From sequence record PX651718.1: a stretch of DNA of 52,949 nt, one strand, 5' to 3'. Below are positions 1 through 52,949 of the stretch, in pieces; positions within the stretch are counted from its first letter, which is position 1, and the number at the start of each line of letters is the position of its first letter. A model generated the notes under the pieces. That model was not told where the DNA came from, did no database searches, and was given only the letters and a program-made list of their open reading frames with translations. Both the position numbers and the translations under genes were made by a program. Source of the stretch: a phage.

Positions 1-54
1 AGAGCAATCTGTTCGACAGATGTGTCGTTGGTTCGAATCCAACCTCGTCCGCCA
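1..54 (+). tRNA. 3' portion of a tRNA (anticodon arm, variable loop, T-arm, acceptor 3' strand, CCA); anticodon tentatively UCG (Arg)
   Basis: T-stem GTTGG (27-31), loop TTCGAAT, CCAAC (39-43); acceptor 3' strand CTCGTCC (44-50), discriminator G, CCA (52-54); D-stem 3' strand GAGC at 2-5. Anticodon arm is non-canonical (ATCTG/CAGAT with 5-nt loop, or 4-bp stem with loop GTTCGAC). Confidence 0.6.
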
Positions 55-82
55 CTTTAATAACAGCAATACTGGAGTCCTC

Positions 83-223
83 ATGGATTTTGACGCACTT
101 GATAATTTAGACTTCGGTGCTGCCGAAGAAGCAATTGAAGAATTGAAGAAGAAGCAGGACGAAGAAGCAATCGTCCCTGGCGAAGGCGATAACGACTGTA
201 CAAGTGGTGCATGCGCCATCTAA
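83..223 (+). CDS. small acidic protein (46 aa), hypothetical
   Basis: ATG at 83 with GGAG 5 nt upstream; in frame with track ORF 20..223, whose 5' part overlaps the tRNA; product rich in D/E. Confidence 0.35.
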   Translation: MDFDALDNLDFGAAEEAIEELKKKQDEEAIVPGEGDNDCTSGACAI

Positions 224-231
224 GGTGATTT

Positions 232-468
232 ATGCAGCAGCTTAAATCAATAATTCTTGGCGTCCTGACTGCATTTGGTATTATCATTGCAGTGTTCCTC
301 AAAGGCAAAAGCTCAGGCAAAGCCGAGGAGCGTCAGGAAGCCACAGAGAAGCAACTGGATTCATTAAAAGAATCTATCGAGATTAAATCGCATGTTCAGA
401 AAGAAGTGTCTAGCAGTTCTGATAGCAATGTCGATAGTGAGTTGCTCTCAAAGTGGGTTCGTAAGTGA
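232..468 (+). CDS. membrane protein with N-terminal TM helix and charged C-terminal domain; i-spanin-like (putative)
   Basis: Track ORF; RBS AAGGTGA upstream; hydrophobic segment IILGVLTAFGIIIAVFL then K/E/S-rich region; overlaps a lipoprotein ORF in another frame. Confidence 0.5.
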   Translation: MQQLKSIILGVLTAFGIIIAVFLKGKSSGKAEERQEATEKQLDSLKESIEIKSHVQKEVSSSSDSNVDSELLSKWVRK

Positions 469-601
469 TTATTGCTTAATTGCACAACCAATATATTTGG
501 ATGTTGCAGAAGTGAAAATACTATCACGCGAAACCAAAACACAGATTTTAGTCCACAACGAAACGTGGGCACAAAAGTGTTCTAAACTTACCCGACAGTG
601 A
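392..601 (+). CDS. outer-membrane lipoprotein, o-spanin-like (putative), overlapping the preceding gene in the +1 frame
   Basis: Track ORF; signal peptide with lipobox-like IVSC followed by Cys (MFRKKCLAVLIAMSIVSCSQ); Rz/Rz1-type overlap. Confidence 0.45.
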   Translation: MFRKKCLAVLIAMSIVSCSQSGFVSDYCLIAQPIYLDVAEVKILSRETKTQILVHNETWAQKCSKLTRQ

Positions 602-1559
602 GTGAACAAATGCTCGCCATCGCATTTCATTTGGCAGTCCGGTACGGGACTTTAAACACACGTATATCATAGTCGAGGGAGTGCGCGACTTTAAATAACG
701 AGACTCTAGCTACTTGTAGCATAGTAGGTGTAATTCTTGGTGCTCTGGGCATAACACATAATAAATTGCTGCCTCCTAGGATTGGAACGTCCCGTAATGA
801 ACGCGAGAAGTTCAGGTGGTCACTTCCTAAAACAGTGTCCGAGAACACCCTCGCCAAAGTGCTTGAGAACGTTAGCTCTGTCTTGCCAGCATTAATGGCA
901 CGTTGGCCGCGTAAAGGCCACAACGTCTGACCAACGTATCGGTCGCCAAATTCAATGGGATTTTCGTATGTACGGGCTTGACCGTGGTGAAACGACCTGA
1001 CTGGTTCGATTCCAGTGAATCCCCCGAACAATGGATTCGTAGAGTTAATTAAACCTGCACGATGGGATAGGGATGAAGCATCCGAGGCCGACTGTGTAAT
1101 TGCTGGCTTACTATAAACCAGCCGAATCCACCAATCGGGAGAAAGTGCTGTGGACGATATTGTATCGTAGGTGGTCGCATTCCACCCTCCCAACTTCTAC
1201 CAAACAGTTATGCCTCTGTTCAAAAGGCTCAAGAGAGCGTCTGGCATACCGTAGCGATACGGCTTAGTTGCGCTGATTGTGTTGTGCAGAAAGAAAGTTC
1301 AGGCTTTCGTTTGGGTTACTCCTCATCCCGAAGTTAGCTGGATTCAAAATCCAGACTATGTTCCTATACACATGAAATATGCAAGTCGAGGGTTCTTAAT
1401 GTTCAAACATGATGCGAGCATTAAGCGGGTTTATACTTTTCCCCGATGGTCCCCATAAACAAGGCTGATTCACTTGGGCGGTTCGAATCAAATTTAATAA
1501 GTGTTTTGTAATGTTCGTAATAGTCAGGGCACTTACTTAAATTTTAACTGGAGAGAAAC

Positions 1560-1790
1560 ATGAAAACTGCTGAAATTGCCGAAGAGATTTATAAGGCCGT
1601 AATAGCCAGCCAAATCACAAGTGAAGTCCTGTACATGGATATTGAAGAAGTTCGCAATGCCTTTGGAGGTTTTGCAATCTTGTCAATAGAAGCTGCGGAA
1701 GCACTGACAAACACGTACAATCAACGCGAATATGAAAAGCGTTCTGTACTAAATGCGTCTATGAAAGAAATTCAGGCGTCATTAAAATAA
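1560..1790 (+). CDS. hypothetical protein
   Basis: Track ORF with GGAGAG RBS immediately upstream. Confidence 0.55.
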   Translation: MKTAEIAEEIYKAVIASQITSEVLYMDIEEVRNAFGGFAILSIEAAEALTNTYNQREYEKRSVLNASMKEIQASLK

Positions 1791-1846
1791 TACCATTATC
1801 ATGGTGCGGAGCTAATTAATCTCCCACCATATGAACCGGAGAGCAA

Positions 1847-2497
1847 ATGATTACTGCAACACTCGTTGACCACATGGGCAGCGACCTTACAACTGTTAAT
1901 GCTGCACGAGTTTCTTATGGTGCAGAGTCGCATGAAATATCTTTACGTGACGAGAAGCTGATTGAGTTTCTTGCAAAGCATAAACACATTACGCCGTTTC
2001 GCCACGCACAGGTAACATTGCGTTGCAAAGCTCCAATCTTCATTGCACGTCAGCTTGGCAAACATCAAACTGGCTTTAGTTGGAATGAGGTTAGCCGTCG
2101 TTACAAAGATGGTGAAGCAATCTCTATTGAATGCTTTGTACCAGATGTTGTATTTGGTCGTCCTGAAAAGTTGATGACTCAGACTGCACAACCGTTGCCA
2201 CAAGATTTTGCTGACGATATTCATTATCGCATGGAAAGCCATAACAAGGCTTGCATCGCAGAGTATGAAACGTTAATTGGTTTGGGGATTGCCCCAGAGC
2301 AAGCTCGCATGGTTCTTCCACAATCCATGATGACTGAATGAATTTGGACTGGCTCACTTTATGGCTAGGCATCTATGTATAATCAACGTTCCTCCGAACA
2401 TGCGCAATACGAAGTTCGCTTGTTTGCGGAAGAAGTGAATAAAATCATGTCAGAACTATTCCCAATTTGTTGGAAGGCTCTGACCAACCAGGAATAA
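1847..2497 (+). pseudogene. thyX: flavin-dependent thymidylate synthase (ThyX)-like reading frame with two in-frame stops (TGA 2339-2341, TAG 2366-2368) and altered catalytic motif
   Basis: N-terminal 164 aa (track ORF 1847..2341) align with ThyX (AARVSY, PFRHAQ, KAPIFIARQ, SRRY); the same frame continues after the TGA as IWTGSLYG, then TAG, then ASMYNQRSSEHAQYEVR... to TAA at 2495-2497, matching the ThyX C-terminus with no frameshift; the RHR motif is replaced by KHQ. Confidence 0.7.
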
Positions 2498-2501
2498 ATA
2501 A

Positions 2502-4265
2502 ATGAACGTCAAGCAATGTGTGGCTAAGATTAAGCACGATGTACCAGACTGTAAATCCACATCTGGCAAGTCTTTACAGGTTTGGTTGAATGTCGATGAA
2601 GCTGGTAATAAGAACTTCTCTGGTTACTGCTTTGCGTGTGGCGTTCTGGTACCAAATCCTTATGGCAATAATCCGGAGAACATTCCAGAGATTAAAGTCA
2701 AAACTCCAGAAGAGATTCAGGAAGAAGTTGATGAAATCACTGCTTGTCCTCCGTTTGATTTAACCCATCGCAGCATTGAGCCGGAGTTCTGGAAGGCTGC
2801 TGGTGTTCGACTTCTGTATTCAGAGTATGATGGGAAGACTCCAAATGCTCTGGCGCATGGCTACACCAAAAATGGTAAACTTGTTCGTTGGAAGATTAAA
2901 CTTCTGAACAAGAAAGTTATGTGGTCGGTTGGTGACACTCAGGGTAACGACCCTTACAACTGGATGGCTGCAAAAGCAATTGGCGGTAAGACACTGTTCA
3001 TCACAGAAGGTGAAGAAGACTGCATCGCATTGCGTCAAATCCTCAAGACTATGAACCGTGGTGGTGCATACGAAGATTTGGATTTTGCTGTAATTAGTTT
3101 GAGTGACGGGAGTGATTCCGTACACAAATGTTTGTCACCAGTTGCAGAAGAAATTAAGCAACGTTGGGAGCAGGTTGTTATCGTATTTGATGATGATGAA
3201 CCTGGACGTAAAGCTGCAAAAGAAGCGTGCCGATTGTTGCCTGGTGCAATGATTGCAACACTTCCAGCTAACGATGCCAACGATTGTTTGAAGCGTGGCT
3301 TGCTAAAAGCTACTCAATCAGCTGTTGTATTCCGTGCTGCTCGTCCTCTTCCTACAGCACTTGTCAACAAAGAACTTCTTATGGAAGAGCTTGATGACGA
3401 GGTTGAACAGGGTGTGGATTATCCTTGGCCCAAGTTAACCGACTTAATGTTTGGTCAACGTCGAGCCGAAGTTATTACAATCGGTGGTGCAGAAGGTGGT
3501 GGTAAAACTACCTTGTCCCGTCAGATTGTGCATCACAACATCACCAAGCACGATTGGGGAGTGTTTACTGCATACATGGAGGAAACTCCTACAGAAACAC
3601 TGCGCCGAATGGCTGGCCTTAATGACAACTTGCCATATTGGGAGCCTGCGTTTACTCGTGAAGACCCTCGATATGATGAAGCTAAGTTCCGTCAAACTGC
3701 TGCGAAGATGCTTCGTAACATGGAGATTTGGGACCGCAAGCAAGCTGGAGAAGACCCTTATGAAACCTGGGATGGGTTAAAGACGATTCTTCGTCAGATT
3801 GGACCAGACATTGATATGTTTGTCCTTGATAACTTAACCTACTTATCGGAAGGGATTTCTGCCTCAGAGAAGAACGACTTCTTAGGTAAGCTGTATGCAG
3901 ATATTACTAAGCTGGCAGACCAATACCAGTTCCATGTGAATATTCTGTCGCACCTTAACCCTGTGGCAAAAGGCCAACGACCTCATGAAGATGGTGGACG
4001 TATTAAGAAGTCAGACTTTACTGGCTCCCGTGCTGCTGCCAAATATTCTCATGGTATGTTCGGCTTTGAGCGTAATAGCCAGGCAGTTGACCCAAACTGT
4101 TCTATTATTCGTTCCATCAAAGCTCGTAAGAGTGGTAAAACAGAAGGCTTCAAGACGTATTATGACACCGAATCTGGTCGAATTATTCAACGTTCTTGGG
4201 ATGACTCTCTGTTCGAAACTAAAGAGATTGTTCAACTTACTAAGAAGAACGGTCCACACCAATAA
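2502..4265 (+). CDS. bifunctional DNA primase/helicase (T7 gp4-like)
   Basis: N-terminal Cys-rich zinc-binding segment; TOPRIM motifs (ITEGEED, VIVFDDDEPG); DnaB-type Walker A (GGAEGGGKTT) and Walker B (MFVLDNL). Confidence 0.9.
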   Translation: MNVKQCVAKIKHDVPDCKSTSGKSLQVWLNVDEAGNKNFSGYCFACGVLVPNPYGNNPENIPEIKVKTPEEIQEEVDEITACPPFDLTHRSIEPEFWKAAGVRLLYSEYDGKTPNALAHGYTKNGKLVRWKIKLLNKKVMWSVGDTQGNDPYNWMAAKAIGGKTLFITEGEEDCIALRQILKTMNRGGAYEDLDFAVISLSDGSDSVHKCLSPVAEEIKQRWEQVVIVFDDDEPGRKAAKEACRLLPGAMIATLPANDANDCLKRGLLKATQSAVVFRAARPLPTALVNKELLMEELDDEVEQGVDYPWPKLTDLMFGQRRAEVITIGGAEGGGKTTLSRQIVHHNITKHDWGVFTAYMEETPTETLRRMAGLNDNLPYWEPAFTREDPRYDEAKFRQTAAKMLRNMEIWDRKQAGEDPYETWDGLKTILRQIGPDIDMFVLDNLTYLSEGISASEKNDFLGKLYADITKLADQYQFHVNILSHLNPVAKGQRPHEDGGRIKKSDFTGSRAAAKYSHGMFGFERNSQAVDPNCSIIRSIKARKSGKTEGFKTYYDTESGRIIQRSWDDSLFETKEIVQLTKKNGPHQ

Positions 4266-4330
4266 CAGAGCTGCTACGCTGCATGGTTCGCCCACCAGCG
4301 TAGCCCTCACCAATCCATTGGAGCCATACT

Positions 4331-6265
4331 GTGTTGTATCCTTGGGAAAATATGTATGCCAGTGACATTGAAACAACTGGTTTGTTGGAGCAAATGCGTA
4401 AGCAAGCTGCACCACGTCTTCACAACATCGGATATATTGATGTTCTAACCCGTGAAGAAACTGTAATAGAGTGGACCGACAGAAAGTCTATCCAGGCATT
4501 TCTGGATACAGGCCCAACATTAATCATGCACAACGGCGCAACCTTTGACTTTGAAGCACTGAGGTTCCTGGGCTACGACGTTTCAAAATGTACACTAATT
4601 GATACTTTGTTTATCAGTTGGTATCTGCAACCTCGTCGTGTTAAGCACGGCTTAGAAGGTTACGGCGAAGAGTTTGGTGTGCCAAAACCAGTCATTGAAG
4701 ATTGGGAAAATCAAACTCAAGAAGAGTACAACCATCGTGTGATGGAAGACTGCAAGATTCAGTTGAAGCTGTGGGAACAGCAATACATTCAACTATTGAA
4801 GACTTATAAATCTCCTAGCGAAGTTAAGCGCTTCGTTGAATATCTGATGACAAAAGCTCGTCAACAAGTTATTCAACAACGTACTCGCTGGAAGTTAAAC
4901 ATTGAGAAGGCATTGGCATTTAAGGCCAAGCTGGAGCCAATGATTAAAGAGAAGACGGACGCATTGGAAGCATCAATGCCACGTATTCCAGAATATGTTA
5001 TCAAAACCCGTCCAGCTAAATGCCACAAGTTGAACGGACAATTGTCTTCCGCTGGCATAAAGTGGAAAGCTATTTGTGATGCAAACGGCTTGGACTGGAA
5101 AGACCCAGACCTGGCTATCAAGGTTCTTAAAGGTTACAAGAATCCTAACGCTGGTTCTCATGTGCAAATTAAAGATTGGTTGTTCAGCCTGGGCTGGGAA
5201 CCGGAAACCTTTAAGTTTGACCGTAACAAGGAAACAGGTGAAACTCGCCAGATTCCACAAATCACTGTGAAGGATGAAGATGGCAATCCTGAAATATGTC
5301 CGAGCTTGCATAAGCTGGCGGAAAGAAACCCCGACTCTGGTATTCAACATCTTATTGGGATGGGCGTGTATAAACACCGTCTGTCTGTTGTTAATGGCTT
5401 CCTTCGCGACGTCGATGAAGATGGGTTCCTTACTGCACGATGCGGTGGCCTTACCAATACTTTACGCCTTAAACATCGCGAACTTGTTAACCTCCCTTCT
5501 ATTCGTGTATTTGGCGGTGAAGAACTGCGTTCAATGCTGGAAGCGTGGCGTGAAGACTACGAACAGTTAGGCTCTGACTTGTGCTCACTGGAAGACCGTT
5601 GTAAACACCACTTCCAGTGGATGTATGACCCTGAATACGTTAAGAAGCAGTTGGCACCAGACTATGATGCCCACCTTGCAATCGGCGTAATTGGTGGATT
5701 TATTACAGAACAGGAATCTCAGGACCACAAGGACGGGATTAAGAAGTGTAAACAACGTCCAATGTTTAAGACCACAAACTATGCTTGTCAGTATGGTGCT
5801 GGTGTGCCAACTGTAGCTCGTTCTGCTGGCTGTGACCAGACTACTGCTGCACGACTGCATAAAGCATATTGGGACTTGAACTGGTCTATTAAAGAGATTG
5901 CTGCGAACACCAAAGTTATCACAGTTGATGGTCAGATGTGGCAACAGAATCCAGTAAACAAATTCTGGTATTCGTTGCGTACAGAGAAAGACCGATTCTC
6001 CACATTGTGTCAGGGTACTGGTGCATATGTGTTTGATATCTGGTGTAACAACATCATTGCAATTTGTAATGAACGTTGGGGCTGTGACCCGCTTCTGTCT
6101 GGACAATTCCATGATGAATTGATTCTCCAAGTTAAGAAAGGTTTCCGTGATTTGTGGACGGACTTGCTTAATGAAGCAATGGACCGGACCAACAAAGAAC
6201 TTAAACTTAACCGTGATTGTGCATGTGATGTACAGTTCGGTGATAATTATGCGGAGATTCACTAA
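4331..6265 (+). CDS. DNA polymerase, family A (T7 gp5-like) with 3'-5' exonuclease domain
   Basis: Exo I motif DIETTG; pol motif B (KQRPMFKTTNYACQYGAG); motif C (QFHDELIL); GTG start at 4331 with GGAG 8 nt upstream. Confidence 0.9.
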   Translation: MLYPWENMYASDIETTGLLEQMRKQAAPRLHNIGYIDVLTREETVIEWTDRKSIQAFLDTGPTLIMHNGATFDFEALRFLGYDVSKCTLIDTLFISWYLQPRRVKHGLEGYGEEFGVPKPVIEDWENQTQEEYNHRVMEDCKIQLKLWEQQYIQLLKTYKSPSEVKRFVEYLMTKARQQVIQQRTRWKLNIEKALAFKAKLEPMIKEKTDALEASMPRIPEYVIKTRPAKCHKLNGQLSSAGIKWKAICDANGLDWKDPDLAIKVLKGYKNPNAGSHVQIKDWLFSLGWEPETFKFDRNKETGETRQIPQITVKDEDGNPEICPSLHKLAERNPDSGIQHLIGMGVYKHRLSVVNGFLRDVDEDGFLTARCGGLTNTLRLKHRELVNLPSIRVFGGEELRSMLEAWREDYEQLGSDLCSLEDRCKHHFQWMYDPEYVKKQLAPDYDAHLAIGVIGGFITEQESQDHKDGIKKCKQRPMFKTTNYACQYGAGVPTVARSAGCDQTTAARLHKAYWDLNWSIKEIAANTKVITVDGQMWQQNPVNKFWYSLRTEKDRFSTLCQGTGAYVFDIWCNNIIAICNERWGCDPLLSGQFHDELILQVKKGFRDLWTDLLNEAMDRTNKELKLNRDCACDVQFGDNYAEIH

Positions 6266-6510
6266 TGCGTGTTTTAGCTCTGTACGACCGACACGAACAA
6301 AAGATTCACCAAGCTGCTGGCGATGTGCCAGCTGCACAACTGGCGCTGTCTGCAATTGAGATGAACGCCTTGGCATTATTTGGAAGTGGTTTTGAGGACA
6401 ACGAAGTCTACAAAACTGCAATCGCTGCTCTGAAAGAATCGAAAGATTTCTCAGACACACAATCTATCCTGTCCGATTTGGACATTGACTCTCACATTAT
6501 TGAAATTTAA
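6265..6510 (+). CDS. hypothetical protein
   Basis: Track ORF; ATG overlaps the polymerase stop (TAATG). Confidence 0.5.
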   Translation: MRVLALYDRHEQKIHQAAGDVPAAQLALSAIEMNALALFGSGFEDNEVYKTAIAALKESKDFSDTQSILSDLDIDSHIIEI

Positions 6511-6521
6511 AGGTACTCAAA

Positions 6522-7388
6522 ATGGCATTTGCTGCTCCTACACTGGCCTCGAACAAGACTCCTTCTGCTGCACCATTACTGGAAGCGGGTGGTTATCCTG
6601 CTCGTGTTTGCCGTATTATCGACCTGGGCTTACAGCCTGGTTCTGCTAAATATCCTACTCCGTCCTTGAAACTTCTGGTGACTTTCGAACTGCTCGACGA
6701 GTACATGAAAGAGGTTGACAGTGAAGGTAAAATGGTCATGGTCCAAGACCCAGACGAAGATGACGGCATCATGATGGCGAAGAATCTTGAAGACAAGCCG
6801 CGTTGGTTTGACTTTGAGTTTACCTATAATGCTGACGGCTTCATGGGTGAGAACTCCCACATCTACAAATTCGCTAAGGCGATTGATGCACTGGAAGTTA
6901 AGCCTAATCTGGAACAAGGTATTCAGGGCCATCCTGCCAAGAACCTGCCGGATTGGTTGGGCGAACCTCTGATTGTTGGCATTGTTCAGTATACCAAGCA
7001 GTCAGGTAAGAATGTGGGTCAGGTTGCGAACAAAGTTGCTACCTTCTCTCCGATGAAATCCAAAGAGAAGAAGGAAGCTAAAGCTCTGGTTAACCCGACT
7101 GTCTTCTTCGACATGTCTGAGCCGGACCTTGAAGTATTCAACAAACTGCCTGGTGGCGAATCTCCGTATGCAATCAAGAACCGTATTACTTCCGGTGTTG
7201 ATTTCTACAAGACCAAGCTGTCTGCACTGTTAGGCGGTAAACCTGCCGATGAAGGTGCTGTACCGAATCAGGCTTCTGATGAAGAAGTTGATGCAGCTAT
7301 GAAAGCTGAACTGGAAGCACAGGCTGCTGCAAAAGCACAGCGTGAAGCGGAAGGTGGTGCTGCTGGCGGTACGGGTATGCCGTTCTAA
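6522..7388 (+). CDS. hypothetical protein (position and C-terminal aromatic residue compatible with an ssDNA-binding or annealing protein; unproven)
   Basis: Track ORF (288 aa) with RBS; sits between polymerase and exonuclease; ends in GMPF. Confidence 0.55.
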   Translation: MAFAAPTLASNKTPSAAPLLEAGGYPARVCRIIDLGLQPGSAKYPTPSLKLLVTFELLDEYMKEVDSEGKMVMVQDPDEDDGIMMAKNLEDKPRWFDFEFTYNADGFMGENSHIYKFAKAIDALEVKPNLEQGIQGHPAKNLPDWLGEPLIVGIVQYTKQSGKNVGQVANKVATFSPMKSKEKKEAKALVNPTVFFDMSEPDLEVFNKLPGGESPYAIKNRITSGVDFYKTKLSALLGGKPADEGAVPNQASDEEVDAAMKAELEAQAAAKAQREAEGGAAGGTGMPF

Positions 7389-7398
7389 TTATAAATAT

Positions 7399-7423
7399 GG
7401 CTCCTTCGGGAGCCTTTAATTTT
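7399..7423 (+). terminator. rho-independent terminator
   Basis: Perfect hairpin GGCTCC-TTCG-GGAGCC followed by TTTAATTTT, just after the stop at 7388. Confidence 0.6.
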
Positions 7424-7436
7424 GGAGCTTACCAAA

Positions 7437-8459
7437 GTGAGTAAGAAACGAGTTTTGTTGCTGGTTGACGGCGACATGGTTGCATTCAGTCACTGTGCTG
7501 CTGAGGAATACGGCAAAGATTCAGAAGATATTAACTTTGCTAAGATTCAAATGTCAATGGATTCCAAGATGGAATTCCTTGCGAAACGTGTAGGAGCTAC
7601 AGAAGTAGTTACCTGCATTTCACCATCCAAAACATTCCGCAACGTTCTTGCCGAGAATTACAAAGGCAATCGTGATGATGTTTGGCGACCAGAAAACTTG
7701 AAGAATGCGAAAGCACATCTTATGGTTGCCTGGAATGGCGTATGGATGAAAGGTCTGGAAGCAGATGACCTCCTTGCCGTATTCGCACGTCATGAATACG
7801 AAATGACAATGGGCAAACGTAATGAGATTAAGAGCCTCAAGCGCATTGGTCCTTGCACATATGATGAAGTCTGGATTGCGTCGCTGGACAAAGACTTGCG
7901 ACAAATCGGGCAGAATGGTGGTGCTGGTCCAGTAATTAAACATTACCAATGGGAACGAGAAACCCAAGGTATTGGTGAGAAGATTGTAACTCCTCAGGAT
8001 TACGGCGAACTCAAGTTAATCATCAAGGACAATGGCAAATCGAAGAAGAAAGAAGTTAAAGGCAATGGTCCCAAATTCTTCTTACATCAATTGCTTATTG
8101 GCGACTCAACGGATAACGTTATGGGTTGCGGAGTTCTTGAAGAAAGAATCTACAAAACTGGTGCCAAAGCCGGAGAAACTTATTTCCGTCGTGACGGCAT
8201 TGGTGCAGTTGCTTCATTCGAAATGCTGGATGGTACAACCTCCTATGCAGAAGGTTTGAAGAAAGTTATTGGTGCATATATTGTGCGCTTCGGAGATGGT
8301 TGGGAACAAGAGCTGCTCAAAGTAGGTCGCCTTGTTTACATGCACCATCAAATTGAAAAAGGTAATTGTGTTCGCTTGTGGCATTACAAGAACATTAACG
8401 AATACTTTGACCTTAAAGAGAATCGTATCCTCACTCAAGAAGAGTACCTCCAGAAATAA
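7437..8459 (+). CDS. 5'-3' exonuclease / flap endonuclease
   Basis: N-terminal motif RVLLLVDGDMVAF typical of the 5'-3' exonuclease family; GTG at 7437 with GGAG about 9 nt upstream (track ORF begins at an upstream TTG, 7422). Confidence 0.8.
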   Translation: MSKKRVLLLVDGDMVAFSHCAAEEYGKDSEDINFAKIQMSMDSKMEFLAKRVGATEVVTCISPSKTFRNVLAENYKGNRDDVWRPENLKNAKAHLMVAWNGVWMKGLEADDLLAVFARHEYEMTMGKRNEIKSLKRIGPCTYDEVWIASLDKDLRQIGQNGGAGPVIKHYQWERETQGIGEKIVTPQDYGELKLIIKDNGKSKKKEVKGNGPKFFLHQLLIGDSTDNVMGCGVLEERIYKTGAKAGETYFRRDGIGAVASFEMLDGTTSYAEGLKKVIGAYIVRFGDGWEQELLKVGRLVYMHHQIEKGNCVRLWHYKNINEYFDLKENRILTQEEYLQK

Positions 8460-8470
8460 TTGGAGTTGGA

Positions 8471-8995
8471 ATGGCTTACGGTTATTGTGGAACGGAAGCC
8501 AAGTTTGTATCTTGGCTCCAATCTGCTATTCGAAGTGTTTGGTCTAAACACCCAAGCAAACTTGCGCTGATACAATCTCGACGCATTGCATTGAAGGTCG
8601 GTGACTCAAAGAAACCAATCTTCCACATTCAATGCTACCATTGCAAGAAGTTGTATAAGCTCAAAGAGATTGAAGTAAACCATAAAGTTCAAGTTGGTGG
8701 CCTCCTTAAATTGGAAGACCTGCACCGCTTTGTGGACAACCTTCTACTGGTTCAGCCAGAAGATTTGGAATTGCTGTGTAAAGATTGTCACGGCATTATT
8801 ACATACATGGAACGATATGGTGTGTCCCGTCGTGATGCAGTCATTGAGAAGAAGTGTATTGCGTTTGCCAAATTGTCTGACGAAGAGCAAATTGCTAAGT
8901 GCAATCTTGCTAAAATAGAGCCAGTTCCTAAAACCAAAATCGGACGTAAGAATGCTGTCCGAGAATACCTGAGAAAGAATCTTAATGTCTATTAA
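8471..8995 (+). CDS. HNH endonuclease
   Basis: CYHCKK ... EVNHK ... CKDCHG, an HNH motif bracketed by Cys pairs. Confidence 0.7.
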   Translation: MAYGYCGTEAKFVSWLQSAIRSVWSKHPSKLALIQSRRIALKVGDSKKPIFHIQCYHCKKLYKLKEIEVNHKVQVGGLLKLEDLHRFVDNLLLVQPEDLELLCKDCHGIITYMERYGVSRRDAVIEKKCIAFAKLSDEEQIAKCNLAKIEPVPKTKIGRKNAVREYLRKNLNVY

Positions 8996-9740
8996 GCTCC
9001 TCGCTGATGGTACAAGATATACAAAGGCTCACGCACATGATTGGGAAGACCCAGATTGCCGTATCAAAGGGCGCTGTGAACTCTTCATCAAGATTGACGG
9101 AATTCGAGCTATCCGTAATAAATCAGGTAGTGTCTGGAGTCGTAATTCCAAACCCCTACCTCATTTGGACCACTTACAGTTCAGAGATGCTGAGATATTC
9201 CGTAATAGTTGGAATGAGACTTCTAGCATCCTCGGACGTATTGACCCGCCAAGCGTCCCTCTAACCCAGGACAATGTGTATGAGTTGAGCGATGGTGCTG
9301 TTGACCCACGCTTGTACATCGGCTGGTGCAAAGACCCAAGCAATGAAAACCTTAAGGCATTGATGGATAAATATCTGGCGCTTGGTCATGAAGGTATTAT
9401 TGTCCGTGATGCAAAAGGTAAATGGTGGAAGATTGTACCATATAAATATGCCGATGTGAAGATTACTGGTATGAAAGAAGGTACTGGTGCTCTCAAAGGT
9501 ATGTGTGGTTCTATCTCCTCGAACTACGGCAGTGCTGGCTCAATGGTGAAAGATTGTCTGGCAGACCACGGTATTCCAGAATCTAACACATTGATTCGTA
9601 AGTGGTTGTGGGAACATCGCCACGAGCTAATTGGTTCGATTATGCAAGTTCGGTATCGTGAGAAGACAGAAGCTGGTAAGTTCCGGTTCCCGTCACTCGT
9701 TCGTTTACGTGCAGACAAAAGTGAGGAAAGTTTTGATTAA
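8985..9740 (+). CDS. ATP-dependent DNA (or RNA) ligase, minimal nucleotidyltransferase type
   Basis: Motif I KIDGIR (FIKIDGIRAI); motif IV-like EGIIVRD; motif V-like KWWKIVP. Confidence 0.65.
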   Translation: MSIKLLADGTRYTKAHAHDWEDPDCRIKGRCELFIKIDGIRAIRNKSGSVWSRNSKPLPHLDHLQFRDAEIFRNSWNETSSILGRIDPPSVPLTQDNVYELSDGAVDPRLYIGWCKDPSNENLKALMDKYLALGHEGIIVRDAKGKWWKIVPYKYADVKITGMKEGTGALKGMCGSISSNYGSAGSMVKDCLADHGIPESNTLIRKWLWEHRHELIGSIMQVRYREKTEAGKFRFPSLVRLRADKSEESFD

Positions 9741-10359
9741 GCGACTAGCTGTTATCCTCAATGGACCTCCAGGCTGCGGTAAAGACACCATCGCAAATAA
9801 GATTGTTGCTGCCGAGGAACCATACTTTCTTGGCAGACGCAAATTCATTAAACACCAGTTTAAGGATGCACTGTATGAGCACACTGCCAAACACTTTCAA
9901 GTTGATGTGGACAAGTTTATTCACTACGCTTCGGACCGTGACCTCAAAGACTCTATCTCCCTTGCAGGTCTTGGTGGCAGAACACCTCGTCAGGCTCTTA
10001 TTCACGTTAGCGAAGATGTGTATAAACCTCGCCACGGACAAGACTACTTCGGTAAGGTTGAAGCTGCTCGTGTTGAAGAACTCGCGGGGCGTATGGGTGG
10101 CATTATTAATGTCATTTACCCCGATGGCGGTTTTGGTGATGAAGTCGTTGCCATTGAGTCTGCTTATGATTTTGTCCTCATTGTGCGTTTGCATCGTGAT
10201 GGTTTTGATTTCACGGGCGATTCTCGCAGATACATCAACCTCCCAGACACACCTACCCGCGTAACAGTGGACGAACATTTAGTTGATGGTAAAGTGGGTG
10301 ATTCTGTATTCAAAGTGTTCAACTGGATTGAACGCGTAACCTATCAAGTAGAGAAATAA
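9733..10359 (+). CDS. P-loop kinase (dNMP kinase-like)
   Basis: Walker A GPPGCGKDT; likely TTG start at 9733 with GAGGAAAG RBS (track ORF extends upstream into the ligase). Confidence 0.55.
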   Translation: MIKRLAVILNGPPGCGKDTIANKIVAAEEPYFLGRRKFIKHQFKDALYEHTAKHFQVDVDKFIHYASDRDLKDSISLAGLGGRTPRQALIHVSEDVYKPRHGQDYFGKVEAARVEELAGRMGGIINVIYPDGGFGDEVVAIESAYDFVLIVRLHRDGFDFTGDSRRYINLPDTPTRVTVDEHLVDGKVGDSVFKVFNWIERVTYQVEK

Positions 10360-10361
10360 TC

Positions 10362-10883
10362 ATGTCTTGTATGACCCAAGTTGTTGCAGTTAAGCGAGTG
10401 CATCCTAATGCGAAATTACCTGTGTACGCTACTGTTGGCGCTGCTGCTGCTGACGTTTGCACTATCTCCGATAGCACTGTTGTTATCAATCCCGGCTGCT
10501 CTGCTGTTTTCGATACTGGCCTCCAGTTCGAGGTTCCAGTTGGATACGAACTCAAAGTATATAGCCGTTCTGGTCATGGCTTTAAGTCTGGCATTCGCCT
10601 GGCAAACTGCACAGGAATTCTGGACTCCGATTATCGTGGCAATCTTATGGTTAAGCTGCACAATGACTCGGACACAGCCTTTGTGGTTCAGCCAGGTGAA
10701 CGTATTTGTCAGGTGCAAGTTAGTAAAGCTACTCAACACCATTTCGTCGAAGTTGACCGCCTGAATGCAACTGGTCGTGGCGAAGGTGGCTTTGGCTCAA
10801 CTGGTCGTGTGGAACTCGGTCAACACGAAAGACCGCATATTCCAGAAGGCTTGACAGTCCACAATCACAGCATTACCAAGTAA
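10362..10883 (+). CDS. dut: dUTP pyrophosphatase (dUTPase)
   Basis: All five trimeric dUTPase motifs: AAADV, SRSG, GILDSDYRG, GERICQ, RGEGGFGSTG. Confidence 0.9.
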   Translation: MSCMTQVVAVKRVHPNAKLPVYATVGAAAADVCTISDSTVVINPGCSAVFDTGLQFEVPVGYELKVYSRSGHGFKSGIRLANCTGILDSDYRGNLMVKLHNDSDTAFVVQPGERICQVQVSKATQHHFVEVDRLNATGRGEGGFGSTGRVELGQHERPHIPEGLTVHNHSITK

Positions 10884-10922
10884 TATTCGACATTCTCAGT
10901 AACCAATTGGAACCTATCTGAA

Positions 10923-11252
10923 ATGAAACTGTCCTCACCTGTTGTAGTAAATAACCGCAAAGTTAACTTTGCATATCTAAAGTCTAATGTCACCTCAACT
11001 GGTGGCGGGACTTATCTCACCCGTGCACTTGCAGTTCGCAACGAAACAGGTGCGGATGTTATCGTTTTCATGCTTCCTCATGGTGAAAACACAATCAAGA
11101 ACGTCGAACGTATCAAGCGTGGGCGCGAAGATTTAATGTCGGCTGTTAAGCCGCTGATACTGCCATTTAAGATTGTGGTGGTTGTTGGTTCTACCCAAGC
11201 ATATCTTGAAGATTTCTATAAAGATATGGCCTGGAGCGATATTAAATATTAA
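10923..11252 (+). CDS. hypothetical protein
   Basis: Track ORF. Confidence 0.5.
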   Translation: MKLSSPVVVNNRKVNFAYLKSNVTSTGGGTYLTRALAVRNETGADVIVFMLPHGENTIKNVERIKRGREDLMSAVKPLILPFKIVVVVGSTQAYLEDFYKDMAWSDIKY

Positions 11253-11268
11253 GCGACACGCGTAACTA

Positions 11269-11297
11269 GGGAGGCTATCTGGCCTCCTATCTTATTC
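11269..11297 (+). terminator. putative terminator hairpin
   Basis: GGGAGGC-TATCTG-GCCTCCT stem-loop followed by a T-rich stretch. Confidence 0.4.
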
Positions 11298-11307
11298 GGA
11301 GTCGCTT

Positions 11308-11493
11308 ATGCGCACAATACAATGTCCTAACTGCCATTATGAAATTGCAGAAGATGATTTCATAACGCAGCAATGTCCTATCTGTGATTCATACATGCCA
11401 CTAAACCGCCTATATTTAAAGGCCGATTCTGGTTTAGGCAGCATCATTCGCATCAATCCCGTGCAAACTCAGCCATTAGTGGATTGTGATTAA
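11308..11493 (+). CDS. small zinc-ribbon protein
   Basis: CPNCHYE ... CPICDS (two CxxC pairs); RBS CGGAG. Confidence 0.5.
   Translation: MRTIQCPNCHYEIAEDDFITQQCPICDSYMPLNRLYLKADSGLGSIIRINPVQTQPLVDCD
11475..11490 (+). promoter_or_regulatory. variant copy of the conserved promoter-like motif (ATTAGTGGATTGTGAT)
   Basis: Matches ATTAGTTGGATGTGAA with small changes; lies just upstream of the terminase start. Confidence 0.3.
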
Positions 11494-11512
11494 AAACAAA
11501 GAGAACGAATCA

Positions 11513-13531
11513 ATGTCAAAGACTGGTGACCTCGGACCGGAGTTTAATGATACAGTAGCCTCGTATCTTGCCAAGCACTACGGTGACGTATTAAAAGTCT
11601 CAAGAGAAAGATTCTGTATTCTATCTTTGCCATTGCTCCGTCGATATATTTCAGAAAATACTGCAATAGTTGACAGCTATGAAGAACAAATTCAAGCAGA
11701 GTTAGAAGGCCAGGGTCTTGAAAACGATGCTGTACTGCGTTCCGTTTTCAGAGCACAACTTGAGCGTCTTCGCTCTGGCGACAAGAAAGACTCGACTGCC
11801 TATGCAGATGAGTTGAAGAAAGGTATTCAAGCAGGTGTTACTGACCGTGTTGCAGGTTCCACATTAGAGGAGCCAAACTCGGAGCATGATAACACCGACG
11901 AACTCGTAGACAAGATTCTGCATGACCCACATAACGTGGACCCAACTGTAATCCCTGCCAAGGTTGCAGAACGTGTTCGCAAAATCTTGATGAAAAGTTT
12001 CGAAGCCTTTGGTAAATGGCAGTTCCATATTCAGATGGGATTTCCATTTCAAGCACAAGACTTTCACGATGTAATATTCAGTGTTGGTCAGAAGGTTGTT
12101 GATGGTGAGATTGACCGCTTAATAGTGACCATTCCTCCACGACACTCTAAGACTCAGCTTATGAGTATTGCATTACCCTTGTATTCATTTTGCCACAATG
12201 AATCAAGCCATAACATTATCACTTCGTATGCAGAAGACGTTGTTCTTGAATCGAGTGGTTACATCCGTGCTGTAATGATGGACCCACTATTCCAACGCAT
12301 ATTCCCGAAGGTGAGAATCGACCCCAACAAACGTTCTCTTGAACGATGGGGTACAACCAAAGCTGGAGTTATGCACGCAGTACCTACTGGTGGTAAGCTA
12401 ACTGGTAAAGGTGCTGGACTTCTTGTTGCAAAGTATTCCGGCTGTTTCGTGGTGGATGACGTTATCAAGCCGAAAGATGCCTACTCTGACACAGTTCGAG
12501 CAGAAATCAACGACCGATTTGATAACACCTTTATGTCACGTCTTGCCAACGATGGTTGCATAACTGATTCGTACGGAAACCAAATTAAATGTGCCCGTAC
12601 ACCAATGGTTATCATCATGCAGCGAGTTCACGACCAAGATTTAGTTGGTTATATACTCCGTGGTGGCTCTTCTGACAAATATCACTATCTCAATATCCCA
12701 GCGATTATTGAGAAAGGCGTTGGGAGTGCCGAATGGTATGATAAGTTAATCAAGAAGCAGAACTACACTCATGCTATTCCCATTCTGTATAATTTGAACA
12801 GGAAGGAAGAGAAGTCTGCATTGTGGCCTTCACGTAAGAGCTTAGAATCTCTGGAGGCAATGAAAGAGTCTAACCCATACACATACAATTCACAGTATGC
12901 TGGCGACCCATCTGCACAAGGCCACGGCCTTATCAAAGAAGATTGGTGGCAAGAGTATGAGCCAGACGTTTTCGACAGAAGTCGCATAGTCAGAAGTTTT
13001 ATTACAGCGGATACGGCATCAACTGCCAAATCCTATTCTGATTATTCGGTCCTTAAGCATTGGGGCGTGACTAAAGAGCGTGATGTTTATTGTTTAGATA
13101 TTATGCTCGGTAAGTTTGAAACTCCAGAACTCAAGACTGCTATCATCGACTTCTGGAACAAATGCAACAAGTTGGACTTGAAATGTGTAGGTTGTATTCC
13201 TCGTGCACTGTACATGGAAGACAAGTCTGCCGGACAATTCTTGAACCAACAATTTATCAGAGATGGGAGTGTCCGAGTTTTGCCATTGCCTCGTGATGGG
13301 ATTAATGGTAATGACAAGGTAACTCGATTCCTTAACGCAATCCCATATTTCTCGCAAAAGAGAATATTCTTCCCTGCTGGTCATGAGCACATCGACCACG
13401 TTAGACGTGAAATACTTGGATTCACTTCTTTGGGCAGTGGTACTGGACACGACGATTGTGTCGATAACGTTTCAGATATGGTTGCAATCGAATTCTCAGG
13501 CCCAAGTGCCAACTACTCCGCATGGATGTAA
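11513..13531 (+). CDS. terminase large subunit
   Basis: ATPase segment IVTIPPRHSKTQ (Walker A-like); VVDDVIKP Walker B-like; position immediately upstream of the portal gene; ATG at 11513 preferred over the track's GTG at 11486. Confidence 0.75.
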   Translation: MSKTGDLGPEFNDTVASYLAKHYGDVLKVSRERFCILSLPLLRRYISENTAIVDSYEEQIQAELEGQGLENDAVLRSVFRAQLERLRSGDKKDSTAYADELKKGIQAGVTDRVAGSTLEEPNSEHDNTDELVDKILHDPHNVDPTVIPAKVAERVRKILMKSFEAFGKWQFHIQMGFPFQAQDFHDVIFSVGQKVVDGEIDRLIVTIPPRHSKTQLMSIALPLYSFCHNESSHNIITSYAEDVVLESSGYIRAVMMDPLFQRIFPKVRIDPNKRSLERWGTTKAGVMHAVPTGGKLTGKGAGLLVAKYSGCFVVDDVIKPKDAYSDTVRAEINDRFDNTFMSRLANDGCITDSYGNQIKCARTPMVIIMQRVHDQDLVGYILRGGSSDKYHYLNIPAIIEKGVGSAEWYDKLIKKQNYTHAIPILYNLNRKEEKSALWPSRKSLESLEAMKESNPYTYNSQYAGDPSAQGHGLIKEDWWQEYEPDVFDRSRIVRSFITADTASTAKSYSDYSVLKHWGVTKERDVYCLDIMLGKFETPELKTAIIDFWNKCNKLDLKCVGCIPRALYMEDKSAGQFLNQQFIRDGSVRVLPLPRDGINGNDKVTRFLNAIPYFSQKRIFFPAGHEHIDHVRREILGFTSLGSGTGHDDCVDNVSDMVAIEFSGPSANYSAWM

Positions 13532-13533
13532 AT

Positions 13534-13746
13534 ATGGCGGTTATCACTCGTTTAGATGCCCGCTCACGCAAGAACAACTCCTTCCAGATTCAAGATTTGG
13601 AAGGAAACATTTTATGTGTGATTGAGGCAGTTTCTACCACAGAGAGCGACTGTGTTAAATTAAAGCACGAGTCAAATCTGCGACTCCACACCTCCGACAA
13701 CATTCAAATTGTTAAGGGTAATGGAACTATTCTAAGGAAGAAATAA
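13534..13746 (+). CDS. hypothetical protein
   Basis: ATG at 13534 with GGATG upstream; in frame with track ORF 13522..13746. Confidence 0.4.
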   Translation: MAVITRLDARSRKNNSFQIQDLEGNILCVIEAVSTTESDCVKLKHESNLRLHTSDNIQIVKGNGTILRKK

Positions 13747-15062
13747 TGACTTCCAAGAAGAAAAACAATCTTTCTGTTAAAGTTGCAGATGGGTTAGAAA
13801 ACCTTGTAACGGGGTTGGGCGGTCAGGCAGATAAGTCCACTTTTAACCAGTGGACTTTCTCAAACAAGAACGCGAACTATCGCGAACTTATGAACCGCTT
13901 CCGTGAGGATTGGGTTGCACAGAAAGTGTGTACCGTCATTCCTCAAGACATGACGCGTAAGTGGCGACATATTGATAGTGAAGAAGGACGCAAAGCGGAT
14001 AAGAAACTTCGTATTCGTAAGCTGTTCCGTGAGGCATATCAATGGGCCAGATTGTATGGTACTTCATTTGTTCTGCTCGACCTGAAAGGTACGGGCAAAC
14101 TTGATACACCATTGCGACTGGATAACTTGAAGACTGGATGTATTAAATCCATGAGAGTTATTGACCGCTCACGCTTATTTGCCGCAGGGACTATGGTTCT
14201 GGACCCTTTGAGTCCTCACTATGGTTTGCCAGAGTATTATACTTTGGCTGGGTATCCCGGCTATATCCACTACACTCGTTTCCTTCGGTTCGAGGGTACT
14301 GAACTACCGCTGTTCGAATTCCAACGCAACATGTGGTATTCCGATTCGGTACTTATTCCACTGCTGAAAACGATTGACCAATTCTACACAACTGCTGCTG
14401 CTGCCGCCAGCCTCGCCCAAGAAGCCACCATTGATGTGGTAACTGTCGAAGGCTTACAATCTCTGCTTACATCACCGGAAGGTGAAGCTGCTGTGATGAA
14501 GCGCTTCAAACTTATGAAGCTGGCAAAGAGTATTTATAACGTCTTAATTCTCGACAACACTGAGAAGTATGACACCAAGTCAATTGCACTATCTGGTGTG
14601 AAAGATTTGATTTGGGAATACTTGAAGATAGTTGCTGCCGCAGTTGGTATTCCGGCTACACGTTTCCTTTCTGCATCTCCAGACGGTATGAATGCTACGG
14701 GCGAATCTGACCTCGTAAACTATATCGACTTGTTGACTGGCTTGCAGACTTCTGTGTTCGACCCTCGTTTAGATGTGGTAGACAAGATTGTCCAAGCGCA
14801 CTTTGGCATCGAAGAGTATAGCTACGAATGGCTAGATATCTTCCCTGAATCCAACGTTGAGAAAGCGAAGCGAGCTAAAGATTTGGCATTTGCTGTTGAC
14901 CTGCTGGTTAACAACGGCACTATTACTACCGAAGTTGCAAACGAAGTCATGTTCCATTCGGGCGTGTTCGGAACTTGTGACCTTGGCAAGCCAAATCCTA
15001 ATCCTCCTAACATCCAAAAGGGTAACGCAAGTGAAGCAAAACCAAAACCTGGTTCAGCTTAA
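13746..15062 (+). CDS. portal protein (putative)
   Basis: 438-aa ORF with RBS AAGGAAG, directly downstream of terminase and upstream of scaffold/capsid genes; assigned by synteny. Confidence 0.6.
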   Translation: MTSKKKNNLSVKVADGLENLVTGLGGQADKSTFNQWTFSNKNANYRELMNRFREDWVAQKVCTVIPQDMTRKWRHIDSEEGRKADKKLRIRKLFREAYQWARLYGTSFVLLDLKGTGKLDTPLRLDNLKTGCIKSMRVIDRSRLFAAGTMVLDPLSPHYGLPEYYTLAGYPGYIHYTRFLRFEGTELPLFEFQRNMWYSDSVLIPLLKTIDQFYTTAAAAASLAQEATIDVVTVEGLQSLLTSPEGEAAVMKRFKLMKLAKSIYNVLILDNTEKYDTKSIALSGVKDLIWEYLKIVAAAVGIPATRFLSASPDGMNATGESDLVNYIDLLTGLQTSVFDPRLDVVDKIVQAHFGIEEYSYEWLDIFPESNVEKAKRAKDLAFAVDLLVNNGTITTEVANEVMFHSGVFGTCDLGKPNPNPPNIQKGNASEAKPKPGSA

Positions 15063-16095
15063 CGACGAAGATACCGTGAATGAAGTAGTTTTGTTGAACG
15101 ACAAGGCTACTTTGACGACCCGTCGTTTACGTGACTCTGGCGAAATGATTGCAGAATGCACCATCGCTCGTACTGGCATCATGCTGTACAAAGCAAAAGA
15201 GCTTGGTGAAATCGCAAAACATCTGGACCCAGAATCTATTTGCCGTGTTCGTACCAAGCCGGAAGTATTATTTGATGAAGCAACCATTGAAGGTTGTCGC
15301 TCAATTCCGGTTACTATCGGCCATCCGAAAAATGATGTTAACATCAAGAACAACAAAGAACTCCAGAAAGGGTTCATCGAAGGGCGTCCAGTTGCAGACG
15401 GCTCTTTCTTGGCTGCATCAATCGTTTTGAATGACGAGCAAGCTATTCGATTAGTTGATTCTGGTGTTGACCAAATCTCCTTGGGCCATAATGCTGAACT
15501 GGCTGTATCAGAAGATGATGAAGCCGACTTCGATAAAGTTCGCATTATCCCTAACCATGCTGCAATTGTTGTTCGTGGTCGTGCTCAGACTACCCGCATT
15601 GGTGACTCTGGTGAAGAGATTGCCATTGTTGATAAGGCAACCTTTGATGTTGTTGAAGCAGAGCGTGATGCAGCGCTTGACAAGATTAGTGCCCTTGAAC
15701 AGAAACTTGCTGATGCGGAAACTGCACGACTATCCGATGAAGCTATTCAGGCTGAGGTAGACAAACGTGTAGTTGCTCGTACAGCATTGCTTGTTGATGT
15801 GGCCCGTCTTGGCGACGAGTTCTCCAACCTCGATTTCTCCGGCAAGACCGATGCAGAAATTAAGTTGGCTGTAGTTAATAAATTGCATGACAAGGATTTC
15901 AGCGATAAGAGCGAAGACTATATCTCCGCCCGTTTCGATGCAGCTCTTGAAGATTGCGATTCCATTACTTTGGGAGATGCCCTGAATCAGTCTATGCAAT
16001 TCTCTGCTAAGAAAGATTCAGAAGCTCGTAAACCTAAAGTTTCTATTTCCGAAGAAGCTAACAAACGTCGTTTAGAACGCTTCAACTCTTTATAA
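15031..16095 (+). CDS. capsid scaffolding / prohead core protein (putative)
   Basis: Coiled-coil-like C-terminal region; sits between portal and capsid genes; GTG at 15031 with AAAAGGG upstream (track ORF begins earlier, at 14857). Confidence 0.45.
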   Translation: MKQNQNLVQLNDEDTVNEVVLLNDKATLTTRRLRDSGEMIAECTIARTGIMLYKAKELGEIAKHLDPESICRVRTKPEVLFDEATIEGCRSIPVTIGHPKNDVNIKNNKELQKGFIEGRPVADGSFLAASIVLNDEQAIRLVDSGVDQISLGHNAELAVSEDDEADFDKVRIIPNHAAIVVRGRAQTTRIGDSGEEIAIVDKATFDVVEAERDAALDKISALEQKLADAETARLSDEAIQAEVDKRVVARTALLVDVARLGDEFSNLDFSGKTDAEIKLAVVNKLHDKDFSDKSEDYISARFDAALEDCDSITLGDALNQSMQFSAKKDSEARKPKVSISEEANKRRLERFNSL

Positions 16096-16104
16096 GGTAA
16101 GACA

Positions 16105-16578
16105 ATGCCAAAGCAAGATTGGTCTATTAATACTGGTGAAGCATATGCAGGTGAACAATATGGCCTGGCTACCACCAACTCCCAGCGCCTGACCTACGTT
16201 GCCGAAGAAGAAATGGCAAACTTTGGTCTGGCTGTTGTTCAAGGCACAGCTTCTAATCAGGTTAAACCTGGTATTGGTTCTGATGGCACTGTTCTGGGCA
16301 TTACTATGCGCCAGATTAACATTGAATCCGCCACCCGTCCTGGTGACGGTACTGTTGCAATCAAAGTTGGCTGGCCTCTGGGTGTTATGCTGTCTGGCCC
16401 AATCATGGTCAAACTGAAAACTGCAATCACCGACAAGAACATTGGCGTATCCACTAAAGGCGAATTTGGCGGTGTTGGTGCTGGGTATACTAAAGCAACC
16501 AACCTGACTGCCCTGCGTTATCCGGCTTCCGCTGGCGATGTTGTCCCGGTCATGATTAACGTAGTCCCAAAGCCGTAA
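16105..16578 (+). CDS. small capsid-associated protein (decoration-like), zero-frame product
   Basis: Track ORF with AAGG RBS; directly upstream of the major capsid gene; 3' end carries a slippery heptamer. Confidence 0.6.
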   Translation: MPKQDWSINTGEAYAGEQYGLATTNSQRLTYVAEEEMANFGLAVVQGTASNQVKPGIGSDGTVLGITMRQINIESATRPGDGTVAIKVGWPLGVMLSGPIMVKLKTAITDKNIGVSTKGEFGGVGAGYTKATNLTALRYPASAGDVVPVMINVVPKP

Positions 16579-16871
16579 CGCCACCTCCAGCCCCTACAGT
16601 ATCTGCTGTAGCTGGAGTTGTAACGGCTGATGCGTCTTCTACTGATGCCACTGTAACTGTAGACAAGCTGTTCAAGTTTGAGAACTCTACAGCAACAGAT
16701 TATAACTTCGCTGTTACACCTCCTGTGACTGGTGTTTCTGTGGCGGCAAACGGCACTGTGACTGTCTTGAATGAGACGACTACAGAGACTTCTGCTACAA
16801 TTAAGGCAACAAACAAAACAACCTCTAGCGTAACTGCGACCAAAGAAATTACCATTACGCCGAAGGCTTAA
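16566..16871 (+). other. programmed -1 frameshift site (CCCAAAG, 16566-16572) and -1 frame extension of the 16105 gene encoding an Ig-like (T/S/V-rich) domain
   Basis: Heptamer C CCA AAG three codons before the zero-frame stop; the -1 frame is closed by TAA at 16557-16559 and then open for 101 codons to TAA at 16869-16871 with no ATG; hairpin CTCCAG...CTACAG/CTGTAG...CTGGAG starts about 12 nt downstream. Confidence 0.65.
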
Positions 16872-16926
16872 GTTGCAATGGCGCAATTAATGGTTGCGCC
16901 TCATCAAACAAAACGGATTAATTTAC

Positions 16927-17934
16927 ATGCCTAAGATGATTAAACTGGCGGACGGTTCTGAATTCGAACTGAACGACGCTATCACCCGTATTCAGGATTC
17001 TGGCACTGTTGTCCTGAATGACGACGATGCAGTATTCTTTCAACGCCAGCTTGAGTTCATTGAAGCTCAAACTTATGACACCCTGTATCCAGAACTGGAA
17101 GCGCGTGCTGCTTTCGGTGTGGACACCACTGGTGGTGCTGGCGTAAACACTCTGACCTACCGTTCCTACAACCATGTAGGTAAAGCTCAGGTAATTAATG
17201 CCCGTGCAACCGACCTGCCGAAGTCCAGCATTTCTGGTAAAGAATACAGCATCCCTGTTAAATCAGTTGGTACTGCATTCGACTACGATATTGACGAAGT
17301 AGCGTCTGCTGCTGTTACTGGCCTCCCGCTGGAAACTCGTAAAGCGAATGCTGCTATTCGTGGTTACGAGCAGTATGTTAACTCTGCTGCATGGTACGGC
17401 GATAAAGCTAACGGCTTTGTTGGCTTCTTCGAAAACCCAGACATTACCAAAGCAACTGTTGCTCAGGGTGCTGGTGGCTCTACCAAGTGGGCCGAGAAGA
17501 CTCCGACCGAAGTTATTGCTGACCTGACTGCTGCTGTGTCTGCAATGTATGCTTCTACTCTGAAAATTATGCGCCCGGATGAAATCTGGATGCCTGTTGA
17601 GCATGAGCAGTACATCTTCAACACTGCACGTTCTGAACAGTCTGATAAGACGATTGGTCAGTTCTTCATTGACAACAACCAGTTCATCAACTCCCGCGAT
17701 AAAATCAAGGGTCTGAACGCAATCAAGGGTCACGGCGATTCTGGCTCCGATTGCTTCGTTGTTGTTTGCCGCAATGCAATGGGCAACCGTACTTTCCGTC
17801 TGCGTGAGCCTCTGCCACTGACCTGGCAACCGGTACAGCTTCATGGTCTGGTTTATGAAGTTCCTGGCCGTGGTCGTTTCGCTGGCTTCCAAGCGATGTA
17901 TCCGGCAGCAATCTCCATCAACTCCGGCATCTGA
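16927..17934 (+). CDS. major capsid protein (putative)
   Basis: About 340-aa ORF downstream of scaffold and small capsid protein; high-expression-like codon usage; tandem stops TGA TAA; followed by a hairpin. Confidence 0.6.
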   Translation: MPKMIKLADGSEFELNDAITRIQDSGTVVLNDDDAVFFQRQLEFIEAQTYDTLYPELEARAAFGVDTTGGAGVNTLTYRSYNHVGKAQVINARATDLPKSSISGKEYSIPVKSVGTAFDYDIDEVASAAVTGLPLETRKANAAIRGYEQYVNSAAWYGDKANGFVGFFENPDITKATVAQGAGGSTKWAEKTPTEVIADLTAAVSAMYASTLKIMRPDEIWMPVEHEQYIFNTARSEQSDKTIGQFFIDNNQFINSRDKIKGLNAIKGHGDSGSDCFVVVCRNAMGNRTFRLREPLPLTWQPVQLHGLVYEVPGRGRFAGFQAMYPAAISINSGI

Positions 17935-17940
17935 TAAATA

Positions 17941-17960
17941 GGGCGGGACTGTTCTCGCCC
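17941..17960 (+). terminator. GC-rich hairpin after the capsid gene (possible partial terminator or processing site)
   Basis: GGGCGGG-ACTGTT-CTCGCCC stem-loop; no clear T-tract. Confidence 0.3.
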
Positions 17961-17980
17961 ATAACTTAAGAGAAATAGTA

Positions 17981-18421
17981 ATGCAGATTAAGAACAACGA
18001 ATCACGCAACCTTCAATTCTTCTTCTATAAGAAGGGAAAGTCTGGCAAATCTGAGCTAGACTTTGTTCACATTCCTGGTGGCGCAACTGTAGAAATCGAT
18101 GACGAAATCTACAAATCTCTTACGGCATCTCTGACGGAAGTTGAAGAACTGCGCGAAGAAGTGGTTCCGCTTGATGACGAGAATATCGGTGCTTCTGTTA
18201 AGACTGGTAAAGAAGCTCTTGTCATTAAAGAGTATTACAGCACTGGCAAAACTCGCAAAGTCAACCTGGTTAAAGAAGCAATCAAAGCTGGTTCTCTTAC
18301 CATTGTTGAACGTGTGAAAGTTGGTATGCCTGACATTGATGCTATTCTGACTAAGAATGGTATTGATATTAAAGGTATGCCGGAAGACGTTAAACTGGCA
18401 CTCTACGATAAGTTGGCGTAA
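17981..18421 (+). CDS. hypothetical structural protein
   Basis: Track ORF with RBS, in the head-tail joining region. Confidence 0.55.
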   Translation: MQIKNNESRNLQFFFYKKGKSGKSELDFVHIPGGATVEIDDEIYKSLTASLTEVEELREEVVPLDDENIGASVKTGKEALVIKEYYSTGKTRKVNLVKEAIKAGSLTIVERVKVGMPDIDAILTKNGIDIKGMPEDVKLALYDKLA

Positions 18422-18811
18422 ATGATAACACTAACCGATTTGGTGAAACGTTATCCGGCTATGGCTGACATGACCCAAGCACGTTTTGACATTTTAGTTG
18501 AAGATGCAAAACTTGTGATGGGAACAATCGAATCGCGTTGGTGTGGGTTTTATGACCCAGCTATGGCATCACTTGTCGCGCACTGGTCTTCAACAATTGA
18601 TGACTTAATGCCTGGTGATGCCGCAATGCCAGCTATGCCTGTAAGTCGTACTGATGTGGACGATGTGCAGGTAGAGTTCAGCGACCGAATCATTTCGACT
18701 ATCCCATATATCGAAGCTGATTTCATGTCAACCGTGTACGGTCAACGTTATTTACAATGGCGGCGCATGGCATTTGCTGGGCCGAGGGTAAGCCCTGGGT
18801 CACAGTTTTGA
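18422..18811 (+). CDS. hypothetical structural protein
   Basis: Track ORF abutting the previous gene. Confidence 0.5.
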   Translation: MITLTDLVKRYPAMADMTQARFDILVEDAKLVMGTIESRWCGFYDPAMASLVAHWSSTIDDLMPGDAAMPAMPVSRTDVDDVQVEFSDRIISTIPYIEADFMSTVYGQRYLQWRRMAFAGPRVSPGSQF

Positions 18812-19173
18812 TTAATCAACGCCTAGCTTTCAACAGGTACACGACCACGGGTCGTCCTACTCTTGCAGTATATGTAGAGGGTCACTACGACAATCTTAAC
18901 AATTGGGTGGAAGATTCTTGGGAACCTCCAAAGAAATTCCGCTGTACTCCTATTGCATATGGGGACAGGGATTCTGGCGTAGCTGGCCAACAGCTTAAAG
19001 CAACGGATGTTGGTGAGCGTCAACCAGCATTCATGAAGATTCATAGTCGTACTGAGATGCCGATGAAATCAATCATCACTGTTTATGGCATTCAGTATAA
19101 AGTTATAGCAATAAACGATTATGAAGATGCCGGATTCTTCTCTGTAATTGCTGCACGCGTACTGGAGAAGTGA
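18757..19173 (+). CDS. hypothetical structural protein (start uncertain; TTG at 18808 also possible)
   Basis: Track ORF overlapping the previous gene; no slippery heptamer in the overlap. Confidence 0.45.
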   Translation: MAAHGICWAEGKPWVTVLINQRLAFNRYTTTGRPTLAVYVEGHYDNLNNWVEDSWEPPKKFRCTPIAYGDRDSGVAGQQLKATDVGERQPAFMKIHSRTEMPMKSIITVYGIQYKVIAINDYEDAGFFSVIAARVLEK

Positions 19174-19688
19174 TGGATATTCGACTCGAAGAACTACAAT
19201 CCATGAAGGAGATTGTAGATGTGTGTGTAGGTATTCCAAAGTTTACCTACAACATGCAAATTAATGCTCCCAGACCTCATGGTGAGTATGCCGCAATCAA
19301 ATGTCTATCAAGCACCAATCCGGGCTTTGACGAAAACAGAATAGTAACCATTAACGGTGAAGAGATGTTTCGTACCCGTGGCGTGCGCATCCTGACGTTT
19401 GCAATAATGTTTTCTCGTGAGGGTGATGAATTTATCAAGTTTGATAATTCGTTTTACCGTCCCGATGTTCAAGCCAAATTGAAGCAGGAGAAGTTTGCTG
19501 CTCTTGGTAAAGAACCTTTAAATCTTGCCACCATACAAATGGAAACCAATTGGGAAGTTCGCCAAGCGGTTAAAATGCAATTCAATATTATACGTGAAGA
19601 TTTGAGTCCTATTGGGGTCATGTCTGGCGCATATGTTGGTGGCAACTTCTATGATGGTAATTCACTCATCACAACCAAAAAGGTTTAA
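19170..19688 (+). CDS. hypothetical structural protein
   Basis: Track ORF; start overlaps the previous stop (GTGATGG). Confidence 0.55.
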   Translation: MMDIRLEELQSMKEIVDVCVGIPKFTYNMQINAPRPHGEYAAIKCLSSTNPGFDENRIVTINGEEMFRTRGVRILTFAIMFSREGDEFIKFDNSFYRPDVQAKLKQEKFAALGKEPLNLATIQMETNWEVRQAVKMQFNIIREDLSPIGVMSGAYVGGNFYDGNSLITTKKV

Positions 19689-19690
19689 TA

Positions 19691-21139
19691 ATGTCAATCC
19701 CAATTTCTGACTTAGTTCAGGTTGATATCGCAATCTCCCCGAACGCCATTGCGACTGATGGTTTTGGGCCATTGCTCTTCATGAGCAAAGAGTTTGTACC
19801 ATCTGTTGATATATATCCAGTTCGTTCTTACACCAGTTTGAAAGAAGTTCTGGCAGATTTCCCTGGTGGCGAGATTGCCAAAGCTGCTACTACTTGGTAC
19901 TCGCAGAAACCGACTCCGAAGACTTTCCTGGTCGGCGCTATCAAGAATGATACAATGACTCCAGCAACTCCTGCCACTGTTACTGCTGCATCTGCTGGTG
20001 TACTGTCAACGATTAAGCTGGAAACTGCTGCAACCCTACAGCTGAGTGTTAGTGGTGTTCAGTATGTCACTGACCCGATTAACTTCTCCTCTGCTGGAGA
20101 CTTTGAAGAAGTTGCAACCCTTGTAACTACTGCACTGTCTTCTGTTGGTGCTGGCGTAACTGTTACTCAAGATGCTGGCAAGTTTAAGCTGACTACTTCT
20201 GCAACTGGCGCTAATGCAACTATCAGCAACGTTGGTGGTAAAGTTGGGGAAGTGTTGAAGCTGCAATCTTCCGACAATGCAGTCACTGTTGATGGCAAGA
20301 ACGAGTTGTCTATTTCCTCCGACCTGGCTGCTATTGCAGATGCTCCATTTAACTTCTTCTATGTAGGTCTTGACCGCAAATACCGTGGCAAGTCTACTCC
20401 GGTAGACAACCAAATGTCTGTGGCGAAGTGGTGTGAAGCATCCAGCAAAGTATTTGGCTGGGGCGACAGCGACAAGAATATTCTTATCAACGGTACTAAC
20501 AACAGCTTCCGCCGTGCTAAGAACCAGAACCTGCGTAACACTTTGTGTGTTTACGATGCTTCTACAAATGGTGACGAATATCCGGAAATTTCTATTCTGG
20601 GTCGTGCATCAACTGTCAACTTTAATGTTGCAAACTCTGTCCTCACTCTGGCATACAAGAAAGGTCCAGGTGTTGCCACTGCTGACTTATCTTCTGGTCA
20701 GTTGAGCGCACTACTTTCTTGTGGTGGTAACGCATTCATCTCAGTTGCTGGCAACGTAATGTTCTACAACGGTCGCATGGCTGACGGTACGTGGTTCGAC
20801 TCCGTACAAGGTGTTGAATGGCTTACCCAGAAAGTTCGACTGAATGTGTTCAACTTGTTCTACACCTCCAATACCAAGATTCCTTGGACAGACACTGGTG
20901 TAGCGATGGTTAACCAACAAGTAACCCTGGCGCTCGAACTCGCCAAGACTAACGGCCTCATTGCCCCCGGCTACGATAACGAAGGCGTCTTCTACCCAGA
21001 AGGCTACAAAGTTATCTCCACTCCGTTAGAACTCTTGCAGTCGCAGAAGGGTGAACGTATTTGGGAAGGTACTTCCTTTATTGCTATCGGTTCCGGTGCA
21101 ATCCAGGGTGCTGTAATCTCTGGCAACTTCATTCAGTAA
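19691..21139 (+). CDS. major tail structural protein (sheath- or tube-like)
   Basis: 482-aa ORF with AAAAGG RBS, upstream of a small tube-like gene, chaperone and tape measure. Confidence 0.5.
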   Translation: MSIPISDLVQVDIAISPNAIATDGFGPLLFMSKEFVPSVDIYPVRSYTSLKEVLADFPGGEIAKAATTWYSQKPTPKTFLVGAIKNDTMTPATPATVTAASAGVLSTIKLETAATLQLSVSGVQYVTDPINFSSAGDFEEVATLVTTALSSVGAGVTVTQDAGKFKLTTSATGANATISNVGGKVGEVLKLQSSDNAVTVDGKNELSISSDLAAIADAPFNFFYVGLDRKYRGKSTPVDNQMSVAKWCEASSKVFGWGDSDKNILINGTNNSFRRAKNQNLRNTLCVYDASTNGDEYPEISILGRASTVNFNVANSVLTLAYKKGPGVATADLSSGQLSALLSCGGNAFISVAGNVMFYNGRMADGTWFDSVQGVEWLTQKVRLNVFNLFYTSNTKIPWTDTGVAMVNQQVTLALELAKTNGLIAPGYDNEGVFYPEGYKVISTPLELLQSQKGERIWEGTSFIAIGSGAIQGAVISGNFIQ

Positions 21140-21148
21140 GGGTGAACA

Positions 21149-21604
21149 GTGAAGCAATATTCGTTTTATAATACAGACCTCCTGATTGACGGTGCTCGTG
21201 TAGACGGTTTTCAGGCAGGGCAATCTGTAATTACGGCACGCTACAACGTGCCACAACATGTTCCTGTAATGGATGCTTACGGTAAACTTGCTGTAGCAAC
21301 CACTGCTGACCAGTCGGGGGTTATTACTTTCCCTCTGCTGCAAACGGCAGACTGGAACGAAATTCTGTATCAACGTGCACAGCTTACTCGTGCAACTGGC
21401 CTGTCTGGTAACAAATCCCTGTGGGAACCTTTGCAGATTCAGTTGGTGGATAAGATGGGCGACGTTCTGGTTAACGGTGTTAACGGTGCAATCCTGCAAC
21501 AGCCTGCTATTGTTCGTGGTGTAACCTTTACATCCAACATGTGGGCTATCTTTGTAGAGCGCCTCACCATCGTAACTGGCCAGTATCCAGAAATCGGCGT
21601 ATAA
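21149..21604 (+). CDS. tail tube protein (putative)
   Basis: 151-aa ORF between the major tail gene and the chaperone; GTG start with AAGGG RBS. Confidence 0.45.
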   Translation: MKQYSFYNTDLLIDGARVDGFQAGQSVITARYNVPQHVPVMDAYGKLAVATTADQSGVITFPLLQTADWNEILYQRAQLTRATGLSGNKSLWEPLQIQLVDKMGDVLVNGVNGAILQQPAIVRGVTFTSNMWAIFVERLTIVTGQYPEIGV

Positions 21605-21619
21605 CATTAAGGTAAGAGC

Positions 21620-22078
21620 ATGGCTTGTGAACTTCGTCAACGCGAGTTACAAGCCGACTCTGGTGATGTAGTCTTGGTTGGTACTCGTCAATTGAGTGCC
21701 AGCCAAGCTCTTGACCTACAAGTCGAGCTTGTTCAGAAACTTGGAACTTCAATCTTCCCATTCGTTGAGAATAAATATAACTTTGCAGACATTATTTATT
21801 TAATGCAGCAAGGTGGGACGAGTAACGAAGTAACAGAATTAATTAAACGTGTAGTGTGCATGGCAACCATTGATGGTGTCGAAGTTACTCCACGCACTAT
21901 GCAAATGAAATACAACGGCAACTTGATGCTTATGCACCATGTGTTTGCATTTGTTTTGGAATCGAACTTCCTTGATTTTTTCAAGCAAGGGCTCGAACTC
22001 AACGAACGCAGACGATTGGAGGCGGTGGAAGCATCCAAGATGGCCGAGCAGAAGAATTCGAGTCCGGAAACGATTTAA
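21620..22078 (+). CDS. tail assembly chaperone, zero-frame product (G-like)
   Basis: Position immediately upstream of the tape measure gene; contains a slippery heptamer and an open -1 frame downstream. Confidence 0.6.
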   Translation: MACELRQRELQADSGDVVLVGTRQLSASQALDLQVELVQKLGTSIFPFVENKYNFADIIYLMQQGGTSNEVTELIKRVVCMATIDGVEVTPRTMQMKYNGNLMLMHHVFAFVLESNFLDFFKQGLELNERRRLEAVEASKMAEQKNSSPETI

Positions 22079-22254
22079 CTGCAAAGTTCCCGGAAATAAA
22101 ATACTTCTTGCACCGTCCTGTAATAGAGGACAGTTCACTCTGTTCTCTTAAAGAGTTACAAGATGGGACCTACTCTATTATGGATTTGTTGACCTTCCAC
22201 GCAATACTCGATTTGCGTAACGAATTAAAACCTAAAGAAGAAGACAATGGCTAA
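21976..22254 (+). other. programmed -1 frameshift site (TTTTTTC, 21976-21982) and -1 frame extension (GT-like chaperone product)
   Basis: Heptamer T TTT TTC in the zero frame; the -1 frame has TGA at 21973-21975 then stays open for 92 codons to TAA at 22252-22254, ending where the tape measure gene begins. Confidence 0.6.
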
Positions 22255-25200
22255 TAACATAAAAGATTTGATGAGAATGTCCGAAGCCGAATTGATTGGC
22301 TTAGGCGCTCAATATGGTCTGTCGTTCAATCCAGGTATGCGCAAACGAGATATGGCACAGCAACTTGAATCAAGTGCTGCATCTGGTTGGATGGAAACAA
22401 ATTCGCAGCTCATGGAAGAAACCCATACAGAAGATGATGGCATCTCTTATGGCACTTCCGACATGATTTCAGACTCAGCCCACATTGCACAGATGATTTC
22501 TGGCGCTGGGCTGACTGAAACATTCCATGCTGCAATGAACGGTCCAAGTCACCATGTAGAAGCTATTCATGCCTACATGGAGAAATTAGGTGTATCCGCC
22601 GATGATGTGTGGATGCACATGCCCAAAGCAAACCCGAACAAACCGGAAGGTCATTGGGGAATGCTTAATGCGTACATGCGTGATACGCTGACAGGCCATC
22701 AAGATATAATGCCGGAGCTTCCTGGACATTATACAGGCGACATTATGGGCGAGTACTCCACAAACCGTGGAGATATTGCCAAGTCGTTCGGCTATCTTGC
22801 CCACATGTATGTTGACCGTGAACGATACGACAACCCAGACCGCTATGCACGAGATGTTTATCGTGTAGCCAAACGTTTAGAGTCAGAATTGCCGCAAAAC
22901 TTCCGAGAAGTTGCTGCTGTATCTGCAATGAATGTAGGAAATAAGTCGGGGCCAAAACTTTCATACATGGATTCATTGCCTAAACTTGGCTCTGAATCAA
23001 TTGTTAGTGGTATCCAACACCCTCGACAGCCACTTAACGCATCTGGTTTACCACTTGGCTCATTTGGCAGCGGTATTAATGCTGAATACTCATTATCTGC
23101 ATCCTTATCTGGCTCGCCAGGCTGGTCTGATGTAAGTAGGACTCTGTACCAAGATGTTTCTAGCGTAGTTAAGTCTGCGGCAAAGGTCTATTCTGGTGAT
23201 TCTGAAAGAGGAATGAACGCGTACCGCACTCAATCTTCTGACAGAGATTTGATTCTTGATTCTGCTTCCCGCTATGCAGACATTACAGATGTTCGTTCTG
23301 GGTATGAGAATCTTAAGAAAGATATTGGCGACGACCCTCGCTACTCTGGTGCATCCATCCGTGGTGTTCTTGAGAATGCTCACCAATATAATGAGGCAGA
23401 AGTAAGCAAGACATTTGACCCTGCTGAACGCTTAAGAAATACTGAACCTGCCGAACTAAGTCCTTCAACAGAGTTTATTACGCAACTCGATTCACCAACG
23501 AGTTGGAACTCTGCTCGCGCTCGTCGTGAGAGTATTGCTATATCTAACTTGGACTCTGCTCCACAACCAGCTCCGAAAGAAGGCCCAATCCATTATCACA
23601 ACATGGAACAGGGAACTCAGGAATGGTTGGACTTCCGCAAACAATACGACATTACTGGCTCCACTGTTGGTTCGTTTCTTGGTAACAATGAATACACCCG
23701 ACCTTGGGCTGCAATGATTGATAAAATTGGCCTACAACGCGGAAAGGGGCCAAGTGAATTTACTAAAAGAATGTTCGAAGCAGGTCATCGGACGGAAGAA
23801 ATTGCTCGTAACCGTGTCGCCAAAGAGTTTGGATTCGATATCGAGCAAGCTGGCGCAATAACAAATGACAATTATCCGTCGTTCATGTATTCTCCAGATG
23901 GCCTTATCGGTGATGACGCGATTTGGGAACACAAGAATCCTGAAAGGGCTAAAAAGTTTTCTAATCTCTCTGCTGGCGAGCATAAGGACTATTTCGACCA
24001 AATTCAATTTGGCTTGCTTGTATCTGGCCGTAGTCGTGCACTGTTCTCTCAGACAATCGGAGACAAGACGGTATCTGAGTGGATTGAGAAAGACGAGGGA
24101 TGGTACGAGCGCAACAAAGATAAGATTGATTCTACTATTGGGCGTCTCAATGCTGGTCGAAAGTTTGTTGAAGATAATCCAGACCTACCTAATGATGAAT
24201 TAATCAAGGGTGCTCGTGCTGCAATGACTGGCGATGGCATCTGGAAAGATGTTAAGCAAAGGTCAACTCGTGGATATTCTGCCGCAGCTGGAACACCTGA
24301 TGACCCATTCATAGGCAACCGCACTGATGCTGGAATTGGTGAGGCCACGACTTCTGCCGTAGGCTCTGACAGCACGACTGGCAATGACTCGATGGCAATA
24401 TCTGTCAAGAAAGGTATTCTTGCTGCACAGGAAGAAAACAAACTGCGTGGACAAGATGCCGACTTTGGTGGAAATGATGGTCGTGGTGGCGGTGGTGGCT
24501 TCTGGGATACATTTGATGCCAGCAGTTATGGTATCAGCGGAGGCGGTTCTGGTGGCGGCGGTCGTGGTGGTTGGAGGGTTGGCGGTAGCTTCTCAGATGA
24601 CTTCGGTCGTGCTGGTGGAGCATTGGCTGCTGGCGTAGCTGGTGGCAGCATTGGTTCATTATCCAATGGCGCAATGAATGCCCTCATGATGACTCCTTGG
24701 GGTCGTGTAGCTGGCATGGCTATTGGTGCTGCCCAGATTGGTAATGAAGCTCTGGAAGGTCTGAACGACTTCTACGGCAATTCTTTGGATGCTGGTGTTA
24801 ATAATCCTAACGAATATTCTTCCATGACTCAGGGCATGGAAATGTTGGGACTTAACTCACAACAAGCCAATCGACTCAATCAAACCACACATAGTGCCTA
24901 TAACACCCTCCTAAATGGCGACCCCAGCGGCGCTGTGAACATCGTTCAGGGAACCCGTGGTCTTATCACAATTGGCGACATTCGTGCGGCACAGGGCGAC
25001 CCTGTGGCCCTAGCGCGGATAATGCGTGAGCGTGGTCAGGAACGGGGTTGGAGTCAGGCCCGTATTGCTGGTGCAATGCAAATGGCTGGTCTGGATGGCA
25101 TGGCCCGTGCCTATGACCGCACAGAATACAGCATGGGCGAGGCTGAGGCGAACGTTAAGCGTGGAGCCGACTCAAACTACGCCGAAGGCGTTGCACAGCT

Positions 25201-25918
25201 GGGAATCGCGCAGACGGAGCGTGCTGGGGTATTGCCTGGATACGCCGTTCCGCAAGCTGCAATCTCATACGGCAGCACCTTTATTGAGGCAGGTGGCGAT
25301 GCCGCTAGAACGATGCGTGTGGCCTCCAACGGTACAGCCGATGCAGCACGTAATGTTTATGACTTTATCGCAGGAGAAGAGTCAGGGAACCGCGATTTTA
25401 ACGCAGATGGTTCGGTAGTTACATCGCCAACTGGTGCTAAAGGTCGTATGCAAGTTCTTGATTCAACTTCTCGTGACCCTGGCTTTGGTGTTCGTCCTGC
25501 CAAAGATAACTCACTTGAAGAACGTGCCCGTGTTGGTCGTGACTATTACGATGCAATGCTTAAGCGATATAATGGTGACGCTGAGAAGGCTATGGCGGCG
25601 TACACAGATGGTGCCGGAACTGTTGATGATGCTATCAACAAACATGGGACCGACTGGCTGAACGCTGTTCCACTACAGGCACAGAACCGTGTCAAGAAGT
25701 ACCGCGAATGGGCTTCTCAGGGAGATTCTATTGCAGAAGGTGCAACCGGATTCACCAGAAACGGACTGTCCTATGGTCAGACACAGCCCACCATAGTTAA
25801 CGTTGAAGTCAAAGCTACCGTGAACAACAAACAAGCGTCTGCAACCGTGTCAACTCCGAACGGTCAAACTGTTACCCAAACAATCAACATGGGTAATGGT
25901 GCAATGGAACGCAGATAA
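22247..25918 (+). CDS. tail tape measure protein with lytic transglycosylase (SLT-like) region and Gly-rich low-complexity segment
   Basis: 1223-aa ORF after the chaperone pair; SLT-like motif EESGNRD ... GAKGRMQV; Gly-rich block around residues 740-800. Confidence 0.7.
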   Translation: MANNIKDLMRMSEAELIGLGAQYGLSFNPGMRKRDMAQQLESSAASGWMETNSQLMEETHTEDDGISYGTSDMISDSAHIAQMISGAGLTETFHAAMNGPSHHVEAIHAYMEKLGVSADDVWMHMPKANPNKPEGHWGMLNAYMRDTLTGHQDIMPELPGHYTGDIMGEYSTNRGDIAKSFGYLAHMYVDRERYDNPDRYARDVYRVAKRLESELPQNFREVAAVSAMNVGNKSGPKLSYMDSLPKLGSESIVSGIQHPRQPLNASGLPLGSFGSGINAEYSLSASLSGSPGWSDVSRTLYQDVSSVVKSAAKVYSGDSERGMNAYRTQSSDRDLILDSASRYADITDVRSGYENLKKDIGDDPRYSGASIRGVLENAHQYNEAEVSKTFDPAERLRNTEPAELSPSTEFITQLDSPTSWNSARARRESIAISNLDSAPQPAPKEGPIHYHNMEQGTQEWLDFRKQYDITGSTVGSFLGNNEYTRPWAAMIDKIGLQRGKGPSEFTKRMFEAGHRTEEIARNRVAKEFGFDIEQAGAITNDNYPSFMYSPDGLIGDDAIWEHKNPERAKKFSNLSAGEHKDYFDQIQFGLLVSGRSRALFSQTIGDKTVSEWIEKDEGWYERNKDKIDSTIGRLNAGRKFVEDNPDLPNDELIKGARAAMTGDGIWKDVKQRSTRGYSAAAGTPDDPFIGNRTDAGIGEATTSAVGSDSTTGNDSMAISVKKGILAAQEENKLRGQDADFGGNDGRGGGGGFWDTFDASSYGISGGGSGGGGRGGWRVGGSFSDDFGRAGGALAAGVAGGSIGSLSNGAMNALMMTPWGRVAGMAIGAAQIGNEALEGLNDFYGNSLDAGVNNPNEYSSMTQGMEMLGLNSQQANRLNQTTHSAYNTLLNGDPSGAVNIVQGTRGLITIGDIRAAQGDPVALARIMRERGQERGWSQARIAGAMQMAGLDGMARAYDRTEYSMGEAEANVKRGADSNYAEGVAQLGIAQTERAGVLPGYAVPQAAISYGSTFIEAGGDAARTMRVASNGTADAARNVYDFIAGEESGNRDFNADGSVVTSPTGAKGRMQVLDSTSRDPGFGVRPAKDNSLEERARVGRDYYDAMLKRYNGDAEKAMAAYTDGAGTVDDAINKHGTDWLNAVPLQAQNRVKKYREWASQGDSIAEGATGFTRNGLSYGQTQPTIVNVEVKATVNNKQASATVSTPNGQTVTQTINMGNGAMERR

Positions 25919-25923
25919 GAAAG

Positions 25924-25952
25924 TGCCGGGATTAATCTCGGCATTCTTCTTT
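25924..25952 (+). terminator. putative rho-independent terminator
   Basis: TGCCGGG-ATTAAT-CTCGGCA stem-loop followed by TTCTTCTTT. Confidence 0.5.
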
Positions 25953-25993
25953 AACATTATTTGAATATGTATTAATTTCAATAGGTGTATAAC

Positions 25994-27091
25994 ATGCCGT
26001 GGATGCGTGGTATAGAGATAGTTGTCTCAAGAAAGGATGACCCAGAAACCAAGTCTGTGTTTAAAGCACACAAGATTGATTTCACCATCCGGTCAACTGT
26101 TGGTTGGCCAGCAGATACTGCCGATATTACTCTATACAACCTGGGCGTCGATGAAGTTAAATTCCTTCAAGACAAGTCCTATGGTGATATGTATATTGAA
26201 ATTCGTGCAGGATATTACGAAGACGAGCGTGTCGTTAATGCTGGTCATAATAAGTATCAAAGCCCAGGTCAGATGGATTCGGAAGTAAGGGTTGAGATTG
26301 GTCAAGTCCTTCCAACAATCTTCTCTGGCATCGTAACAAACGCAGTGGGATTCAGACGCCCTCCAGAACACATAACACAATTGTTTTGTATCTCCAAAGC
26401 CTATGGTGCATCTACTGAATTTACTCAGATGAGGGACATTCCAAATGGGGCAACCTTGGAAGATGCCATTCGTTCTATGTGTGCTGACTACGGCTTCTCA
26501 ACCATTTCATCTTTTGGTGTTGAAGAATCTGTATTCAAAACCAAGTTGAAGTTAGGTCGAGTATTCCATGACACATTCTTGGAAGAATTTCGTGCCTTGC
26601 TTGGGGAATACAATTTACTATTCTCAGTAACAACTGGTGAGATTCAAATCTTCCCAGACACCTACGGCAATAAAGATGCTGTAGACAGAATGTCAAAAGA
26701 CCGTGAGCCAATCAAGCTGGATGCCAATCAGGTTATTGGGAACCCTATTGCCGGAATTGCAACATACTCCTTGAATACATTTCTTAACGCCAGCTATCAG
26801 CCAGGAATGATTCTGGATGTATCTCCTCTGTTGGGAGAGCAATTGCTGGCTAATGGCGTTACTTCGGTAAATGGAAAAGGTGTTGTATTAAACACAGACC
26901 AAAGCGTGTTCCGTTGGGCGATGGAAGATAAATACTTCATCACAGAAGTTGTCCATCATGGCTCAACCCATGAAACTGTTTTCCAAACATCCATCACTGC
27001 AATGCTTGGTGGCAATACTGCAATGGGCGGTAAAGAAGCGGCTTGGCAGCAAGCCTACTTAAACAGTGGAATGGCTATGGAGTCTTTCTAA
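25994..27091 (+). CDS. tail protein (distal tail / baseplate region)
   Basis: ATG at 25994 with TAGGTG upstream; in frame with track ORF 25985..27091. Confidence 0.55.
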   Translation: MPWMRGIEIVVSRKDDPETKSVFKAHKIDFTIRSTVGWPADTADITLYNLGVDEVKFLQDKSYGDMYIEIRAGYYEDERVVNAGHNKYQSPGQMDSEVRVEIGQVLPTIFSGIVTNAVGFRRPPEHITQLFCISKAYGASTEFTQMRDIPNGATLEDAIRSMCADYGFSTISSFGVEESVFKTKLKLGRVFHDTFLEEFRALLGEYNLLFSVTTGEIQIFPDTYGNKDAVDRMSKDREPIKLDANQVIGNPIAGIATYSLNTFLNASYQPGMILDVSPLLGEQLLANGVTSVNGKGVVLNTDQSVFRWAMEDKYFITEVVHHGSTHETVFQTSITAMLGGNTAMGGKEAAWQQAYLNSGMAMESF

Positions 27092-27993
27092 TGGCATTAA
27101 TTGATACAAGTCTTATCGGGGATGGATTATCATCCCTATCGAAAGCATTTAGTTATGGGCATAATCCGTCTGTGATTATGTGGTCTAATGGCCCATCGGT
27201 CCAGAAAGAGGACGAAGGATTGTTTGGTAAAGCCTTTGGTGGCATTGCCAAGACAATGGAGCCTCTTGTTACATCTTCGGCCCCAGAGAGTTTCAACTCT
27301 TTTAAGTTCGATGCAATTGTTAGTGAAGAGCACGATGCTCAGTCGGTTGTTACCAAGTTTCCTGTGAGTTCTGGCTTCATGGTCAGTGACCACATTATCA
27401 AACAAAACCGAATCTTAAAACTAACTGCTGTTGCAACAAACATGCAGAACGCTGCAATGTGGACTGCTTCTGTTCAGGGTTTATCTGTTGCCACTGGTGC
27501 AATCTTTAACAACCCAATCATTCCCATCATCGGTGCTGCTGCTGGTGCTGTTGCCTCTGCATTTGAAACGAGCAATCGAATCCAATCTACTTATGATTTG
27601 TTCAACAACTTCCGCTCGACCGGAACCAAGCTGTACATCTCCACTATCATCGGCCCTTATTTGAATTGTGTAGTAACTGGCATTCGAACTAAGACTGACA
27701 AAATGACTTCTGCAATTCTGGCTGTTGAAATTACACTGGAAGAGTTGCAAGTCATTGGTGAAGATGTTCTGGCAATCGAAGCTCGTAAAGCAATGCAGTC
27801 TATGACAGACTATTCAGAATTTGGGAAGATTGCCCAAAGTGCTGGTATAGGTGCTCTTGGCGGTGCTGGCGTAACTCTCCCAGGTCTGGGTGCAGTTGGC
27901 GCTACGGCAGTGAGCCAGCTTGGTACGTTAAAAGATAAACTTGCCAAACTGGAATCTCCTCTGTCCTCGGTTAAAGGGAAGCTGTTCAAATGA
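27091..27993 (+). CDS. tail / baseplate protein
   Basis: ATG at 27091 overlapping the previous stop (TAATG); in frame with track ORF 27043..27993. Confidence 0.5.
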   Translation: MALIDTSLIGDGLSSLSKAFSYGHNPSVIMWSNGPSVQKEDEGLFGKAFGGIAKTMEPLVTSSAPESFNSFKFDAIVSEEHDAQSVVTKFPVSSGFMVSDHIIKQNRILKLTAVATNMQNAAMWTASVQGLSVATGAIFNNPIIPIIGAAAGAVASAFETSNRIQSTYDLFNNFRSTGTKLYISTIIGPYLNCVVTGIRTKTDKMTSAILAVEITLEELQVIGEDVLAIEARKAMQSMTDYSEFGKIAQSAGIGALGGAGVTLPGLGAVGATAVSQLGTLKDKLAKLESPLSSVKGKLFK

Positions 27994-28352
27994 CAGAACA
28001 ACAAGCTATGCAAGAGATATTATCACTACTCCCACCAGGGTATGTGAAGACTGTCCCATACGATACCTCAAAGGATGTATCTTTTGAGTTTCGTGGTGTC
28101 ACAGTCAAAATGTCTGCATTGTATTTAAACGAGTATTTAAACTGCTACATGTTTGACCTTGCTTGGGGTTCATCTGAAAAGATTTATGGAATCCCTATTC
28201 GCGGCGGTGTTGATATTCTTAAGCAATACAGCACACCACTGCCAAACATGTACGTTACGAATACTGTAAGTCCAGGAGAAGAGGTCTACACTTGGCGACA
28301 AATGTTCCTCTTCATTGTAGATGCGAGTGTACTTGAACGTGGCGAGTCATAA
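27990..28352 (+). CDS. hypothetical tail protein
   Basis: Track ORF; ATGA overlap with the previous stop. Confidence 0.5.
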   Translation: MTEQQAMQEILSLLPPGYVKTVPYDTSKDVSFEFRGVTVKMSALYLNEYLNCYMFDLAWGSSEKIYGIPIRGGVDILKQYSTPLPNMYVTNTVSPGEEVYTWRQMFLFIVDASVLERGES

Positions 28353-29112
28353 CAACGATGTAAGGTCTGCAACTGTTAATACAGGATACCCAGGCCATAT
28401 TTATAACTTCGATGCTGTAACTCAAACCTGTGAGGTGCAGCTTGCAATCGAAAACCTATTTACAGGTTACACCAATGCCTACACCTTAGAAAAGAAGAGG
28501 CGGCTCAGAAATGTTCCTGTGCAGTTCATCCAAGGTGGCGGCTGGAGTCTAACACATCCAGTTCCAGATGGTACTCCTTGCTATGTTCATTTTGCTCAGC
28601 GCGGGATTGAACATTGGTTGGCAGAGAATAAAGACTATGCTGGCATGATTGGTGGAAGACCTGCCCCAGCATTCAGTCAGTTGTTCTCTCACAACTCTGC
28701 TGTGTGTATTATTGGGATACAACCAATTCCAGGTGCAATACCAGGATTTAATGCAGGAGTTACTGAACTCCGAAATGCAAGTCGTGACCAACGTCTGACT
28801 CTTCATGGTGACGGAAAGGTAGAACTTATTACTGGTGCTGCAAAGATTACAATCACGAAAGATTCGGAGATAGTAATTGAAGCGACAGAAAAAGCGTCTG
28901 TTATCTCGCCGCAAATCCTTTTGGATGGCGACACCACAGTTACAAAATCGCTCACCGTTCTCGGAGGAATGTCAGTGTCAGGTGGCAGTGGTGGAACAAT
29001 GTCAATTACGGGCGATATGGTTCAACAGGGTACGTTCACCATTAACGGAGTCACGGTTAACGAACACACCCACACTAACCCAGAAGGCGGCGATGTAGGG
29101 CCGATGAAATAA
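28321..29112 (+). CDS. baseplate spike / assembly protein V-like
   Basis: Gly-rich beta-type C-terminal region ending NEHTHTNPEGG, as in gpV/gp45-like spikes; start uncertain. Confidence 0.5.
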   Translation: MRVYLNVASHNNDVRSATVNTGYPGHIYNFDAVTQTCEVQLAIENLFTGYTNAYTLEKKRRLRNVPVQFIQGGGWSLTHPVPDGTPCYVHFAQRGIEHWLAENKDYAGMIGGRPAPAFSQLFSHNSAVCIIGIQPIPGAIPGFNAGVTELRNASRDQRLTLHGDGKVELITGAAKITITKDSEIVIEATEKASVISPQILLDGDTTVTKSLTVLGGMSVSGGSGGTMSITGDMVQQGTFTINGVTVNEHTHTNPEGGDVGPMK

Positions 29113-29483
29113 TGGCTGGAAACTTACTGTTAGATTCTAACCACGATATTATTATTGGTCGTGGTGCAACCAGGGTCGGTGGTGTAGAAGAGGTTGCTCA
29201 AATAGTTAAGTGCAGATTATTAACAGTGTTCGGAGAATGGAAACATGACACGACCACTGGCCTCCCTTGGTTCGAGGGAATCTTCACTAAGACTGTCAGA
29301 ACTGCTGATATTGAAGCAGCCATCGCCAACGTCATTCGAAGCACCCCAGGTGTTCAACAACTTATCTCTATAAATATTGATGCTGACTTCCGTGAGCGTG
29401 AAGTAAGAGTTTCATTCATTGCTATCTCAGATTATGGAAGTCTTGAGGATTACTTAACATGGCAACAATCCAGTACGGCGTGA
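29112..29483 (+). CDS. baseplate wedge protein (gp25/W-like)
   Basis: 123-aa ORF directly between spike-like and J-like genes; assigned by size and synteny. Confidence 0.45.
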   Translation: MAGNLLLDSNHDIIIGRGATRVGGVEEVAQIVKCRLLTVFGEWKHDTTTGLPWFEGIFTKTVRTADIEAAIANVIRSTPGVQQLISINIDADFREREVRVSFIAISDYGSLEDYLTWQQSSTA

Positions 29484-30613
29484 CTGAAAACGGGTTCGTA
29501 CAGAAGCCTGTTCAAGAAATCGTGTCGCACATTAATAGCAGATTCCGTAGCGTGTTCGGTGCCAACTTCGACATTAGTCCAGAAGGCCCAGATGGACAGG
29601 TTATTGGAATTATTTCAGAAGAAATTTCTAAGTGCTGGCAACAGGCTGAAATGGTATTCAATGCCTATCGTCCTGGTGCAATGCAGAAGGTTGGTCTGGA
29701 CAACATCTGCGAACTAACCTTCACAAAGCGATTAGTCAATTGGCCATCTCGTGTTGGTGTTCGCTGTGCTGGTCAGGCTGGCACCCTTGTCCCTGCTGGC
29801 TCTATTGTTAGTGACGGGACGATGAACTTCAAAACACAGTATGATTGTATTATTCCAGGAACTGTTACGGCAGTAGCAACTGAGTCTGGCGAATATTACA
29901 TTGCTGCTAACACTGTTAATAAAATTGTCACCACAGTCGCAGGTTGGGAATCAGTTAACAACCCAGAGATTGGGCAAACAGGTGTGGATTATGAGTCTGA
30001 CCCAGCACTTCGTATCCGCCGTGACAGAACTACTGCGCACAGCGGTTCAGCATTTGTTGAAGCTATTTACGCTGCACTCGCTGACCTTAATCTTTCTTAC
30101 ATTCGTATTCGTGATAATGATACCGGCGCTCCTATTGGGACTCAGCCTCCGGGTACAGTATTTGTTGTCGTAGAGGGTGGAACAGAGGACGAAATTGCTC
30201 GTCGAATTTACTCCTCCAAAACAGGCGGTGTTCCTACCCATGGTACTACATCCGTATCTATCTACGATAGTAAAGGCTATCCGCACGAAATTAAGTTCAG
30301 TCGTCCAGAAGATGCAACCATTTATGTAACTGGTACATTCAAGCGTCGTCCTGGTTCTAATATTAGTTCCAACGATGCGGCACGCCAGTTGCAAACGGCT
30401 ATGATGGAGTATATCAACTCCCTGAACCCAGGTGATTCTGTTATCTGGTCAGAATGTTTCAAGCCTATCATGGACGCTACTAACGGTGTTCAGGTTGATT
30501 CATTATTCATTGGTACTTCTGCGAGTCCAACTGGAATTGCTACAATCGAACTGGACATTGACAAGAAGGCTGTAGCCACATCTGCGTCTGTAGTTTTCAC
30601 TGAAACACCATAA
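29459..30613 (+). CDS. baseplate J-like protein
   Basis: 384-aa ORF following the W-like gene; assigned by synteny. Confidence 0.5.
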   Translation: MATIQYGVTENGFVQKPVQEIVSHINSRFRSVFGANFDISPEGPDGQVIGIISEEISKCWQQAEMVFNAYRPGAMQKVGLDNICELTFTKRLVNWPSRVGVRCAGQAGTLVPAGSIVSDGTMNFKTQYDCIIPGTVTAVATESGEYYIAANTVNKIVTTVAGWESVNNPEIGQTGVDYESDPALRIRRDRTTAHSGSAFVEAIYAALADLNLSYIRIRDNDTGAPIGTQPPGTVFVVVEGGTEDEIARRIYSSKTGGVPTHGTTSVSIYDSKGYPHEIKFSRPEDATIYVTGTFKRRPGSNISSNDAARQLQTAMMEYINSLNPGDSVIWSECFKPIMDATNGVQVDSLFIGTSASPTGIATIELDIDKKAVATSASVVFTETP

Positions 30614-30621
30614 GGTTAATA

Positions 30622-31266
30622 ATGGCTGGTAAATCTGGTTTAGATATGCTGCTAATGCAGTATAGCGATTCTCCAAACTTACGGGCGTACATTCAGATTT
30701 TCTTGGACGAGTTAAAGCTCGTCCAGAATGCTCAAGAAGAGTCTGTTAAATACCGATACCTTGCCGATTCATTTGGCGTCATGGTTGATGATATTGCATA
30801 CCTCGTTGGTGCCAGCCGTACTATCTATGGTGCAGCACCACTTGGGTACTTCGGTTTCTATTCTGACCCAAGCGCATTCCCTGCCGGAGATGATAATAAT
30901 CCTGGCGTTGGTGGCATTTTGAAGTCAGATGGCGACCGGGACTCTGGTGACTTTGTTCGTACCGATACTCAACTTAAGGATGCAATACGTGCACGTATCC
31001 GCAAGGTTGTAGGAAGCTGCACAATCGAAGAACTGATTGTTTATGTGGACCTTGTTCTTGGTCGTAGTCTGAATCTTGAAATCATTGAAGGATTCCAGAC
31101 TCTACATTACCAAGTGCATAACACACTGTCGGTTGCAGAGAAAGTGTTGTTGGCTTACATGCTTCCAGACTTTAAGCCTGTTGGCATCTCCATAACTCTT
31201 TCGGACAATGGTGGTGCTATTGAACTCCCATATGTTTCTAAAGTTTATCCACCGGAGAACAGATGA
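30622..31266 (+). CDS. tail protein (gpI-like)
   Basis: 214-aa ORF after the J-like gene and before the fibre genes. Confidence 0.4.
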   Translation: MAGKSGLDMLLMQYSDSPNLRAYIQIFLDELKLVQNAQEESVKYRYLADSFGVMVDDIAYLVGASRTIYGAAPLGYFGFYSDPSAFPAGDDNNPGVGGILKSDGDRDSGDFVRTDTQLKDAIRARIRKVVGSCTIEELIVYVDLVLGRSLNLEIIEGFQTLHYQVHNTLSVAEKVLLAYMLPDFKPVGISITLSDNGGAIELPYVSKVYPPENR

Positions 31267-32462
31267 CAAATCGTTTGAATTACCCAGAATATTGGGCGCA
31301 GGATGGCGAAGCACTTGACCCCGATTTGGATACGACTGCACCATCCTATATCCCAGACCGATACGAAAATGTCGGCTGGGAAGCTGAAAAGCCTCCCGAA
31401 CAATGGCAGAACTTCTTAACTCAAATCACTGACGTTAAGATTCGAGATATGTTGGTTGGTGGGATATTGCAATGGTGTGATACCGTAACATATTCGCTTG
31501 GCGCTTTTGCAATAGTTGATGGTAAGATTTATCAGAAGCGGGAAGAAGTTCCTGGCAATATAAGTCCTCCAACCTCCGGAAGTGGTTGGCAAGAGGTTCT
31601 TGAGACAAACCTTATTAAGTTTAATGAGAAGGTTCAATATCTCAAGAATGTGTTCAATGCTCATATGGCAGAACAGAACCCTCACAAAGATACTGTGGAC
31701 ACAATTGTTGATGGAACGTACCTTCAAGAATATGTGTACGACAGATTCGCCAGTGACGAACGAGTTACAACAATCCCATACCACATATCCAGAACCGGCG
31801 CATCTGTCCACAGGGTAACTCCAGAACAGCTTGGAACACTTCCAACATCTGGTGGGACTTTCACAGGACCGATAACTTTCACCGAAGAAGCGTATGCTGG
31901 TAGTGGTGTTTCACAATATGTGCACCGGAATGATTCGACTGGCATATTCGAATTGGTTAATGGGACCACTGCAATTGGTGTGGACAGTAGTGGTCATGCG
32001 TGGTTCATTAACTCTGCTGGTGCTTTTGAAATCATTACAGAAGCAAACTACAACAAGTTCAACATTAAGTATGGAAACCAGTTTGCACTCCCTGTGCCAA
32101 TGCTTCGTGCCGACTTTCATGAAGACATTAATGATGCGGAGTCTGTTGGTTTATGGACTGTTGAGACAACCGCTGCCCCAGAATTTTGGTATGGCGGATT
32201 TAATATCTCCAACAATGGGTTGAAGTTCTTTGGACCAACCTTTAATATCCCAACCACAGTTGTTGTTGTAGTTACTACCGATGAAGTTGATGTAGTTATG
32301 CGAACTTCTAATGAAGATTCTTTCAGCTTTCCAGACGGACTTGACCTGAAAGACTACATTGATAACAAACTCTTTGCAGATAAGAATGTAATGGCTCTAA
32401 GATTCTTTGAGGTATATCCAAGACTTTCTGCTAACCAAATCTCTATGCTTGCGAGACGATAA
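31263..32462 (+). CDS. tail fibre protein
   Basis: Track ORF; segment GGTFTGPITFTEE also present in the next gene (GGTYTGPVTFQQG). Confidence 0.55.
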   Translation: MTNRLNYPEYWAQDGEALDPDLDTTAPSYIPDRYENVGWEAEKPPEQWQNFLTQITDVKIRDMLVGGILQWCDTVTYSLGAFAIVDGKIYQKREEVPGNISPPTSGSGWQEVLETNLIKFNEKVQYLKNVFNAHMAEQNPHKDTVDTIVDGTYLQEYVYDRFASDERVTTIPYHISRTGASVHRVTPEQLGTLPTSGGTFTGPITFTEEAYAGSGVSQYVHRNDSTGIFELVNGTTAIGVDSSGHAWFINSAGAFEIITEANYNKFNIKYGNQFALPVPMLRADFHEDINDAESVGLWTVETTAAPEFWYGGFNISNNGLKFFGPTFNIPTTVVVVVTTDEVDVVMRTSNEDSFSFPDGLDLKDYIDNKLFADKNVMALRFFEVYPRLSANQISMLARR

Positions 32463-33853
32463 TGTTAAGACCAAAACTTAATAGAGTCTGGACTTCAAAC
32501 AATGCCAACCTACGGCGTGACCCTGGGGATGCCAAGTATCTTCAAGGGTGGATTGCAGAAATCCCAACCTTCCAGGTTCTTAACTATTTGCAGTATAAGG
32601 TTGACACTACTCTCCTAGCACTGGCTGAGCGTGGTGTCTTCGAATGGGGAACCGATGTTCAGTATGGACTTGGTTCCCTCGTGTGGGATGATGCGACTCG
32701 AACTGTTTATGTTGCAACTGTTGGTTCCCCTAGCCGTACTTTACGTCCTAGTGAGAACTTGGGGCAGTGGGCTGCAAGTGCTATTCAAGTATCTCGTTAC
32801 GACTACGATGATATTGTTAGTAAGATTTCTGCACACATCGCAGATACTACCTCCAACCCACATCGACTGACAGCCAACATGATTGGTGCGTACAACAAAG
32901 CACAAATCGATTCGCTGATTTCTCAATACAATGCCCTTGTTGCTAGTCATGCCAATGACCGGAACAATCCTCACAAAGTAACTGCTGCCCAGGCAGGTGC
33001 TGTTCCTGTCGCTGGAGGTACTTACACCGGACCTGTTACATTCCAGCAAGGTATGCTGTTCGATGTAAGCGGGACTTCTAAGTTGTCGTTTGGTCCTGCT
33101 GGCCTTTATATGCAGTCAGGTGACGAACGTATTGGGCTGGATGCCAGTGGTGTCCCGGTTGTTGGCAAGGCATCAACAAACACCAACTCTCGAATTATCA
33201 CTGATGCAACATTTGCAGAAGTTAAGGCGCGAGAAGAGCCAAAGTATGCAGTACCTACACCAAATTTCTGTCAGCACTTGATTGGTGATTTTAATATCAA
33301 CTCTGGCAAGGGTGCAATCAATGCCTCCGACAGTCTGTATTTTAACAACAATTATGGTGGCGCTCTGTACAGAACTGCCGGGCAGGATGTTCGAGAAACT
33401 CTTTACGAAGGTGCGGGATACGGATTTACAGACTGCACAATCTGTGTGGATGTTCTTTCCAACTCGCCTCGTGCGCCGAGCAGTGACGACTCTGTTGGCG
33501 TATTCTTCTCCTTAAATGGGTTGAATAGTGAGAACATAGACTTCTATTTGCAGAACAAGGGGCAGCTTAACCTTAACCGAAATGCCTCTGGTGCTAGTGA
33601 CTGGATTTACTATAATCTCCCTAACCGAGTGAATCGCTGGTATCGTATTGCTGCAACCCTAAGTACGACCACTGGACTTGAAATATATGTTGATGGTGTT
33701 CGTGTAGCTGCCGATGCCTCACAAAATGGTGCGGCTGCATGTGTTGGCAGGTATCCTCAGATTCATTTCCAGCCAACATCAAGAAACTATGCTGTTCGCA
33801 ACTTCCGAGTTTGGGATTTCAAAATGACACCAAACCAAATCTCTACTTTATAA
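32462..33853 (+). CDS. tail fibre protein
   Basis: Track ORF; shares the conserved fibre segment with the preceding gene. Confidence 0.55.
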   Translation: MLRPKLNRVWTSNNANLRRDPGDAKYLQGWIAEIPTFQVLNYLQYKVDTTLLALAERGVFEWGTDVQYGLGSLVWDDATRTVYVATVGSPSRTLRPSENLGQWAASAIQVSRYDYDDIVSKISAHIADTTSNPHRLTANMIGAYNKAQIDSLISQYNALVASHANDRNNPHKVTAAQAGAVPVAGGTYTGPVTFQQGMLFDVSGTSKLSFGPAGLYMQSGDERIGLDASGVPVVGKASTNTNSRIITDATFAEVKAREEPKYAVPTPNFCQHLIGDFNINSGKGAINASDSLYFNNNYGGALYRTAGQDVRETLYEGAGYGFTDCTICVDVLSNSPRAPSSDDSVGVFFSLNGLNSENIDFYLQNKGQLNLNRNASGASDWIYYNLPNRVNRWYRIAATLSTTTGLEIYVDGVRVAADASQNGAAACVGRYPQIHFQPTSRNYAVRNFRVWDFKMTPNQISTL

Positions 33854-33862
33854 GGTAATGTA

Positions 33863-35215
33863 ATGGCTAAAGGTTGGTCATTTGGCGGCTTAATTGCCGC
33901 CTTAAAGTCTGCTGCATTCTTAAATGCAGGTACTGCTCGTGGTGAAGTAATCACTGTTGGACAAAAGAATGCCCAGATTCCAACCACAGCATTTGTAACA
34001 AACTTTAATTTCAATACATACACATTCACCAATGGTGAAGTTCTATATGTTGAGATGAACTCTGCTGTAAACGTTCCACCAGAGTTACAGAAGTGGGACC
34101 TTGGGAAGTTCAGTGGGGCATATGTAATTATAACTGTGCTTGGAATTTCTGATAACAGCAATGCCTCCATCCTCGTAACACATGGTGAGGCAGCACGACC
34201 TCCAATCATGTACTACTCTCGCGGACCGTCTGGCAGCAGGTCGTATACAGCGCAACCCCTAATGTCTTGCAAGGATGCCGGAAGCGCGAACATTAACCTG
34301 TTTACAGGTGCGTCAGATGTTGGTGTTTATTATCAAGAGTCTGATGCTGTTGCTGGCTCTGCTGGTGGCTATCCAGCAGCACATGCTGGCACACTGGAGG
34401 TTTTGCCAACTGCATATGGTGTACAGCAACGCTATACATCCATATATGGTAACGTTTGGGTTCGTAGTCGTACGCTTGATTCCTCGCAGAATTGGGCCGA
34501 TTGGAGGGAGCTTGCACGAGTAAATCAGCGCGACCGCATCACAGAAGTTGGTGCAATAGAGTTGTATAACGATATTCCATACATCGACTTCCACTATGCA
34601 AACTCTGGTTTAGACTGCACTGCACGTATCATCGCAGAAGGATACAATCAGTTAGCTTTACGTGGAACTGGTCAAGACTTCAAGCTGTTCCTGAATGGGC
34701 AGTATCGCGGCGTAACTTGGGGCCGTGGTTGGGGTCAAGAGGCAGATGGGCACGTCCCTTATGGAGTGTACAACTGTGAAGTTGGTCCAGATGCCTGGGT
34801 CCCAATCTTGACACTCCAAACTGTAACATCTGGTCAAGGGTATGGAACTCATATTTCGTTTGGTGCGTACAGCAGAAATAATGATTTCTCAAATCCTGTA
34901 ATCTCACGACGTGGTGATAATGGTGCTGTACATAACTGGACATTCCAGAATGACGGCAACATTGACTACACTGGCAATGGTGGTCCATTCCGTTTTGCAC
35001 GGGAGAATTGGGTAAACTCTTCTTTCATGAGCGATATTCGCCTGGCCTCCTACCAAGAGACTACAACATGGCGTGGCTACGGGTATCGAGATGAATCTGG
35101 TTGGGTAATCACTGCTGTAATCAACCAAACTGCTGACGAATTCATCGACTACGTTGGTCGTCGTAAACTCCAGAAATATATGAATGGAACATGGTATGAC
35201 AGCTATTCTGTGTAA
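33863..35215 (+). CDS. tail fibre / receptor-binding protein
   Basis: 450-aa ORF with AAGG RBS, last large gene of the tail block. Confidence 0.5.
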   Translation: MAKGWSFGGLIAALKSAAFLNAGTARGEVITVGQKNAQIPTTAFVTNFNFNTYTFTNGEVLYVEMNSAVNVPPELQKWDLGKFSGAYVIITVLGISDNSNASILVTHGEAARPPIMYYSRGPSGSRSYTAQPLMSCKDAGSANINLFTGASDVGVYYQESDAVAGSAGGYPAAHAGTLEVLPTAYGVQQRYTSIYGNVWVRSRTLDSSQNWADWRELARVNQRDRITEVGAIELYNDIPYIDFHYANSGLDCTARIIAEGYNQLALRGTGQDFKLFLNGQYRGVTWGRGWGQEADGHVPYGVYNCEVGPDAWVPILTLQTVTSGQGYGTHISFGAYSRNNDFSNPVISRRGDNGAVHNWTFQNDGNIDYTGNGGPFRFARENWVNSSFMSDIRLASYQETTTWRGYGYRDESGWVITAVINQTADEFIDYVGRRKLQKYMNGTWYDSYSV

Positions 35216-35726
35216 GTATGAAGGGTTTGTTGAGAATACGAACCTGACTGAAAGCCAACAAGTGCTCAGGGACGAGCACAAGATTCTATTCGGATGCGAT
35301 AAGAATGGGACATGTTGGTATAAAATTCGTGAGTCTTTAAAGGACGGTACAGCCAAAGTTGTATACGAAAATGATGGAACTATTCGACACATCGACTTTG
35401 GTCCTGGTGATACTGTGGCTACACCGCTGGGTGGAAACATAGTTGAGCTGGAGTCGCTGCCAGAGGGTGTTGAAGAAAACAGACACTTTTGGAAGTTTGA
35501 TGGTGAGAAGTTTGTCGAGCATAAAGAAAACCGTGTGAAATATAACGAGTTTATGCGTAAGAAGAAACTTGCACCATTGACGGAAGAAATTGGCATTCTC
35601 ACTGACATGGTTGAGCTTGGTATGGCCAAGGAGTCTGACAACGAACTGCTTATTAAACTTAAGAAGAAGCGTATCAAACTGTCTCAACTCGACCTAACCG
35701 AAACAATCGACTGGAATGAACTCTAA
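35184..35726 (+). CDS. hypothetical protein (possible tail fibre assembly chaperone)
   Basis: Track ORF directly after the fibre genes; start uncertain. Confidence 0.45.
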   Translation: MEHGMTAILCKYEGFVENTNLTESQQVLRDEHKILFGCDKNGTCWYKIRESLKDGTAKVVYENDGTIRHIDFGPGDTVATPLGGNIVELESLPEGVEENRHFWKFDGEKFVEHKENRVKYNEFMRKKKLAPLTEEIGILTDMVELGMAKESDNELLIKLKKKRIKLSQLDLTETIDWNEL

Positions 35727-36067
35727 TGGATAGACAAACTTTCCAGATGATTTGGGAAGCAATGCACCAATACGGCGTTTGGCATGGACTGTTGGCTGGA
35801 CTGACAGCCTTAATCCGTGGTGCATATGAGAGTGAGGGTTTAAGCAAAGCGTTGCTGGATGCGACGCTATGCAGCTTAATCGGCCTGTTTGCATTTCAGG
35901 TCGCAGGTACATTTGAAACTTTCACAACTAACGTTACTATGCAGTTGGTGTTAGCTATTGTGATTGGTGTCATTGGTGCCAACCTCATTATCACAACTGT
36001 CAGGGAAAGTTTCTCTGGCGCAATCAAACAATTTAATCCTTTGACGTGGTTCAAGAAGGCACGATGA
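35726..36067 (+). CDS. holin (putative, three predicted TM segments)
   Basis: 113-aa ORF with three hydrophobic stretches, immediately upstream of a cell-wall hydrolase gene. Confidence 0.55.
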   Translation: MDRQTFQMIWEAMHQYGVWHGLLAGLTALIRGAYESEGLSKALLDATLCSLIGLFAFQVAGTFETFTTNVTMQLVLAIVIGVIGANLIITTVRESFSGAIKQFNPLTWFKKAR

Positions 36068-36084
36068 AATGGTAAGGAACTCGA

Positions 36085-36639
36085 ATGTTATCATTCAAAG
36101 TCCTTGCACTTCTGGCAGCTTTAGTTCACATCAACGCCCCAGCTTCGGTTGGGGCAGTGAATTCTGCTATTACAGATTTTGCAAGTCACTCTTATTTAAA
36201 TGGAAGTCTGAAACTATCTTCTTCACAACGCAAAGAGCTAGAATGCTATACTAAAGTTATCTGGTATGAAGCTCGCGGAGAAGACAAACATGGAAAGATT
36301 CTGGTAGCTAATGTCGTCCGTAATAGAACTAAGTTCGGGAAGCCATTCGCTAACACCGTTTGTGATGTTGTCTATCAACGCAATCAATTTGCATGGACAC
36401 GAGAAGCAAAGAAGAAGAATGCTCAATGGAAGCATGTAGCAAAGATTAATTATGCCACAGAACAACAACAAGTTCTGGACACTATTAATGTTGCAATCTC
36501 TTTTGTACTATTTAATCAACCCTCTGTCACCAAAGCAACCCACTTTTGTACAGCATCGGAGAAGTGCAACTTCAAGAATGTTAAAGGCTTGGGACGTTAT
36601 GGTGGCCATAAATTCTATGAGTATCTAGGAAATCTGTAA
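36085..36639 (+). CDS. cell wall hydrolase (SleB / Hydrolase_2-like) with N-terminal signal or SAR sequence; candidate endolysin
   Basis: N-terminus [24 protein letters not shown]; core [12 protein letters not shown] ... NVVRNR ... [14 protein letters not shown] typical of the SleB family; RBS AAGGA. Confidence 0.75.
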
Positions 36640-37739
36640 TGGCTTACACTACCTTTTCACAAACCAAGAATAACCAACTACTAGAGCCAATGTTCTTTGG
36701 TCAGAACGTTAACGTTGCCCGATATGACCAACAGAAGTACAGCATCTTCGAGAAGTTAATCGAGAAGCAGTTATCTTTCTTTTGGCGACCTGAGGAGGTT
36801 GATGTTAGCCAGGACCGAATTGACTATGCTGGTCTGCCTGAATGCGAGAAGCACATCTTCACCAGCAATTTACGATACCAAATCCTGCTCGATTCCATTC
36901 AGGGGCGTGGACCAACCACAGTTTTGCTGCCAATTGTGAGCATTCCTGAGCTGGAAACTTGGATTGAAACTTGGTCATTCTCAGAGACAATCCACTCTCG
37001 TTCTTACACGCACATTATTCGTAATATCGTGACAGACCCAAGTGTAATTTTCGATGAAATTGTGGAAAATGAGCACATTAAAATGCGTGCAATTGGCATC
37101 TCCCAATATTATGACGAGCTTCAACATCTGACTTCCATGTGGCATTTGCATGAAGATAAAGTTTCTCTTCGTGAGCTTAAGAAGAAGCTGTATTTATGCC
37201 TCATGTCCATTAATGCACTGGAAGCAATTCGCTTTTATGTCAGTTTTGCTTGCTCATTTGCCTTCGCTGAACGCAAGTTAATGGAAGGAAATGCCAAGAT
37301 TATTCGCTTAATTGCTCGTGATGAAGCACTCCATTTGACCGGAACTCAACACATGCTGAACCTTCTTGCAAGCGGTGTTGATGACCCAGAAATGGCAGAA
37401 ATTGCTAAAGAATGCCGTCAAGAATGTCAAGAAATGTTCGAAAATGTGGCCCAACAAGAGAAAGATTGGGCTGATTATTTGTTCAAAGATGGCTCAATGA
37501 TTGGCTTAAATAAGCAAATTCTGTGCGGATATGTGGAATATATCACGAATATTCGTATGCAAGCAGTTGGATTGGATGCTCCATTCAAAGGTGCTACTAA
37601 CCCGATTCCTTGGATTAGCTCATGGTTGAATTCGGATGCCGTACAAGTTGCTCCACAGGAAACGGAGATTAGTTCGTACCTTGTTGGGCAGATTGACTCC
37701 GAAGTTGACACCAATGCTCTGGGCGGATTTGAGCTTTAA
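36639..37739 (+). CDS. nrdB: ribonucleotide reductase class Ia small subunit (NrdB)
   Basis: By recall very similar to E. coli NrdB ([11 protein letters not shown] ..., [21 protein letters not shown]); iron ligands and tyrosyl radical residue conserved ([10 protein letters not shown]). Confidence 0.9.
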
Positions 37740-37750
37740 CGATTATATGC

Positions 37751-37788
37751 GAGAAGAGATTCGATGCGTTAGCGTCGTTTCTCTTTGA
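37751..37788 (+). terminator. rho-independent terminator
   Basis: Hairpin CGATGCG-TTA-GCGTCG followed by TTTCTCTTT directly after the nrdB stop. Confidence 0.5.
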
Positions 37789-37828
37789 GCTAGAATAAAA
37801 CAAGTAAATTAAATATTTATTTATTCCC

Positions 37829-37845
37829 AATATTGCTACAATATT
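37829..37845 (+). promoter_or_regulatory. perfect 17-bp palindrome AATATTG-CTA-CAATATT (candidate operator or promoter element)
   Basis: Exact inverted repeat; related copies at 38025, 40374 and 41075. Confidence 0.4.
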
Positions 37846-37884
37846 AAGAGTAATATTAGGAATGCGTAAAGTTAAAACCAAATG

Positions 37885-37947
37885 GTACATGGTCGGTCAA
37901 CTGTACCTGGACATAGATTCGTTCACGGTCGGTCAGCTGTATCTCGC
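37885..37947 (+). repeat. two direct repeats GTACATGGTCGGTCAACTGTACCTGG / CGGTCGGTCAGCTGTATCTCG
   Basis: Near-identical 20-26 nt units about 40 nt apart; a third copy at 41129. Confidence 0.5.
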
Positions 37948-38024
37948 CAAAATTTGTTCGAATGGAAGACCGACTATTAAATAATTTTTTTTTTATAATT
38001 TTTTTTTTAATTTAAATATTGCTA

Positions 38025-38041
38025 CAGAATTAATGAGACTA
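38025..38041 (+). promoter_or_regulatory. imperfect copy of the AATATTG palindrome (AATATTGCTACAGAATT) in an A/T-tract region
   Basis: Flanked by long poly-T/poly-A tracts (37975-38000, 38081-38100). Confidence 0.3.
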
Positions 38042-38268
38042 GAATTCGTAACAAAGCTACGAGACTCAAATTGCGGCAATATTATAATTTTTTATTTTTT
38101 GGGCCAGCGGGGAGGGGAAGCCCAACGTCCTATCGGACTTAAATACGGTCCCTACTCCAACTTTTTCCTACAGCCTATCGGCTTAATGATAACACCAAGT
38201 TAGGCGCTTCGCTTATGAGTCAAGGTCAAAGTCTTCGTGCTGTTGTAACAGTGGCACAGGTTTGTGAT

Positions 38269-38284
38269 ATTAGTTGGTTGTGAA
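38269..38284 (+). promoter_or_regulatory. conserved promoter-like motif, variant ATTAGTTGGTTGTGAA
   Basis: Member of the ATTAGTTGGATGTGAA family; 67 nt upstream of the RNA polymerase start. Confidence 0.4.
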
Positions 38285-38350
38285 TTGTGTAATGGCTACG
38301 CTATTATAATCCGTTTCAGTTAAATCATACACAATCTTGGAGACTTACAA

Positions 38351-40291
38351 ATGACTACTATCACCACTCAAACTATCAAATCCGTTGTTCCTGCTATCAC
38401 TGCTCTGGTATACCGTGCCAAAGAGAAGCAGAACTATATGCAGCCTCAGACTTGTGCTATTGCTGCCTTAGCCATATTCAAGATGATGACGTCTTTCACA
38501 CGTGATGACGTTGTTCCTGCCATTGCGATGGTTGAGCTGGCTTCTGCTTCTATTGCTGATGCCAACCGTTACAACAACGATTTGAAAGCAATGCACTATG
38601 TTGACCCAGCTATCAACCTCATTGGTCTGGCTAAGCACTTTGGCTTCATCACCATGAACGAAGACAAGTCATTCCAACAAACTGATACATGGGTTGAACT
38701 GGTTACAACCAAAGACACCGCAGTGCCATTCACCGAGCGTGTTACATCTGAATCTCGTCGCAAGCCTTTCGTTAAAGGTGGCAAAGTTAAGCCATCCAAA
38801 ACTCTGAAAGCTGCAATCGAATTCCTGCAAGATACTGAGTACCATGTGGAGACTGAGATGGTTCGCATCATTCAGTCCATGCTTGAGCAACGTACTTATG
38901 GTGGCTTGCAGATGCCAGAAGCAATCCAGACTGAACTCCATGTTTGGAACAATGCTGTAGCAATGATGAATCAAGACACTCTGTACTCTGACTACTTTGC
39001 TGATAACCGTGGTCGTTTGTATCACGTAGCATGTGCTGGTCCTAACCCACAATCCTCTGACTTTGCTCGTTGCTTGTATTCTCACAATGTTGAGAACATC
39101 GTTAAGAAGTTTAACGAAGATGGTTCTACTACCATTGCATACAACATGTTCATGGCAGAGCTGGAAGATATTTCCGGTGGTGAATGGTGCAGTGCTAAGC
39201 GTTTAACTTATGTTGCACAGAATCCTGCTGGTTCTTTGGCCCGTATGCTGAACATGCCTAAAGCTGAACGTCCTTCTAAGCCATTCACTTATGTTCGTCT
39301 GGCTCTGGATTGGTTCAAGTTTGAGACTACAGGTGAGTGTGATTCTCGTGTAGGCTTTGGCTTAGATGCTAAATGCTCTGGTACTCAATATCTGGCATTC
39401 ATTGCAGGTAACATGGAAATGGCTCGTGCAACAGGTCTGGTTGATTCTGAGACTAAAGCATCTGACCCATACCAGTTATCTCTTCGTGAACTGTTGAAAT
39501 TACTCGACCGTTCTTCAATGAAACCTTCTGTTGAAATCATGGAAGAGTTCTTGAACCCTAAAGCTGGTCGTAAGTTTATCAAAACTCCATACATGGCTAT
39601 TCAATACGGTGGTGGTAAAGCTGCTTTAACTGGTTCATCTGACTTTATCTCCTACATGACAGAAGCTCTCCAGATTCCTATGGAGAAAGTTGAGGCATTT
39701 GCTGAACTGTGTGTAGAAGCAATCCATAACGCATTGGGTGCTAAGATTAACATGTTCATTGAGAAAGCTGCTGATGCTGCATACAACCGTTGTGTTGAAC
39801 TTGGTAAAGAGTACATCACATATCGTCACACTGATGGTCAGGTTGTAATGAAGCCTTGCTTCCCATCTCGTGAAATCTGTGAGGCATTCAGCATTCGTGT
39901 TGATTCTCAAACTCGTGTTATCTTTGGCCAGATTCAGGAGAATAAGCCTTGGACCATTCGTGAATCCAATCCAACTAAAGAAGAATTCAAGCGTACTTTC
40001 GTTGTTAACTACATTCAAGGTATTGACGCACTTGTTGCTCGTACTGTTGCAGTTAAAGCTAAAGAAGCTGGTCTTCGTGGTTTTACTTCAATCCATGATT
40101 GTTTCCGTTGCTGTTTGGCAGATGCTCCACGTATGATGGAAGTTATTCGTGCAGCATATGTTGAAATCTTTGTAACCAACAATCAATTCGAGAATCTGTC
40201 TAAGCAACTCGGTGGCATTCAGATGTATCATGAGAACATCGTAACCGAAGAGCTTCTGATGAGCGAACACGCTTACTACTTCTGTCAATAA
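38351..40291 (+). CDS. single-subunit DNA-dependent RNA polymerase (T7-like, compact 646 aa)
   Basis: Motif A-like LDAKCSGTQY (compare T7 DGSCSGIQH); motif B RKFIKTPYMAIQYGG; motif C SIHDCF; RBS GGAG. Confidence 0.85.
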   Translation: MTTITTQTIKSVVPAITALVYRAKEKQNYMQPQTCAIAALAIFKMMTSFTRDDVVPAIAMVELASASIADANRYNNDLKAMHYVDPAINLIGLAKHFGFITMNEDKSFQQTDTWVELVTTKDTAVPFTERVTSESRRKPFVKGGKVKPSKTLKAAIEFLQDTEYHVETEMVRIIQSMLEQRTYGGLQMPEAIQTELHVWNNAVAMMNQDTLYSDYFADNRGRLYHVACAGPNPQSSDFARCLYSHNVENIVKKFNEDGSTTIAYNMFMAELEDISGGEWCSAKRLTYVAQNPAGSLARMLNMPKAERPSKPFTYVRLALDWFKFETTGECDSRVGFGLDAKCSGTQYLAFIAGNMEMARATGLVDSETKASDPYQLSLRELLKLLDRSSMKPSVEIMEEFLNPKAGRKFIKTPYMAIQYGGGKAALTGSSDFISYMTEALQIPMEKVEAFAELCVEAIHNALGAKINMFIEKAADAAYNRCVELGKEYITYRHTDGQVVMKPCFPSREICEAFSIRVDSQTRVIFGQIQENKPWTIRESNPTKEEFKRTFVVNYIQGIDALVARTVAVKAKEAGLRGFTSIHDCFRCCLADAPRMMEVIRAAYVEIFVTNNQFENLSKQLGGIQMYHENIVTEELLMSEHAYYFCQ

Positions 40292-40299
40292 GAGAAACA

Positions 40300-40340
40300 G
40301 GGCTGTCATCGAAAGGTGATGGCCCTTTCTTTATTCTTTA
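40300..40340 (+). terminator. rho-independent terminator after the RNA polymerase gene
   Basis: GGGC ... CATC-GAAAGGT-GATG ... GCCC stem-loop followed by TTTCTTTATTCTTTA. Confidence 0.55.
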
Positions 40341-40373
40341 TTAATTAAATCCTTTAATTCCCAATATTCAAGC

Positions 40374-40405
40374 AATATTGCTGCATGTAATATTGTTTCA
40401 ATATT
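40374..40405 (+). promoter_or_regulatory. cluster of CAATATT / AATATTG half-sites
   Basis: CAATATTCAAGCAATATTGCTGCATGTAATATTGTTTCAATATTCG: four half-sites within about 45 nt. Confidence 0.35.
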
Positions 40406-40409
40406 CGAC

Positions 40410-40425
40410 ATTAGTTGGATGTGAA
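40410..40425 (+). promoter_or_regulatory. conserved promoter-like motif ATTAGTTGGATGTGAA (consensus copy)
   Basis: Exact consensus. Confidence 0.45.
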
Positions 40426-41074
40426 GTAAAAGAATACGGAGAAATATTACTCACTTCGTTCGTGAGTTACCGCATGTCATGTTGAATCATTCTAGAAACA
40501 TTTAGCATGTCAGCTTTGAGTTACAGCGTTGTAATGATGTGGCAATCATTGAACTCCCTGGGTTGGCCACCTACAGTTCCAGCAACCATGACTTAGAGTA
40601 GGGATATCTATCCGAAACTTGTACTTCACCTATAGCATGTTCAATTGCGACAATATTGCTCCATCTCCTATTATAAAGGCCCACCCACAAGCCGGGAGAT
40701 AACTTTGGTAATATTGGAACTTTTGGACATGCTTCTTTCTTTCTTTCTACAAGAAATCGAAAGAAGAGAAGAGTCGGAGCAAAGCCTCTCGTTTACACGA
40801 AGAAGCCGCCCGATTTTGAGCAACAAATATTGTGACAATTGCGTCGCAGTATGGCATGTAAATATTGCTACAAATTGGCATGTTGGAATGTGGCAGAATT
40901 GTTAGAGGACTAATCACCTCGAAGATACAATCGTCTACCAATCTGGCATGTTAATTTTGTAACAGTATTTGTGCCAATTTCGCATGTAATAGCTGTATCA
41001 GTATTGACCCAATATTCTTGCAACCCGCATGAATACTGGCTTCCAGCCAAGCGAAGGCTTTATCATCGCATGTA

Positions 41075-41091
41075 AATATTGTGACAATATT
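41075..41091 (+). promoter_or_regulatory. perfect 17-bp palindrome AATATTG-TGA-CAATATT preceded by GCATGTA
   Basis: Exact inverted repeat; GCATGT(A/T)AAT...TTG..ACAA units recur at 40853, 40945, 40981 and 41217. Confidence 0.4.
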
Positions 41092-41128
41092 GGGATAAAA
41101 CCCTTTATTTAATTAGTTTTATTATGCT

Positions 41129-41153
41129 GTACATGGTCGGTTTTCCGTACCTG
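41129..41153 (+). repeat. third copy of the GTACATGGTCGG...GTACCTG direct repeat
   Basis: GTACATGGTCGG is identical to 37885-37896. Confidence 0.5.
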
Positions 41154-41285
41154 CTTGCTCCAATCTTAATGTGCCAAATACGTTAAGTATGGGAGTAAAC
41201 CTGTAATTAATGGTGCATGTTTAATTGTGACAAAATTCGTCTATTTGGCAGATGAGTTAGTTGCAATTAAGCATGTTCATTTATC

Positions 41286-41301
41286 ATTAGTTGCATGTGA
41301 A
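41286..41301 (+). promoter_or_regulatory. conserved promoter-like motif ATTAGTTGCATGTGAA
   Basis: 15 of 16 match to consensus. Confidence 0.4.
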
Positions 41302-41399
41302 TAAGACCAAATCTCTGTAAATTCTGCTGAAATTGTGTGACAGATTTTAGAGAGATTATGTCTCCAAGCTAATCATTGTAGTTTTTCGACACTTTGTGT

Positions 41400-41440
41400 G
41401 TCACATATATAGCCTGTGAAAAACGTGTGGTATATTGCTG
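41400..41440 (+). promoter_or_regulatory. possible host sigma70-type promoter with extended -10 (TGGTATATT)
   Basis: TGnTATATT at 41428-41436 about 150 nt upstream of the first early ORF; weak -35. Confidence 0.25.
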
Positions 41441-41591
41441 GATTGCAACGCGCCCACCAGACTAGGAAGTCACTGATGGCGGCACACACAGGAATACTAT
41501 ATAACTCCCTACAACTTTAAGGTGGATTGAGGTAAGACAAGACCTCCACAATCGTTCTGTAGGGAGTTTTCCTTTAACTTTGGAGAATAAA

Positions 41592-41843
41592 ATGGATACC
41601 ATCAACAAACGTGCAAAATTTGCTGACCTATCAGAAGGTCAAATCTTCACTTACAACTCTATCAAATGTATTAAGGTAGAGGGTGAGTGTGGCCTATACA
41701 ACACTGTAAGATTCTATGACTCAAGCCGTGCATGTAAACTTAAAGACAGTGATGTTGTTGAAATCGAAATCGAATTAGAGCCAGATGGTTCAAATGATGA
41801 AATCATTCTGCGTAAAACTGTTGGATACACTAAAGGATTCTGA
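41592..41843 (+). CDS. hypothetical early protein
   Basis: ATG at 41592 with GGAG 6 nt upstream (track ORF starts at an upstream TTG). Confidence 0.55.
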   Translation: MDTINKRAKFADLSEGQIFTYNSIKCIKVEGECGLYNTVRFYDSSRACKLKDSDVVEIEIELEPDGSNDEIILRKTVGYTKGF

Positions 41844-41844
41844 A

Positions 41845-42087
41845 ATGAATTATGCACTGTATCAATATATCAATCGTGATGGTGTTGTTTCTCATGCTTT
41901 GGTCAATACCAAGACCAGAGCAATAATGTTGGCAGACCTAATGTCTGGTTCGTCAATTTACGAAAACAAGCTAGTGTGGAAGAATGCAGCGTATCCTGAA
42001 TACGTTTGGCAAGCAATCCAGAATGACAAACATCACAAAGTTGTGGCAACTGCCGCACATCCAGATTTCCTGAAAGTGAGAGGTTAA
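41845..42087 (+). CDS. hypothetical early protein
   Basis: ATG overlapping the previous stop (TGAAATG). Confidence 0.5.
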   Translation: MNYALYQYINRDGVVSHALVNTKTRAIMLADLMSGSSIYENKLVWKNAAYPEYVWQAIQNDKHHKVVATAAHPDFLKVRG

Positions 42088-42088
42088 C

Positions 42089-42277
42089 ATGGACTTCATC
42101 GTCTACTTTAAGTTAAATGGTGTAGAGCAAAGTTTGTACTTCAATTCTTTACTTCGTTTGCAACAGTGGGCGGAGAAGTTTGTTGGTTATGATTTTGACT
42201 ACATCAACGCATGTACACCTGACGAACATGAGGAAATCGTGTTCAGTTCTTTAAATCAAATTCTGGAGGCCAAGTGA
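42089..42277 (+). CDS. hypothetical early protein
   Basis: Track ORF with GAGAGG RBS. Confidence 0.5.
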   Translation: MDFIVYFKLNGVEQSLYFNSLLRLQQWAEKFVGYDFDYINACTPDEHEEIVFSSLNQILEAK

Positions 42278-42438
42278 AGAAGCTCAAGTACATGACTAAA
42301 ACGGTTACATACATGGCTATGTACGGTGCTTCAAAGCGTAAGGCTAAGAAATTAGCAAGAGCTGCAAATCCTCGTATGCCAGCACGTAAAGTGGCTAAAA
42401 TCGTTAACCTAGTATTTGGGAATTGGAGTGCAAAATGA
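42274..42438 (+). CDS. small basic protein (K/R-rich, 54 aa), hypothetical
   Basis: GTG at 42274 after GGAGG; below the track's 60-aa cutoff. Confidence 0.35.
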   Translation: MKKLKYMTKTVTYMAMYGASKRKAKKLARAANPRMPARKVAKIVNLVFGNWSAK

Positions 42439-42608
42439 ACGACCAGCAATTCAACACATTCATGCAGCAGATTAATCATCAAGAATTGATGGACACTCTC
42501 AAAGGCAAGAAGCCAGTCGAACGTCAATATCGTAAAATTGATAATTATATGCCAACCATTATTGCATGTGTTGGATTTCTAATTGTTCTCTACTTCCTGG
42601 TGAAATAA
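42435..42608 (+). CDS. small protein with C-terminal TM segment
   Basis: ATG at 42435 with GGAG upstream; C-terminal TIIACVGFLIVLYFLV. Confidence 0.45.
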   Translation: MNDQQFNTFMQQINHQELMDTLKGKKPVERQYRKIDNYMPTIIACVGFLIVLYFLVK

Positions 42609-42705
42609 ATGGATATTGTAAAGAAACTCGTATTCTGTATTATGATGTTCCCACTTGTGCTACTTGTTGTTGGCGCATTCATGTACTTTTAATGCCGGAG
42701 TTATT

Positions 42706-42966
42706 ATGGCTACCAGAACAGGCATGATGATTGTCCCAAGCCGTAATAACTCTTTAAGCGGCTTTACACCATATAAAATCTATGAAGTGATTTCTGGCAC
42801 TGGTGAAGCAAACCTGTCAGAAGTTGCTTTGAAGTTGGGCCGTATGGTCCACTCCGAAATCTCCTGTAACGTAGTTGATGATGAAGGCAAAATCCGTTTT
42901 GTAACAATGGATTTCTTTCGTGAATTTAACCTCAAATCTGAATTAGGAGTTCTATACCATGAATGA
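42706..42966 (+). CDS. hypothetical early protein
   Basis: ATG at 42706 with GGAG 5 nt upstream; in frame with track ORF 42655..42966. Confidence 0.5.
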   Translation: MATRTGMMIVPSRNNSLSGFTPYKIYEVISGTGEANLSEVALKLGRMVHSEISCNVVDDEGKIRFVTMDFFREFNLKSELGVLYHE

Positions 42967-43141
42967 TGATGATGTTGTCTGCCCAAGGTGTGGCAGCAAT
43001 AACGTAGACCATGTAGCACACGAAGCAGTGGGAATGTATGGTCCAGTAGTTCTGGATAGTGCATTCTGTATAGATTGTGGTTTAAACATTTATCGTGGAA
43101 AACTTATAGACAATAGTGGGAATATCCCGCCAAAAGGATAA
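42959..43141 (+). CDS. small zinc-ribbon protein
   Basis: CPRCGS ... CIDCG. Confidence 0.5.
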   Translation: MNDDDVVCPRCGSNNVDHVAHEAVGMYGPVVLDSAFCIDCGLNIYRGKLIDNSGNIPPKG

Positions 43142-43143
43142 TC

Positions 43144-43371
43144 ATGAAATTTAAATGTGTTGCTTCAACCAAAGACTATGTTCCAGTTGGCTTCATCGTT
43201 GAAGGTGAAGCTATTTCGCCTTTGGAATTTAAAGTAACAAAATCGGCTGAGAGTGTTTCTCCAGCATTTCGTAAAGGTGCTGTAGTACCTATGAATGGGA
43301 CATTCTGGACATGGCAGCGTGACCATGAAGCAGAATTTGCAGATATTTGTGAACAAGGTTTATTGCAATGA
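43144..43371 (+). CDS. small protein, paralog A (begins MKFKCVASTK)
   Basis: Track ORF with AAAGGA RBS; related to the next gene. Confidence 0.55.
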   Translation: MKFKCVASTKDYVPVGFIVEGEAISPLEFKVTKSAESVSPAFRKGAVVPMNGTFWTWQRDHEAEFADICEQGLLQ

Positions 43372-43598
43372 CAAAGTTTAAATGTGTGAAATCAACCTCC
43401 TCATCTGAACATACTCCGAAAGTTGGGGATGTGATTGAGGGAGAACTTATCCACATACAGAGAAGACACGGAACAGACACTCGAATAGTTATTTCGAATG
43501 TTGGAAACCGAATGGCTGCAAACGGAAGGCCATATTGGAACATTGGTGAAAAGGTTCCGCTAAAAGGTAGTGTCTGGTCCTGGGAAGAAGTCAAATAA
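43368..43598 (+). CDS. small protein, paralog B (begins MTKFKCVKST)
   Basis: Track ORF; ATGA overlap; same N-terminal motif and a shared W-x-W/E pattern near the C-terminus. Confidence 0.55.
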   Translation: MTKFKCVKSTSSSEHTPKVGDVIEGELIHIQRRHGTDTRIVISNVGNRMAANGRPYWNIGEKVPLKGSVWSWEEVK

Positions 43599-43628
43599 TT
43601 TCCTCAACCACTTTTGTGATGAGAGTGG

Positions 43629-43952
43629 TTGCTGAATATTATTAATCAACTTGAAGCATTTATGAAACAACGTACTCGTTTACAACGTGACCCAGCCACA
43701 GGTCGCTTGTTGCCAGCATATTTGAAAGTTGGTGACTTAGTTTACACCCGTGACTTTGCTTTTGACATTTGCCCAAGCAAAGCGTATGAAGTTCTTGCCA
43801 CCAGCTTGTCTGGTCCTAAAGTGATATTCGGTGCACTTGAGCCAATTCAGTTAACTGGAACTCAGTTTGTCATTAAAGACGAATCTGGTTGCAACCGCAT
43901 CTTCAATCTCGAAGGCGGCTTATCCAAATGGGAGAAGGTGAAGCGTGGGTAA
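43629..43952 (+). CDS. hypothetical early protein (start uncertain; ATG at 43662 possible)
   Basis: Track ORF. Confidence 0.45.
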   Translation: MLNIINQLEAFMKQRTRLQRDPATGRLLPAYLKVGDLVYTRDFAFDICPSKAYEVLATSLSGPKVIFGALEPIQLTGTQFVIKDESGCNRIFNLEGGLSKWEKVKRG

Positions 43953-44178
43953 GAATTATATCGAAATGTTTAAACGACTGCCCATTAATGGGCAGGAGTT
44001 CTTACTAAACGATGCAAGACAAGATGTGGAGCTGTCTGATAAATACAGCTTCTCGTATCAGAGGACTATTGTAAAATGGACGTTCTCTTACATATCCTAC
44101 AATCTTCCAGGAGAAACGCTTGTGATTAGTGGTTCTGGAGATTCCGTATTATCCGCTTTGGAGAAACTAAAGCAATGA
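43945..44178 (+). CDS. hypothetical early protein
   Basis: Track ORF with GTG start and AAGGTGA RBS. Confidence 0.45.
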   Translation: MGKNYIEMFKRLPINGQEFLLNDARQDVELSDKYSFSYQRTIVKWTFSYISYNLPGETLVISGSGDSVLSALEKLKQ

Positions 44179-44462
44179 ACAAGAATTCAGTCTTACGTTA
44201 TGTTGGTAAAACAAACTACAACTTTACCAACGGTAAGAAATACAAAATCGTCGCAGGTCGTGGTGACGGGGTTCCTCGCAACAACGGTACACTCGGTGCG
44301 TATATTCAATCTCCTTTGGGTTTTGTCGTTAATGACGATAACCGCAATTTATGTTATCGTACATTCTCCGATAATTGGGAACTTGTGAAAGATTCTGGTG
44401 AAGTTAGTTGGTATAAGCCTGAATCAAACATGGACCCAATTCCAATCTCAAAGGTAATGTAA
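44175..44462 (+). CDS. hypothetical early protein
   Basis: Track ORF. Confidence 0.5.
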   Translation: MNKNSVLRYVGKTNYNFTNGKKYKIVAGRGDGVPRNNGTLGAYIQSPLGFVVNDDNRNLCYRTFSDNWELVKDSGEVSWYKPESNMDPIPISKVM

Positions 44463-44704
44463 TGAAGGAAGATATTAAGGAAATATTTGCAGGATTGGTT
44501 CTTCCTATCATTGTTTGTGTTGTTGCAATTGCATTTGTGATTGTGTTGCCTACATACTTTGTTTACAAATATGAATGCAAAACCTTTGCAGAATTGCAGC
44601 AAACTGAGTTCAAATACACAATCAATGGTACGTGCTACATTGAATCACCAAGCGGTGAATGGATTACCAAAGATATGTGGTACTTTGACAAACTGACTCG
44701 TTAA
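44462..44704 (+). CDS. small membrane protein (one TM segment)
   Basis: Track ORF; hydrophobic LVLPIIVCVVAIAFVIVLPTYFVY. Confidence 0.5.
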   Translation: MKEDIKEIFAGLVLPIIVCVVAIAFVIVLPTYFVYKYECKTFAELQQTEFKYTINGTCYIESPSGEWITKDMWYFDKLTR

Positions 44705-44746
44705 ATTAACAAGGAGCATTCATTGAGTGTTCCTGATTAATCTAAC

Positions 44747-44762
44747 ATTAGTTGAATGTGAA
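44747..44762 (+). promoter_or_regulatory. conserved promoter-like motif ATTAGTTGAATGTGAA
   Basis: 15 of 16 match; about 20 nt upstream of the RBS of the next gene. Confidence 0.45.
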
Positions 44763-44783
44763 TAACAACTTTTGGAGGTATTT

Positions 44784-45305
44784 ATGTTTTACACTGGTGT
44801 GGGAAGTCGTGAAACTCCTGAGCATATTTGCGAACTGCTGACTAGAGTAGCTTCCAAACTGGCCAGACTTGGTTGGGTAGTTCGCACAGGAGGTGCTCAA
44901 GGTGCTGACGAAGCATTTCTGGCTGGCTGCAACGGAAGGACAGAGAACTTTATACCTTGGAATGGTTTTGGAAGTTATGGTGGCGTAGTACCGGACCTGA
45001 ATCGAAATTGGGAATACCTGCAAAGTGTTGAAAACGTAAACCCACTAATCCACAGGAAAGAGACAAGAAACCTTGACAAATATAGAGGATTTTGGAAACT
45101 ACAGGCACGAAATGTTAGTCAGGTGCTTGGACTTAATTTAGACACTCCATCCAAGTTTTGTATCTTATACGCTCCGACAACATCAACTGGTGTGAGTGGC
45201 GGCACCAACACTGCATATCAGGTTGCAGTTCAGTCCGGGATACCTTGTTTTAACCTGTTTGACCCTGCTATAGTGGCAAGGTTTGAGAAATTTGTATCTG
45301 AGTGA
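44784..45305 (+). CDS. Rossmann-fold DprA/SLOG-superfamily-like protein
   Basis: YTGVGSRETP ... RTGGAQGADEAF resembles the DprA/Smf-type GSR ... SG.A.G.D..A signature; ATG at 44784 with GGAGG upstream. Confidence 0.45.
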   Translation: MFYTGVGSRETPEHICELLTRVASKLARLGWVVRTGGAQGADEAFLAGCNGRTENFIPWNGFGSYGGVVPDLNRNWEYLQSVENVNPLIHRKETRNLDKYRGFWKLQARNVSQVLGLNLDTPSKFCILYAPTTSTGVSGGTNTAYQVAVQSGIPCFNLFDPAIVARFEKFVSE

Positions 45306-45342
45306 TTATCAGGGTGCATTTACGAGTGTACCCGAATAATCC

Positions 45343-45358
45343 AAATAGTTGGATTTGA
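45343..45358 (+). promoter_or_regulatory. weaker copy of the promoter-like motif (AATAGTTGGATTTGAA)
   Basis: 14 of 16 match. Confidence 0.3.
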
Positions 45359-45433
45359 AGAGGGACAAAGCTATTCCGTGGTTAGCAATGTCACTGAAAC
45401 TTAAACTGTAATTAACTTAAGAGAATCTTAATC

Positions 45434-45811
45434 ATGGCACAATATTCAGATGTAAACACTGGCATCATCGGTCCTAACGGCTTCAAGAAAGACCCAAAAC
45501 ATCCCGACATTCGTGGGCGTATTAACGTTGACGGAATCTGGTATTGGGTGTCTGGTTGGAACAAGCAAGCAAATGGTAATGAGTTTACCTCACTTGCATT
45601 AACCATCATGACCCAAGAACAGGTCGATGAAATGATGCGTAAGCGTGAAGAGAAAGCTAAAGCCAAAGCTCAACCTCAAGCTGCCGCTCAACAGCAACAG
45701 CAACGTCAGCAACCTTCTGCACAACAGCAAGCACCTGCTCAGCAACAGACGCAGAACAGTAACTACAATCCGAACGAGCCGAAAGACTTCGACGACGACA
45801 TTCCGTTCTAA
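45434..45811 (+). CDS. compact ssDNA-binding-like protein carrying the E. coli SSB C-terminal tip DFDDDIPF
   Basis: C-terminal ...PKDFDDDIPF; Q/A/P-rich linker; short N-terminal beta-rich domain with GIWYWVSGW. Confidence 0.6.
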   Translation: MAQYSDVNTGIIGPNGFKKDPKHPDIRGRINVDGIWYWVSGWNKQANGNEFTSLALTIMTQEQVDEMMRKREEKAKAKAQPQAAAQQQQQRQQPSAQQQAPAQQQTQNSNYNPNEPKDFDDDIPF

Positions 45812-45821
45812 TGGAGATGCC

Positions 45822-45850
45822 CTATGAAAATTCTATGTTTTATAGGGCTA
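45822..45850 (+). terminator. possible terminator hairpin
   Basis: CCCTAT ... ATAGGG stem with T-rich loop after the stop at 45811. Confidence 0.3.
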
Positions 45851-45920
45851 CATAATTGGGAGATTTCTCATACAAACGATTATGTAACCTTTTGGGTGTG
45901 TAAGAACTGTTCAGCAATGC

Positions 45921-46811
45921 GTGAGGAATATCGTGGGAACTAAGGCTATCAAAATTCCGGTAAATTTGGTATCGAAAGGTGATATATACCTGCACGATTG
46001 CAAAGAGTACCTAATAGAAAGGATACTCCATTTTGCCAACATTGTACAACTGCAATATAATGGAGGATATTTCAACTTGGACGCATACAAGATTGTGGAA
46101 ATTGTCGATAAGCATGAAAATGCGCCAAAGGTTACTCCAGTCAAAGCTGGGATGGTTGTAGCAGGTGAAACACTTAGCTATGGTGTAAACTTCTTCTACA
46201 TTACTCGCGTAGAAGATTATGGTTCAGATGTTCGACTGCATCACTCGAAAGGGTACTTCGACTTTGTGAAGAGTAGGGTTGTCTACGTTGTTAACCCAGG
46301 CCCAATGGCAAGCTCACCAACAATTGAGTTCCCAAACCAAATAAATCCAATATTCCTTCCTGTGGAGGAGTTCAAGAAGCAGGAAATATCCGATGAAGAA
46401 GATGTTCTCGGAAAAGATGTAGAAGTTGGCGATGTTATTTGGGTAAATGGAAATTGGGCAACTGTAACAAACGTGTACAAACATCCACATTCGCCAGCCA
46501 ATAAAGTGAATGTAGACTATGGAAACATTAAAGGTTTACAAGTACGGCTGGCATTAACTGGAACATTCTCAAGAAAGGTAAGAGCAGTAATGGAAACATT
46601 AAATATTCAAAATGCAATCGAAGCACAACGCATTCTTCTGCAAAAGCTGGAGCAAATGTTGGAGTTAACTCAGCTTCCGCCAACAGAAGATGGCAAGATT
46701 GCAGTTGGTAACTGTAATATTCGCGTGGACAAGGCATCAATCTCTAAAGCCGCGCGCGATGAAATGAAAGCTGCTGCGAGCAAATCCGCAGAGCTTATCA
46801 AGAAGCTGTAA
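45921..46811 (+). CDS. hypothetical protein (296 aa)
   Basis: Track ORF with GTG start. Confidence 0.5.
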   Translation: MRNIVGTKAIKIPVNLVSKGDIYLHDCKEYLIERILHFANIVQLQYNGGYFNLDAYKIVEIVDKHENAPKVTPVKAGMVVAGETLSYGVNFFYITRVEDYGSDVRLHHSKGYFDFVKSRVVYVVNPGPMASSPTIEFPNQINPIFLPVEEFKKQEISDEEDVLGKDVEVGDVIWVNGNWATVTNVYKHPHSPANKVNVDYGNIKGLQVRLALTGTFSRKVRAVMETLNIQNAIEAQRILLQKLEQMLELTQLPPTEDGKIAVGNCNIRVDKASISKAARDEMKAAASKSAELIKKL

Positions 46812-46863
46812 TTAACAGAGGTCATTCCACTTCGAGTGGCCTCGATTAATTATTGGAGGAATT

Positions 46864-47223
46864 ATGAAACTTAAATACATCATTATTTATACTCTGGCAT
46901 TAATTGTTTTGGCGTTCTTTAGCTTTGAGTCTAAAGCGTCAACAAAGAACTTTAAATGTGGAGCATATACTCTTGTAGTTGATAACATCGGAGACAGCCA
47001 ACCTCTGATTGCGTCAATAATTCCTGAATCTGGTGTTTGGATAGAAGTCCCAAGTGATGAGCCAAATCCTGCAACAGTTTTATTTTACAACATTAAAGAT
47101 AGCAGGTTTGCTGCACTGTTTATAAATCATGAAGATAAACTTGTGCTACAGATTTTCCGTGATGGGGATTTCCTCAAAGCAAACTATCCTGTCTTATCCA
47201 CCAGCTGTACGGAGAAGAAATGA
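46864..47223 (+). CDS. secreted/periplasmic protein with N-terminal signal peptide
   Basis: MKLKYIIIYTLALIVLAFFSFESKAS; RBS GGAGG. Confidence 0.55.
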   Translation: MKLKYIIIYTLALIVLAFFSFESKASTKNFKCGAYTLVVDNIGDSQPLIASIIPESGVWIEVPSDEPNPATVLFYNIKDSRFAALFINHEDKLVLQIFRDGDFLKANYPVLSTSCTEKK

Positions 47224-47453
47224 CTTCAACAGAATTTATTATTGATGGGGTTCAATACCTGCTGGAATCCAATTGCGAGTATCGCCATTGGGCAGTAATT
47301 CACGACCGAGTTGTAAAATACTTGGAACGTGTAGGGAAGGAAACTGCTAAATCTATGTTGTTTGAGGCAACAGTTCTTGGAACAACCTCAATCAATAAAG
47401 AATTAGTGTCTTTCAAATTAACCATTCACCCTAGTGGGAATAGCTTTCAATGA
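47220..47453 (+). CDS. hypothetical protein
   Basis: Track ORF; ATGA overlap. Confidence 0.5.
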   Translation: MTSTEFIIDGVQYLLESNCEYRHWAVIHDRVVKYLERVGKETAKSMLFEATVLGTTSINKELVSFKLTIHPSGNSFQ

Positions 47454-47725
47454 TTTCAATAGACCAAGTTCCAGTTGAACTAAGTAAGGCAAAAGGTAAG
47501 CTAGACGATGCCAAATCTGACTTATCTACCTTTGATTTAAATGCTCCGGCCGATAAAGTTAGGGTTTTCATCGGCTGTATTGATGGATGGGTGCTTATTG
47601 AGCATGGAGTCCTTCGAGCATTACTTGTTGATGAAGTTGCCAAGGCTCAGAAAGCATTTGACGAGATTGATAACCTCAACACACTGTTAAACAATACTTT
47701 AAGCGATGCGCTAAAGGATAAGTAA
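47450..47725 (+). CDS. hypothetical protein
   Basis: Track ORF. Confidence 0.5.
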   Translation: MISIDQVPVELSKAKGKLDDAKSDLSTFDLNAPADKVRVFIGCIDGWVLIEHGVLRALLVDEVAKAQKAFDEIDNLNTLLNNTLSDALKDK

Positions 47726-48138
47726 TGAATGTTAAGCTCGGTCAACGTTCTTTGGACCGACTTAAGGGAGTAAATCCTTCATTAGTTGCAGTTTTCAAAC
47801 GTGCATGTGAAACAATGCCTTTTGATGTGACTGTTTTGGAAGGTTTACGCTCTTATGAACGTCAACAAGAACTGTTAAAACAGGGTGCAACCAAAGTTTC
47901 AGTTAGCCGACACATGTCAGGCAACGCTTTAGACATTGCACCATATCCAATTGACTGGAATGACCTCGAACGATTCAAAGTTTTAGCTCATCATATGTTC
48001 AAAGCTGCAAAAGAGCTTGGAATTACCATTCGTTGGGGTGGGAACTGGAGCCGTATTGATGAAAATCAGCCGTATCCACCACTTGCGCCAGGTAAGAAGA
48101 AGCTGATTGATATGCCGCACTTCGAACTTCCAGCATAA
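47725..48138 (+). CDS. peptidase M15-family peptidoglycan hydrolase
   Basis: SRHMSGNALDIAP (His...Asp zinc ligands) and C-terminal PHFELP, as in M15 phage endolysins. Confidence 0.7.
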   Translation: MNVKLGQRSLDRLKGVNPSLVAVFKRACETMPFDVTVLEGLRSYERQQELLKQGATKVSVSRHMSGNALDIAPYPIDWNDLERFKVLAHHMFKAAKELGITIRWGGNWSRIDENQPYPPLAPGKKKLIDMPHFELPA

Positions 48139-48146
48139 CTTCATCA

Positions 48147-48437
48147 ATGGAGCATCCGATGGAATATCAGGAAATACCGAAAGAGTTAGAGCGTATGCAA
48201 TCTCGCACATCTCGTGCAGAGGCAGAACTCCACCAGCATTTGTCAAACTATGTGTATGATTCTCGAAATCTCAGATACGAAATTTCGGTAGATGGTTGTT
48301 GCTATCCGGTAACATACGATGAGAAGACCGCCATCTTAGACATATTAGTGAAGGGTGGAAAAGAGCGGATTGAACAGCTCAAAATCCTTAATGCGGAACT
48401 TCAAGGTATGTGGGAGAAACTAAATGCAAAACGATAG
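48147..48437 (+). CDS. hypothetical protein
   Basis: Track ORF. Confidence 0.45.
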   Translation: MEHPMEYQEIPKELERMQSRTSRAEAELHQHLSNYVYDSRNLRYEISVDGCCYPVTYDEKTAILDILVKGGKERIEQLKILNAELQGMWEKLNAKR

Positions 48438-48972
48438 CATTGCTCAAGCAGTAGAACAGCTAAAGTCCTGGCGTAGAGATGAAACCTTATTGGTTCGTTT
48501 CTACACAGGCGAAACTAATTCTGAATTTGTAGATGCGTGGATTGATGGCCTGTCTTGGCGTCATTATGACTTCAACATGCGAGACTATTTGCATGAAGAA
48601 TACGGCATTGAATATCCAGAAGACGGTACATATGACGTAATTGAGTCAAATGAAGAAGATGTTACCGAAGTTTGCTTTGTTGACGGGCTGTTCAGCATTC
48701 GTAAATACGACAAGTTCAACGAACTGCTTGTTGATACTGATTTGGATGTAATTCTTGCAGCATTCCGTAGTGGTGATATTGATATTTTCACTGTGGATGA
48801 TTTGAACGACATGTTCATCACACGTTGCGACTCAATTACAGAATATTTGAAGCAAAGTGAGGCACTGGATATTCCAGACCGCCTTGCACCATATATTGAT
48901 TGGGATGCAATCACCAGAGATTATGGAAGTGACTACATTTTCTCTGAGGGAATATTATTCTTAAATGCGTGA
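48424..48972 (+). CDS. hypothetical acidic protein
   Basis: Track ORF. Confidence 0.5.
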   Translation: MQNDSIAQAVEQLKSWRRDETLLVRFYTGETNSEFVDAWIDGLSWRHYDFNMRDYLHEEYGIEYPEDGTYDVIESNEEDVTEVCFVDGLFSIRKYDKFNELLVDTDLDVILAAFRSGDIDIFTVDDLNDMFITRCDSITEYLKQSEALDIPDRLAPYIDWDAITRDYGSDYIFSEGILFLNA

Positions 48973-49276
48973 TTTAAATATTGCTGAACTTGAGGCTGGA
49001 TTGATTGTTCACCACCAGCCTCGAAACACTTTCTATCGTATTCTTGGGCCTACAAAGATTAAAACTCACTGCGGAAGTTGGGTGGATGGGTTTGCTTACC
49101 AAGAAGTGAAGAAGTACGGGGGACCATACTTTCTTAAGTATTGATTCTTCTACCATCTACACACGACCGAAAGAGCTATTTGACTCAGACTGGAAAACAC
49201 TATAGTTCCAGGCGGGTTTCTTCGAAGTGCCAAGCGGGTTTTGTGCTCGCATTGGCCTTCGGCTTTAGTCTGAAAC

Positions 49277-49292
49277 ATTAGTGGGATTTGAT
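49277..49292 (+). promoter_or_regulatory. promoter-like motif variant ATTAGTGGGATTTGAT preceded by TCTGAAAC
   Basis: Upstream TCTGAAAC is shared with the copies at 49417 and 51572. Confidence 0.35.
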
Positions 49293-49416
49293 TCTGACCA
49301 CTTAGGGAAGAAAGGCATTATACACTTATCGCCAAATGGGTGTCAAGCACTTTCTTCATTTATTTAATTTATTCTTATTATTCTTTTTGTTTGGAATATT
49401 GGAATAATTCTGAAAC

Positions 49417-49432
49417 ATTAGTTGGAGATGAA
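49417..49432 (+). promoter_or_regulatory. promoter-like motif ATTAGTTGGAGATGAA preceded by TCTGAAAC
   Basis: Immediately upstream of the ATG at 49433; the motif's GGAG doubles as RBS. Confidence 0.45.
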
Positions 49433-49609
49433 ATGATTAAAGTTCTGGAAAAAGATACAGTAACTTTCACACGCCAATGTCGGTTATGTGCTTCTGTTGT
49501 GTCTTATGAATTCTCGGACTTAAAGATATACACAGGGAAGAATGACCGAGGATATTTCGCATATAGATTTATCACTTGTCCTGTTTGCAAGAAAGACATT
49601 CGACATTAG
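49433..49609 (+). CDS. small zinc-ribbon protein (58 aa)
   Basis: CRLCAS ... CPVCKK; ATG at 49433, in frame with track ORF 49340..49609. Confidence 0.5.
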   Translation: MIKVLEKDTVTFTRQCRLCASVVSYEFSDLKIYTGKNDRGYFAYRFITCPVCKKDIRH

Positions 49610-49620
49610 TTGGAATTGAA
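49605..49620 (+). promoter_or_regulatory. promoter-like motif ATTAGTTGGAATTGAA
   Basis: 14 of 16 match; followed by about 640 nt without a convincing ORF. Confidence 0.4.
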
Positions 49621-50255
49621 ACAACATCAGATAAGAACTTTGTAACTAGGTAGTCCGTCTGGTACCAAGGCGTGTGAGAACGTTCGATTCGTTCTACAAA
49701 GTTCTTTTCGATGGAATGTTTCCATCATATTACATTTATCTTTTAACATAGGCCATAGGGCCGGAATACTTCTTCGCAGAAAAGCTATTCACTTGTTATA
49801 GGCGATGTATTGGGATGAATTGGAACTAAATAAGCAAGCTGTTAGGGCTGAATAATTAGAGGGTTATGCCTCATGCTTATGTTAGTCATTCGAAAATAGG
49901 TTTGTGCCACAAGCTGCTGGTGCTCTGAGGAAGTCGGACAAACAGGGCTTAGAGTGGCATAATCCGCACAAAACCGCGCCACCAGCTATGCCAAAGCGGG
50001 TGGATTGGGTGAATGTATTGGGAAGGGTTGCAAAGCCTCTGTGACACGCCTGAGCCGCAAGGCGACGACACTCATGTGATTAGCGTATCGCACCCTAACG
50101 GGAGTAACCCTTCACCAATGCAGTTATCCAGAATTGACACAAACGGTAGGCAGCGGCCCGATTTTCGGCCTTCCTGCGCTACCCTGTGGCCTGTTCATGG
50201 GCCAAAAGATGAGAAGAGAAGTCACAAACACTGAATCGAAAATTGGAGAGTTCCT
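49621..50255 (+). ncRNA. candidate structured non-coding RNA region (unclassified) downstream of a promoter-like motif
   Basis: No credible ORF on either strand; several stable hairpins including tRNA T-arm-like GAGAACG-TTCGATT-CGTTCTA with acceptor-like pairing CTTTGTA/TACAAAG (49638-49702). Confidence 0.3.
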
Positions 50256-50576
50256 ATGATTCGCAAGCATTCTGCTAAAGTTTTGACGTTGAGAAATGTA
50301 CTAATGTTCCCTTCAAGTGGGGAAGGAGAGGAAGAAACAATCCACTTCGTTCTCGTTGGTGGGCGTTGGTACTATAACGGCACCAATTCTTTCCACGTAA
50401 GTCTGTCGGAGAAAGATGGATTCTGGAAGCACACCTTTAAGGAGTTGCTTGAAAGCAGTGCCAACTACACCCTTGCCGAAGTTAAGAAATATTTCTACTA
50501 CGGCCCAAACAAGTCCATGCAAATCGCAACTCGCAATTGGACAACAAACCAACCGATTTACGGAGTTCCATTTTGA
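50256..50576 (+). CDS. hypothetical protein
   Basis: Track ORF with GGAGAG RBS. Confidence 0.55.
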   Translation: MIRKHSAKVLTLRNVLMFPSSGEGEEETIHFVLVGGRWYYNGTNSFHVSLSEKDGFWKHTFKELLESSANYTLAEVKKYFYYGPNKSMQIATRNWTTNQPIYGVPF

Positions 50577-50863
50577 ACTTACAAGACAAATCTAAAGAAG
50601 AGTTGATTGAGATTATCCAGAAAGAGCACGAACTCGCTGGCATCACAATTAACTTTGAACTCCAGGCAATGCAAGCTGTTGCTTTGGGTCATGGTCTAAT
50701 GGCTACACTCATTCATGCCAAGAATGTGTTAGGCGTTGACAACGAAAAATACCAAATTCTGGAGAAAGCTGCGCAAGAGCGGATTTCGCAGTGCTTGGTG
50801 ACATTAGTTGATTTGGGAATCGACGCAGAAACTGCGAACAAACGTATCCTACAAGGCCACTAA
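50573..50863 (+). CDS. hypothetical protein (TTG start overlapping the previous stop)
   Basis: TTG at 50573 with GGAG 7 nt upstream; in frame with track ORF 50537..50863. Confidence 0.45.
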   Translation: MNLQDKSKEELIEIIQKEHELAGITINFELQAMQAVALGHGLMATLIHAKNVLGVDNEKYQILEKAAQERISQCLVTLVDLGIDAETANKRILQGH

Positions 50864-50865
50864 AA

Positions 50866-51540
50866 ATGTCTTATCATGATGATGACAAAGAGATTGCACT
50901 ATCAACGTGTAAGCAATGGCTCAATGATAATGATGCCGTCTATCTTGCCAAGGAAGATGTTATCATTATGTGGGTCCATTTTAATCCAGAATCGAAGCGC
51001 GGTGAGTGGCAACGCTACAAGATGAAAGAGGCTTGTCGCATAATTAAAGCCACACGCGCTGGCTTCTCCGCCATGAAATATATTAAGCCGGAGATGCTGA
51101 TGCTTGCTGCACAGGAAGAAGAACGTGCATATAAGCAGGCTGTTAAATCTCGTTCAACTGTTCCTCCAGAGTTCTTTAATTTGGAGCGCGCTGGACACTT
51201 CAACAATTTAGAAATGTTGACACTGTGCCTGTTGCAAGAATTAGTTGGAAGAGGACAAAACATTGAAGCTGTTTGTCTTGGAGAACTTATGAAAGAGTTG
51301 TTCTCGGCAAAGGGCTTTGCTGTGCCAAATCGAACTTTACGCTGGAAATTGTTGCGAGCAGTCGCGCAAGAAGCTGGTGTAGTTGTTCGTGACAGAACAA
51401 ACCGACTCACTGTAACTGGAGTTGGGCGTTTTGTAGCAATCCAGATTGAGGGTTATGACGAATCAATCATCACTGAACTCACTGTCGCTGAGACAAAGGA
51501 TTTAGTAAATAAAACACTAGAACGATTCAACAGATACTGA
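50866..51540 (+). CDS. hypothetical protein (224 aa)
   Basis: Track ORF. Confidence 0.55.
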   Translation: MSYHDDDKEIALSTCKQWLNDNDAVYLAKEDVIIMWVHFNPESKRGEWQRYKMKEACRIIKATRAGFSAMKYIKPEMLMLAAQEEERAYKQAVKSRSTVPPEFFNLERAGHFNNLEMLTLCLLQELVGRGQNIEAVCLGELMKELFSAKGFAVPNRTLRWKLLRAVAQEAGVVVRDRTNRLTVTGVGRFVAIQIEGYDESIITELTVAETKDLVNKTLERFNRY

Positions 51541-51571
51541 GTCGTTTGACGAATCAGAGCAGTTCTGAAAC

Positions 51572-51587
51572 ATTAGTTGGATGTGGA
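51572..51587 (+). promoter_or_regulatory. promoter-like motif ATTAGTTGGATGTGGA preceded by TCTGAAAC
   Basis: 15 of 16 match; about 75 nt upstream of the next ATG. Confidence 0.45.
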
Positions 51588-51663
51588 AAGAGAAAGGCTC
51601 TTTAATTTTATCTAAGTCACGTCACCGTGGCGTGCAAAACTATTCAATATAAGGTATATACAA

Positions 51664-52002
51664 ATGGCTAAGATTGTAACCGTAACTCAGTACGAAGCTA
51701 ACGATGGTTCCCTGTTCCTGACCGAAGCAGAGTGTAATGCACATGACTTCAAACTGGAAAACGGTGCTAAAATTGAGAAAGCTGCCGAAGCGTACCTGAA
51801 CACCGTTGGCGCTATCGACCGTTCTCGCTCCATGCAGAAGAACACCATCGAGCAGTTCCTGGCATTCTACCTGCCGTGGGTTGAAGCTGGTGAGCCGGAA
51901 GTTGAGCGTACTAAGTTCGATACTCCGAAAGAAGCTAAAGTTGCTGACGCAGTTGTCGCAGAAGCTGCCGAAGCTGCTGTAGAAGAAGCTCCGGTATTCT
52001 AA
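51664..52002 (+). CDS. hypothetical protein with acidic Ala/Glu-rich C-terminus ending in F
   Basis: Track ORF with AAGGTATA RBS; codon usage resembles highly expressed E. coli genes; ends AEAAVEEAPVF. Confidence 0.55.
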   Translation: MAKIVTVTQYEANDGSLFLTEAECNAHDFKLENGAKIEKAAEAYLNTVGAIDRSRSMQKNTIEQFLAFYLPWVEAGEPEVERTKFDTPKEAKVADAVVAEAAEAAVEEAPVF

Positions 52003-52908
52003 GTTGCCGATGGCAAACTTGAGAGACTAAGCTAAATCGATCTGGCATGCACTGGAAGTTTTCCGGTGCTGCCTTGAACCCACTCTGAAAGGAAGAGTGG
52101 GCTTCAATGAGCATTCTTGTGATTAGAGTTGGGAGGAAGGCCGATGCCCAAGCTCATGGCCCAGACGAGAGTGTTCATTGAAGTAGTTTTCTGAGTCTTA
52201 CGACGGGCCTAAACTGCCTGGAGTTATTGCGACTGTTTTATTCATTTAAAATAAATGCAAATGATTCTGAAATGCGAGTTGCGGCTTAATTAAATTTAAG
52301 TCCTCTCCGTGGTCTTCCAATCCCACGTAACCAAATTTGGCGCATTGTGGCTTCGAGATGTGATTAATAAATCGGAGCAATAATTAATTTGTATTCTGCG
52401 ATGCAATGCAGGCTTAAGTCCCTCAGTGCGCGTGGGGATGTGACAGAGTACAAACTTAATTATGCAGTTGGATATTTCTAGAGGACGGACGAGCACACTG
52501 GAATGTCTTCAATTGGTTTAGTGTGAGAAGCTATGCCAATATGAAACGTAACTCCTTGGGGAAGTGCTCCTCTGGATTTCCCTCCACACAGGAATCTCAA
52601 GCCTGTGGCAGCGACTTCGAAGCTGCACTGCGTAACCTAAATTCACCCTAAAGTGAGTTGCCCTGAGTATGGAAATAAACTGCTCATAACCGATGGTATC
52701 TACAAAGGTAGATTAAATCAGGTTGCCTGTTGGTACTTGGGGGTTCAACACCTGCTTGCACTCGCAAAGTAGTGCCTTGTACCTGAGATGAAGTGAGTCG
52801 GGACCATCAATCCCACGTTATGTCAAAACACAGTAGGCGGCTCACAGATTCTACAAGCCTCGCAGTTCGGGGAAAACCTGCGTTATCAAAACCCCCCCCT
52901 CATTATTT

Positions 52909-52949
52909 GGACGAGTAGCTCAGAAGGTTTGCATTGTGCTCAGTCAGGT
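52909..52949 (+). tRNA. 5' portion of the same tRNA (acceptor 5' strand GGACGAG, D-arm) interrupted by about 20 nt of extra sequence
   Basis: GGACGAG at 52909-52915 is the exact complement of CTCGTCC at 44-50; GCTCAG occurs twice (52918-52923 and 52938-52943) around a 14-nt insert; joining 52923 to 52944 and on to position 1 gives a standard 75-nt cloverleaf. Confidence 0.5.

Follow-up and report, generated by a model that had tools for sequence, protein, structure and literature searches.

Locus and promoters

The window analysed here, a whole stretch of 52,949 nt of phage DNA (PX651718.1), comes from a Carltongylesvirus (Chaseviridae) with ~99% identity to Escherichia phage PO103-1. A gap separates the 'early' antirestriction (ArdA) module, which the host polymerase transcribes, and the terminator of that module from the first genes of the next operon, whose leading start codon is at 50256. 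Carltongylesvirus, Sabourvirus, Faunusvirus, Loessnervirus and an Aeromonas phage all have the gap at this place, and the proteins neighbouring the element that it holds all belong to families without an assigned function. A divergent sigma-70 promoter (49346-49317, - strand), perfectly conserved, lies just upstream.

An earlier note on this DNA had pointed to a promoter-like motif in front of the gap, which we identified as a consensus phage-polymerase promoter. Its core, ACATTAGTTGGA, at 49603-49614, is present in 4 perfect copies in the window and in 2 more with one mismatch; all 6 copies are on the + strand and have the extended consensus ACATTAGTTGGAwnTGAA in common. When up to 2 mismatches were allowed, the motif gave 18 matches versus 6.0 ± 2.7 in shuffled sequences. 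Homologous sites in phage SA91KD are annotated as phiEcoM-GJ1-type promoters. The copy that precedes the gap, P3, is the last of three tandem promoters (49275, 49415 and 49603), all within 330 bp, and its TAG doubles as the stop codon of an upstream 58-aa gene:

49603..49622, + strand: P3, promoter of the phage single-subunit RNA polymerase (ACATTAGTTGGAATTGAAAC), supported by motif statistics, consensus and the SA91KD annotation

The promoter consensus of the Chaseviridae is still given as unidentified in the ICTV profile, and the present motif data strengthen it.

Coding capacity of the gap

The ~640 nt after the 49603 promoter contain no conserved ORF. ORFs of up to 73 aa are present between 49610 and 50255 (the longest at 50013-50234, + strand), none of them conserved, and the earlier view that no credible ORF occurs before 50256 holds in that sense. 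The 73-aa frame is unbroken in just 5 of 20 close relatives, as indels shift the frame in most of them, and no ORF of the stretch matched a Pfam or PHROG family. GenBank records disagree with one another, different tiny ORFs being called from record to record. We rejected a protein-coding reading, given that the 73-aa ORF and the others are unconserved and without a family match. A 23-codon ORF at 49336-49407, formerly proposed to encode a toxin-like peptide, does exist in this genome, but in most relatives either indels in T-runs disrupt the frame or the start codon has gone, and it has no family match; this proposal was dropped. Relatives share the non-coding gap and do not have ordinary genes in its place. 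By these sequence criteria, the interval 49618-50240 (+ strand) is non-coding for protein.

Modular architecture of the element

The gap is occupied by an element of ~620 nt with many predicted hairpins, in which we distinguished the modules M1, an invariant hairpin, M3, M4, M5, Pa and M7. Its features are as follows.

49618..49628, + strand: conserved leader GAAACAACAUC, at or near the transcript 5' end, invariant in Carltongylesvirus, 4HA13, phiA050, Faunus and L039
49630..49709, + strand: M1, closing helix P1 (49630-49643 with 49696-49709) around a hypervariable 45-65-nt insert
49710..49726, + strand: near-invariant hairpin GAUGGAA-UGU-UUCCAUC with flanks UUUCG and A, identical in 20/20 close relatives
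49738-49747, + strand: conserved AUCUUUUAAC, 3' of the invariant hairpin
49751-49762, + strand: small hairpin GGCC-AUAG-GGCC
49763..49823, + strand: M2, variable linker with weakly supported small hairpins
49824..49886, + strand: M3, three-way junction, two-sided changes in 9/15 pairs
49830-36 with 49874-80: M3 outer helix, AUAAGCA with UGCUUAU
49837-49: M3 mini-hairpin, AGCU-GUUAG-GGCU
Within M3: conserved linker GAAUAAUUA
49859-72: M3 inner hairpin, GAGG-GUUAUG-CCUC
49899..49965, + strand: M4, bulged hairpin of about 67-75 nt with a 5-bp stem cap and pentaloop GGAAG (49929-49933)
49974..50000, + strand: M5, small hairpin (CCGCG...CGCGG type), 1 covarying pair (AU in 12, CG in 4)
50005..50131, + strand: Pa domain, ~130 nt, long irregular helix closing a multi-branch interior
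50139-50145, + strand: invariant single-stranded ACAAACG, of which CAAACG is unchanged in 13/13 lineages
50145-50183, + strand: M7a, hairpin GGUAG...CUACC, inner CCGA-UUU-UCGG
50184-50208, + strand: M7b, hairpin abutting the region of the next gene's ribosome-binding site
50221..50258, + strand: 3' boundary, conserved GUCACAAAC followed by AAAUUGGAGAGUUCCUAUG, where translation of the next gene is initiated

The modules keep their order and their lengths, and domain 3 measures 240-286 nt in all lineages. The 5' parts M1 and M2 are hypervariable; Pa and M7 are universal among the lineages, except that Pa is missing from GJ1. M2 is replaced by unrelated sequence in relatives and its helices vary mostly on one side. 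The invariant hairpin has 1 full copy in the window; when up to 3 mismatches were allowed, the only additional matches were on its own reverse strand, the sequence being near-palindromic, and at one site, 22513. Covariation in this hairpin was seen in distant lineages, as GAUGGC/GCCAUC in L045 and GAUAGC/GCUAUC in Y2, SSEM1 and Fifi44. An AT-rich conserved tract of ~24 nt (49727-49750, ...AUCUUUUAAC) follows M1. M3 has a nearly invariant 21-nt loop, and the pattern AAGCUnwURGGGCUGAAwAAUUwGAG is kept in most lineages, the loop departing from it in the TH37/GJ1-type Carltongylesvirus variant and in the Loessnerviruses. M4 is missing from Loessnervirus; its loop is GRAAG in all 7 lineages folded, on helices that differ in sequence (GCCAC/GUGGC, GCCUAU/AUAGGC, GCCAUUU/AAAUGGC, GGCUCA/UGAGCC and GGCCUU/AAGGCC). 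M5 is the module for which the predicted fold is weakest. The Pa helix pairs a 5' strand (50005-50031) with a 3' strand (50104-50131) over ~27 bp (25-28 pairs), with 1-nt bulges in most lineages, and two hairpins lie in its interior, one hypervariable (about 50041-50092) and one small (CCC-UAAC-GGG). In M7, the compensatory changes GGUAG/CUACC to GGUUG/CAACC and CCGA/UCGG to CCUA/UAGG were found. Since modules are lineage-specific, with M4 absent from Loessnervirus, Pa absent from GJ1 and M1 swapped in many relatives, the element is probably a chain of semi-independent modules and not one obligatory global fold.

Several further pairings were considered and rejected. The long-range pairings predicted by RNAalifold (promoter-SD, UUCGA/UCGAA and UGAC/GUCA) were dropped because all are invariant and the promoter-SD pairing involves untranscribed promoter DNA. 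Pairing of the leader GAAACAACAUC with the 5' half of the invariant hairpin was set aside, covariation in L045 and Loessnervirus favouring the local hairpin instead. An M3-Pa kissing interaction (GUUAGGG/CCCUAAC) is conserved nowhere outside Carltongylesvirus.

The tRNA-like 5' module

The minihelix in M1 had been noticed before as tRNA-like, and it is present: CTTTGTA (49638-49644) pairs with TACAAAG (49695-49701), and the T-arm-like hairpin is AGAACG-TTCGATT-CGTTCT. In this genome the M1 insert ends in this hairpin (49677-49695, loop UUCGAUU), stacked on P1. In the alignment of close relatives, two-sided changes were found in 6/8 outer P1 pairs and 4/6 T-stem pairs. At least 5 insert variants share the one closing helix, and the 5' module is exchanged between close relatives. 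A UUCRA T-loop is seen in most variants, with UUCGA or UUCAA loops in those of the window, SA91KD, 4HA13, MLP1, BSBP01 and L039; it is missing in Pel53 and Faunus.

A gene or pseudogene for a tRNA, or one resembling tmRNA, perhaps acquired from the host, would account for the canonical UUCRA-loop T-arm stacked on the terminal helix in most variants, and also for an additional anticodon-arm-like hairpin in the BSBP01 variant. However, P1 has 13-20 bp in place of 7, both an anticodon arm and a free 3' end are lacking, and the Pel53 and Faunus variants are without the T-arm. The 3' strand of P1 is continuous, through UUUUC, with the next hairpin, and a CCA is not encoded. ARAGORN found no tRNA or tmRNA (permuted forms included) in the window, nor any inside the element across ~24 related loci, a set that leaves out Loessnervirus, the phiA050-like UViG and metagenome loci. 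At E<=10, the element gave no hit to an Rfam tmRNA family or any other Rfam family beyond chance level, and the isolated 111-nt M1 piece gave no tRNA hit with cmscan. Three M1 variants were without a match in 5,426 complete E. coli genomes, a negative result for a host origin of the T-arm modules. The reading as a tRNA or tmRNA, already largely refuted, is barely credible. The pairing of the minihelix stands, and the failure of ARAGORN and the tRNA models agrees with the earlier remark that it cannot be completed into a cloverleaf; tRNA identity does not stand, the minihelix being one interchangeable version of a variable 5' module. The single call made by ARAGORN was a tRNA-Leu at 5646-5740 of locus L007, ~3 kb downstream of the GJ1 element and unrelated to it.

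Compensatory changes and folding

The alignment with related phages that had been suggested as a check showed compensatory changes in excess of both shuffled and slid controls. For 20 close relatives, RNAalifold predicted 168 pairs, 32 with compensatory changes. In a curated 150-pair structure for these relatives, 98.5% of cells were paired, and 32 pairs were double-changed, compared to 14.6 ± 2.4 in shuffled alignments (0/500; a control that overstates significance because the sequences are related to each other) and 4-6 with slid partners. Across genera, 14/26 Pa pairs were double-changed, versus 7.1 ± 1.6 when shuffled (0/500) and 3-7 when slid; in M3, using 11 sequences from 9 lineages, the change affected 9/15 pairs, versus 3.5 ± 1.4 when shuffled (0/500) and 1-4 when slid. 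More weight should be given to the slid-partner controls and to the helices compared across genera.

Independent folds gave the same Pa outer helix in 13/13 lineages, and independent MFE folds gave the same M4 architecture in 7/7. Duplexes between cognate Pa strands had a mean of -40.3 kcal/mol, compared to -21.9 for non-cognate strands, and none of 20,000 permutations was as good. A covariance model built here (R1) found exactly one + strand Pa copy, at 88-126 bits, in each genome having Pa. The further GC-rich stems of the earlier description are also borne out: G+C is 55% at 49900-50200 versus ~40% in the flanks, the element helices are rich in G-U pairs, and in this genome the MFE of the + strand is 29 kcal/mol below that of the - strand (z = -3.7 against dinucleotide shuffles). 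In four lineages the + strand was lower by 27-36 kcal/mol, and z lay between -3.4 and -8.3. Identity to the element of Mangalitsa is 95%, versus 88% across the surrounding 1.6 kb. Blocks with 75-90% nucleotide identity are retained in 4HA13, Faunus and phiA050 next to ArdA proteins that are just 31-34% identical. Collectively, cross-genus compensatory changes, converging MFE folds, + strand stability and the lack of a conserved ORF support the earlier proposal that the promoter-driven, ORF-less block encodes a structured RNA, and they indicate that base pairing and several unpaired motifs are under selection in all the Cleopatravirinae genera sampled. We put the probability that the stretch is a structured RNA element under purifying selection at about 0.9.

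Decayed genes, recombination scars between promoter repeats or chance hairpins could in principle leave a non-functional spacer here, and the region is indeed a mosaic in which modules are swapped, inserted or deleted between relatives and in which GJ1 has an inserted HNH endonuclease gene. Nevertheless, conservation exceeds that of the flanking genes and extends across genera, compensatory substitutions are well over both controls, and module lengths and order are kept, including the 240-286 nt of domain 3; a spacer without function is very improbable.

The same data bear on the possibility that the locus is a primary DNA replication origin primed by phage-polymerase transcripts, in which RNA structure would serve primer formation as in ColE1 RNA II. 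Three tandem phage promoters within 330 bp, the AT-rich conserved tract at 49727-49750 and the perfectly conserved divergent sigma-70 promoter would all suit an origin, and the position mirrors that of phi1.1A/phi1.1B and the origin in T7. On the other hand, compensatory changes that keep G-U pairs on one strand over ~500 nt are unexplained at the DNA level, the T7 origin requires no RNA structure, and no mark of an RNA-DNA transition is present here. The AT-rich tract is just ~24 nt long and the rest is G+C-rich and structured. Cumulative GC skew has no inflection at the locus, a measure that is uninformative where all genes share one strand. An origin is improbable on this evidence, even though the disruption tolerated by GJ1 (see below) would have its counterpart in the T7 primary origin, which is dispensable.

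Distribution among phages

Syntenic homologous gaps behind ArdA were found in every genus sampled, as well as in the Aeromonas phage and in two lineages of viral contigs. Two 17-mers used as exact patterns against IMG/VR gave two real further lineages, L039 and L045; the remaining matches were judged to be due to chance because they had no flanking similarity and no R1 hit. A 26-nt degenerate M3 pattern matched only 2 metagenome contigs, both Carltongylesvirus-like, and gave 0 hits in 185,579 species genomes. A protein-anchored locus search returned only 5 viral contigs, and tblastn with ArdA reached no further genera. Among the genomes and contigs scanned, the element was seen only in strictly lytic Chaseviridae of Gammaproteobacteria and not in prophages. 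In phiEcoM-GJ1, a viable phage, an HNH endonuclease gene replaces M5 and the 5' strand of Pa, and a search with R1 found no Pa. We found no paper in the literature on Chaseviridae that describes a non-coding RNA or an origin there.

The 3' end and the relation to downstream genes

The 3' end of the element directly meets a conserved ribosome-binding site, and no intrinsic-terminator-like site was found inside the element, at its end or before the next gene. GUCACA and UUGGAGA..UUCCUAUG are kept across genera, even with a different downstream gene. Part of the SD can pair with UUCC in a small local hairpin, though this pairing is not robust: the pairing probabilities were inconsistent between lineages (0.47 to 1.0), and riboswitch-like sequestration of the SD was rejected. 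In Loessnervirus and Faunus a phage promoter lies exactly at the Pa 5' end, and the block can therefore be more than one transcription unit.

This arrangement is what would be expected if the element were a cis-acting structured leader or processing module within a polycistronic middle mRNA, with RNase III hairpins resembling T7 R sites and a 3' end that sets translation of the first gene. T7-type phages process their mRNAs at RNase III hairpins, and Pa is predicted to be a long, nearly continuous duplex with small bulges, which the Loessnervirus and Faunus promoter would place at the extreme transcript 5' end, like a 5' stabiliser hairpin. The absence of a terminator before the next gene, the small hairpin at the SD, and the initiation region AAAUUGGAGAGUUCCUAUG and upstream GUCACA, which travel with the element across genera whichever gene follows, all favour such a leader. 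Weighing against it, ~620 nt, seven modules and near-invariant unpaired motifs (the 21-nt M3 loop, GRAAG and ACAAACG) far exceed what processing or stabilising needs, the predicted SD pairing varies between lineages, and the element is better conserved than the genes under its supposed control. We regard a leader of this kind as rather unlikely.

A proposed mode of action

In the explanation that we prefer, the element would be a conserved structured RNA that the phage polymerase transcribes at a high level from the three tandem promoters, its RNA being the first product of the phage-polymerase phase. The transcript would fold into an 'ornate' multi-domain RNA and would act as RNA, in an accessory and non-essential role. 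Host nucleases might cut the RNA free of the downstream mRNA: the ~27-bp helix of Pa could plausibly serve as a substrate for RNase III, and the T-loop minihelix and AU-rich tracts as sites for RNase P or RNase E. Once freed, the stable RNA could then bind or sequester a host or phage partner, as proposed for GOLLD and ROOL, and the swappable T-loop module may offer a tRNA-elbow-like docking surface. We infer the accessory character from the HNH replacement of M5 and the Pa 5' strand in GJ1 and from the exchanged 5' modules. Taken as a whole, with high-level transcription, release and partner binding included, this explanation has slightly less than even odds. That the element is a released, trans-acting accessory ncRNA is plausible, at odds somewhat further below even: with no terminator and a 3' end running into a ribosome-binding site, it may never be a separate molecule, and a cis-acting leader fits this equally well.

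More tentatively, and with some doubt, we suggest that the element represents an unrecognised class of large 'ornate' phage RNA, akin in function to GOLLD and ROOL but with an unrelated sequence and fold, made in bulk by a T7-type polymerase when transcription passes from host to phage and working as a free machine or decoy. Options for such a role would include display of a tRNA-elbow-like T-loop, sequestration of a host factor or defence protein, and self-assembly.

Bacteria and phages have few classes of large ncRNA with an extensive conserved structure (rRNA, RNase P, tmRNA, self-splicing introns, OLE, GOLLD, ROOL and few others), and the functions of the phage-borne classes are unsolved partly because their hosts are hard to handle. 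Lytic coliphages such as flopper, which form plaques on E. coli K-12, carry the present element behind a simple T7-like promoter, and natural 'mutants' are at hand in GJ1, which has no Pa, and in the at least 5 alternative 5' modules of relatives; deletion, swap and trans-complementation experiments, probing and cryo-EM should consequently be straightforward. If the reading as an ornate RNA is true, the class sits in culturable, genetically tractable lytic phages of E. coli, Yersinia and Erwinia. The annotation is also corrected for ~50 GenBank phage genomes, in which the region is blank or filled with inconsistent tiny ORFs.

Comparison with known RNA classes and phage systems

Rfam 15 was searched at the gathering score for the whole window, at E<=10 for 49100-50400 and the isolated M1, and at E<=1 for nine related loci, and only chance-level hits were obtained (plastid UTR motifs, microRNAs and FourU, E 0.5-5). 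The covariance-model search proposed earlier was accordingly negative for known families and positive for our own model R1, which finds Pa in relatives. Because compensating mutations keep its shape across a whole subfamily of phages that use a T7-type polymerase and no known family matches, the element appears, as far as sequence can tell, to be a new large structured phage RNA unlike any known RNA family. No Rfam hit to group I introns (RF00028) was found at E<=10, and the genes on either side are both complete and share no relationship, which leaves no split exons. The HNH ORF is present only in phiEcoM-GJ1, where it replaces modules and is not placed in a loop, in contrast to the group I intron pattern.

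Like the T7 primary origin, which consists of the phi1.1A/phi1.1B promoters and an AT-rich region and is short and unstructured, the element has tandem phage promoters leading into a non-coding region at the early/phage-polymerase boundary, with a short, conserved AT-rich tract downstream; it differs in being long, G+C-rich in its 3' half and constrained by RNA pairing. With the RNase III hairpins of the T7 group it shares a setting in a phage with a single-subunit RNA polymerase, as a structured non-coding RNA between promoters and genes, and Pa is likewise a predicted imperfect duplex of at least 20 bp just upstream of a coding region. T7 RNase III sites, however, are single hairpins of about 60 nt, whereas the element has seven modules over ~620 nt and invariant unpaired motifs. 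T-loop motifs occur outside tRNA in tmRNA, RNase P RNA, T-box leaders and the tRNA-like stable RNAs C and D of phage T4. Independent M1 variants resemble them in a 5-6-bp stem with a 7-nt UUCRAnn loop stacked coaxially on the terminal helix; unlike tRNA, M1 has no cloverleaf, anticodon arm, 7-bp acceptor, discriminator or CCA end.

The large 'ornate' RNAs GOLLD and ROOL, borne by phages and prophages, have no known function and lie near tRNA genes; ROOL was shown to be non-essential, and in GOLLD the 3' region is conserved, whereas the 5' region, in which tRNAs are sometimes present, is variable (PMC12286853). Neither the GOLLD (RF01998) nor the ROOL (RF03087) model matched the window, the region searched at E<=10 or, at E<=1, eight other lineages. 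Both classes are characterised by assembly into homo-oligomeric nanocages. The element differs from both classes in having no tRNA genes but only a T-arm-like fragment, located in its variable part, and in being carried by lytic phages, behind a T7-type phage promoter, where it meets a ribosome-binding site without a terminator. It resembles both in being phage-carried and apparently accessory, with several hundred nucleotides of covarying structure and no coding capacity, and it resembles GOLLD further in its length of >500 nt, with a conserved 3' part (Pa and M7) and a variable 5' part (M1 and M2).

Organization of the element downstream of tandem phage promoters

About 50 Chaseviridae records (subfamily Cleopatravirinae, mostly Carltongylesvirus) matched the 1.6-kb region around the element, over which Escherichia phage PO103-1 was 99.1% identical to the window. 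The matching phages are lytic myoviruses of ~52 kb with a T7-like single-subunit RNA polymerase. Their promoters are listed as not yet identified in the ICTV profile, and the SA91KD record carries annotated 'phiEcoM-GJ1-type' promoters. The promoter-like motif of the earlier note was recovered as ACATTAGTTGGA at 49603 and is repeated on the + strand above shuffle expectation. Four perfect copies and two with one mismatch were found in the window, all six on the + strand with the common extended consensus ACATTAGTTGGAwnTGAA, and 18 copies were present at ≤ 2 mismatches compared with 6.0 ± 2.7 in shuffles. SA91KD annotates a hairpin after the early ArdA module as a terminator, and the element lies just downstream. 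Promoters and modules are as follows:

49275, 49415 and 49603, + strand: three tandem phage promoter copies (P1, P2 and P3), by motif match
49618–49628, + strand: conserved leader GAAACAACAUC, directly after the promoter
49630–49709, + strand: M1, a closing helix of 13–20 bp around a hypervariable insert, from comparison of relatives
49710–49726, + strand: invariant hairpin GAUGGAA-UGU-UUCCAUC, the same in 20/20 relatives, with conserved AUCUUUUAAC after it
49824–49886, + strand: M3, a three-way junction with nearly invariant AGCUGUUAGGGCUGAAUAAUUA on its 5′ side
49899–49965, + strand: M4, a bulged hairpin with a terminal GRAAG pentaloop
after M4, + strand: M5, a small hairpin
50005–50131, + strand: Pa domain, closed by a ~26–27-bp helix, from folds and the R1 model
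3′ end, + strand: invariant ACAAACG, hairpins M7a and M7b, GUCACAAAC, then the next gene's ribosome-binding site and start codon (50256)

The M1 insert has at least five unrelated versions among close relatives, most of which end in a T-arm-like hairpin that stacks on the closing helix and has a 5–6-bp stem and a UUCRAnn loop; those of Pel53 and Faunus are without it. No derivation of the M1 variants from E. coli tRNA genes was detectable. At least five wholly different versions, each self-complementary, were also found for the Pa interior hairpin, and the segment that runs from Pa, itself included, to the start codon measures 240–286 nt in all lineages. A ~55-nt RNA module (GGAGUCCAC, a hairpin, CCGAU..., and a second hairpin whose loop is UYUGGACA) was observed in phiA050 (L011, 2250–2320), an uncultured viral genome (L039, ~150–205) and SSEM1 (L052, ~1335–1395). 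It occupies differing element positions in these three distant lineages, like a mobile structural cassette; both stems show covariation, and the loop UGGAC, complementary to an upstream GUCCA, could possibly form a pseudoknot with it.

Upstream of the element, a perfect sigma-70 consensus promoter (TTGACA-N18-TATAAT, 49317–49346, − strand) is directed leftward, in antisense orientation to all phage genes, toward P1 and a terminator-like hairpin (49223–49269). Both hexamers are invariant in 19/19 Carltongylesvirus relatives, and the spacer varies in sequence and length (17 or 18). Host polymerase could make a short antisense RNA from this promoter, or the site could belong to an origin or to a transcription-interference switch. 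Three tandem phage promoters, a short AT-rich tract and the conserved divergent sigma-70 promoter just upstream would all suit a replication origin that is primed by RNA in the manner of the T7 primary origin; we regard this as an improbable identity for the element. A 58-aa CxxC...CxxC zinc-ribbon ORF (49433–49609) represents a genuine small gene (phrog_2834, E 3.5e-11), found in some relatives and missing from others. Promoter repeat copies on both of its sides resemble recombination joints, and the promoter TTAG provides the upstream ORF with its stop codon both at this gene and at 49281.

Conservation and coding potential of the gap

When relatives were checked for ordinary genes at this locus, every genus sampled had a non-coding gap of 630–860 nt, separated from the ArdA antirestriction gene upstream by one or two small genes. 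The gap was found in Carltongylesvirus, Sabourvirus 4HA13, Faunusvirus, Loessnervirus (Y2, SSEM1 and Fifi44) and Aeromonas phage phiA050, as well as in two uncultured viral genomes and two metagenome contigs. Between genera, gap blocks share 75–90% nucleotide identity, whereas the ArdA proteins are only 31–34% identical; within Carltongylesvirus the gap is also better conserved (95% in Mangalitsa versus 88% for coding flanks). Among 185,579 bacterial and archaeal species, no genome contained a degenerate 26-nt pattern drawn from the loop with the highest conservation; thus, as judged from sequence, the element is a property of these lytic phages and not of prophages or hosts. One Carltongylesvirus-like genome, 'Staphylococcus phage Pel53' (PP952070.1), lists Staphylococcus hyicus as host and is 87–89% identical to this coliphage region (ArdA, 85%); such a host is implausible for this family and may reflect a contaminant or labelling error.

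As the earlier note claimed, no credible ORF follows the promoter motif: ORFs in 49610–50255 reach at most 73 aa and all lack conservation. Of 20 close relatives, 5 keep the 73-aa frame intact; this frame had no match in Pfam or PHROG, and GenBank records are inconsistent on the tiny ORFs called within this stretch. The tRNA-like minihelix lies exactly where it was noted and cannot become a tRNA (ARAGORN, Rfam), and the GC-rich stems correspond to a G+C of up to 55% in 49900–50200. Together, the promoter, ORF, minihelix and stem checks confirm the earlier observation. A toxin-like peptide had been suggested for a 23-codon hydrophobic ORF (49336–49407) in the AT-rich region upstream of P2; this was not borne out, as most relatives have a frameshift in the ORF or lack its start. 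Three other stretches of 500–950 nt (40906–41579, 52003–52949 and 602–1099) have no + strand ORF ≥ 55 aa, and gave no Rfam match at gathering score and no Pa-model match.

Selection on RNA structure

RNAalifold on the 20 close relatives gave 168 pairs, 32 with compensatory changes (no control). With a curated 150-pair structure on the same alignment, 98.5% of cells were paired and both-sided changes occurred in 32 pairs, compared with 14.6 ± 2.4 in shuffles (0/500) and 4–6 on sliding 1–3 columns. In the Pa helix, 14/26 pairs were compensatory among 29 sequences aligned to R1, a covariance model of the Pa domain built from 13 lineages, compared with 7.1 ± 1.6 in shuffles (0/500) and 3–7 when slid. 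For the M3 junction (11 sequences, 9 lineages) the values were 9/15 versus 3.5 ± 1.4 (0/500); because of relatedness among the sequences, the shuffle control flatters all these numbers, and the structural argument is carried by the slid-partner controls and between-genus replacements. The hairpin at 49710–49726 covaries in distant lineages (GAUGGC/GCCAUC and GAUAGC/GCUAUC). Cognate Pa strands gave −40.3 kcal/mol versus −21.9 kcal/mol for non-cognate strands, with 0/20,000 permutations as good, and R1 found exactly one + strand copy per Pa-bearing genome (88–126 bits) and no match elsewhere. Despite differing helix sequences, single-sequence MFE folds shared the Pa helix in 13/13 lineages and the M4 architecture in 7/7. 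The + strand was 27–36 kcal/mol more stable than the − strand (z −3.4 to −8.3), which fits many G-U pairs and a + sense RNA. Taken together, covariation, convergent folds, + strand stability and the lack of a conserved ORF uphold the proposal that the ORF-less block is a structured RNA, and demonstrate a promoter-proximal, non-coding + strand block of RNA structure under purifying selection.

Natural variants

In the viable phage phiEcoM-GJ1, an HNH endonuclease gene (phrog_2340, E 9e-10) replaces M5 and the Pa 5′ strand, M1–M4 and M7 are retained, and R1 detected no Pa domain. This HNH-type ORF (133 aa; L007 2219–2620, window ~49966–50115) directly follows M4 with its own SD, also matches phrog_8048 HNH and is labelled 'putative exonuclease SbcC' in GenBank. 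M1 is freely swapped among relatives. From the viability of phiEcoM-GJ1 we infer that the element is accessory rather than essential. The element is unusually tractable because it combines K-12-plating coliphages, a T7-type promoter and natural domain-loss and module-swap variants.

Identity and proposed function

Of the checks proposed earlier, the Rfam covariance-model search yielded no known family, and comparison with related phages gave compensatory changes above controls. No Rfam match appeared in any lineage, permissive thresholds included, and the non-matches include tRNA, tmRNA, RNase P, 6S, group I and II introns, GOLLD, ROOL and HEARO. ARAGORN called nothing inside the element in the loci scanned, its lone call being a tRNA-Leu ~3 kb downstream in the phiEcoM-GJ1 locus. 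An intron was rejected because the flanking genes are whole. Neither the accessible literature nor Rfam 15 yielded a description of the element. It constitutes a new family that, by kind, joins the large structured phage RNAs and is not categorically new.

Located just past the early ArdA module and the annotated terminator hairpin, the element would be the first product of phage-polymerase transcription and so would be made in quantity. The main rival to a trans-acting product is a cis-acting leader, which we consider possible but rather unlikely. It is favoured by the lack of a terminator between the element and the next gene, by an initiation region conserved along with the element across genera, and by a promoter exactly at the Pa 5′ end in Loessnervirus and Faunus, where Pa would be the extreme 5′ end of the transcript. 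The full promoter CATTAGTTGGATGTGATTATAT overlaps the first Pa-helix bases in these phages (L051, L052, L053 and L012); its window equivalent (~49995–50015) is only a degenerate remnant, GGATTGGGTGAATG. The initiation region AAAUUGGAGAGUUCCUAUG (50232–50262) is conserved at the nucleotide level whichever gene follows, can fold a small hairpin pairing SD GGA with UCC before AUG, and could be a translational operator.

We tentatively favour (probability about 0.4), by analogy, a trans-acting RNA of GOLLD/ROOL type that is processed and stable. Its release might involve RNase III acting on Pa, or else RNase P or RNase E cutting close to the T-loop minihelix and AU-rich tracts. GOLLD and ROOL are ornate, phage-borne RNAs whose function is unknown, and at least ROOL is dispensable (PMC12286853). 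In GOLLD the 3′ part is conserved and the 5′ part variable, with room for tRNAs in the latter (PMC12286853); the element likewise combines conservation on its 3′ side with variability on its 5′ side.

Follow-up and report, generated by a model that had tools for sequence, protein, structure and literature searches.

What makes an RNA a tmRNA is the combination of a tRNA-like with an mRNA-like domain; its known partial versions retain the tRNA-like half, and no tmRNA without the tRNA-like domain (TLD) is known to function. In the one-piece form (SsrA; RF00023), as in E. coli ssrA, an A-rich leader precedes the resume codon GCA and a tag of ~10 codons that starts with AN(D/E) and ends with hydrophobic-x-A-A/V-A, the stop codon lies in a hairpin, and the tag is followed by H-type pseudoknots (usually three, PK2–PK4). 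The tag is entered at the resume codon with no initiation signal; PK1 precedes this codon, a long P2 helix connects the TLD with the remainder of the molecule, and the TLD combines a 7-bp acceptor stem bearing G3:U70 with a T arm, a discriminator A, and a 3′ CCA. Small stable RNAs are also known from tRNA-punctuated processing, as in the tRNA cluster of phage T4 and in mitochondrial tRNA punctuation. In two-piece, circularly permuted tmRNAs, found in Alphaproteobacteria, cyanobacteria, and marine phages such as the phage-encoded example in Melnitz (PMC9004378), the coding part is a separate RNA piece released by processing, the 5′ end of which base-pairs with an acceptor piece (T arm, 3′ acceptor strand, CCA) encoded immediately upstream. 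The mycobacteriophage DS6A carries a TLD-only tmRNA, which has been proposed to inhibit tmRNA via SmpB titration (Hudson et al. 2014; PMC4131195).

Here, we analyzed nt. 52003–52908 of a 52,949-nt stretch of DNA (record PX651718.1; hereafter, the window) from a phiEcoM-GJ1-like phage (Chaseviridae). We read this region as a co-transcribed array of structured RNAs, the core of which (nt. 52184–52463) is a tmRNA-derived tag-template RNA and putative trans-translation template, an interpretation to which we give an even chance. The core unit shares with SsrA the A-rich leader, the GCA resume codon, the length and both ends of the tag, the stop-codon hairpin, and the H-type pseudoknots, of which it has two. 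Unlike SsrA, it lacks an acceptor stem, a T arm, G3:U70, and ACCA in cis, shows no clear PK1 or P2, measures only ~200–280 nt, is phage-encoded, and is embedded among other RNA modules. As in two-piece tmRNAs, the coding part would be a separate piece released by processing, and the best (albeit weak) Rfam matches are tmRNA_permuted and alpha_tmRNA; in contrast to them, no complementary acceptor piece was found, and several lineages have a promoter directly upstream of the unit. Some loci do carry T-arm modules upstream, the 3′ strands of which show no pairing with the unit's 5′ end. Like DS6A, the phage encodes just half of a tmRNA, although in mirror image, DS6A having a TLD without a tag template and the unit described here a tag template without a TLD. 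Finally, the array resembles tRNA punctuation in that small RNAs lie within or next to tRNA genes, with tRNA-processing enzymes probably freeing them, but differs in its tmRNA-like cargo and in the long conserved junction helices that bracket its units (e.g., GGUAAGAGCAUUG/CAGUGCUCUUUCC; nt. 52102–52119/52166–52183 in the window).

The window and its array of RNA modules

The two ends of the window join into a single, odd tRNA-like gene of 95 nt, meaning that the window is a circular permutation, a possibility raised in a preliminary description of this DNA; its cut point is arbitrary. The tRNA which that description placed at nt. 52909 is real, being truncated by the window end. The homologous stretch of the linear phiEcoM-GJ1 record occupies positions 13,558–14,496 of 52,975 bp, far from the termini.

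The region had been described as rich in hairpins and free of credible ORFs, and both statements hold. The longest ORFs reach at most 66 a.a, and 1-nt indels make their lengths vary between close relatives (the "gp30" ORF of GJ1 has 86 a.a, that of most relatives 54 a.a, and that seen here 42 a.a), with no match in Pfam or PHROGs for any ORF of the region. The MFE of the region is −300.6 kcal/mol, compared to −257.9 ± 7.1 kcal/mol for 20 dinucleotide shuffles (z = −6.0). The pairings reported earlier are all present, including CCCACTCT/AGAGTGGG at nt. 52079–52101, CACAGG (nt. 52587–52592) with CCTGTG (nt. 52602–52607), GCAGC with GCTGC at nt. 52608–52626, and ATCTAC-AAAG-GTAGAT, the last at nt. 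52698–52713 and thus displaced by one nucleotide from the position first given. Similarly, GGACGGACGAGCA exists, although at nt. 52483–52495 and not at nt. 52474–52486. The 11-mer CAATCCCACGT was correctly noted to occur twice (nt. 52318 and 52808); relatives do not retain the second copy, and the repeat as such is therefore probably incidental.

Comparison with relatives, suggested earlier as a check, showed the region to be nearly invariant although the flanking coding sequence diverges, with several covarying hairpins. These include the hairpin at nt. 52698–52713 (AUCUAC/GUAGAU to UUCCAC/GUGGAA) and that at nt. 52419–52438 (UCCCU/GGGGA to UCCUA/UAGGA in phage TH25). Conserved, structured RNA modules are thus densely packed along the region (Table 1), in agreement with the ncRNA option among those first offered for it. 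HNH homing endonuclease genes adjoin the tmRNA-like element in several phages, and gene conversion associated with these neighbors could inflate conservation at the DNA level.

Table 1. Features of the RNA array and its surroundings in the window.
Feature	Position (nt.)	Strand	Description
Phage-type promoter AAACATTAGTTGGATGTGGA	51568–51587	+	Same sequence as "putative phage promoter 7" in the phiEcoM-GJ1 annotation
Hairpin CCCACUCU-GAAAGGA-AGAGUGGG	52079–52101	+	Directly before module 1
Module 1	52102–52183	+	18-bp closing helix around a conserved 46-nt core, GGGAGGAAGGCCGAUGCCC...AUGGCCCAG
tmRNA-like tag-template unit	52184–52463	+	mRNA-like domain and pseudoknots, no tRNA-like domain
Conserved 5′ motif GUAGUUUUC	52184–52192	+	Family consensus (G/A)UAGUUUUCGU
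A/U hairpin UUUAUU-CAUUUAA-AAUAAA	52237–52255	+	In the A-rich leader, just 5′ of the resume codon
Tag frame GCA AAU GAU UCU GAA AUG CGA GUU GCG GCU UAA	52257–52289	+	ANDSEMRVAA*
Stop-codon hairpin CUUAA-UUAAAU-UUAAG	52285–52300	+	Analogue of tmRNA helix 5
Pseudoknot A	52308–52340	+	S1 52308–52312/52323–52327; S2 52317–52320/52337–52340
Pseudoknot B	52341–52378	+	S1 52341–52346/52357–52362; S2 52350–52356/52372–52378
3′-side hairpins of the unit	52396–52438	+	CUGC...GCAG 52396–52411; UCCCU...GGGGA 52419–52438
Module 3	52464–52650	+	GGACGGACGAGCA 52483–52495; hairpins CACACU...AGUGUG 52494–52525, 52587–52607, 52608–52626
Module 4	52651–52908	+	Hairpin 52698–52713; T-arm-like GGGGGUUCAACACCUGC 52739–52755
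tRNA-Arg-like gene, 5′ part	52909–52949	+	95 nt, continues at window 1–54; ARAGORN on rotated sequence

The phage-type promoter at nt. 51568–51587 is the nearest one upstream of the array, and the stretch from nt. 51400 to 52949 gave no other match to a phage promoter and neither a sigma-70-like promoter nor an intrinsic terminator; the array is most likely read through from this promoter. The hairpin preceding module 1 retains its stem in relatives while its loop is replaced, and a CCCAYUC...GAGUGGG-CUUC element is also present in the 4HA13, Faunus, and Erwinia Y2 phages. The closing helix of module 1 is perfectly complementary and present in the MFE fold. In the 4HA13, Fifi44, SSEM1, and Calisson phages, module 1 lies downstream of the tag unit, which indicates that it is an independent cassette. 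Module 3 is swapped as a whole block for an imm-like gene in the Mangalitsa phage and is nearly invariant in the other relatives. Module 4 also holds a CGCAG...CUGCG hairpin (nt. 52861–52882) and a C8 run (nt. 52892–52899), and the Pectobacterium phage PM1 has nt. 52658–52729 in common with it. Integron attC-like and intron-like readings of the junction repeats were rejected, with no agreement to the core-site consensus.

Conservation of codons and base pairs in the tag-template unit

The unit opens with the A-rich leader, after which come GCA as resume codon, a degron-like tag of 10 codons with its stop, the stop-codon hairpin, and two covarying pseudoknots. Its borders are visible in relatives, where the insertions and rearrangements of the DE15, Mangalitsa, and 4HA13 phages coincide with them exactly; the DE15 and Mangalitsa insertions fall precisely at nt. 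52177–52184, and the Mangalitsa sequence is replaced from after nt. 52463 on.

Every family member checked contains exactly 10 codons and a stop, with the pattern AN[DE]xxx[LR]x[AV]A. Across 36 distinct nucleotide versions of the tag, codons 1, 2, 3, and 10 change at the third position only, with codon 10 (GCC, GCG, or GCU) encoding Ala in all 36; this third-position-only variation in codons 1–3 and 10 argues for a translated tag. ARAGORN, at a relaxed threshold, returned the same resume site and the same tags, with the resume consensus matched. Two other frames were considered and rejected: an AUG-initiated frame overlapping the tag is not conserved, being missing where the leader reads AAUCGCU or AAACGCU, and the frame of a second ORF across the UGAUUAAUAA motif is likewise not conserved.

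Base pairing is conserved in the helices of the unit, with 97.5% of helix cells paired (compared to 30–47% with partners slid) and double-sided changes at 10 of 19 pairs, values reached by none of 500 shuffles. The outer helix equivalent to the stop-codon hairpin in other lineages (CUGG/CCAG, CUGA/UCAG) is 89% paired and shows double-sided changes in three of its four pairs. In pseudoknot A, S1 and S2 cells are 99.3% and 100% paired, respectively, with double-sided changes at three pairs per stem. The crossing strand of pseudoknot B bears the near-invariant UGUGAUUAAUAA (nt. 52359–52370); the fifth pair of its S1 occurs as C-G, U-A, or G-C, and its S2 in at least seven different versions, complementary in all. 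RNAalifold found no supported structure in the 5′ domain, where only the small A/U hairpin was noted; locus L017 has an equivalent leader hairpin (UUUAUC...GAUAAA), a compensatory change as judged by eye. Erwinia phages have a pairing of GUUUUCGUU with a AACGAAAAC further downstream, which shows no compensatory changes and for which no equivalent was found in the window.

The 5′ end of the unit is marked by its conserved motif, at which sigma-70 promoters place their +1 in three lineages (TTGACA-17-TAnnnT in the VLCpiS13b, wV8, Sf13, and BoyaciRG1 phages). The motif is the reverse complement of E. coli ssrA nt. ~95–107 (tag codons GAC GAA AAC UAC), and an antisense match to ssrA tag codons 3–6 occurs in 22 of the 27 distinct 5′ ends; the seed GGUUUUCGU of the Salmonella phage Se-G is the same as in Klebsiella and E. 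coli relatives. The resulting duplex would span only 9–12 bp and is no more stable than those of shuffled seeds (−14.7 vs. −14.0 ± 2.2 kcal/mol), while a whole-RNA duplex with ssrA proved uninformative.

Distribution among phages and the search for an acceptor

Homologues of the element are present in 782 of 50,697 phage records (~1.5%), distributed over the Chaseviridae, Ackermannviridae, Ounavirinae, Schitoviridae, and T1-like phages, and its genome positions are unrelated between these families. Using blastn, the core was found in Erwinia, Pantoea, Klebsiella, and Escherichia phages of unrelated families, and ~90 of 120 IMG/VR pattern matches are true homologues. A covariance model, R1, built without any Chaseviridae sequence, matches nt. 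52243–52385 (77.5 bits, E = 4.7e-15); on the E. coli ssrA locus, it gives a single, weak match (14.5 bits, E = 0.44), located on the tag region. Local alignment with E. coli ssrA is collinear over the leader, tag, stops, and following CCUCUC (ssrA nt. ~80–143). The element is not annotated as a tmRNA in any of the records inspected, and a full-text literature search found no description of it. ARAGORN at default settings reported no tmRNA in 94 loci, and Rfam none at gathering thresholds (scores of 14–27 bits vs. cut-offs of 47–84), with repeated sub-threshold matches of tmRNA_permuted and alpha_tmRNA at the same spot in five lineages. A prophage or host origin was rejected, as blastn against 5,426 E. 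coli genomes gave no match, and a pattern scan of genome contigs gave only chance matches among the 120 matches listed.

In most lineages, a tRNA or tRNA-like gene lies 3′ of the unit. The tRNA-Arg-like gene of the window is annotated in GJ1 as "tRNA-Arg, may contain an intron", and removal of the 20 nt between its GCUCAG repeats yields a canonical 75-nt cloverleaf. Its acceptor and T arm are canonical, the 20–21-nt D-arm insertion differs among relatives, and the Rfam tRNA model scores 22.4 bits (cut-off 29) on its 3′ part.

Scans for an acceptor stem and T arm with G3:U70 and ACCA found nothing consistent in cis or nearby, nor did acceptor/T-arm scans reveal a consistent Ala-type partner. 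The 5′ end of the unit, taken as one strand of an acceptor stem, has no 3′ complement in the window or in 60+ distinct relatives, and no SmpB gene was found among the neighboring ORFs scanned. Several composite candidates were also discarded. A one-piece tmRNA with a large insertion and the odd tRNA as TLD does not fit, as the tag lies outside any helix closed by the GGACGAG repeats, and in relatives the tag unit is separated from the tRNA by independent modules, which argues against it. A 381-nt "complete tmRNA" in the Ackermannviridae (GCUGUUU...AAACGGC-U-CCA) has an apparent 7/7 acceptor pairing, which conflicts with a covarying local helix that includes the GUUU; its 3′ part is a self-contained 127-nt tRNA-like RNA (GCCGUU.../AACGGC-UCCA). 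The wV8 phage has the sole G3:U70/A73/CCA tRNA-like gene adjoining the unit, which we downgraded as the missing TLD, being a degenerate copy of the ordinary tRNA-Arg(UCU) that Sf13 has at the same position.

Proposed function, alternatives, and implications

As a tag template, the unit would be made from an array bounded by self-complementary junction helices and tRNA-like elements, presumably transcribed from the phage promoter at nt. 51568 and cut at these helices and elements, the likeliest enzymes being host RNase P, RNase III, or RNase E. An RNA of ~200–280 nt set free in this way could then act as a trans-translation template on stalled ribosomes, where nascent chains would receive the phage-specified tag, either in place of the host ANDENYALAA or in addition to it. 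Alanyl acceptor/SmpB function would have to be supplied in trans. The most concrete candidate for the acceptor is the host tmRNA, with GUAGUUUUC(GU), antisense to ssrA tag codons 3–6, as a possible tether, and the second a phage tRNA-like RNA. That the tag-template-only tmRNA of these widespread, virulent enterobacterial phages docks on the host tmRNA tag codons or a phage tRNA-like acceptor, and so reprograms trans-translation, is a rather unlikely, tentative extension of the model.

There is a limited but real chance that the RNA is instead an untranslated mimic of the mRNA-like and pseudoknot portion of tmRNA titrating host factors (SmpB tail, S1, RNase R), or an antisense RNA that pairs via its 5′ seed with host tmRNA and thereby blocks or destabilizes it, in either case shutting down host trans-translation in the course of infection. 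The lack of a TLD in the unit and the frequent antisense match of its 5′ ends to the ssrA tag codons would suit such a role, for which the TLD-only DS6A tmRNA offers a precedent as an inhibitory partial tmRNA (PMC4131195), whereas a decoy needs neither an exact 10-codon frame nor third-position-only variation in codons 1–3 and 10, neither an invariant last-codon Ala nor a stop at codon 11, and the energy of the seed duplex lies within the shuffled background.

We consider it improbable that the modules, the tmRNA-like one among them, serve only as a processing or stability scaffold, either as structured spacers with no function of their own that punctuate a polycistronic early transcript and aid maturation of the adjacent tRNA or as cargo or targets of mobile HNH endonucleases. 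The location of the unit within or beside tRNA clusters, the junction helices and tRNA-like elements flanking the modules, and the HNH genes abutting the element (the HNH stop codon in 4HA13 lies inside a duplicated UGUGAUUAAUAA) are compatible with this; it leaves unexplained, however, the conserved tag frame and why the unit is retained across five phage families that differ in their transcription systems, and three lineages provide the unit with its own promoter. Very little probability attaches to a host ssrA or tRNA region that was captured and is now decaying without function, a reading that would account for the partial tmRNA and the aberrant tRNA-like neighbors but not for the compensatory changes in four helices, a frame intact in every member, near-invariance among relatives, or the absence of blastn similarity in E. 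coli genomes. The packaging signal (pac/cos), genome terminus, or replication origin raised in the preliminary description, to which the meeting of the window ends and the ORF-free, hairpin-rich sequence had pointed, is largely refuted, as the window ends stem from an arbitrary cut within a tRNA-like gene, the region is internal in linear GJ1 (13.5–14.5 kb), its conservation obeys RNA base-pairing and the codon rules of the 10-codon frame instead of a DNA-site pattern, and the tmRNA-like unit occupies unrelated genome positions in other phage families.

Compared to known partial tmRNAs, the family represents the opposite situation, a stand-alone tag template with pseudoknots under codon-level selection. 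It exposes a blind spot of ARAGORN- and Rfam-based annotation, and its carriers include much-used phage groups, namely the Felix O1-like, ViI/CBA120-like, T1-like, N4-like, and GJ1-like phages. If the tag-template reading is true, trans-translation can be built from, or hijacked via, separate RNAs, phages would be able to decide what becomes of stalled proteins, whether of host or phage, and large "empty" regions of many phage genomes would become annotated RNA genes.

Structured RNA and putative tag template in the ORF-free region

The region at 52003–52908 had been described as ORF-free and structured, possibly holding packaging signals, an origin, or ncRNAs. Of these options, ncRNAs are the best supported, with the region best explained as an array of small RNAs released by processing. 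It contains no credible ORF: the longest is 66 aa, none matches Pfam or PHROG, and ORF lengths shift among close relatives via 1-nt indels. Every hairpin and repeat listed in the preliminary description is present in the sequence, although one of the positions given was off by 1 nt and another by 9 nt. The region folds much better than shuffled versions (z = -6.0). Comparison with relatives, one of the checks proposed at the time, showed it to be almost invariant among nine of them, with few, compensatory changes in stems, and the end of the upstream gene to be divergent.

Within the tag unit, a tmRNA-like tag-template unit, nt. 52257–52289 read GCA AAU GAU UCU GAA AUG CGA GUU GCG GCU UAA (ANDSEMRVAA*), preceded by the A-rich AAAAUAAAU. 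The E. coli tmRNA tag template has the same layout (...AAAAAAUAGUC GCA AAC GAC GAA AAC UAC GCU UUA GCA GCU UAA). In homologues, the tag is constantly 10 codons plus a stop, and among 36 distinct nucleotide versions, the third position is the sole variable site in codons 1, 2, 3, and 10, the last being Ala in all 36 (GCC, GCG, or GCU). Codons in the middle of the tag show free variation, like those of bacterial tags. While no Rfam 15 model reaches threshold on the unit, sub-threshold tmRNA_permuted and alpha_tmRNA matches coincide with the tag, both in this phage and in four further lineages.

In an alignment of 30 diverse members, 97.5% of cells were paired across four helices (the two stems of pseudoknot A, pseudoknot B stem 1, and the helix holding the stop codon), versus 30–47% for slid partners; double-sided changes occurred in 10 of 19 pairs, and none of 500 shuffles reached the observed values. 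For the second stem of pseudoknot B, no fewer than seven unrelated versions occur, each of them complementary: GCUUCGA/UCGGAGC in the window, and elsewhere GCCCG/UGGGC, GCCCUGA/UCAGGGC, AUCCCGU/ACGGGGU, UCCCUGA/UCAGGGA, GACGGGAGG/UCUCCCGUC, and GGCGGGAG/CUCCCGCC. Independently, a covariance model trained on 23 members from outside Chaseviridae matched window 52243–52385 over its full length (77.5 bits, E = 4.7e-15); at the E. coli ssrA (tmRNA gene) locus, it gave a single weak match, on the tag region. We consider it highly probable that this core is a tmRNA-derived, selected, structured RNA, evidently stemming from the mRNA-like half of tmRNA. Its putative function resembles that of this half, and the proposition that it is in fact translated as a tag template is evenly balanced.

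The 5′ domain of the unit also carries a 25-nt stem-loop, GAGUCUUACGACGGGCCUAAACUGC (window 52192–52216), which is missing in TH23, PYps23T, and PO103-1 phages, where the domain resembles the L017/L090 variant of IMG/VR contigs.

Distribution and relationship to host tmRNA

Only nt. 52229–52379 of the region are common to distant phages, comprising Erwinia and Pantoea Chaseviridae, ~155-kb Ackermannviridae (Magnus, PH4), and a 48-kb Klebsiella phage. Using the Klebsiella phage unit as the blastn query, 782 of 50,697 phage records matched, spanning Chaseviridae, Ackermannviridae, Ounavirinae (Felix O1-like), Schitoviridae (IME11, G17), and 46–48-kb Klebsiella and Salmonella phages, which we take, given their genome size, to be T1-like. 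Among the matches listed, annotation at the unit was either 'none' or 'hypothetical protein', and tmRNA in no case. A pattern scan of IMG/VR yielded ~90 true homologues among the 120 matches listed.

The conserved 5′ end of the unit (the 5′ seed) is antisense to nt ~95–107 of E. coli ssrA, corresponding to tag codons GAC GAA AAC UAC. The perfect complement measures 9 nt in the window and 8 nt in Ackermannviridae, extending to 10–12 nt in the wV8, L011-type, and BoyaciRG1 lineages. Of 27 distinct 5′ ends, 22 map to the ssrA tag codons, and these cases are not independent because the motif is one shared block. By way of the seed, the phage RNA could be anchored to host tmRNA, which bears SmpB and the alanyl acceptor; the seed might instead block host tmRNA. 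In stability, the seed/ssrA duplex does not exceed shuffled controls, and the seed of a Salmonella phage (Se-G) is identical to that of its Klebsiella and E. coli relatives. We regard tethering or blocking as a tentative lead, less likely than not, and supply of the acceptor by host tmRNA via the seed as unlikely.

The tRNA-like domain and neighboring tRNA-like genes

A tRNA-like domain (TLD), a defining feature of tmRNA, was sought as a 3′ partner for the 5′ end of the unit, as acceptor and T-arm combinations with G3:U70, A73, and CCA, and via Rfam and ARAGORN, with nothing consistent found. The unit thus differs from tmRNA in being without a TLD and is not a complete tmRNA. In several lineages, long tRNA-like genes with encoded CCA come immediately after the unit; like the 95-nt gene of the window, these are not of Ala type. 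The single G3:U70 case, in wV8 phage, is a decayed tRNA-Arg(UCU).

The L042, L037/L125, and L129 genes, undetected by ARAGORN and the Rfam tRNA model, have an acceptor stem, a T arm, encoded ACCA or UCCA, and extended closed 'anticodon' arms, without a D arm. The gene in the window is tRNA-Arg(UCG)-like, with a canonical acceptor stem, T arm, and CCA, and a 20–21-nt D-arm insertion between GCUCAG repeats, the sequence of which varies among relatives (GGUUUGCAUUGUGCUC vs. GGUCUGCUCCAGAGCUU). Closure of its anticodon stem can reduce the loop to 5 nt, and removal of 20 nt gives a perfect 75-nt cloverleaf. GJ1 phage (phiEcoM-GJ1) annotates this tRNA as 'tRNA-Arg, may contain an intron'. A C8 homopolymer (52892–52899), 10 nt 5′ of the gene, is shorter or interrupted in relatives (CCCCC-TT, CCCCACCA, etc.) and may be either prone to slippage or sensitive to assembly.

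The second ORF-poor stretch probably represents a further array of RNA modules, containing a 67-nt tRNA-like element at 957–1023 (GGGAUUU...CUGGUUCGAUUCCAG-U-GAAUCCC, without CCA), also seen in 4HA13 phage with a large insert and UCCA, and additional T-loop-like motifs at ~1482.

Modular array and genome setting

Insertions and rearrangements in relatives mark the borders by which we divided the region into modules. DE15 phage has a 180-nt insertion precisely at 52177–52184, and Mangalitsa phage has one at the same point, as well as an imm-like gene in place of 52464–52650. In 4HA13 phage, the order is tag unit, HNH endonuclease, module 1. The same modular layout is seen in other phage families, where conserved complementary junctions (GGUAAGAGCAUUG ... 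CAGUGCUCUUUCC) flank the modules, many of which contain T-arm-like loops. In VLCpiS13b, wV8, Sf13, and BoyaciRG1 phages, a TTGACA-17-TAnnnT promoter places +1 at the 5′ motif (U/G)AGUUUUCG, and the unit lies within a tRNA cluster, followed by a hairpin and tRNA; the unit is therefore predicted to be a stand-alone RNA of ~200–280 nt.

Features of the window and of related loci (L-numbers are loci with their own coordinates)
Feature	Location	Detail
Hairpin	window 52079–52101	
Module 1	window 52102–52183	closed by 18-bp helix
Tag unit	window 52184–52463	5′ seed at 52184–52192
Module 3	window 52464–52650	
Module 4	window 52651–52908	
tRNA-like gene	window 52909–52949 + 1–54	95 nt; after module 4
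Two spanins	window 232–468 and 392–601	downstream of region
Second ORF-poor stretch	window 602–1559	after spanins
ThyX	window 1847–2341	after second ORF-poor stretch
tRNA-like gene after unit	L042, +24 from anchor	133 nt
tRNA-like gene after unit	L037/L125 (Ackermannviridae)	127 nt
tRNA-like gene after unit	L129 (4HA13) ~2695–2795	~100 nt
HNH gene adjoining tag unit	L129 (4HA13) 1723–2165; L262 (wV8) 1381–1785; L267 (Se-G) 1–139	
Junction helices	L005 1570–1680; L003 1625–1765; L263 1063–1160	also IMG/VR loci
GUUGUGGUGAAUGCG...AAAGCCGGAGAUCAGCACCGGCCACCACAAC module	L005 1678–1815; L003 1755–1985; L263 1143–1280	

HNH homing-endonuclease genes repeatedly adjoin the tag unit, suggesting that homing is directed at the conserved RNA gene, with co-conversion of its flanks. 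In 4HA13 phage, the UAA stop codon of the HNH ORF lies within a duplicated GCCCGCUGUGAUUAAUAAUGGGGC (second copy of UGUGAUUAAUAA). Helices of ~16–24 bp, always with a U.G wobble, arise from conserved complementary junction motifs (CACAACAGGUAAGAGCAUUG ... CAGUGCUCUUUCCGUUGUGG) that enclose variable inserts, some with T arms; T1-like, N4-like, and Ackermannviridae phages have them, and they may signal processing by RNase P or RNase III. A further widely shared module, starting GUUGUGGUGAAUGCG(N)AGGCUGAU(N)CGC and ending AAAGCCGGAGAUCAGCACCGGCCACCACAAC, has a GUUGUGG/CCACAAC closing helix, covarying hairpins, and no Rfam match.

By blastn, the phage is phiEcoM-GJ1-like (Chaseviridae, Carltongylesvirus; 85–99% identity across 51600–52949), with all long ORFs of the window on the + strand and early genes of no assigned function as upstream neighbors. 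Circular permutation, raised in the preliminary description, was borne out: the last 41 and first 54 bases join into a single tRNA-like gene, making the window a circularly permuted assembly. A packaging or origin role is not supported, as the cut is arbitrary and the homologous stretch lies at 13,558–14,496 of the linear GJ1 record (52,975 bp). Upstream of that stretch, GJ1 phage has a 'putative phage promoter 7', identical to window 51568–51587; no further phage promoter match lies within the region, and neither a sigma-70-like promoter nor an intrinsic terminator was found in 51400–52949. Copies of the phage-specific promoter consensus ACATTAGTTGGA, which belongs to a T7-like RNA polymerase phage, occur at window 40406, 44743, 49273, 49413, 49601, 51236, and 51568 and may help map transcription units.

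Phage tmRNAs are already known, with ARAGORN detecting them in 402 of 18,146 genomes (PMC9004378), and include those of mycobacteriophages, Bacillus phage G, and the TLD-only DS6A (PMC4131195). We found no description of the present TLD-less family in the searchable literature. The best explanation for the centerpiece of the array is a putative tag-template RNA of the phage with a role in, or an action on, trans-translation.

What the first reader, a model, noticed from the sequence alone, without database searches (positions are those of the whole stretch)
52909..52949. A tRNA is split across the window ends, with a 20-nt anomaly in its D-loop
GGACGAGTAGCTCAG at 52909-52923 is the 5' acceptor and D-stem of the tRNA whose 3' part occupies 1..54 (acceptor strands GGACGAG/CTCGTCC are exact complements). 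The window is therefore a circular permutation of a circular or terminally redundant genome. Between the halves sit 14 extra nt (AAGGTTTGCATTGT) followed by a second GCTCAG; without them the gene is a standard 75-nt tRNA. This looks like an assembly or circularisation artefact, a terminal-repeat boundary, or a small insertion inactivating the tRNA. The anticodon loop is also non-canonical, so the UCG (Arg) call is tentative.
Basis: seen in the sequence. Interest (0 to 1): 0.5.

Follow-up and report, generated by a model that had tools for sequence, protein, structure and literature searches.

The report
Split, oddly shaped phage tRNA gene
The window is a whole phiEcoM-GJ1-like coliphage genome that happens to be cut open inside its single tRNA-like gene, and the 20 extra bases in that gene's D-loop are a real, lineage-conserved feature already visible in published relatives, not an assembly error.

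Summary
Observation confirmed. Window 52909-52949 plus 1-54 join into one 95-nt tRNA-like gene. It is 100% identical to Escherichia phage ST32 15909-16003 and is annotated in phiEcoM-GJ1 as "tRNA-Arg, may contain an intron". The window is a circular permutation of a Carltongylesvirus (Chaseviridae) genome. The cut point is arbitrary: by homology to Mangalitsa, the physical ends (about 3 kb direct terminal repeats) lie near window 38.1 kb.

The 20-nt anomaly is not an artefact. All 24 tRNA-bearing relatives compared carry a 20/21-nt insertion at the same place, between A14-G15 and G18-G19. It exists in two sequence types.

A second anomaly is that the anticodon arm is 2 nt short: a 5-bp stem and a 5-nt loop.

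The tRNA core is nearly invariant. The 5-nt loop (UUCGA, UUAGG, UAAGA, UCGAA) and the insert core are divergence hot spots.

Some close relatives lack the gene exactly. Others carry a terminator-like hairpin at the same site.

Best reading: a conserved, non-canonical tRNA-shaped RNA. It is more likely a tRNA mimic than a routine CGA decoder. Function is untested.

ARAGORN's type-II Leu(CAG) fold, a spliced intron, an artefact and a terminal-repeat boundary are all rejected.

In passing: D-loop hairpin insertions recur in many unrelated viral tRNA genes in IMG/VR.

The parts
52909..52915 (+). acceptor stem, 5' strand (GGACGAG)
   Evidence: Perfect 7-bp complement of window 44-50. Invariant in 14 haplotypes.
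52916..52923 (+). U8 A9, D-stem 5' strand GCTC, A14 G15
   Evidence: Rfam tRNA alignment. GCTC pairs with GAGC at window 2-5 in 100% of cells.
52924..52943 (+). 20-nt D-loop insertion, 'type 1' (AAGGTTTGCATTGT + GCTCAG)
   Evidence: Present in all 24 tRNA-bearing relatives compared, as type 1 (5 genomes) or a 21-nt type 2 (19 genomes). The core differs 6/14 between types, against 2-4% in the flanks. Type 2 folds as a small hairpin. Type 1 does not fold better than shuffles.
52944..52949 (+). 3' part of the D-loop (U16 C17 A17a G18 G19 U20); the window ends here
   Evidence: Contiguous with window position 1 in ST32 and GJ1.
1..6 (+). A21, D-stem 3' strand GAGC, A26
7..21 (+). Anticodon arm, 15 nt instead of 17: stem ATCTG/CAGAT and 5-nt loop TTCGA (positions 33-37 of a normal loop; UCG if read as an anticodon)
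   Evidence: Rfam aligns the loop with 2 positions missing. The stem is invariant. The loop is TTCGA in 19 genomes, TTAGG in 2, TAAGA in 2 and TCGAA in 1. The loop is significantly more diverged than the flanks.
22..43 (+). Variable loop GTGTC and T arm GTTGG-TTCGAAT-CCAAC
   Evidence: The only variable site is T-loop position 60 (T/C).
44..54 (+). Acceptor stem 3' strand CTCGTCC, discriminator G73, encoded CCA
   Evidence: In relatives C/T at one position gives G-C or G.U, the discriminator is G or A, and the tail is CCA, CCC or CTC.
52892..52899 (+). Poly-C tract ending the conserved non-coding block just upstream; left border of the variable 'cassette' site
   Evidence: Its length varies between relatives. 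PYps3T, BSBP01 and 2KOFFS diverge from the tRNA-bearing phages right after it.

Best explanation
This is a genuine single-copy gene of phiEcoM-GJ1/ST32-like coliphages (Carltongylesvirus, Chaseviridae) for a tRNA-shaped RNA. It is cut in two only because a circularised assembly of a terminally redundant linear genome was opened at an arbitrary point.

Shown: the 20 extra bases are a lineage-conserved expansion of the D-loop, between A14-G15 and G18-G19. They look like a degenerate partial duplication of the D-arm, and in type 2 also of the anticodon stem.

Shown: all nucleotides that build the tRNA L-shape are intact and almost invariant. These are U8, A14, G15/C48, G18 G19, A21, A26/G44, G46, T54-C56, A58 and G53-C61. 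So the RNA is under selection to look like a tRNA, with the insertion retained.

Inferred: the insertion stays in the RNA, because E. coli has no machinery for short tRNA introns and no tRNA-splicing enzyme or RNA ligase is annotated in the relative Mangalitsa.

Inferred: the RNA lies inside a polycistronic transcript and is probably released by RNase P and 3' processing.

Shown: the anticodon arm is 2 nt short. It has a G-C-closed 5-nt loop that copies positions 33-37 of a normal loop.

Shown: that loop changes identity between near-identical phages on one unchanged type-I body (Arg UCG, Leu UAG, Leu AAG, Ser CGA).

Inferred, and my commitment: for these reasons it is more likely a tRNA mimic than a routine CGA-decoding tRNA. 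The loop would be shown to some factor that reads anticodon loops, or the RNA acts as a processing or stability element.
For: Identity and contiguity:
- (100% to ST32, 98.9% to GJ1).
- GenBank feature 'tRNA-Arg, may contain an intron'.
- The ST32 paper describes a '95 bp' tRNA-Arg (PMC6266442).

tRNA-likeness:
- Rfam gives 43.8 bits with a D-loop insertion, and 45.6 bits for SA91KD.
- 99.2% of cells are paired in the type-I cloverleaf.

Conservation:
- The tRNA core has 0-2 variable columns per segment and a minor-allele frequency of 0-0.013.
- The flanks and the neighbouring ORF have 0.07-0.17.
- The few core changes are structure-neutral: G-C to G.U, T-loop position 60, and N73.

The insertion is tolerated rather than random:
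- It is conserved in position and length in 24 genomes.
- The natural 6-nt deletion in SA91KD removes only insert and 16-17a residues and keeps G18 G19 U20 A21.

Hot spots:
- The loop differs at 2-3 of 5 positions, against 2-7% in +-200 nt, in three lineages (p from 0.05 to 0.0005).
- The insert core differs at 6 of 14 positions (p about 1e-6).

Argument against routine decoding:
- The anticodon arm is 15 nt.
- Position 20 is U. By my own knowledge, E. coli ArgRS depends on A20 and C35.
- The Leu and Ser anticodons sit on a type-I body.

Dispensable cassette:
- The gene is exactly absent in PYps3T/4T/16T (PMC8762354).
- It is replaced by a hairpin plus T-run in BSBP01 and 2KOFFS.

No tRNA-splicing enzyme or RNA ligase is annotated in Mangalitsa.

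The physical ends are elsewhere (PMC6753284, PMC8762354, PMC12842549).
Against: - There are no expression, processing or charging data for this RNA in anything I could read.
- The majority allele reads as U33-UCG-A37 if the G31-C39 pair opens.
- CGA makes up 14% of Arg codons (6.8 per 1000) in the window's long ORFs. From memory that is roughly twice the E. coli value, and E. coli has no tRNA-Arg(UCG). An ordinary codon-supplement role is therefore not excluded.
- U33 and a purine at position 37 are kept in all four loop variants, which fits decoding as well as mimicry.
- The near-identity of the core could partly reflect recent spread of the cassette by recombination rather than long purifying selection.
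- The type 1 versus type 2 insert difference is a single event, so its p-value overstates the case for 'hypervariability'.
- There is no compensatory (both-sides) covariation, because the sequences are so similar.
- The window's own type 1 insert has no significant fold.
Confidence: 0.55

Rival explanations
1. Ordinary accessory decoder. It is a functional tRNA-Arg(UCG) that supplements reading of CGA, which is rare and slow in E. coli. The D-loop insertion is tolerated at the elbow, and the G31-C39 pair opens to give a 7-nt loop.
For: - It is annotated as tRNA-Arg in GJ1, ST32, Ecp_YSF, Pel53 and Tiny.
- U33, UCG and A37 are present in 19 of 24 genomes.
- CGA is 14% of Arg codons in the window.
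- N73 is G or A, which as far as I recall matches E. coli tRNA-Arg.
- The full set of tertiary nucleotides is present.
- In unrelated viral contigs, D-loop hairpin insertions occur in tRNA genes with canonical Phe(GAA), Thr(GGU) or Met(CAU) loops, inside tRNA arrays. Such insertions may therefore be compatible with function.
Against: - The anticodon arm is 2 nt shorter than in any canonical tRNA.
- There is no A20.
- Three lineages replaced the anticodon by Leu or Ser triplets on the same body, which would abolish ArgRS recognition (C35), while the rest of the gene stayed intact.
- The gene is absent or replaced in close relatives.
Confidence: 0.27
2. Transcript punctuation or stability element. 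The tRNA shape serves as an RNase P / 3'-end processing or protective structure at the boundary between the long early-gene block and the spanin and replication genes. The anticodon loop and insert are simply unconstrained.
For: - The gene lies about 30 nt upstream of the next ORF, and simple scans find no promoter or terminator of its own.
- At exactly this site BSBP01 and 2KOFFS carry a stable long hairpin followed by a T-run instead (-23.7 kcal/mol, z -4.7).
- The acceptor and T arms, which are the RNase P determinants, are the most conserved parts.
Against: - PYps3T-type phages have neither element.
- Mere lack of constraint does not explain 40-60% divergence in the loop between phages whose flanks differ by 2-4%.
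- Conservation of the D-arm tertiary nucleotides goes beyond what a minimal RNase P substrate needs.
Confidence: 0.15
3. Artefact or boundary. The 20 nt are an assembly or circularisation error, or they mark the terminal-repeat junction.
For: - The anomaly lies close to the window ends.
- It contains a 6-nt direct repeat (GCTCAG).
Against: - An identical sequence lies in the middle of the ST32, GJ1, Bp10, SKA49 and DE15 records and of a metagenome contig. The homologous 21-nt version is present in 19 other genomes.
- The terminal repeats map about 14.8 kb away.
- The insertion is not at the cut point.
Confidence: 0.01
4. Type-II tRNA-Leu(CAG), as ARAGORN draws the 95-nt sequence. GCUCA-GUCAGGU-AGAGC would be the anticodon arm, and AUCUG-UUCGA-CAGAU a long variable arm, whose loop would then be free to vary.
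For: - ARAGORN makes this call on the joined window and on ST32.
- The loop GUCAGGU has U33 and G37, like E. coli tRNA-Leu(CAG).
- It would explain the variable pentaloop.
- The literature mentions 'arginine or leucine' (PMC8762354).
Against: - The required D stem pairs in only 30% of cells, and two of its four pairs never form.
- The A31.A39 mismatch is invariant.
- SA91KD deletes the proposed anticodon.
- ARAGORN finds nothing in type-2 genomes.
- The sequence UAGCUCAG...GGUAGAGCA is a textbook D-arm, and Rfam aligns it as such.
Confidence: 0.02

Closest known systems
Annotated tRNA-Arg of Escherichia phages phiEcoM-GJ1 (NC_010106 gt01, 14456-14550) and ST32 (15909-16003)
   Same: It is the same gene. 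The window's 95 nt are 100% identical to ST32 and 98.9% identical to GJ1, in the same genomic position.
   Different: Nothing differs in sequence. The published descriptions stop at 'may contain an intron' and 'without an intron'. They do not mention the short anticodon arm, the two insert types, the loop variants or the alternative cassettes. Mangalitsa was published as having no tRNA (PMC6753284).
Canonical class I bacterial/phage tRNA (Rfam RF00005)
   Same: It has a 7-bp acceptor stem, U8 A9, a 4-bp D stem, G18 G19, A26, a 5-bp anticodon stem, a 5-nt variable loop, a 5-bp T stem with TTCGAAT, and N73-CCA. It scores above the Rfam gathering score.
   Different: The D-loop has 29 nt instead of 7-11. 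The anticodon loop has 5 nt instead of 7. The anticodon identity is not fixed among close relatives.
Archaeal non-canonical (bulge-helix-bulge) tRNA introns in the D-loop
   Same: Both are a short extra segment interrupting the D-loop of a tRNA gene. My pattern scan of cellular genomes recovered such cases in Nitrososphaerales, Woesearchaeota and Aenigmarchaeota.
   Different: The host here is E. coli, which has no splicing endonuclease. No bulge-helix-bulge can be drawn around the insert. The window's type 1 insert has no significant fold. No RNA ligase or endonuclease for tRNA is annotated in the relative Mangalitsa.
tRNA mimics such as bacterial YrlA Y RNAs (PMC4201824), and phage tRNAs that counter tRNA-targeting defences (PMC10264068, PMC11555353)
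   Same: It is a tRNA-shaped RNA whose T arm, D arm and tertiary contacts are conserved while the anticodon region departs from the norm. D. radiodurans Yrn1 is modelled with a 6-nt 'anticodon loop'. It is phage-borne, and its variation is concentrated in the anticodon loop.
   Different: The arm order is that of a normal tRNA, not permuted as in YrlA. No Ro60 gene is annotated in the relative Mangalitsa. No defence system or nuclease has been linked to this RNA. Published resistant phage tRNAs are full-size decoders.
D-loop hairpin insertions in tRNA genes of unrelated viral contigs (IMG/VR; found here)
   Same: The insertion sits at the same place, between A14-G15 and G18-G19, and is 17-29 nt long. 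About half of these genes also have off-size (6- or 8-nt) anticodon loops. Most are missed or mis-typed by ARAGORN.
   Different: There is no sequence homology. Those inserts are clear hairpins (mean z -3.8) with compensatory changes between relatives, whereas the window's insert is not a significant hairpin. Their hosts are unknown, although one contig carries tmRNA and SmpB and another a GH25 lysozyme, which points to bacterial hosts.

Membership tests
tRNA (Rfam RF00005, class I) | Covariance-model score at or above the curated gathering score over the full model | tested here: met
   43.8 bits against 29, model positions 1-71, on ST32, which is identical to the joined window. The scores are 39.2-45.6 bits for FXie-2024a and SA91KD. 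Several type-2 genomes reach only 24-27 bits as local hits.
tRNA (Rfam RF00005, class I) | 7-bp acceptor stem, D stem and T stem, with the conserved tertiary nucleotides (U8, A14, G18 G19, A21, T54 Psi55 C56, A58) | tested here: met
   All are present and invariant in 14 haplotypes.
tRNA (Rfam RF00005, class I) | Anticodon arm with a 5-bp stem and a 7-nt loop | tested here: not met
   The arm is 15 nt, with stem AUCUG/CAGAU and a 5-nt loop. A 7-nt loop is possible only with a 4-bp stem.
tRNA (Rfam RF00005, class I) | D-loop of about 7-11 nt | tested here: not met
   The D-loop is 29 nt in the window, 30 nt in type 2 and 24 nt in SA91KD.
tRNA-Arg (E. coli ArgRS substrate) | C35 and U/G36 in the anticodon | tested here: inconclusive
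   Met for the window's allele (UCG) if the loop is read as positions 33-37. Not met in Bp7/JL1 (UAG), FXie-2024a/PYps16N (AAG) and TH29 (CGA).
tRNA-Arg (E. coli ArgRS substrate) | A20 in the D-loop (identity element, from my own knowledge of the literature) | tested here: not met
   The residue between G19 and A21 is U (window 52949) in all haplotypes that have it.
tRNA-Arg (E. coli ArgRS substrate) | Aminoacylation with arginine | not testable with these tools
   This needs in vitro charging or an acid-urea Northern blot.
Type II tRNA-Leu (ARAGORN call) | A D stem and an anticodon stem that pair, and a long variable arm | tested here: not met
   The D stem is paired in 30% of cells. The anticodon stem has an invariant A.A mismatch. 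SA91KD deletes the proposed anticodon.
Spliced tRNA intron (archaeal BHB type or group I) | A bulge-helix-bulge at the exon-intron borders, or a group I core of more than 200 nt, plus a splicing enzyme in the host or phage | tested here: not met
   The insert is 20 nt, which is too short for group I. No BHB can be drawn and type 1 has no significant fold. No RNA ligase or splicing endonuclease is annotated in the relative Mangalitsa. That E. coli lacks EndA is my own knowledge. Actual splicing was not tested.
Assembly / terminal-repeat artefact | The feature is absent from independently sequenced relatives, or it coincides with the genome termini | tested here: not met
   It is present in 24 of 24 tRNA-bearing relatives. 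The termini map to about window 38.1 kb.

The most novel reading that the evidence does not exclude
The RNA is an anticodon-loop decoy. It is a tRNA-shaped body kept constant by selection that displays a G-C-clamped copy of positions 33-37 of a chosen host tRNA. Two alleles match known host loops: UUAGG is the loop core of E. coli tRNA-Leu(UAG), and UCGAA is that of tRNA-Ser(CGA). The majority allele UUCGA would mimic an Arg-UCG loop.

The decoy would titrate or block a host factor that recognises anticodon loops, such as an anticodon nuclease, a toxin or a modification enzyme. The loop would be swapped as phages meet hosts with different specificities. The elbow insertion and the short arm would keep the RNA out of translation.

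The many unrelated viral tRNA genes that have both D-loop hairpins and off-size anticodon loops would then be a broader, undescribed class of the same strategy.
Probability: 0.15. Interest if true: 0.8.

Novelty: new variant of a known kind. Interest (0 to 1): 0.45.

Why it matters
At the level of the finding as given, the answer is mostly housekeeping. The genome is complete, it is opened at an arbitrary point, its only tRNA-like gene is real, and the '20-nt anomaly' should not be 'corrected'. Annotation pipelines are unreliable on this gene: ARAGORN finds nothing in the linear window or in type-2 relatives, and it mis-types the type-1 form.

Beyond that, the gene is an unexplained object in easily cultured coliphages (ST32, phiEcoM-GJ1, Mangalitsa, flopper). 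It has a strongly conserved tRNA body, a 20-nt elbow insertion, an anticodon arm 2 nt too short, and a loop that switches between Arg-, Leu- and Ser-like triplets among near-identical phages. If expressed, it would be either a tRNA that stretches what the translation machinery tolerates or a tRNA mimic. Either way it bears on the current question of why phages carry tRNAs and how they deal with tRNA-targeting host defences. It could be tested with a Northern blot and a deletion mutant.

Tried and rejected
1. ARAGORN's type-II Leu(CAG) fold was rejected on pairing counts and on the SA91KD deletion.
2. An alternative in which the second GCTCAG forms the D stem, placing the insert between A9 and G10, is disfavoured. 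U8/A9 and A14/G15 flank the first copy, type 2 has GCTT there, and SA91KD would lose A14-G15.
3. A spliced intron was rejected: it is too short for group I, no BHB can be drawn, and no enzyme is annotated.
4. A prophage att-site or tRNA-fragment explanation was rejected. The phage is lytic, the exact pattern is absent from 185,579 bacterial and archaeal genomes, and no close E. coli chromosomal tRNA exists.
5. A search for a repeated phage-promoter motif upstream of the tRNA found only chance-level matches, one of them inside a coding region. The sigma-70 and terminator scans found nothing at the gene.
6. Rfam at gathering threshold on the whole window gave no hits, because the tRNA is split. 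No other family matches the junction region at E<=1 apart from weak chance hits.
7. Metagenome and IMG/VR scans for more loop variants added only 3 new genomes, all with TTCGA.
8. Compensatory covariation could not be assessed, because the 14 haplotypes are 96% identical.
9. The original phiEcoM-GJ1 paper (PMC2223254) is not held, so I could not read why 'intron' was suggested.
10. Six literature searches found no description of D-loop insertions in bacteriophage tRNAs. The 2020 review of non-canonical tRNAs does not mention them.
Full report
**1. What is in the sequence**

The last 41 bases of the window (52909-52949) and the first 54 bases (1-54) form a single tRNA-like gene once the ends are joined.

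- 5' part: GGACGAG (acceptor 5' strand), TA (U8 A9), GCTC (D stem), AG (A14 G15), 20 extra bases AAGGTTTGCATTGT+GCTCAG (52924-52943), then TCAGGT.
- 3' part, from window position 1: A, GAGC (D stem 3' strand), A26, ATCTG-TTCGA-CAGAT, GTGTC, GTTGG-TTCGAAT-CCAAC, CTCGTCC, G73, CCA.

ARAGORN sees nothing in the linear window. On the joined ends it reports one 95-nt gene, and after removal of 52924-52943 it reports a 75-nt tRNA-Arg(tcg). The Rfam tRNA model scores the identical ST32 sequence at 43.8 bits against a gathering score of 29. It places 23 extra nucleotides in the D-loop and leaves the anticodon loop two positions short.

**2. What the window is**

Both ends match phiEcoM-GJ1-like coliphages (Chaseviridae, Cleopatravirinae, Carltongylesvirus) at 90-99% identity. 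In those records the two window ends are adjacent. The joined 95 nt are 100% identical to ST32 15909-16003 and 98.9% identical to phiEcoM-GJ1 14456-14550. So no base is missing or duplicated at 52949/1.

GenBank annotates the GJ1 copy as 'tRNA-Arg, may contain an intron'. The ST32 paper describes 'the tRNA-Arg of 95 bp ... without an intron' (PMC6266442).

Chaseviridae genomes are linear and non-permuted, with long direct terminal repeats:
- about 3 kb according to the ICTV profile (PMC12842549);
- 2,339 bp shown experimentally for PYps23T (PMC8762354);
- 3,234 bp by PhageTerm for Mangalitsa (PMC6753284).

The Mangalitsa repeat maps to window ~38141-40770. That is about 14.8 kb upstream of the tRNA. 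The window is therefore a complete genome with one repeat copy, circularised by assembly and opened at an arbitrary place that happens to lie between U20 and A21 of the tRNA.

**3. The 20-nt anomaly is real and conserved**

I compared 24 non-redundant tRNA-bearing genomes or contigs: GenBank isolates from many laboratories, one IMG/VR contig and two metagenome contigs. All carry an insertion at the same position. It occurs in two forms:
- Type 1, AAGGTTTGCATTGT-GCTCAG, in the window, GJ1, ST32, Bp10 and one metagenome contig.
- Type 2, AAGGTCTGCTCCAGA-GCTTAG (21 nt), in the other 19.

TH24 has one C>T change in the insert that keeps a G.U pair. SA91KD has a 6-nt deletion (TAGTCA) that removes only insert and 16-17a residues and leaves G18 G19 U20 A21 intact.

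The insertion lies between A14-G15 and G18-G19, the part of the D-loop that varies in length among tRNAs. It looks like a degenerate partial tandem copy of the D-arm. In type 2 the motif TCTG...CAGA also repeats the anticodon stem.

Type 2 folds into a small hairpin, AG-G-UCUG CUC CAGA-G-CU. For the window's type 1, the fold is no better than shuffled sequence (-0.8 kcal/mol).

An artefact, a terminal-repeat boundary and an att-site remnant are excluded. The exact motif is also absent from 185,579 bacterial and archaeal genomes, and no close E. coli chromosomal tRNA exists.

**4. Which fold**

The type-I cloverleaf with the first GCTC paired to GAGC and the insert inside the D-loop has 99.2% of cells paired across 14 haplotypes.

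ARAGORN's drawing treats the true D-arm as a Leu(CAG) anticodon arm and the true anticodon arm as a long variable arm. That fold needs a D stem that pairs in only 30% of cells and has an invariant A.A mismatch. Its 'anticodon' is deleted in SA91KD. ARAGORN also finds nothing at all in type-2 genomes. This explains why Mangalitsa was published with '0 tRNAs' and why the literature speaks of 'arginine or leucine'.

There is no both-sided covariation, because the sequences are 96% identical. The few changes in stems are G-C to G.U.

**5. A second anomaly: the anticodon arm**

With the canonical landmarks in place (A26 opposite G44, 5-nt variable loop GUGUC, C48 for the G15 Levitt pair), the anticodon arm is 15 nt rather than 17. 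It has stem AUCUG/CAGAU and loop UUCGA. A 7-nt loop (G-UUCGA-C, giving U33, UCG, A37) exists only if the closing G-C pair opens, which leaves a 4-bp stem.

Position 20 is U. By my own knowledge, E. coli ArgRS relies on A20 and C35.

**6. Pattern of variation**

The tRNA core is almost invariant. It has 0 variable columns in positions 1-15 and 2 in the 34 positions from the anticodon-stem 3' strand to the acceptor 3' strand. Its minor-allele frequency is 0-0.013, against 0.07-0.17 in 200 nt on either side, including the downstream ORF.

Against this background two patches stand out.

(a) The 5-nt loop is UUCGA in 19 genomes, UUAGG in Bp7 and JL1, UAAGA in FXie-2024a and PYps16N, and UCGAA in TH29. 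Each variant differs from its closest UUCGA relative at 2-3 of 5 positions, while the surrounding ~480 aligned positions differ by 2-7% (Fisher p 0.0045-0.0063, 0.011-0.05 and 0.00054 for the three lineages). In all four alleles the first base is U and the last is a purine, as at positions 33 and 37 of a real anticodon loop. UUAGG and UCGAA equal positions 33-37 of E. coli tRNA-Leu(UAG) and tRNA-Ser(CGA), compared from memory of those sequences.

(b) The insert core differs at 6 of 14 positions between types, against 2-4% elsewhere (p about 1e-6). This is a single event, so it should not be over-read.

**7. The locus is a variable cassette site**

The site lies immediately after a conserved non-coding block that ends in a poly-C tract (52892-52899).
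- PYps3T, PYps4T and PYps16T lack exactly the tRNA (also noted in PMC8762354).
- BSBP01 and 2KOFFS carry instead a ~55-nt irregular hairpin followed by a T-run (-23.7 kcal/mol, z -4.7).
- TH23 has an additional 70-nt tRNA-like gene right behind the first. ARAGORN calls it 'tRNA-?' with a 6-nt anticodon loop, and Rfam gives no hit.

Downstream come a 46-aa acidic ORF of unknown function and the Rz/Rz1 spanin pair. Upstream are small early genes of unknown function. No promoter or terminator of its own was found by simple scans. No RNA ligase or tRNA-processing enzyme is annotated in the relative Mangalitsa.

**8. How it most likely works**

Shown:
- The gene is real, conserved and tRNA-shaped.
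- The insertion is conserved in place and length.
- The anticodon arm is short.
- The loop and the insert are divergence hot spots.
- The gene is dispensable in some relatives.

Inferred:
- The insert stays in the RNA. A 20-nt segment cannot self-splice, no bulge-helix-bulge can be drawn, and E. coli lacks the archaeal endonuclease.
- The RNA is cut out of a polycistronic transcript by RNase P and 3' processing, and it folds into an L-shape with a protrusion at the elbow.

My commitment is that it is more likely a tRNA mimic than a routine decoder. The reasons are the 15-nt arm, the missing A20, and three lineages that placed Leu- or Ser-type triplets on the same class I body. LeuRS and SerRS of E. 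coli act on class II tRNAs, and ArgRS needs C35.

What the mimic does is open. Diversifying change confined to a loop that copies positions 33-37 of real anticodon loops suggests that the loop is presented to something that reads anticodon loops. Replacement by a terminator-like hairpin in relatives suggests a role in transcript processing or stability.

The ordinary reading, tRNA-Arg(UCG) supplementing CGA, remains alive at roughly one chance in four. CGA is 14% of Arg codons in the window, which is about twice the host value as I remember it. E. coli has no UCG tRNA. U33 and R37 are kept in all alleles.

**9. Comparison with known things**

The gene itself is already in GenBank and in two papers, so its existence is not new. 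Several points are not described in anything I could find (six literature searches; review PMC7609411):
- the conserved D-loop expansion as such;
- the short anticodon arm;
- the allele series of the loop;
- the alternative cassettes.

It passes the Rfam tRNA threshold but fails two textbook features: a 7-nt anticodon loop and a D-loop of 7-11 nt. It resembles archaeal D-loop introns only in position. It resembles tRNA mimics such as YrlA (PMC4201824) in keeping the T/D core while departing at the anticodon end, but it has the normal arm order and no Ro60 context. It fits the general theme that phage tRNAs evolve in the anticodon loop in conflict with host defences (PMC10264068, PMC11555353), but no such link has been tested here.

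**10. A wider observation made on the way**

I scanned IMG/VR with GTAGCTCAG-N14-32-GGTAGAGC-N20-32-GGTTCGA. This pattern requires a D-loop at least 12 nt too long. It returned 88 loci. Besides the 5 GJ1-like ones, there are 46 distinct tRNA genes from unrelated viral contigs (20-416 kb) with a 17-29-nt insertion at the same D-loop position.

- These inserts are clear hairpins, with mean z -3.8 against shuffles and compensatory differences between related copies.
- ARAGORN detects only 18 of the 46, all mis-typed. It detects 45 of 46 once the insert is replaced by TT: 16 Phe(GAA), a few Thr, Met, Ser and Ala, and 21 with 6- or 8-nt anticodon loops.
- Several sit inside phage tRNA arrays.
- One lies near a GOLLD RNA, a tmRNA, SmpB and a T4 Rnl1-like RNA ligase.

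The same pattern in 596 Gb of cellular genomes gave mostly archaeal D-loop introns and tRNA-fragment duplications. Only about three bacterial hairpin cases appeared. D-loop insertions in tRNA genes thus appear to be enriched in viruses. The GJ1-type gene may be one instance of this, with a poorly structured insert. I followed this up only partly.

**11. Verdict**

The artefact and terminal-boundary interpretation is rejected, and the circular-permutation interpretation is accepted. The object is a known, annotated gene with unexplained non-canonical features. Interest is moderate, at 0.45: it is ordinary as an annotation matter, genuinely odd as a tRNA, and cheap to test in cultured phages.

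Noticed in passing
window 1847-2500 (stops at 2339-2341 and 2366-2368): The flavin-dependent thymidylate synthase (thyX) gene carries two in-frame stop codons where relatives have Trp: TGG>TGA (G>A at 2341) and TGG>TAG (G>A at 2367). These are the only two differences from phage flopper in 201 nt. No other conserved gene showed such stops in a tblastn check against Mangalitsa ORFs. The cause could be pseudogenisation, sequencing error, mutagenesis or read-through; which one is unknown.
   Followed up: partly
IMG/VR loci L032-L114 (e.g. L037 8444-8510, L033 5429-5519, L067 10460-10550, L047 3273-3373): 46 distinct tRNA genes in unrelated viral contigs have a 17-29-nt hairpin inserted in the D-loop between A14-G15 and G18-G19. 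About half also have 6- or 8-nt anticodon loops. Most are missed or mis-typed by ARAGORN. The same pattern is very rare in bacterial genomes, and in archaea it corresponds to D-loop introns. I found no description in the searchable literature.
   Followed up: partly
L033 (IMGVR_UViG_3300034272_001354) 2700-8900: One of these D-loop-hairpin tRNA genes lies in a cluster with a GOLLD RNA (306 bits), a tmRNA, SmpB and a T4 Rnl1-like RNA ligase.
   Followed up: partly
L007 (Escherichia virus TH23, MT446397) 401-470; probably also TH28 and TH33: A second 70-nt tRNA-like gene lies directly after the first. It has good acceptor, D and T arms but a 6-nt anticodon loop (CGACGG). ARAGORN calls it 'tRNA-?(Val|Arg)', and Rfam gives no hit at E<=1.
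   Followed up: partly
L028 (BSBP01, PQ231202) and L029/L030 (2KOFFS, PV615261); equivalent to window 52900..60: At the exact site of the tRNA these two phages carry a ~55-nt irregular hairpin followed by a T-run (-23.7 kcal/mol, z -4.7). It may be a terminator or a processing site. PYps3T/4T/16T have neither element. The linear 2KOFFS record is also broken at this locus, at the downstream end of the poly-C tract.
   Followed up: partly
window 52100-52900: About 800 nt upstream of the tRNA have no ORF longer than 66 aa. The last ~200 nt are well conserved among relatives and end in a poly-C tract (52892-52899) whose length varies between genomes. The T4 Imm-like superinfection-immunity gene that Mangalitsa has here (14042-14296) has no counterpart in the window, and window 52463-52651 is unrelated sequence.
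   Followed up: no
L012 (PP952070, 'Staphylococcus phage Pel53'): This record is labelled as a Staphylococcus hyicus phage, but it is ~90% identical to these coliphages across the region, including the tRNA. The host label looks doubtful.
   Followed up: no
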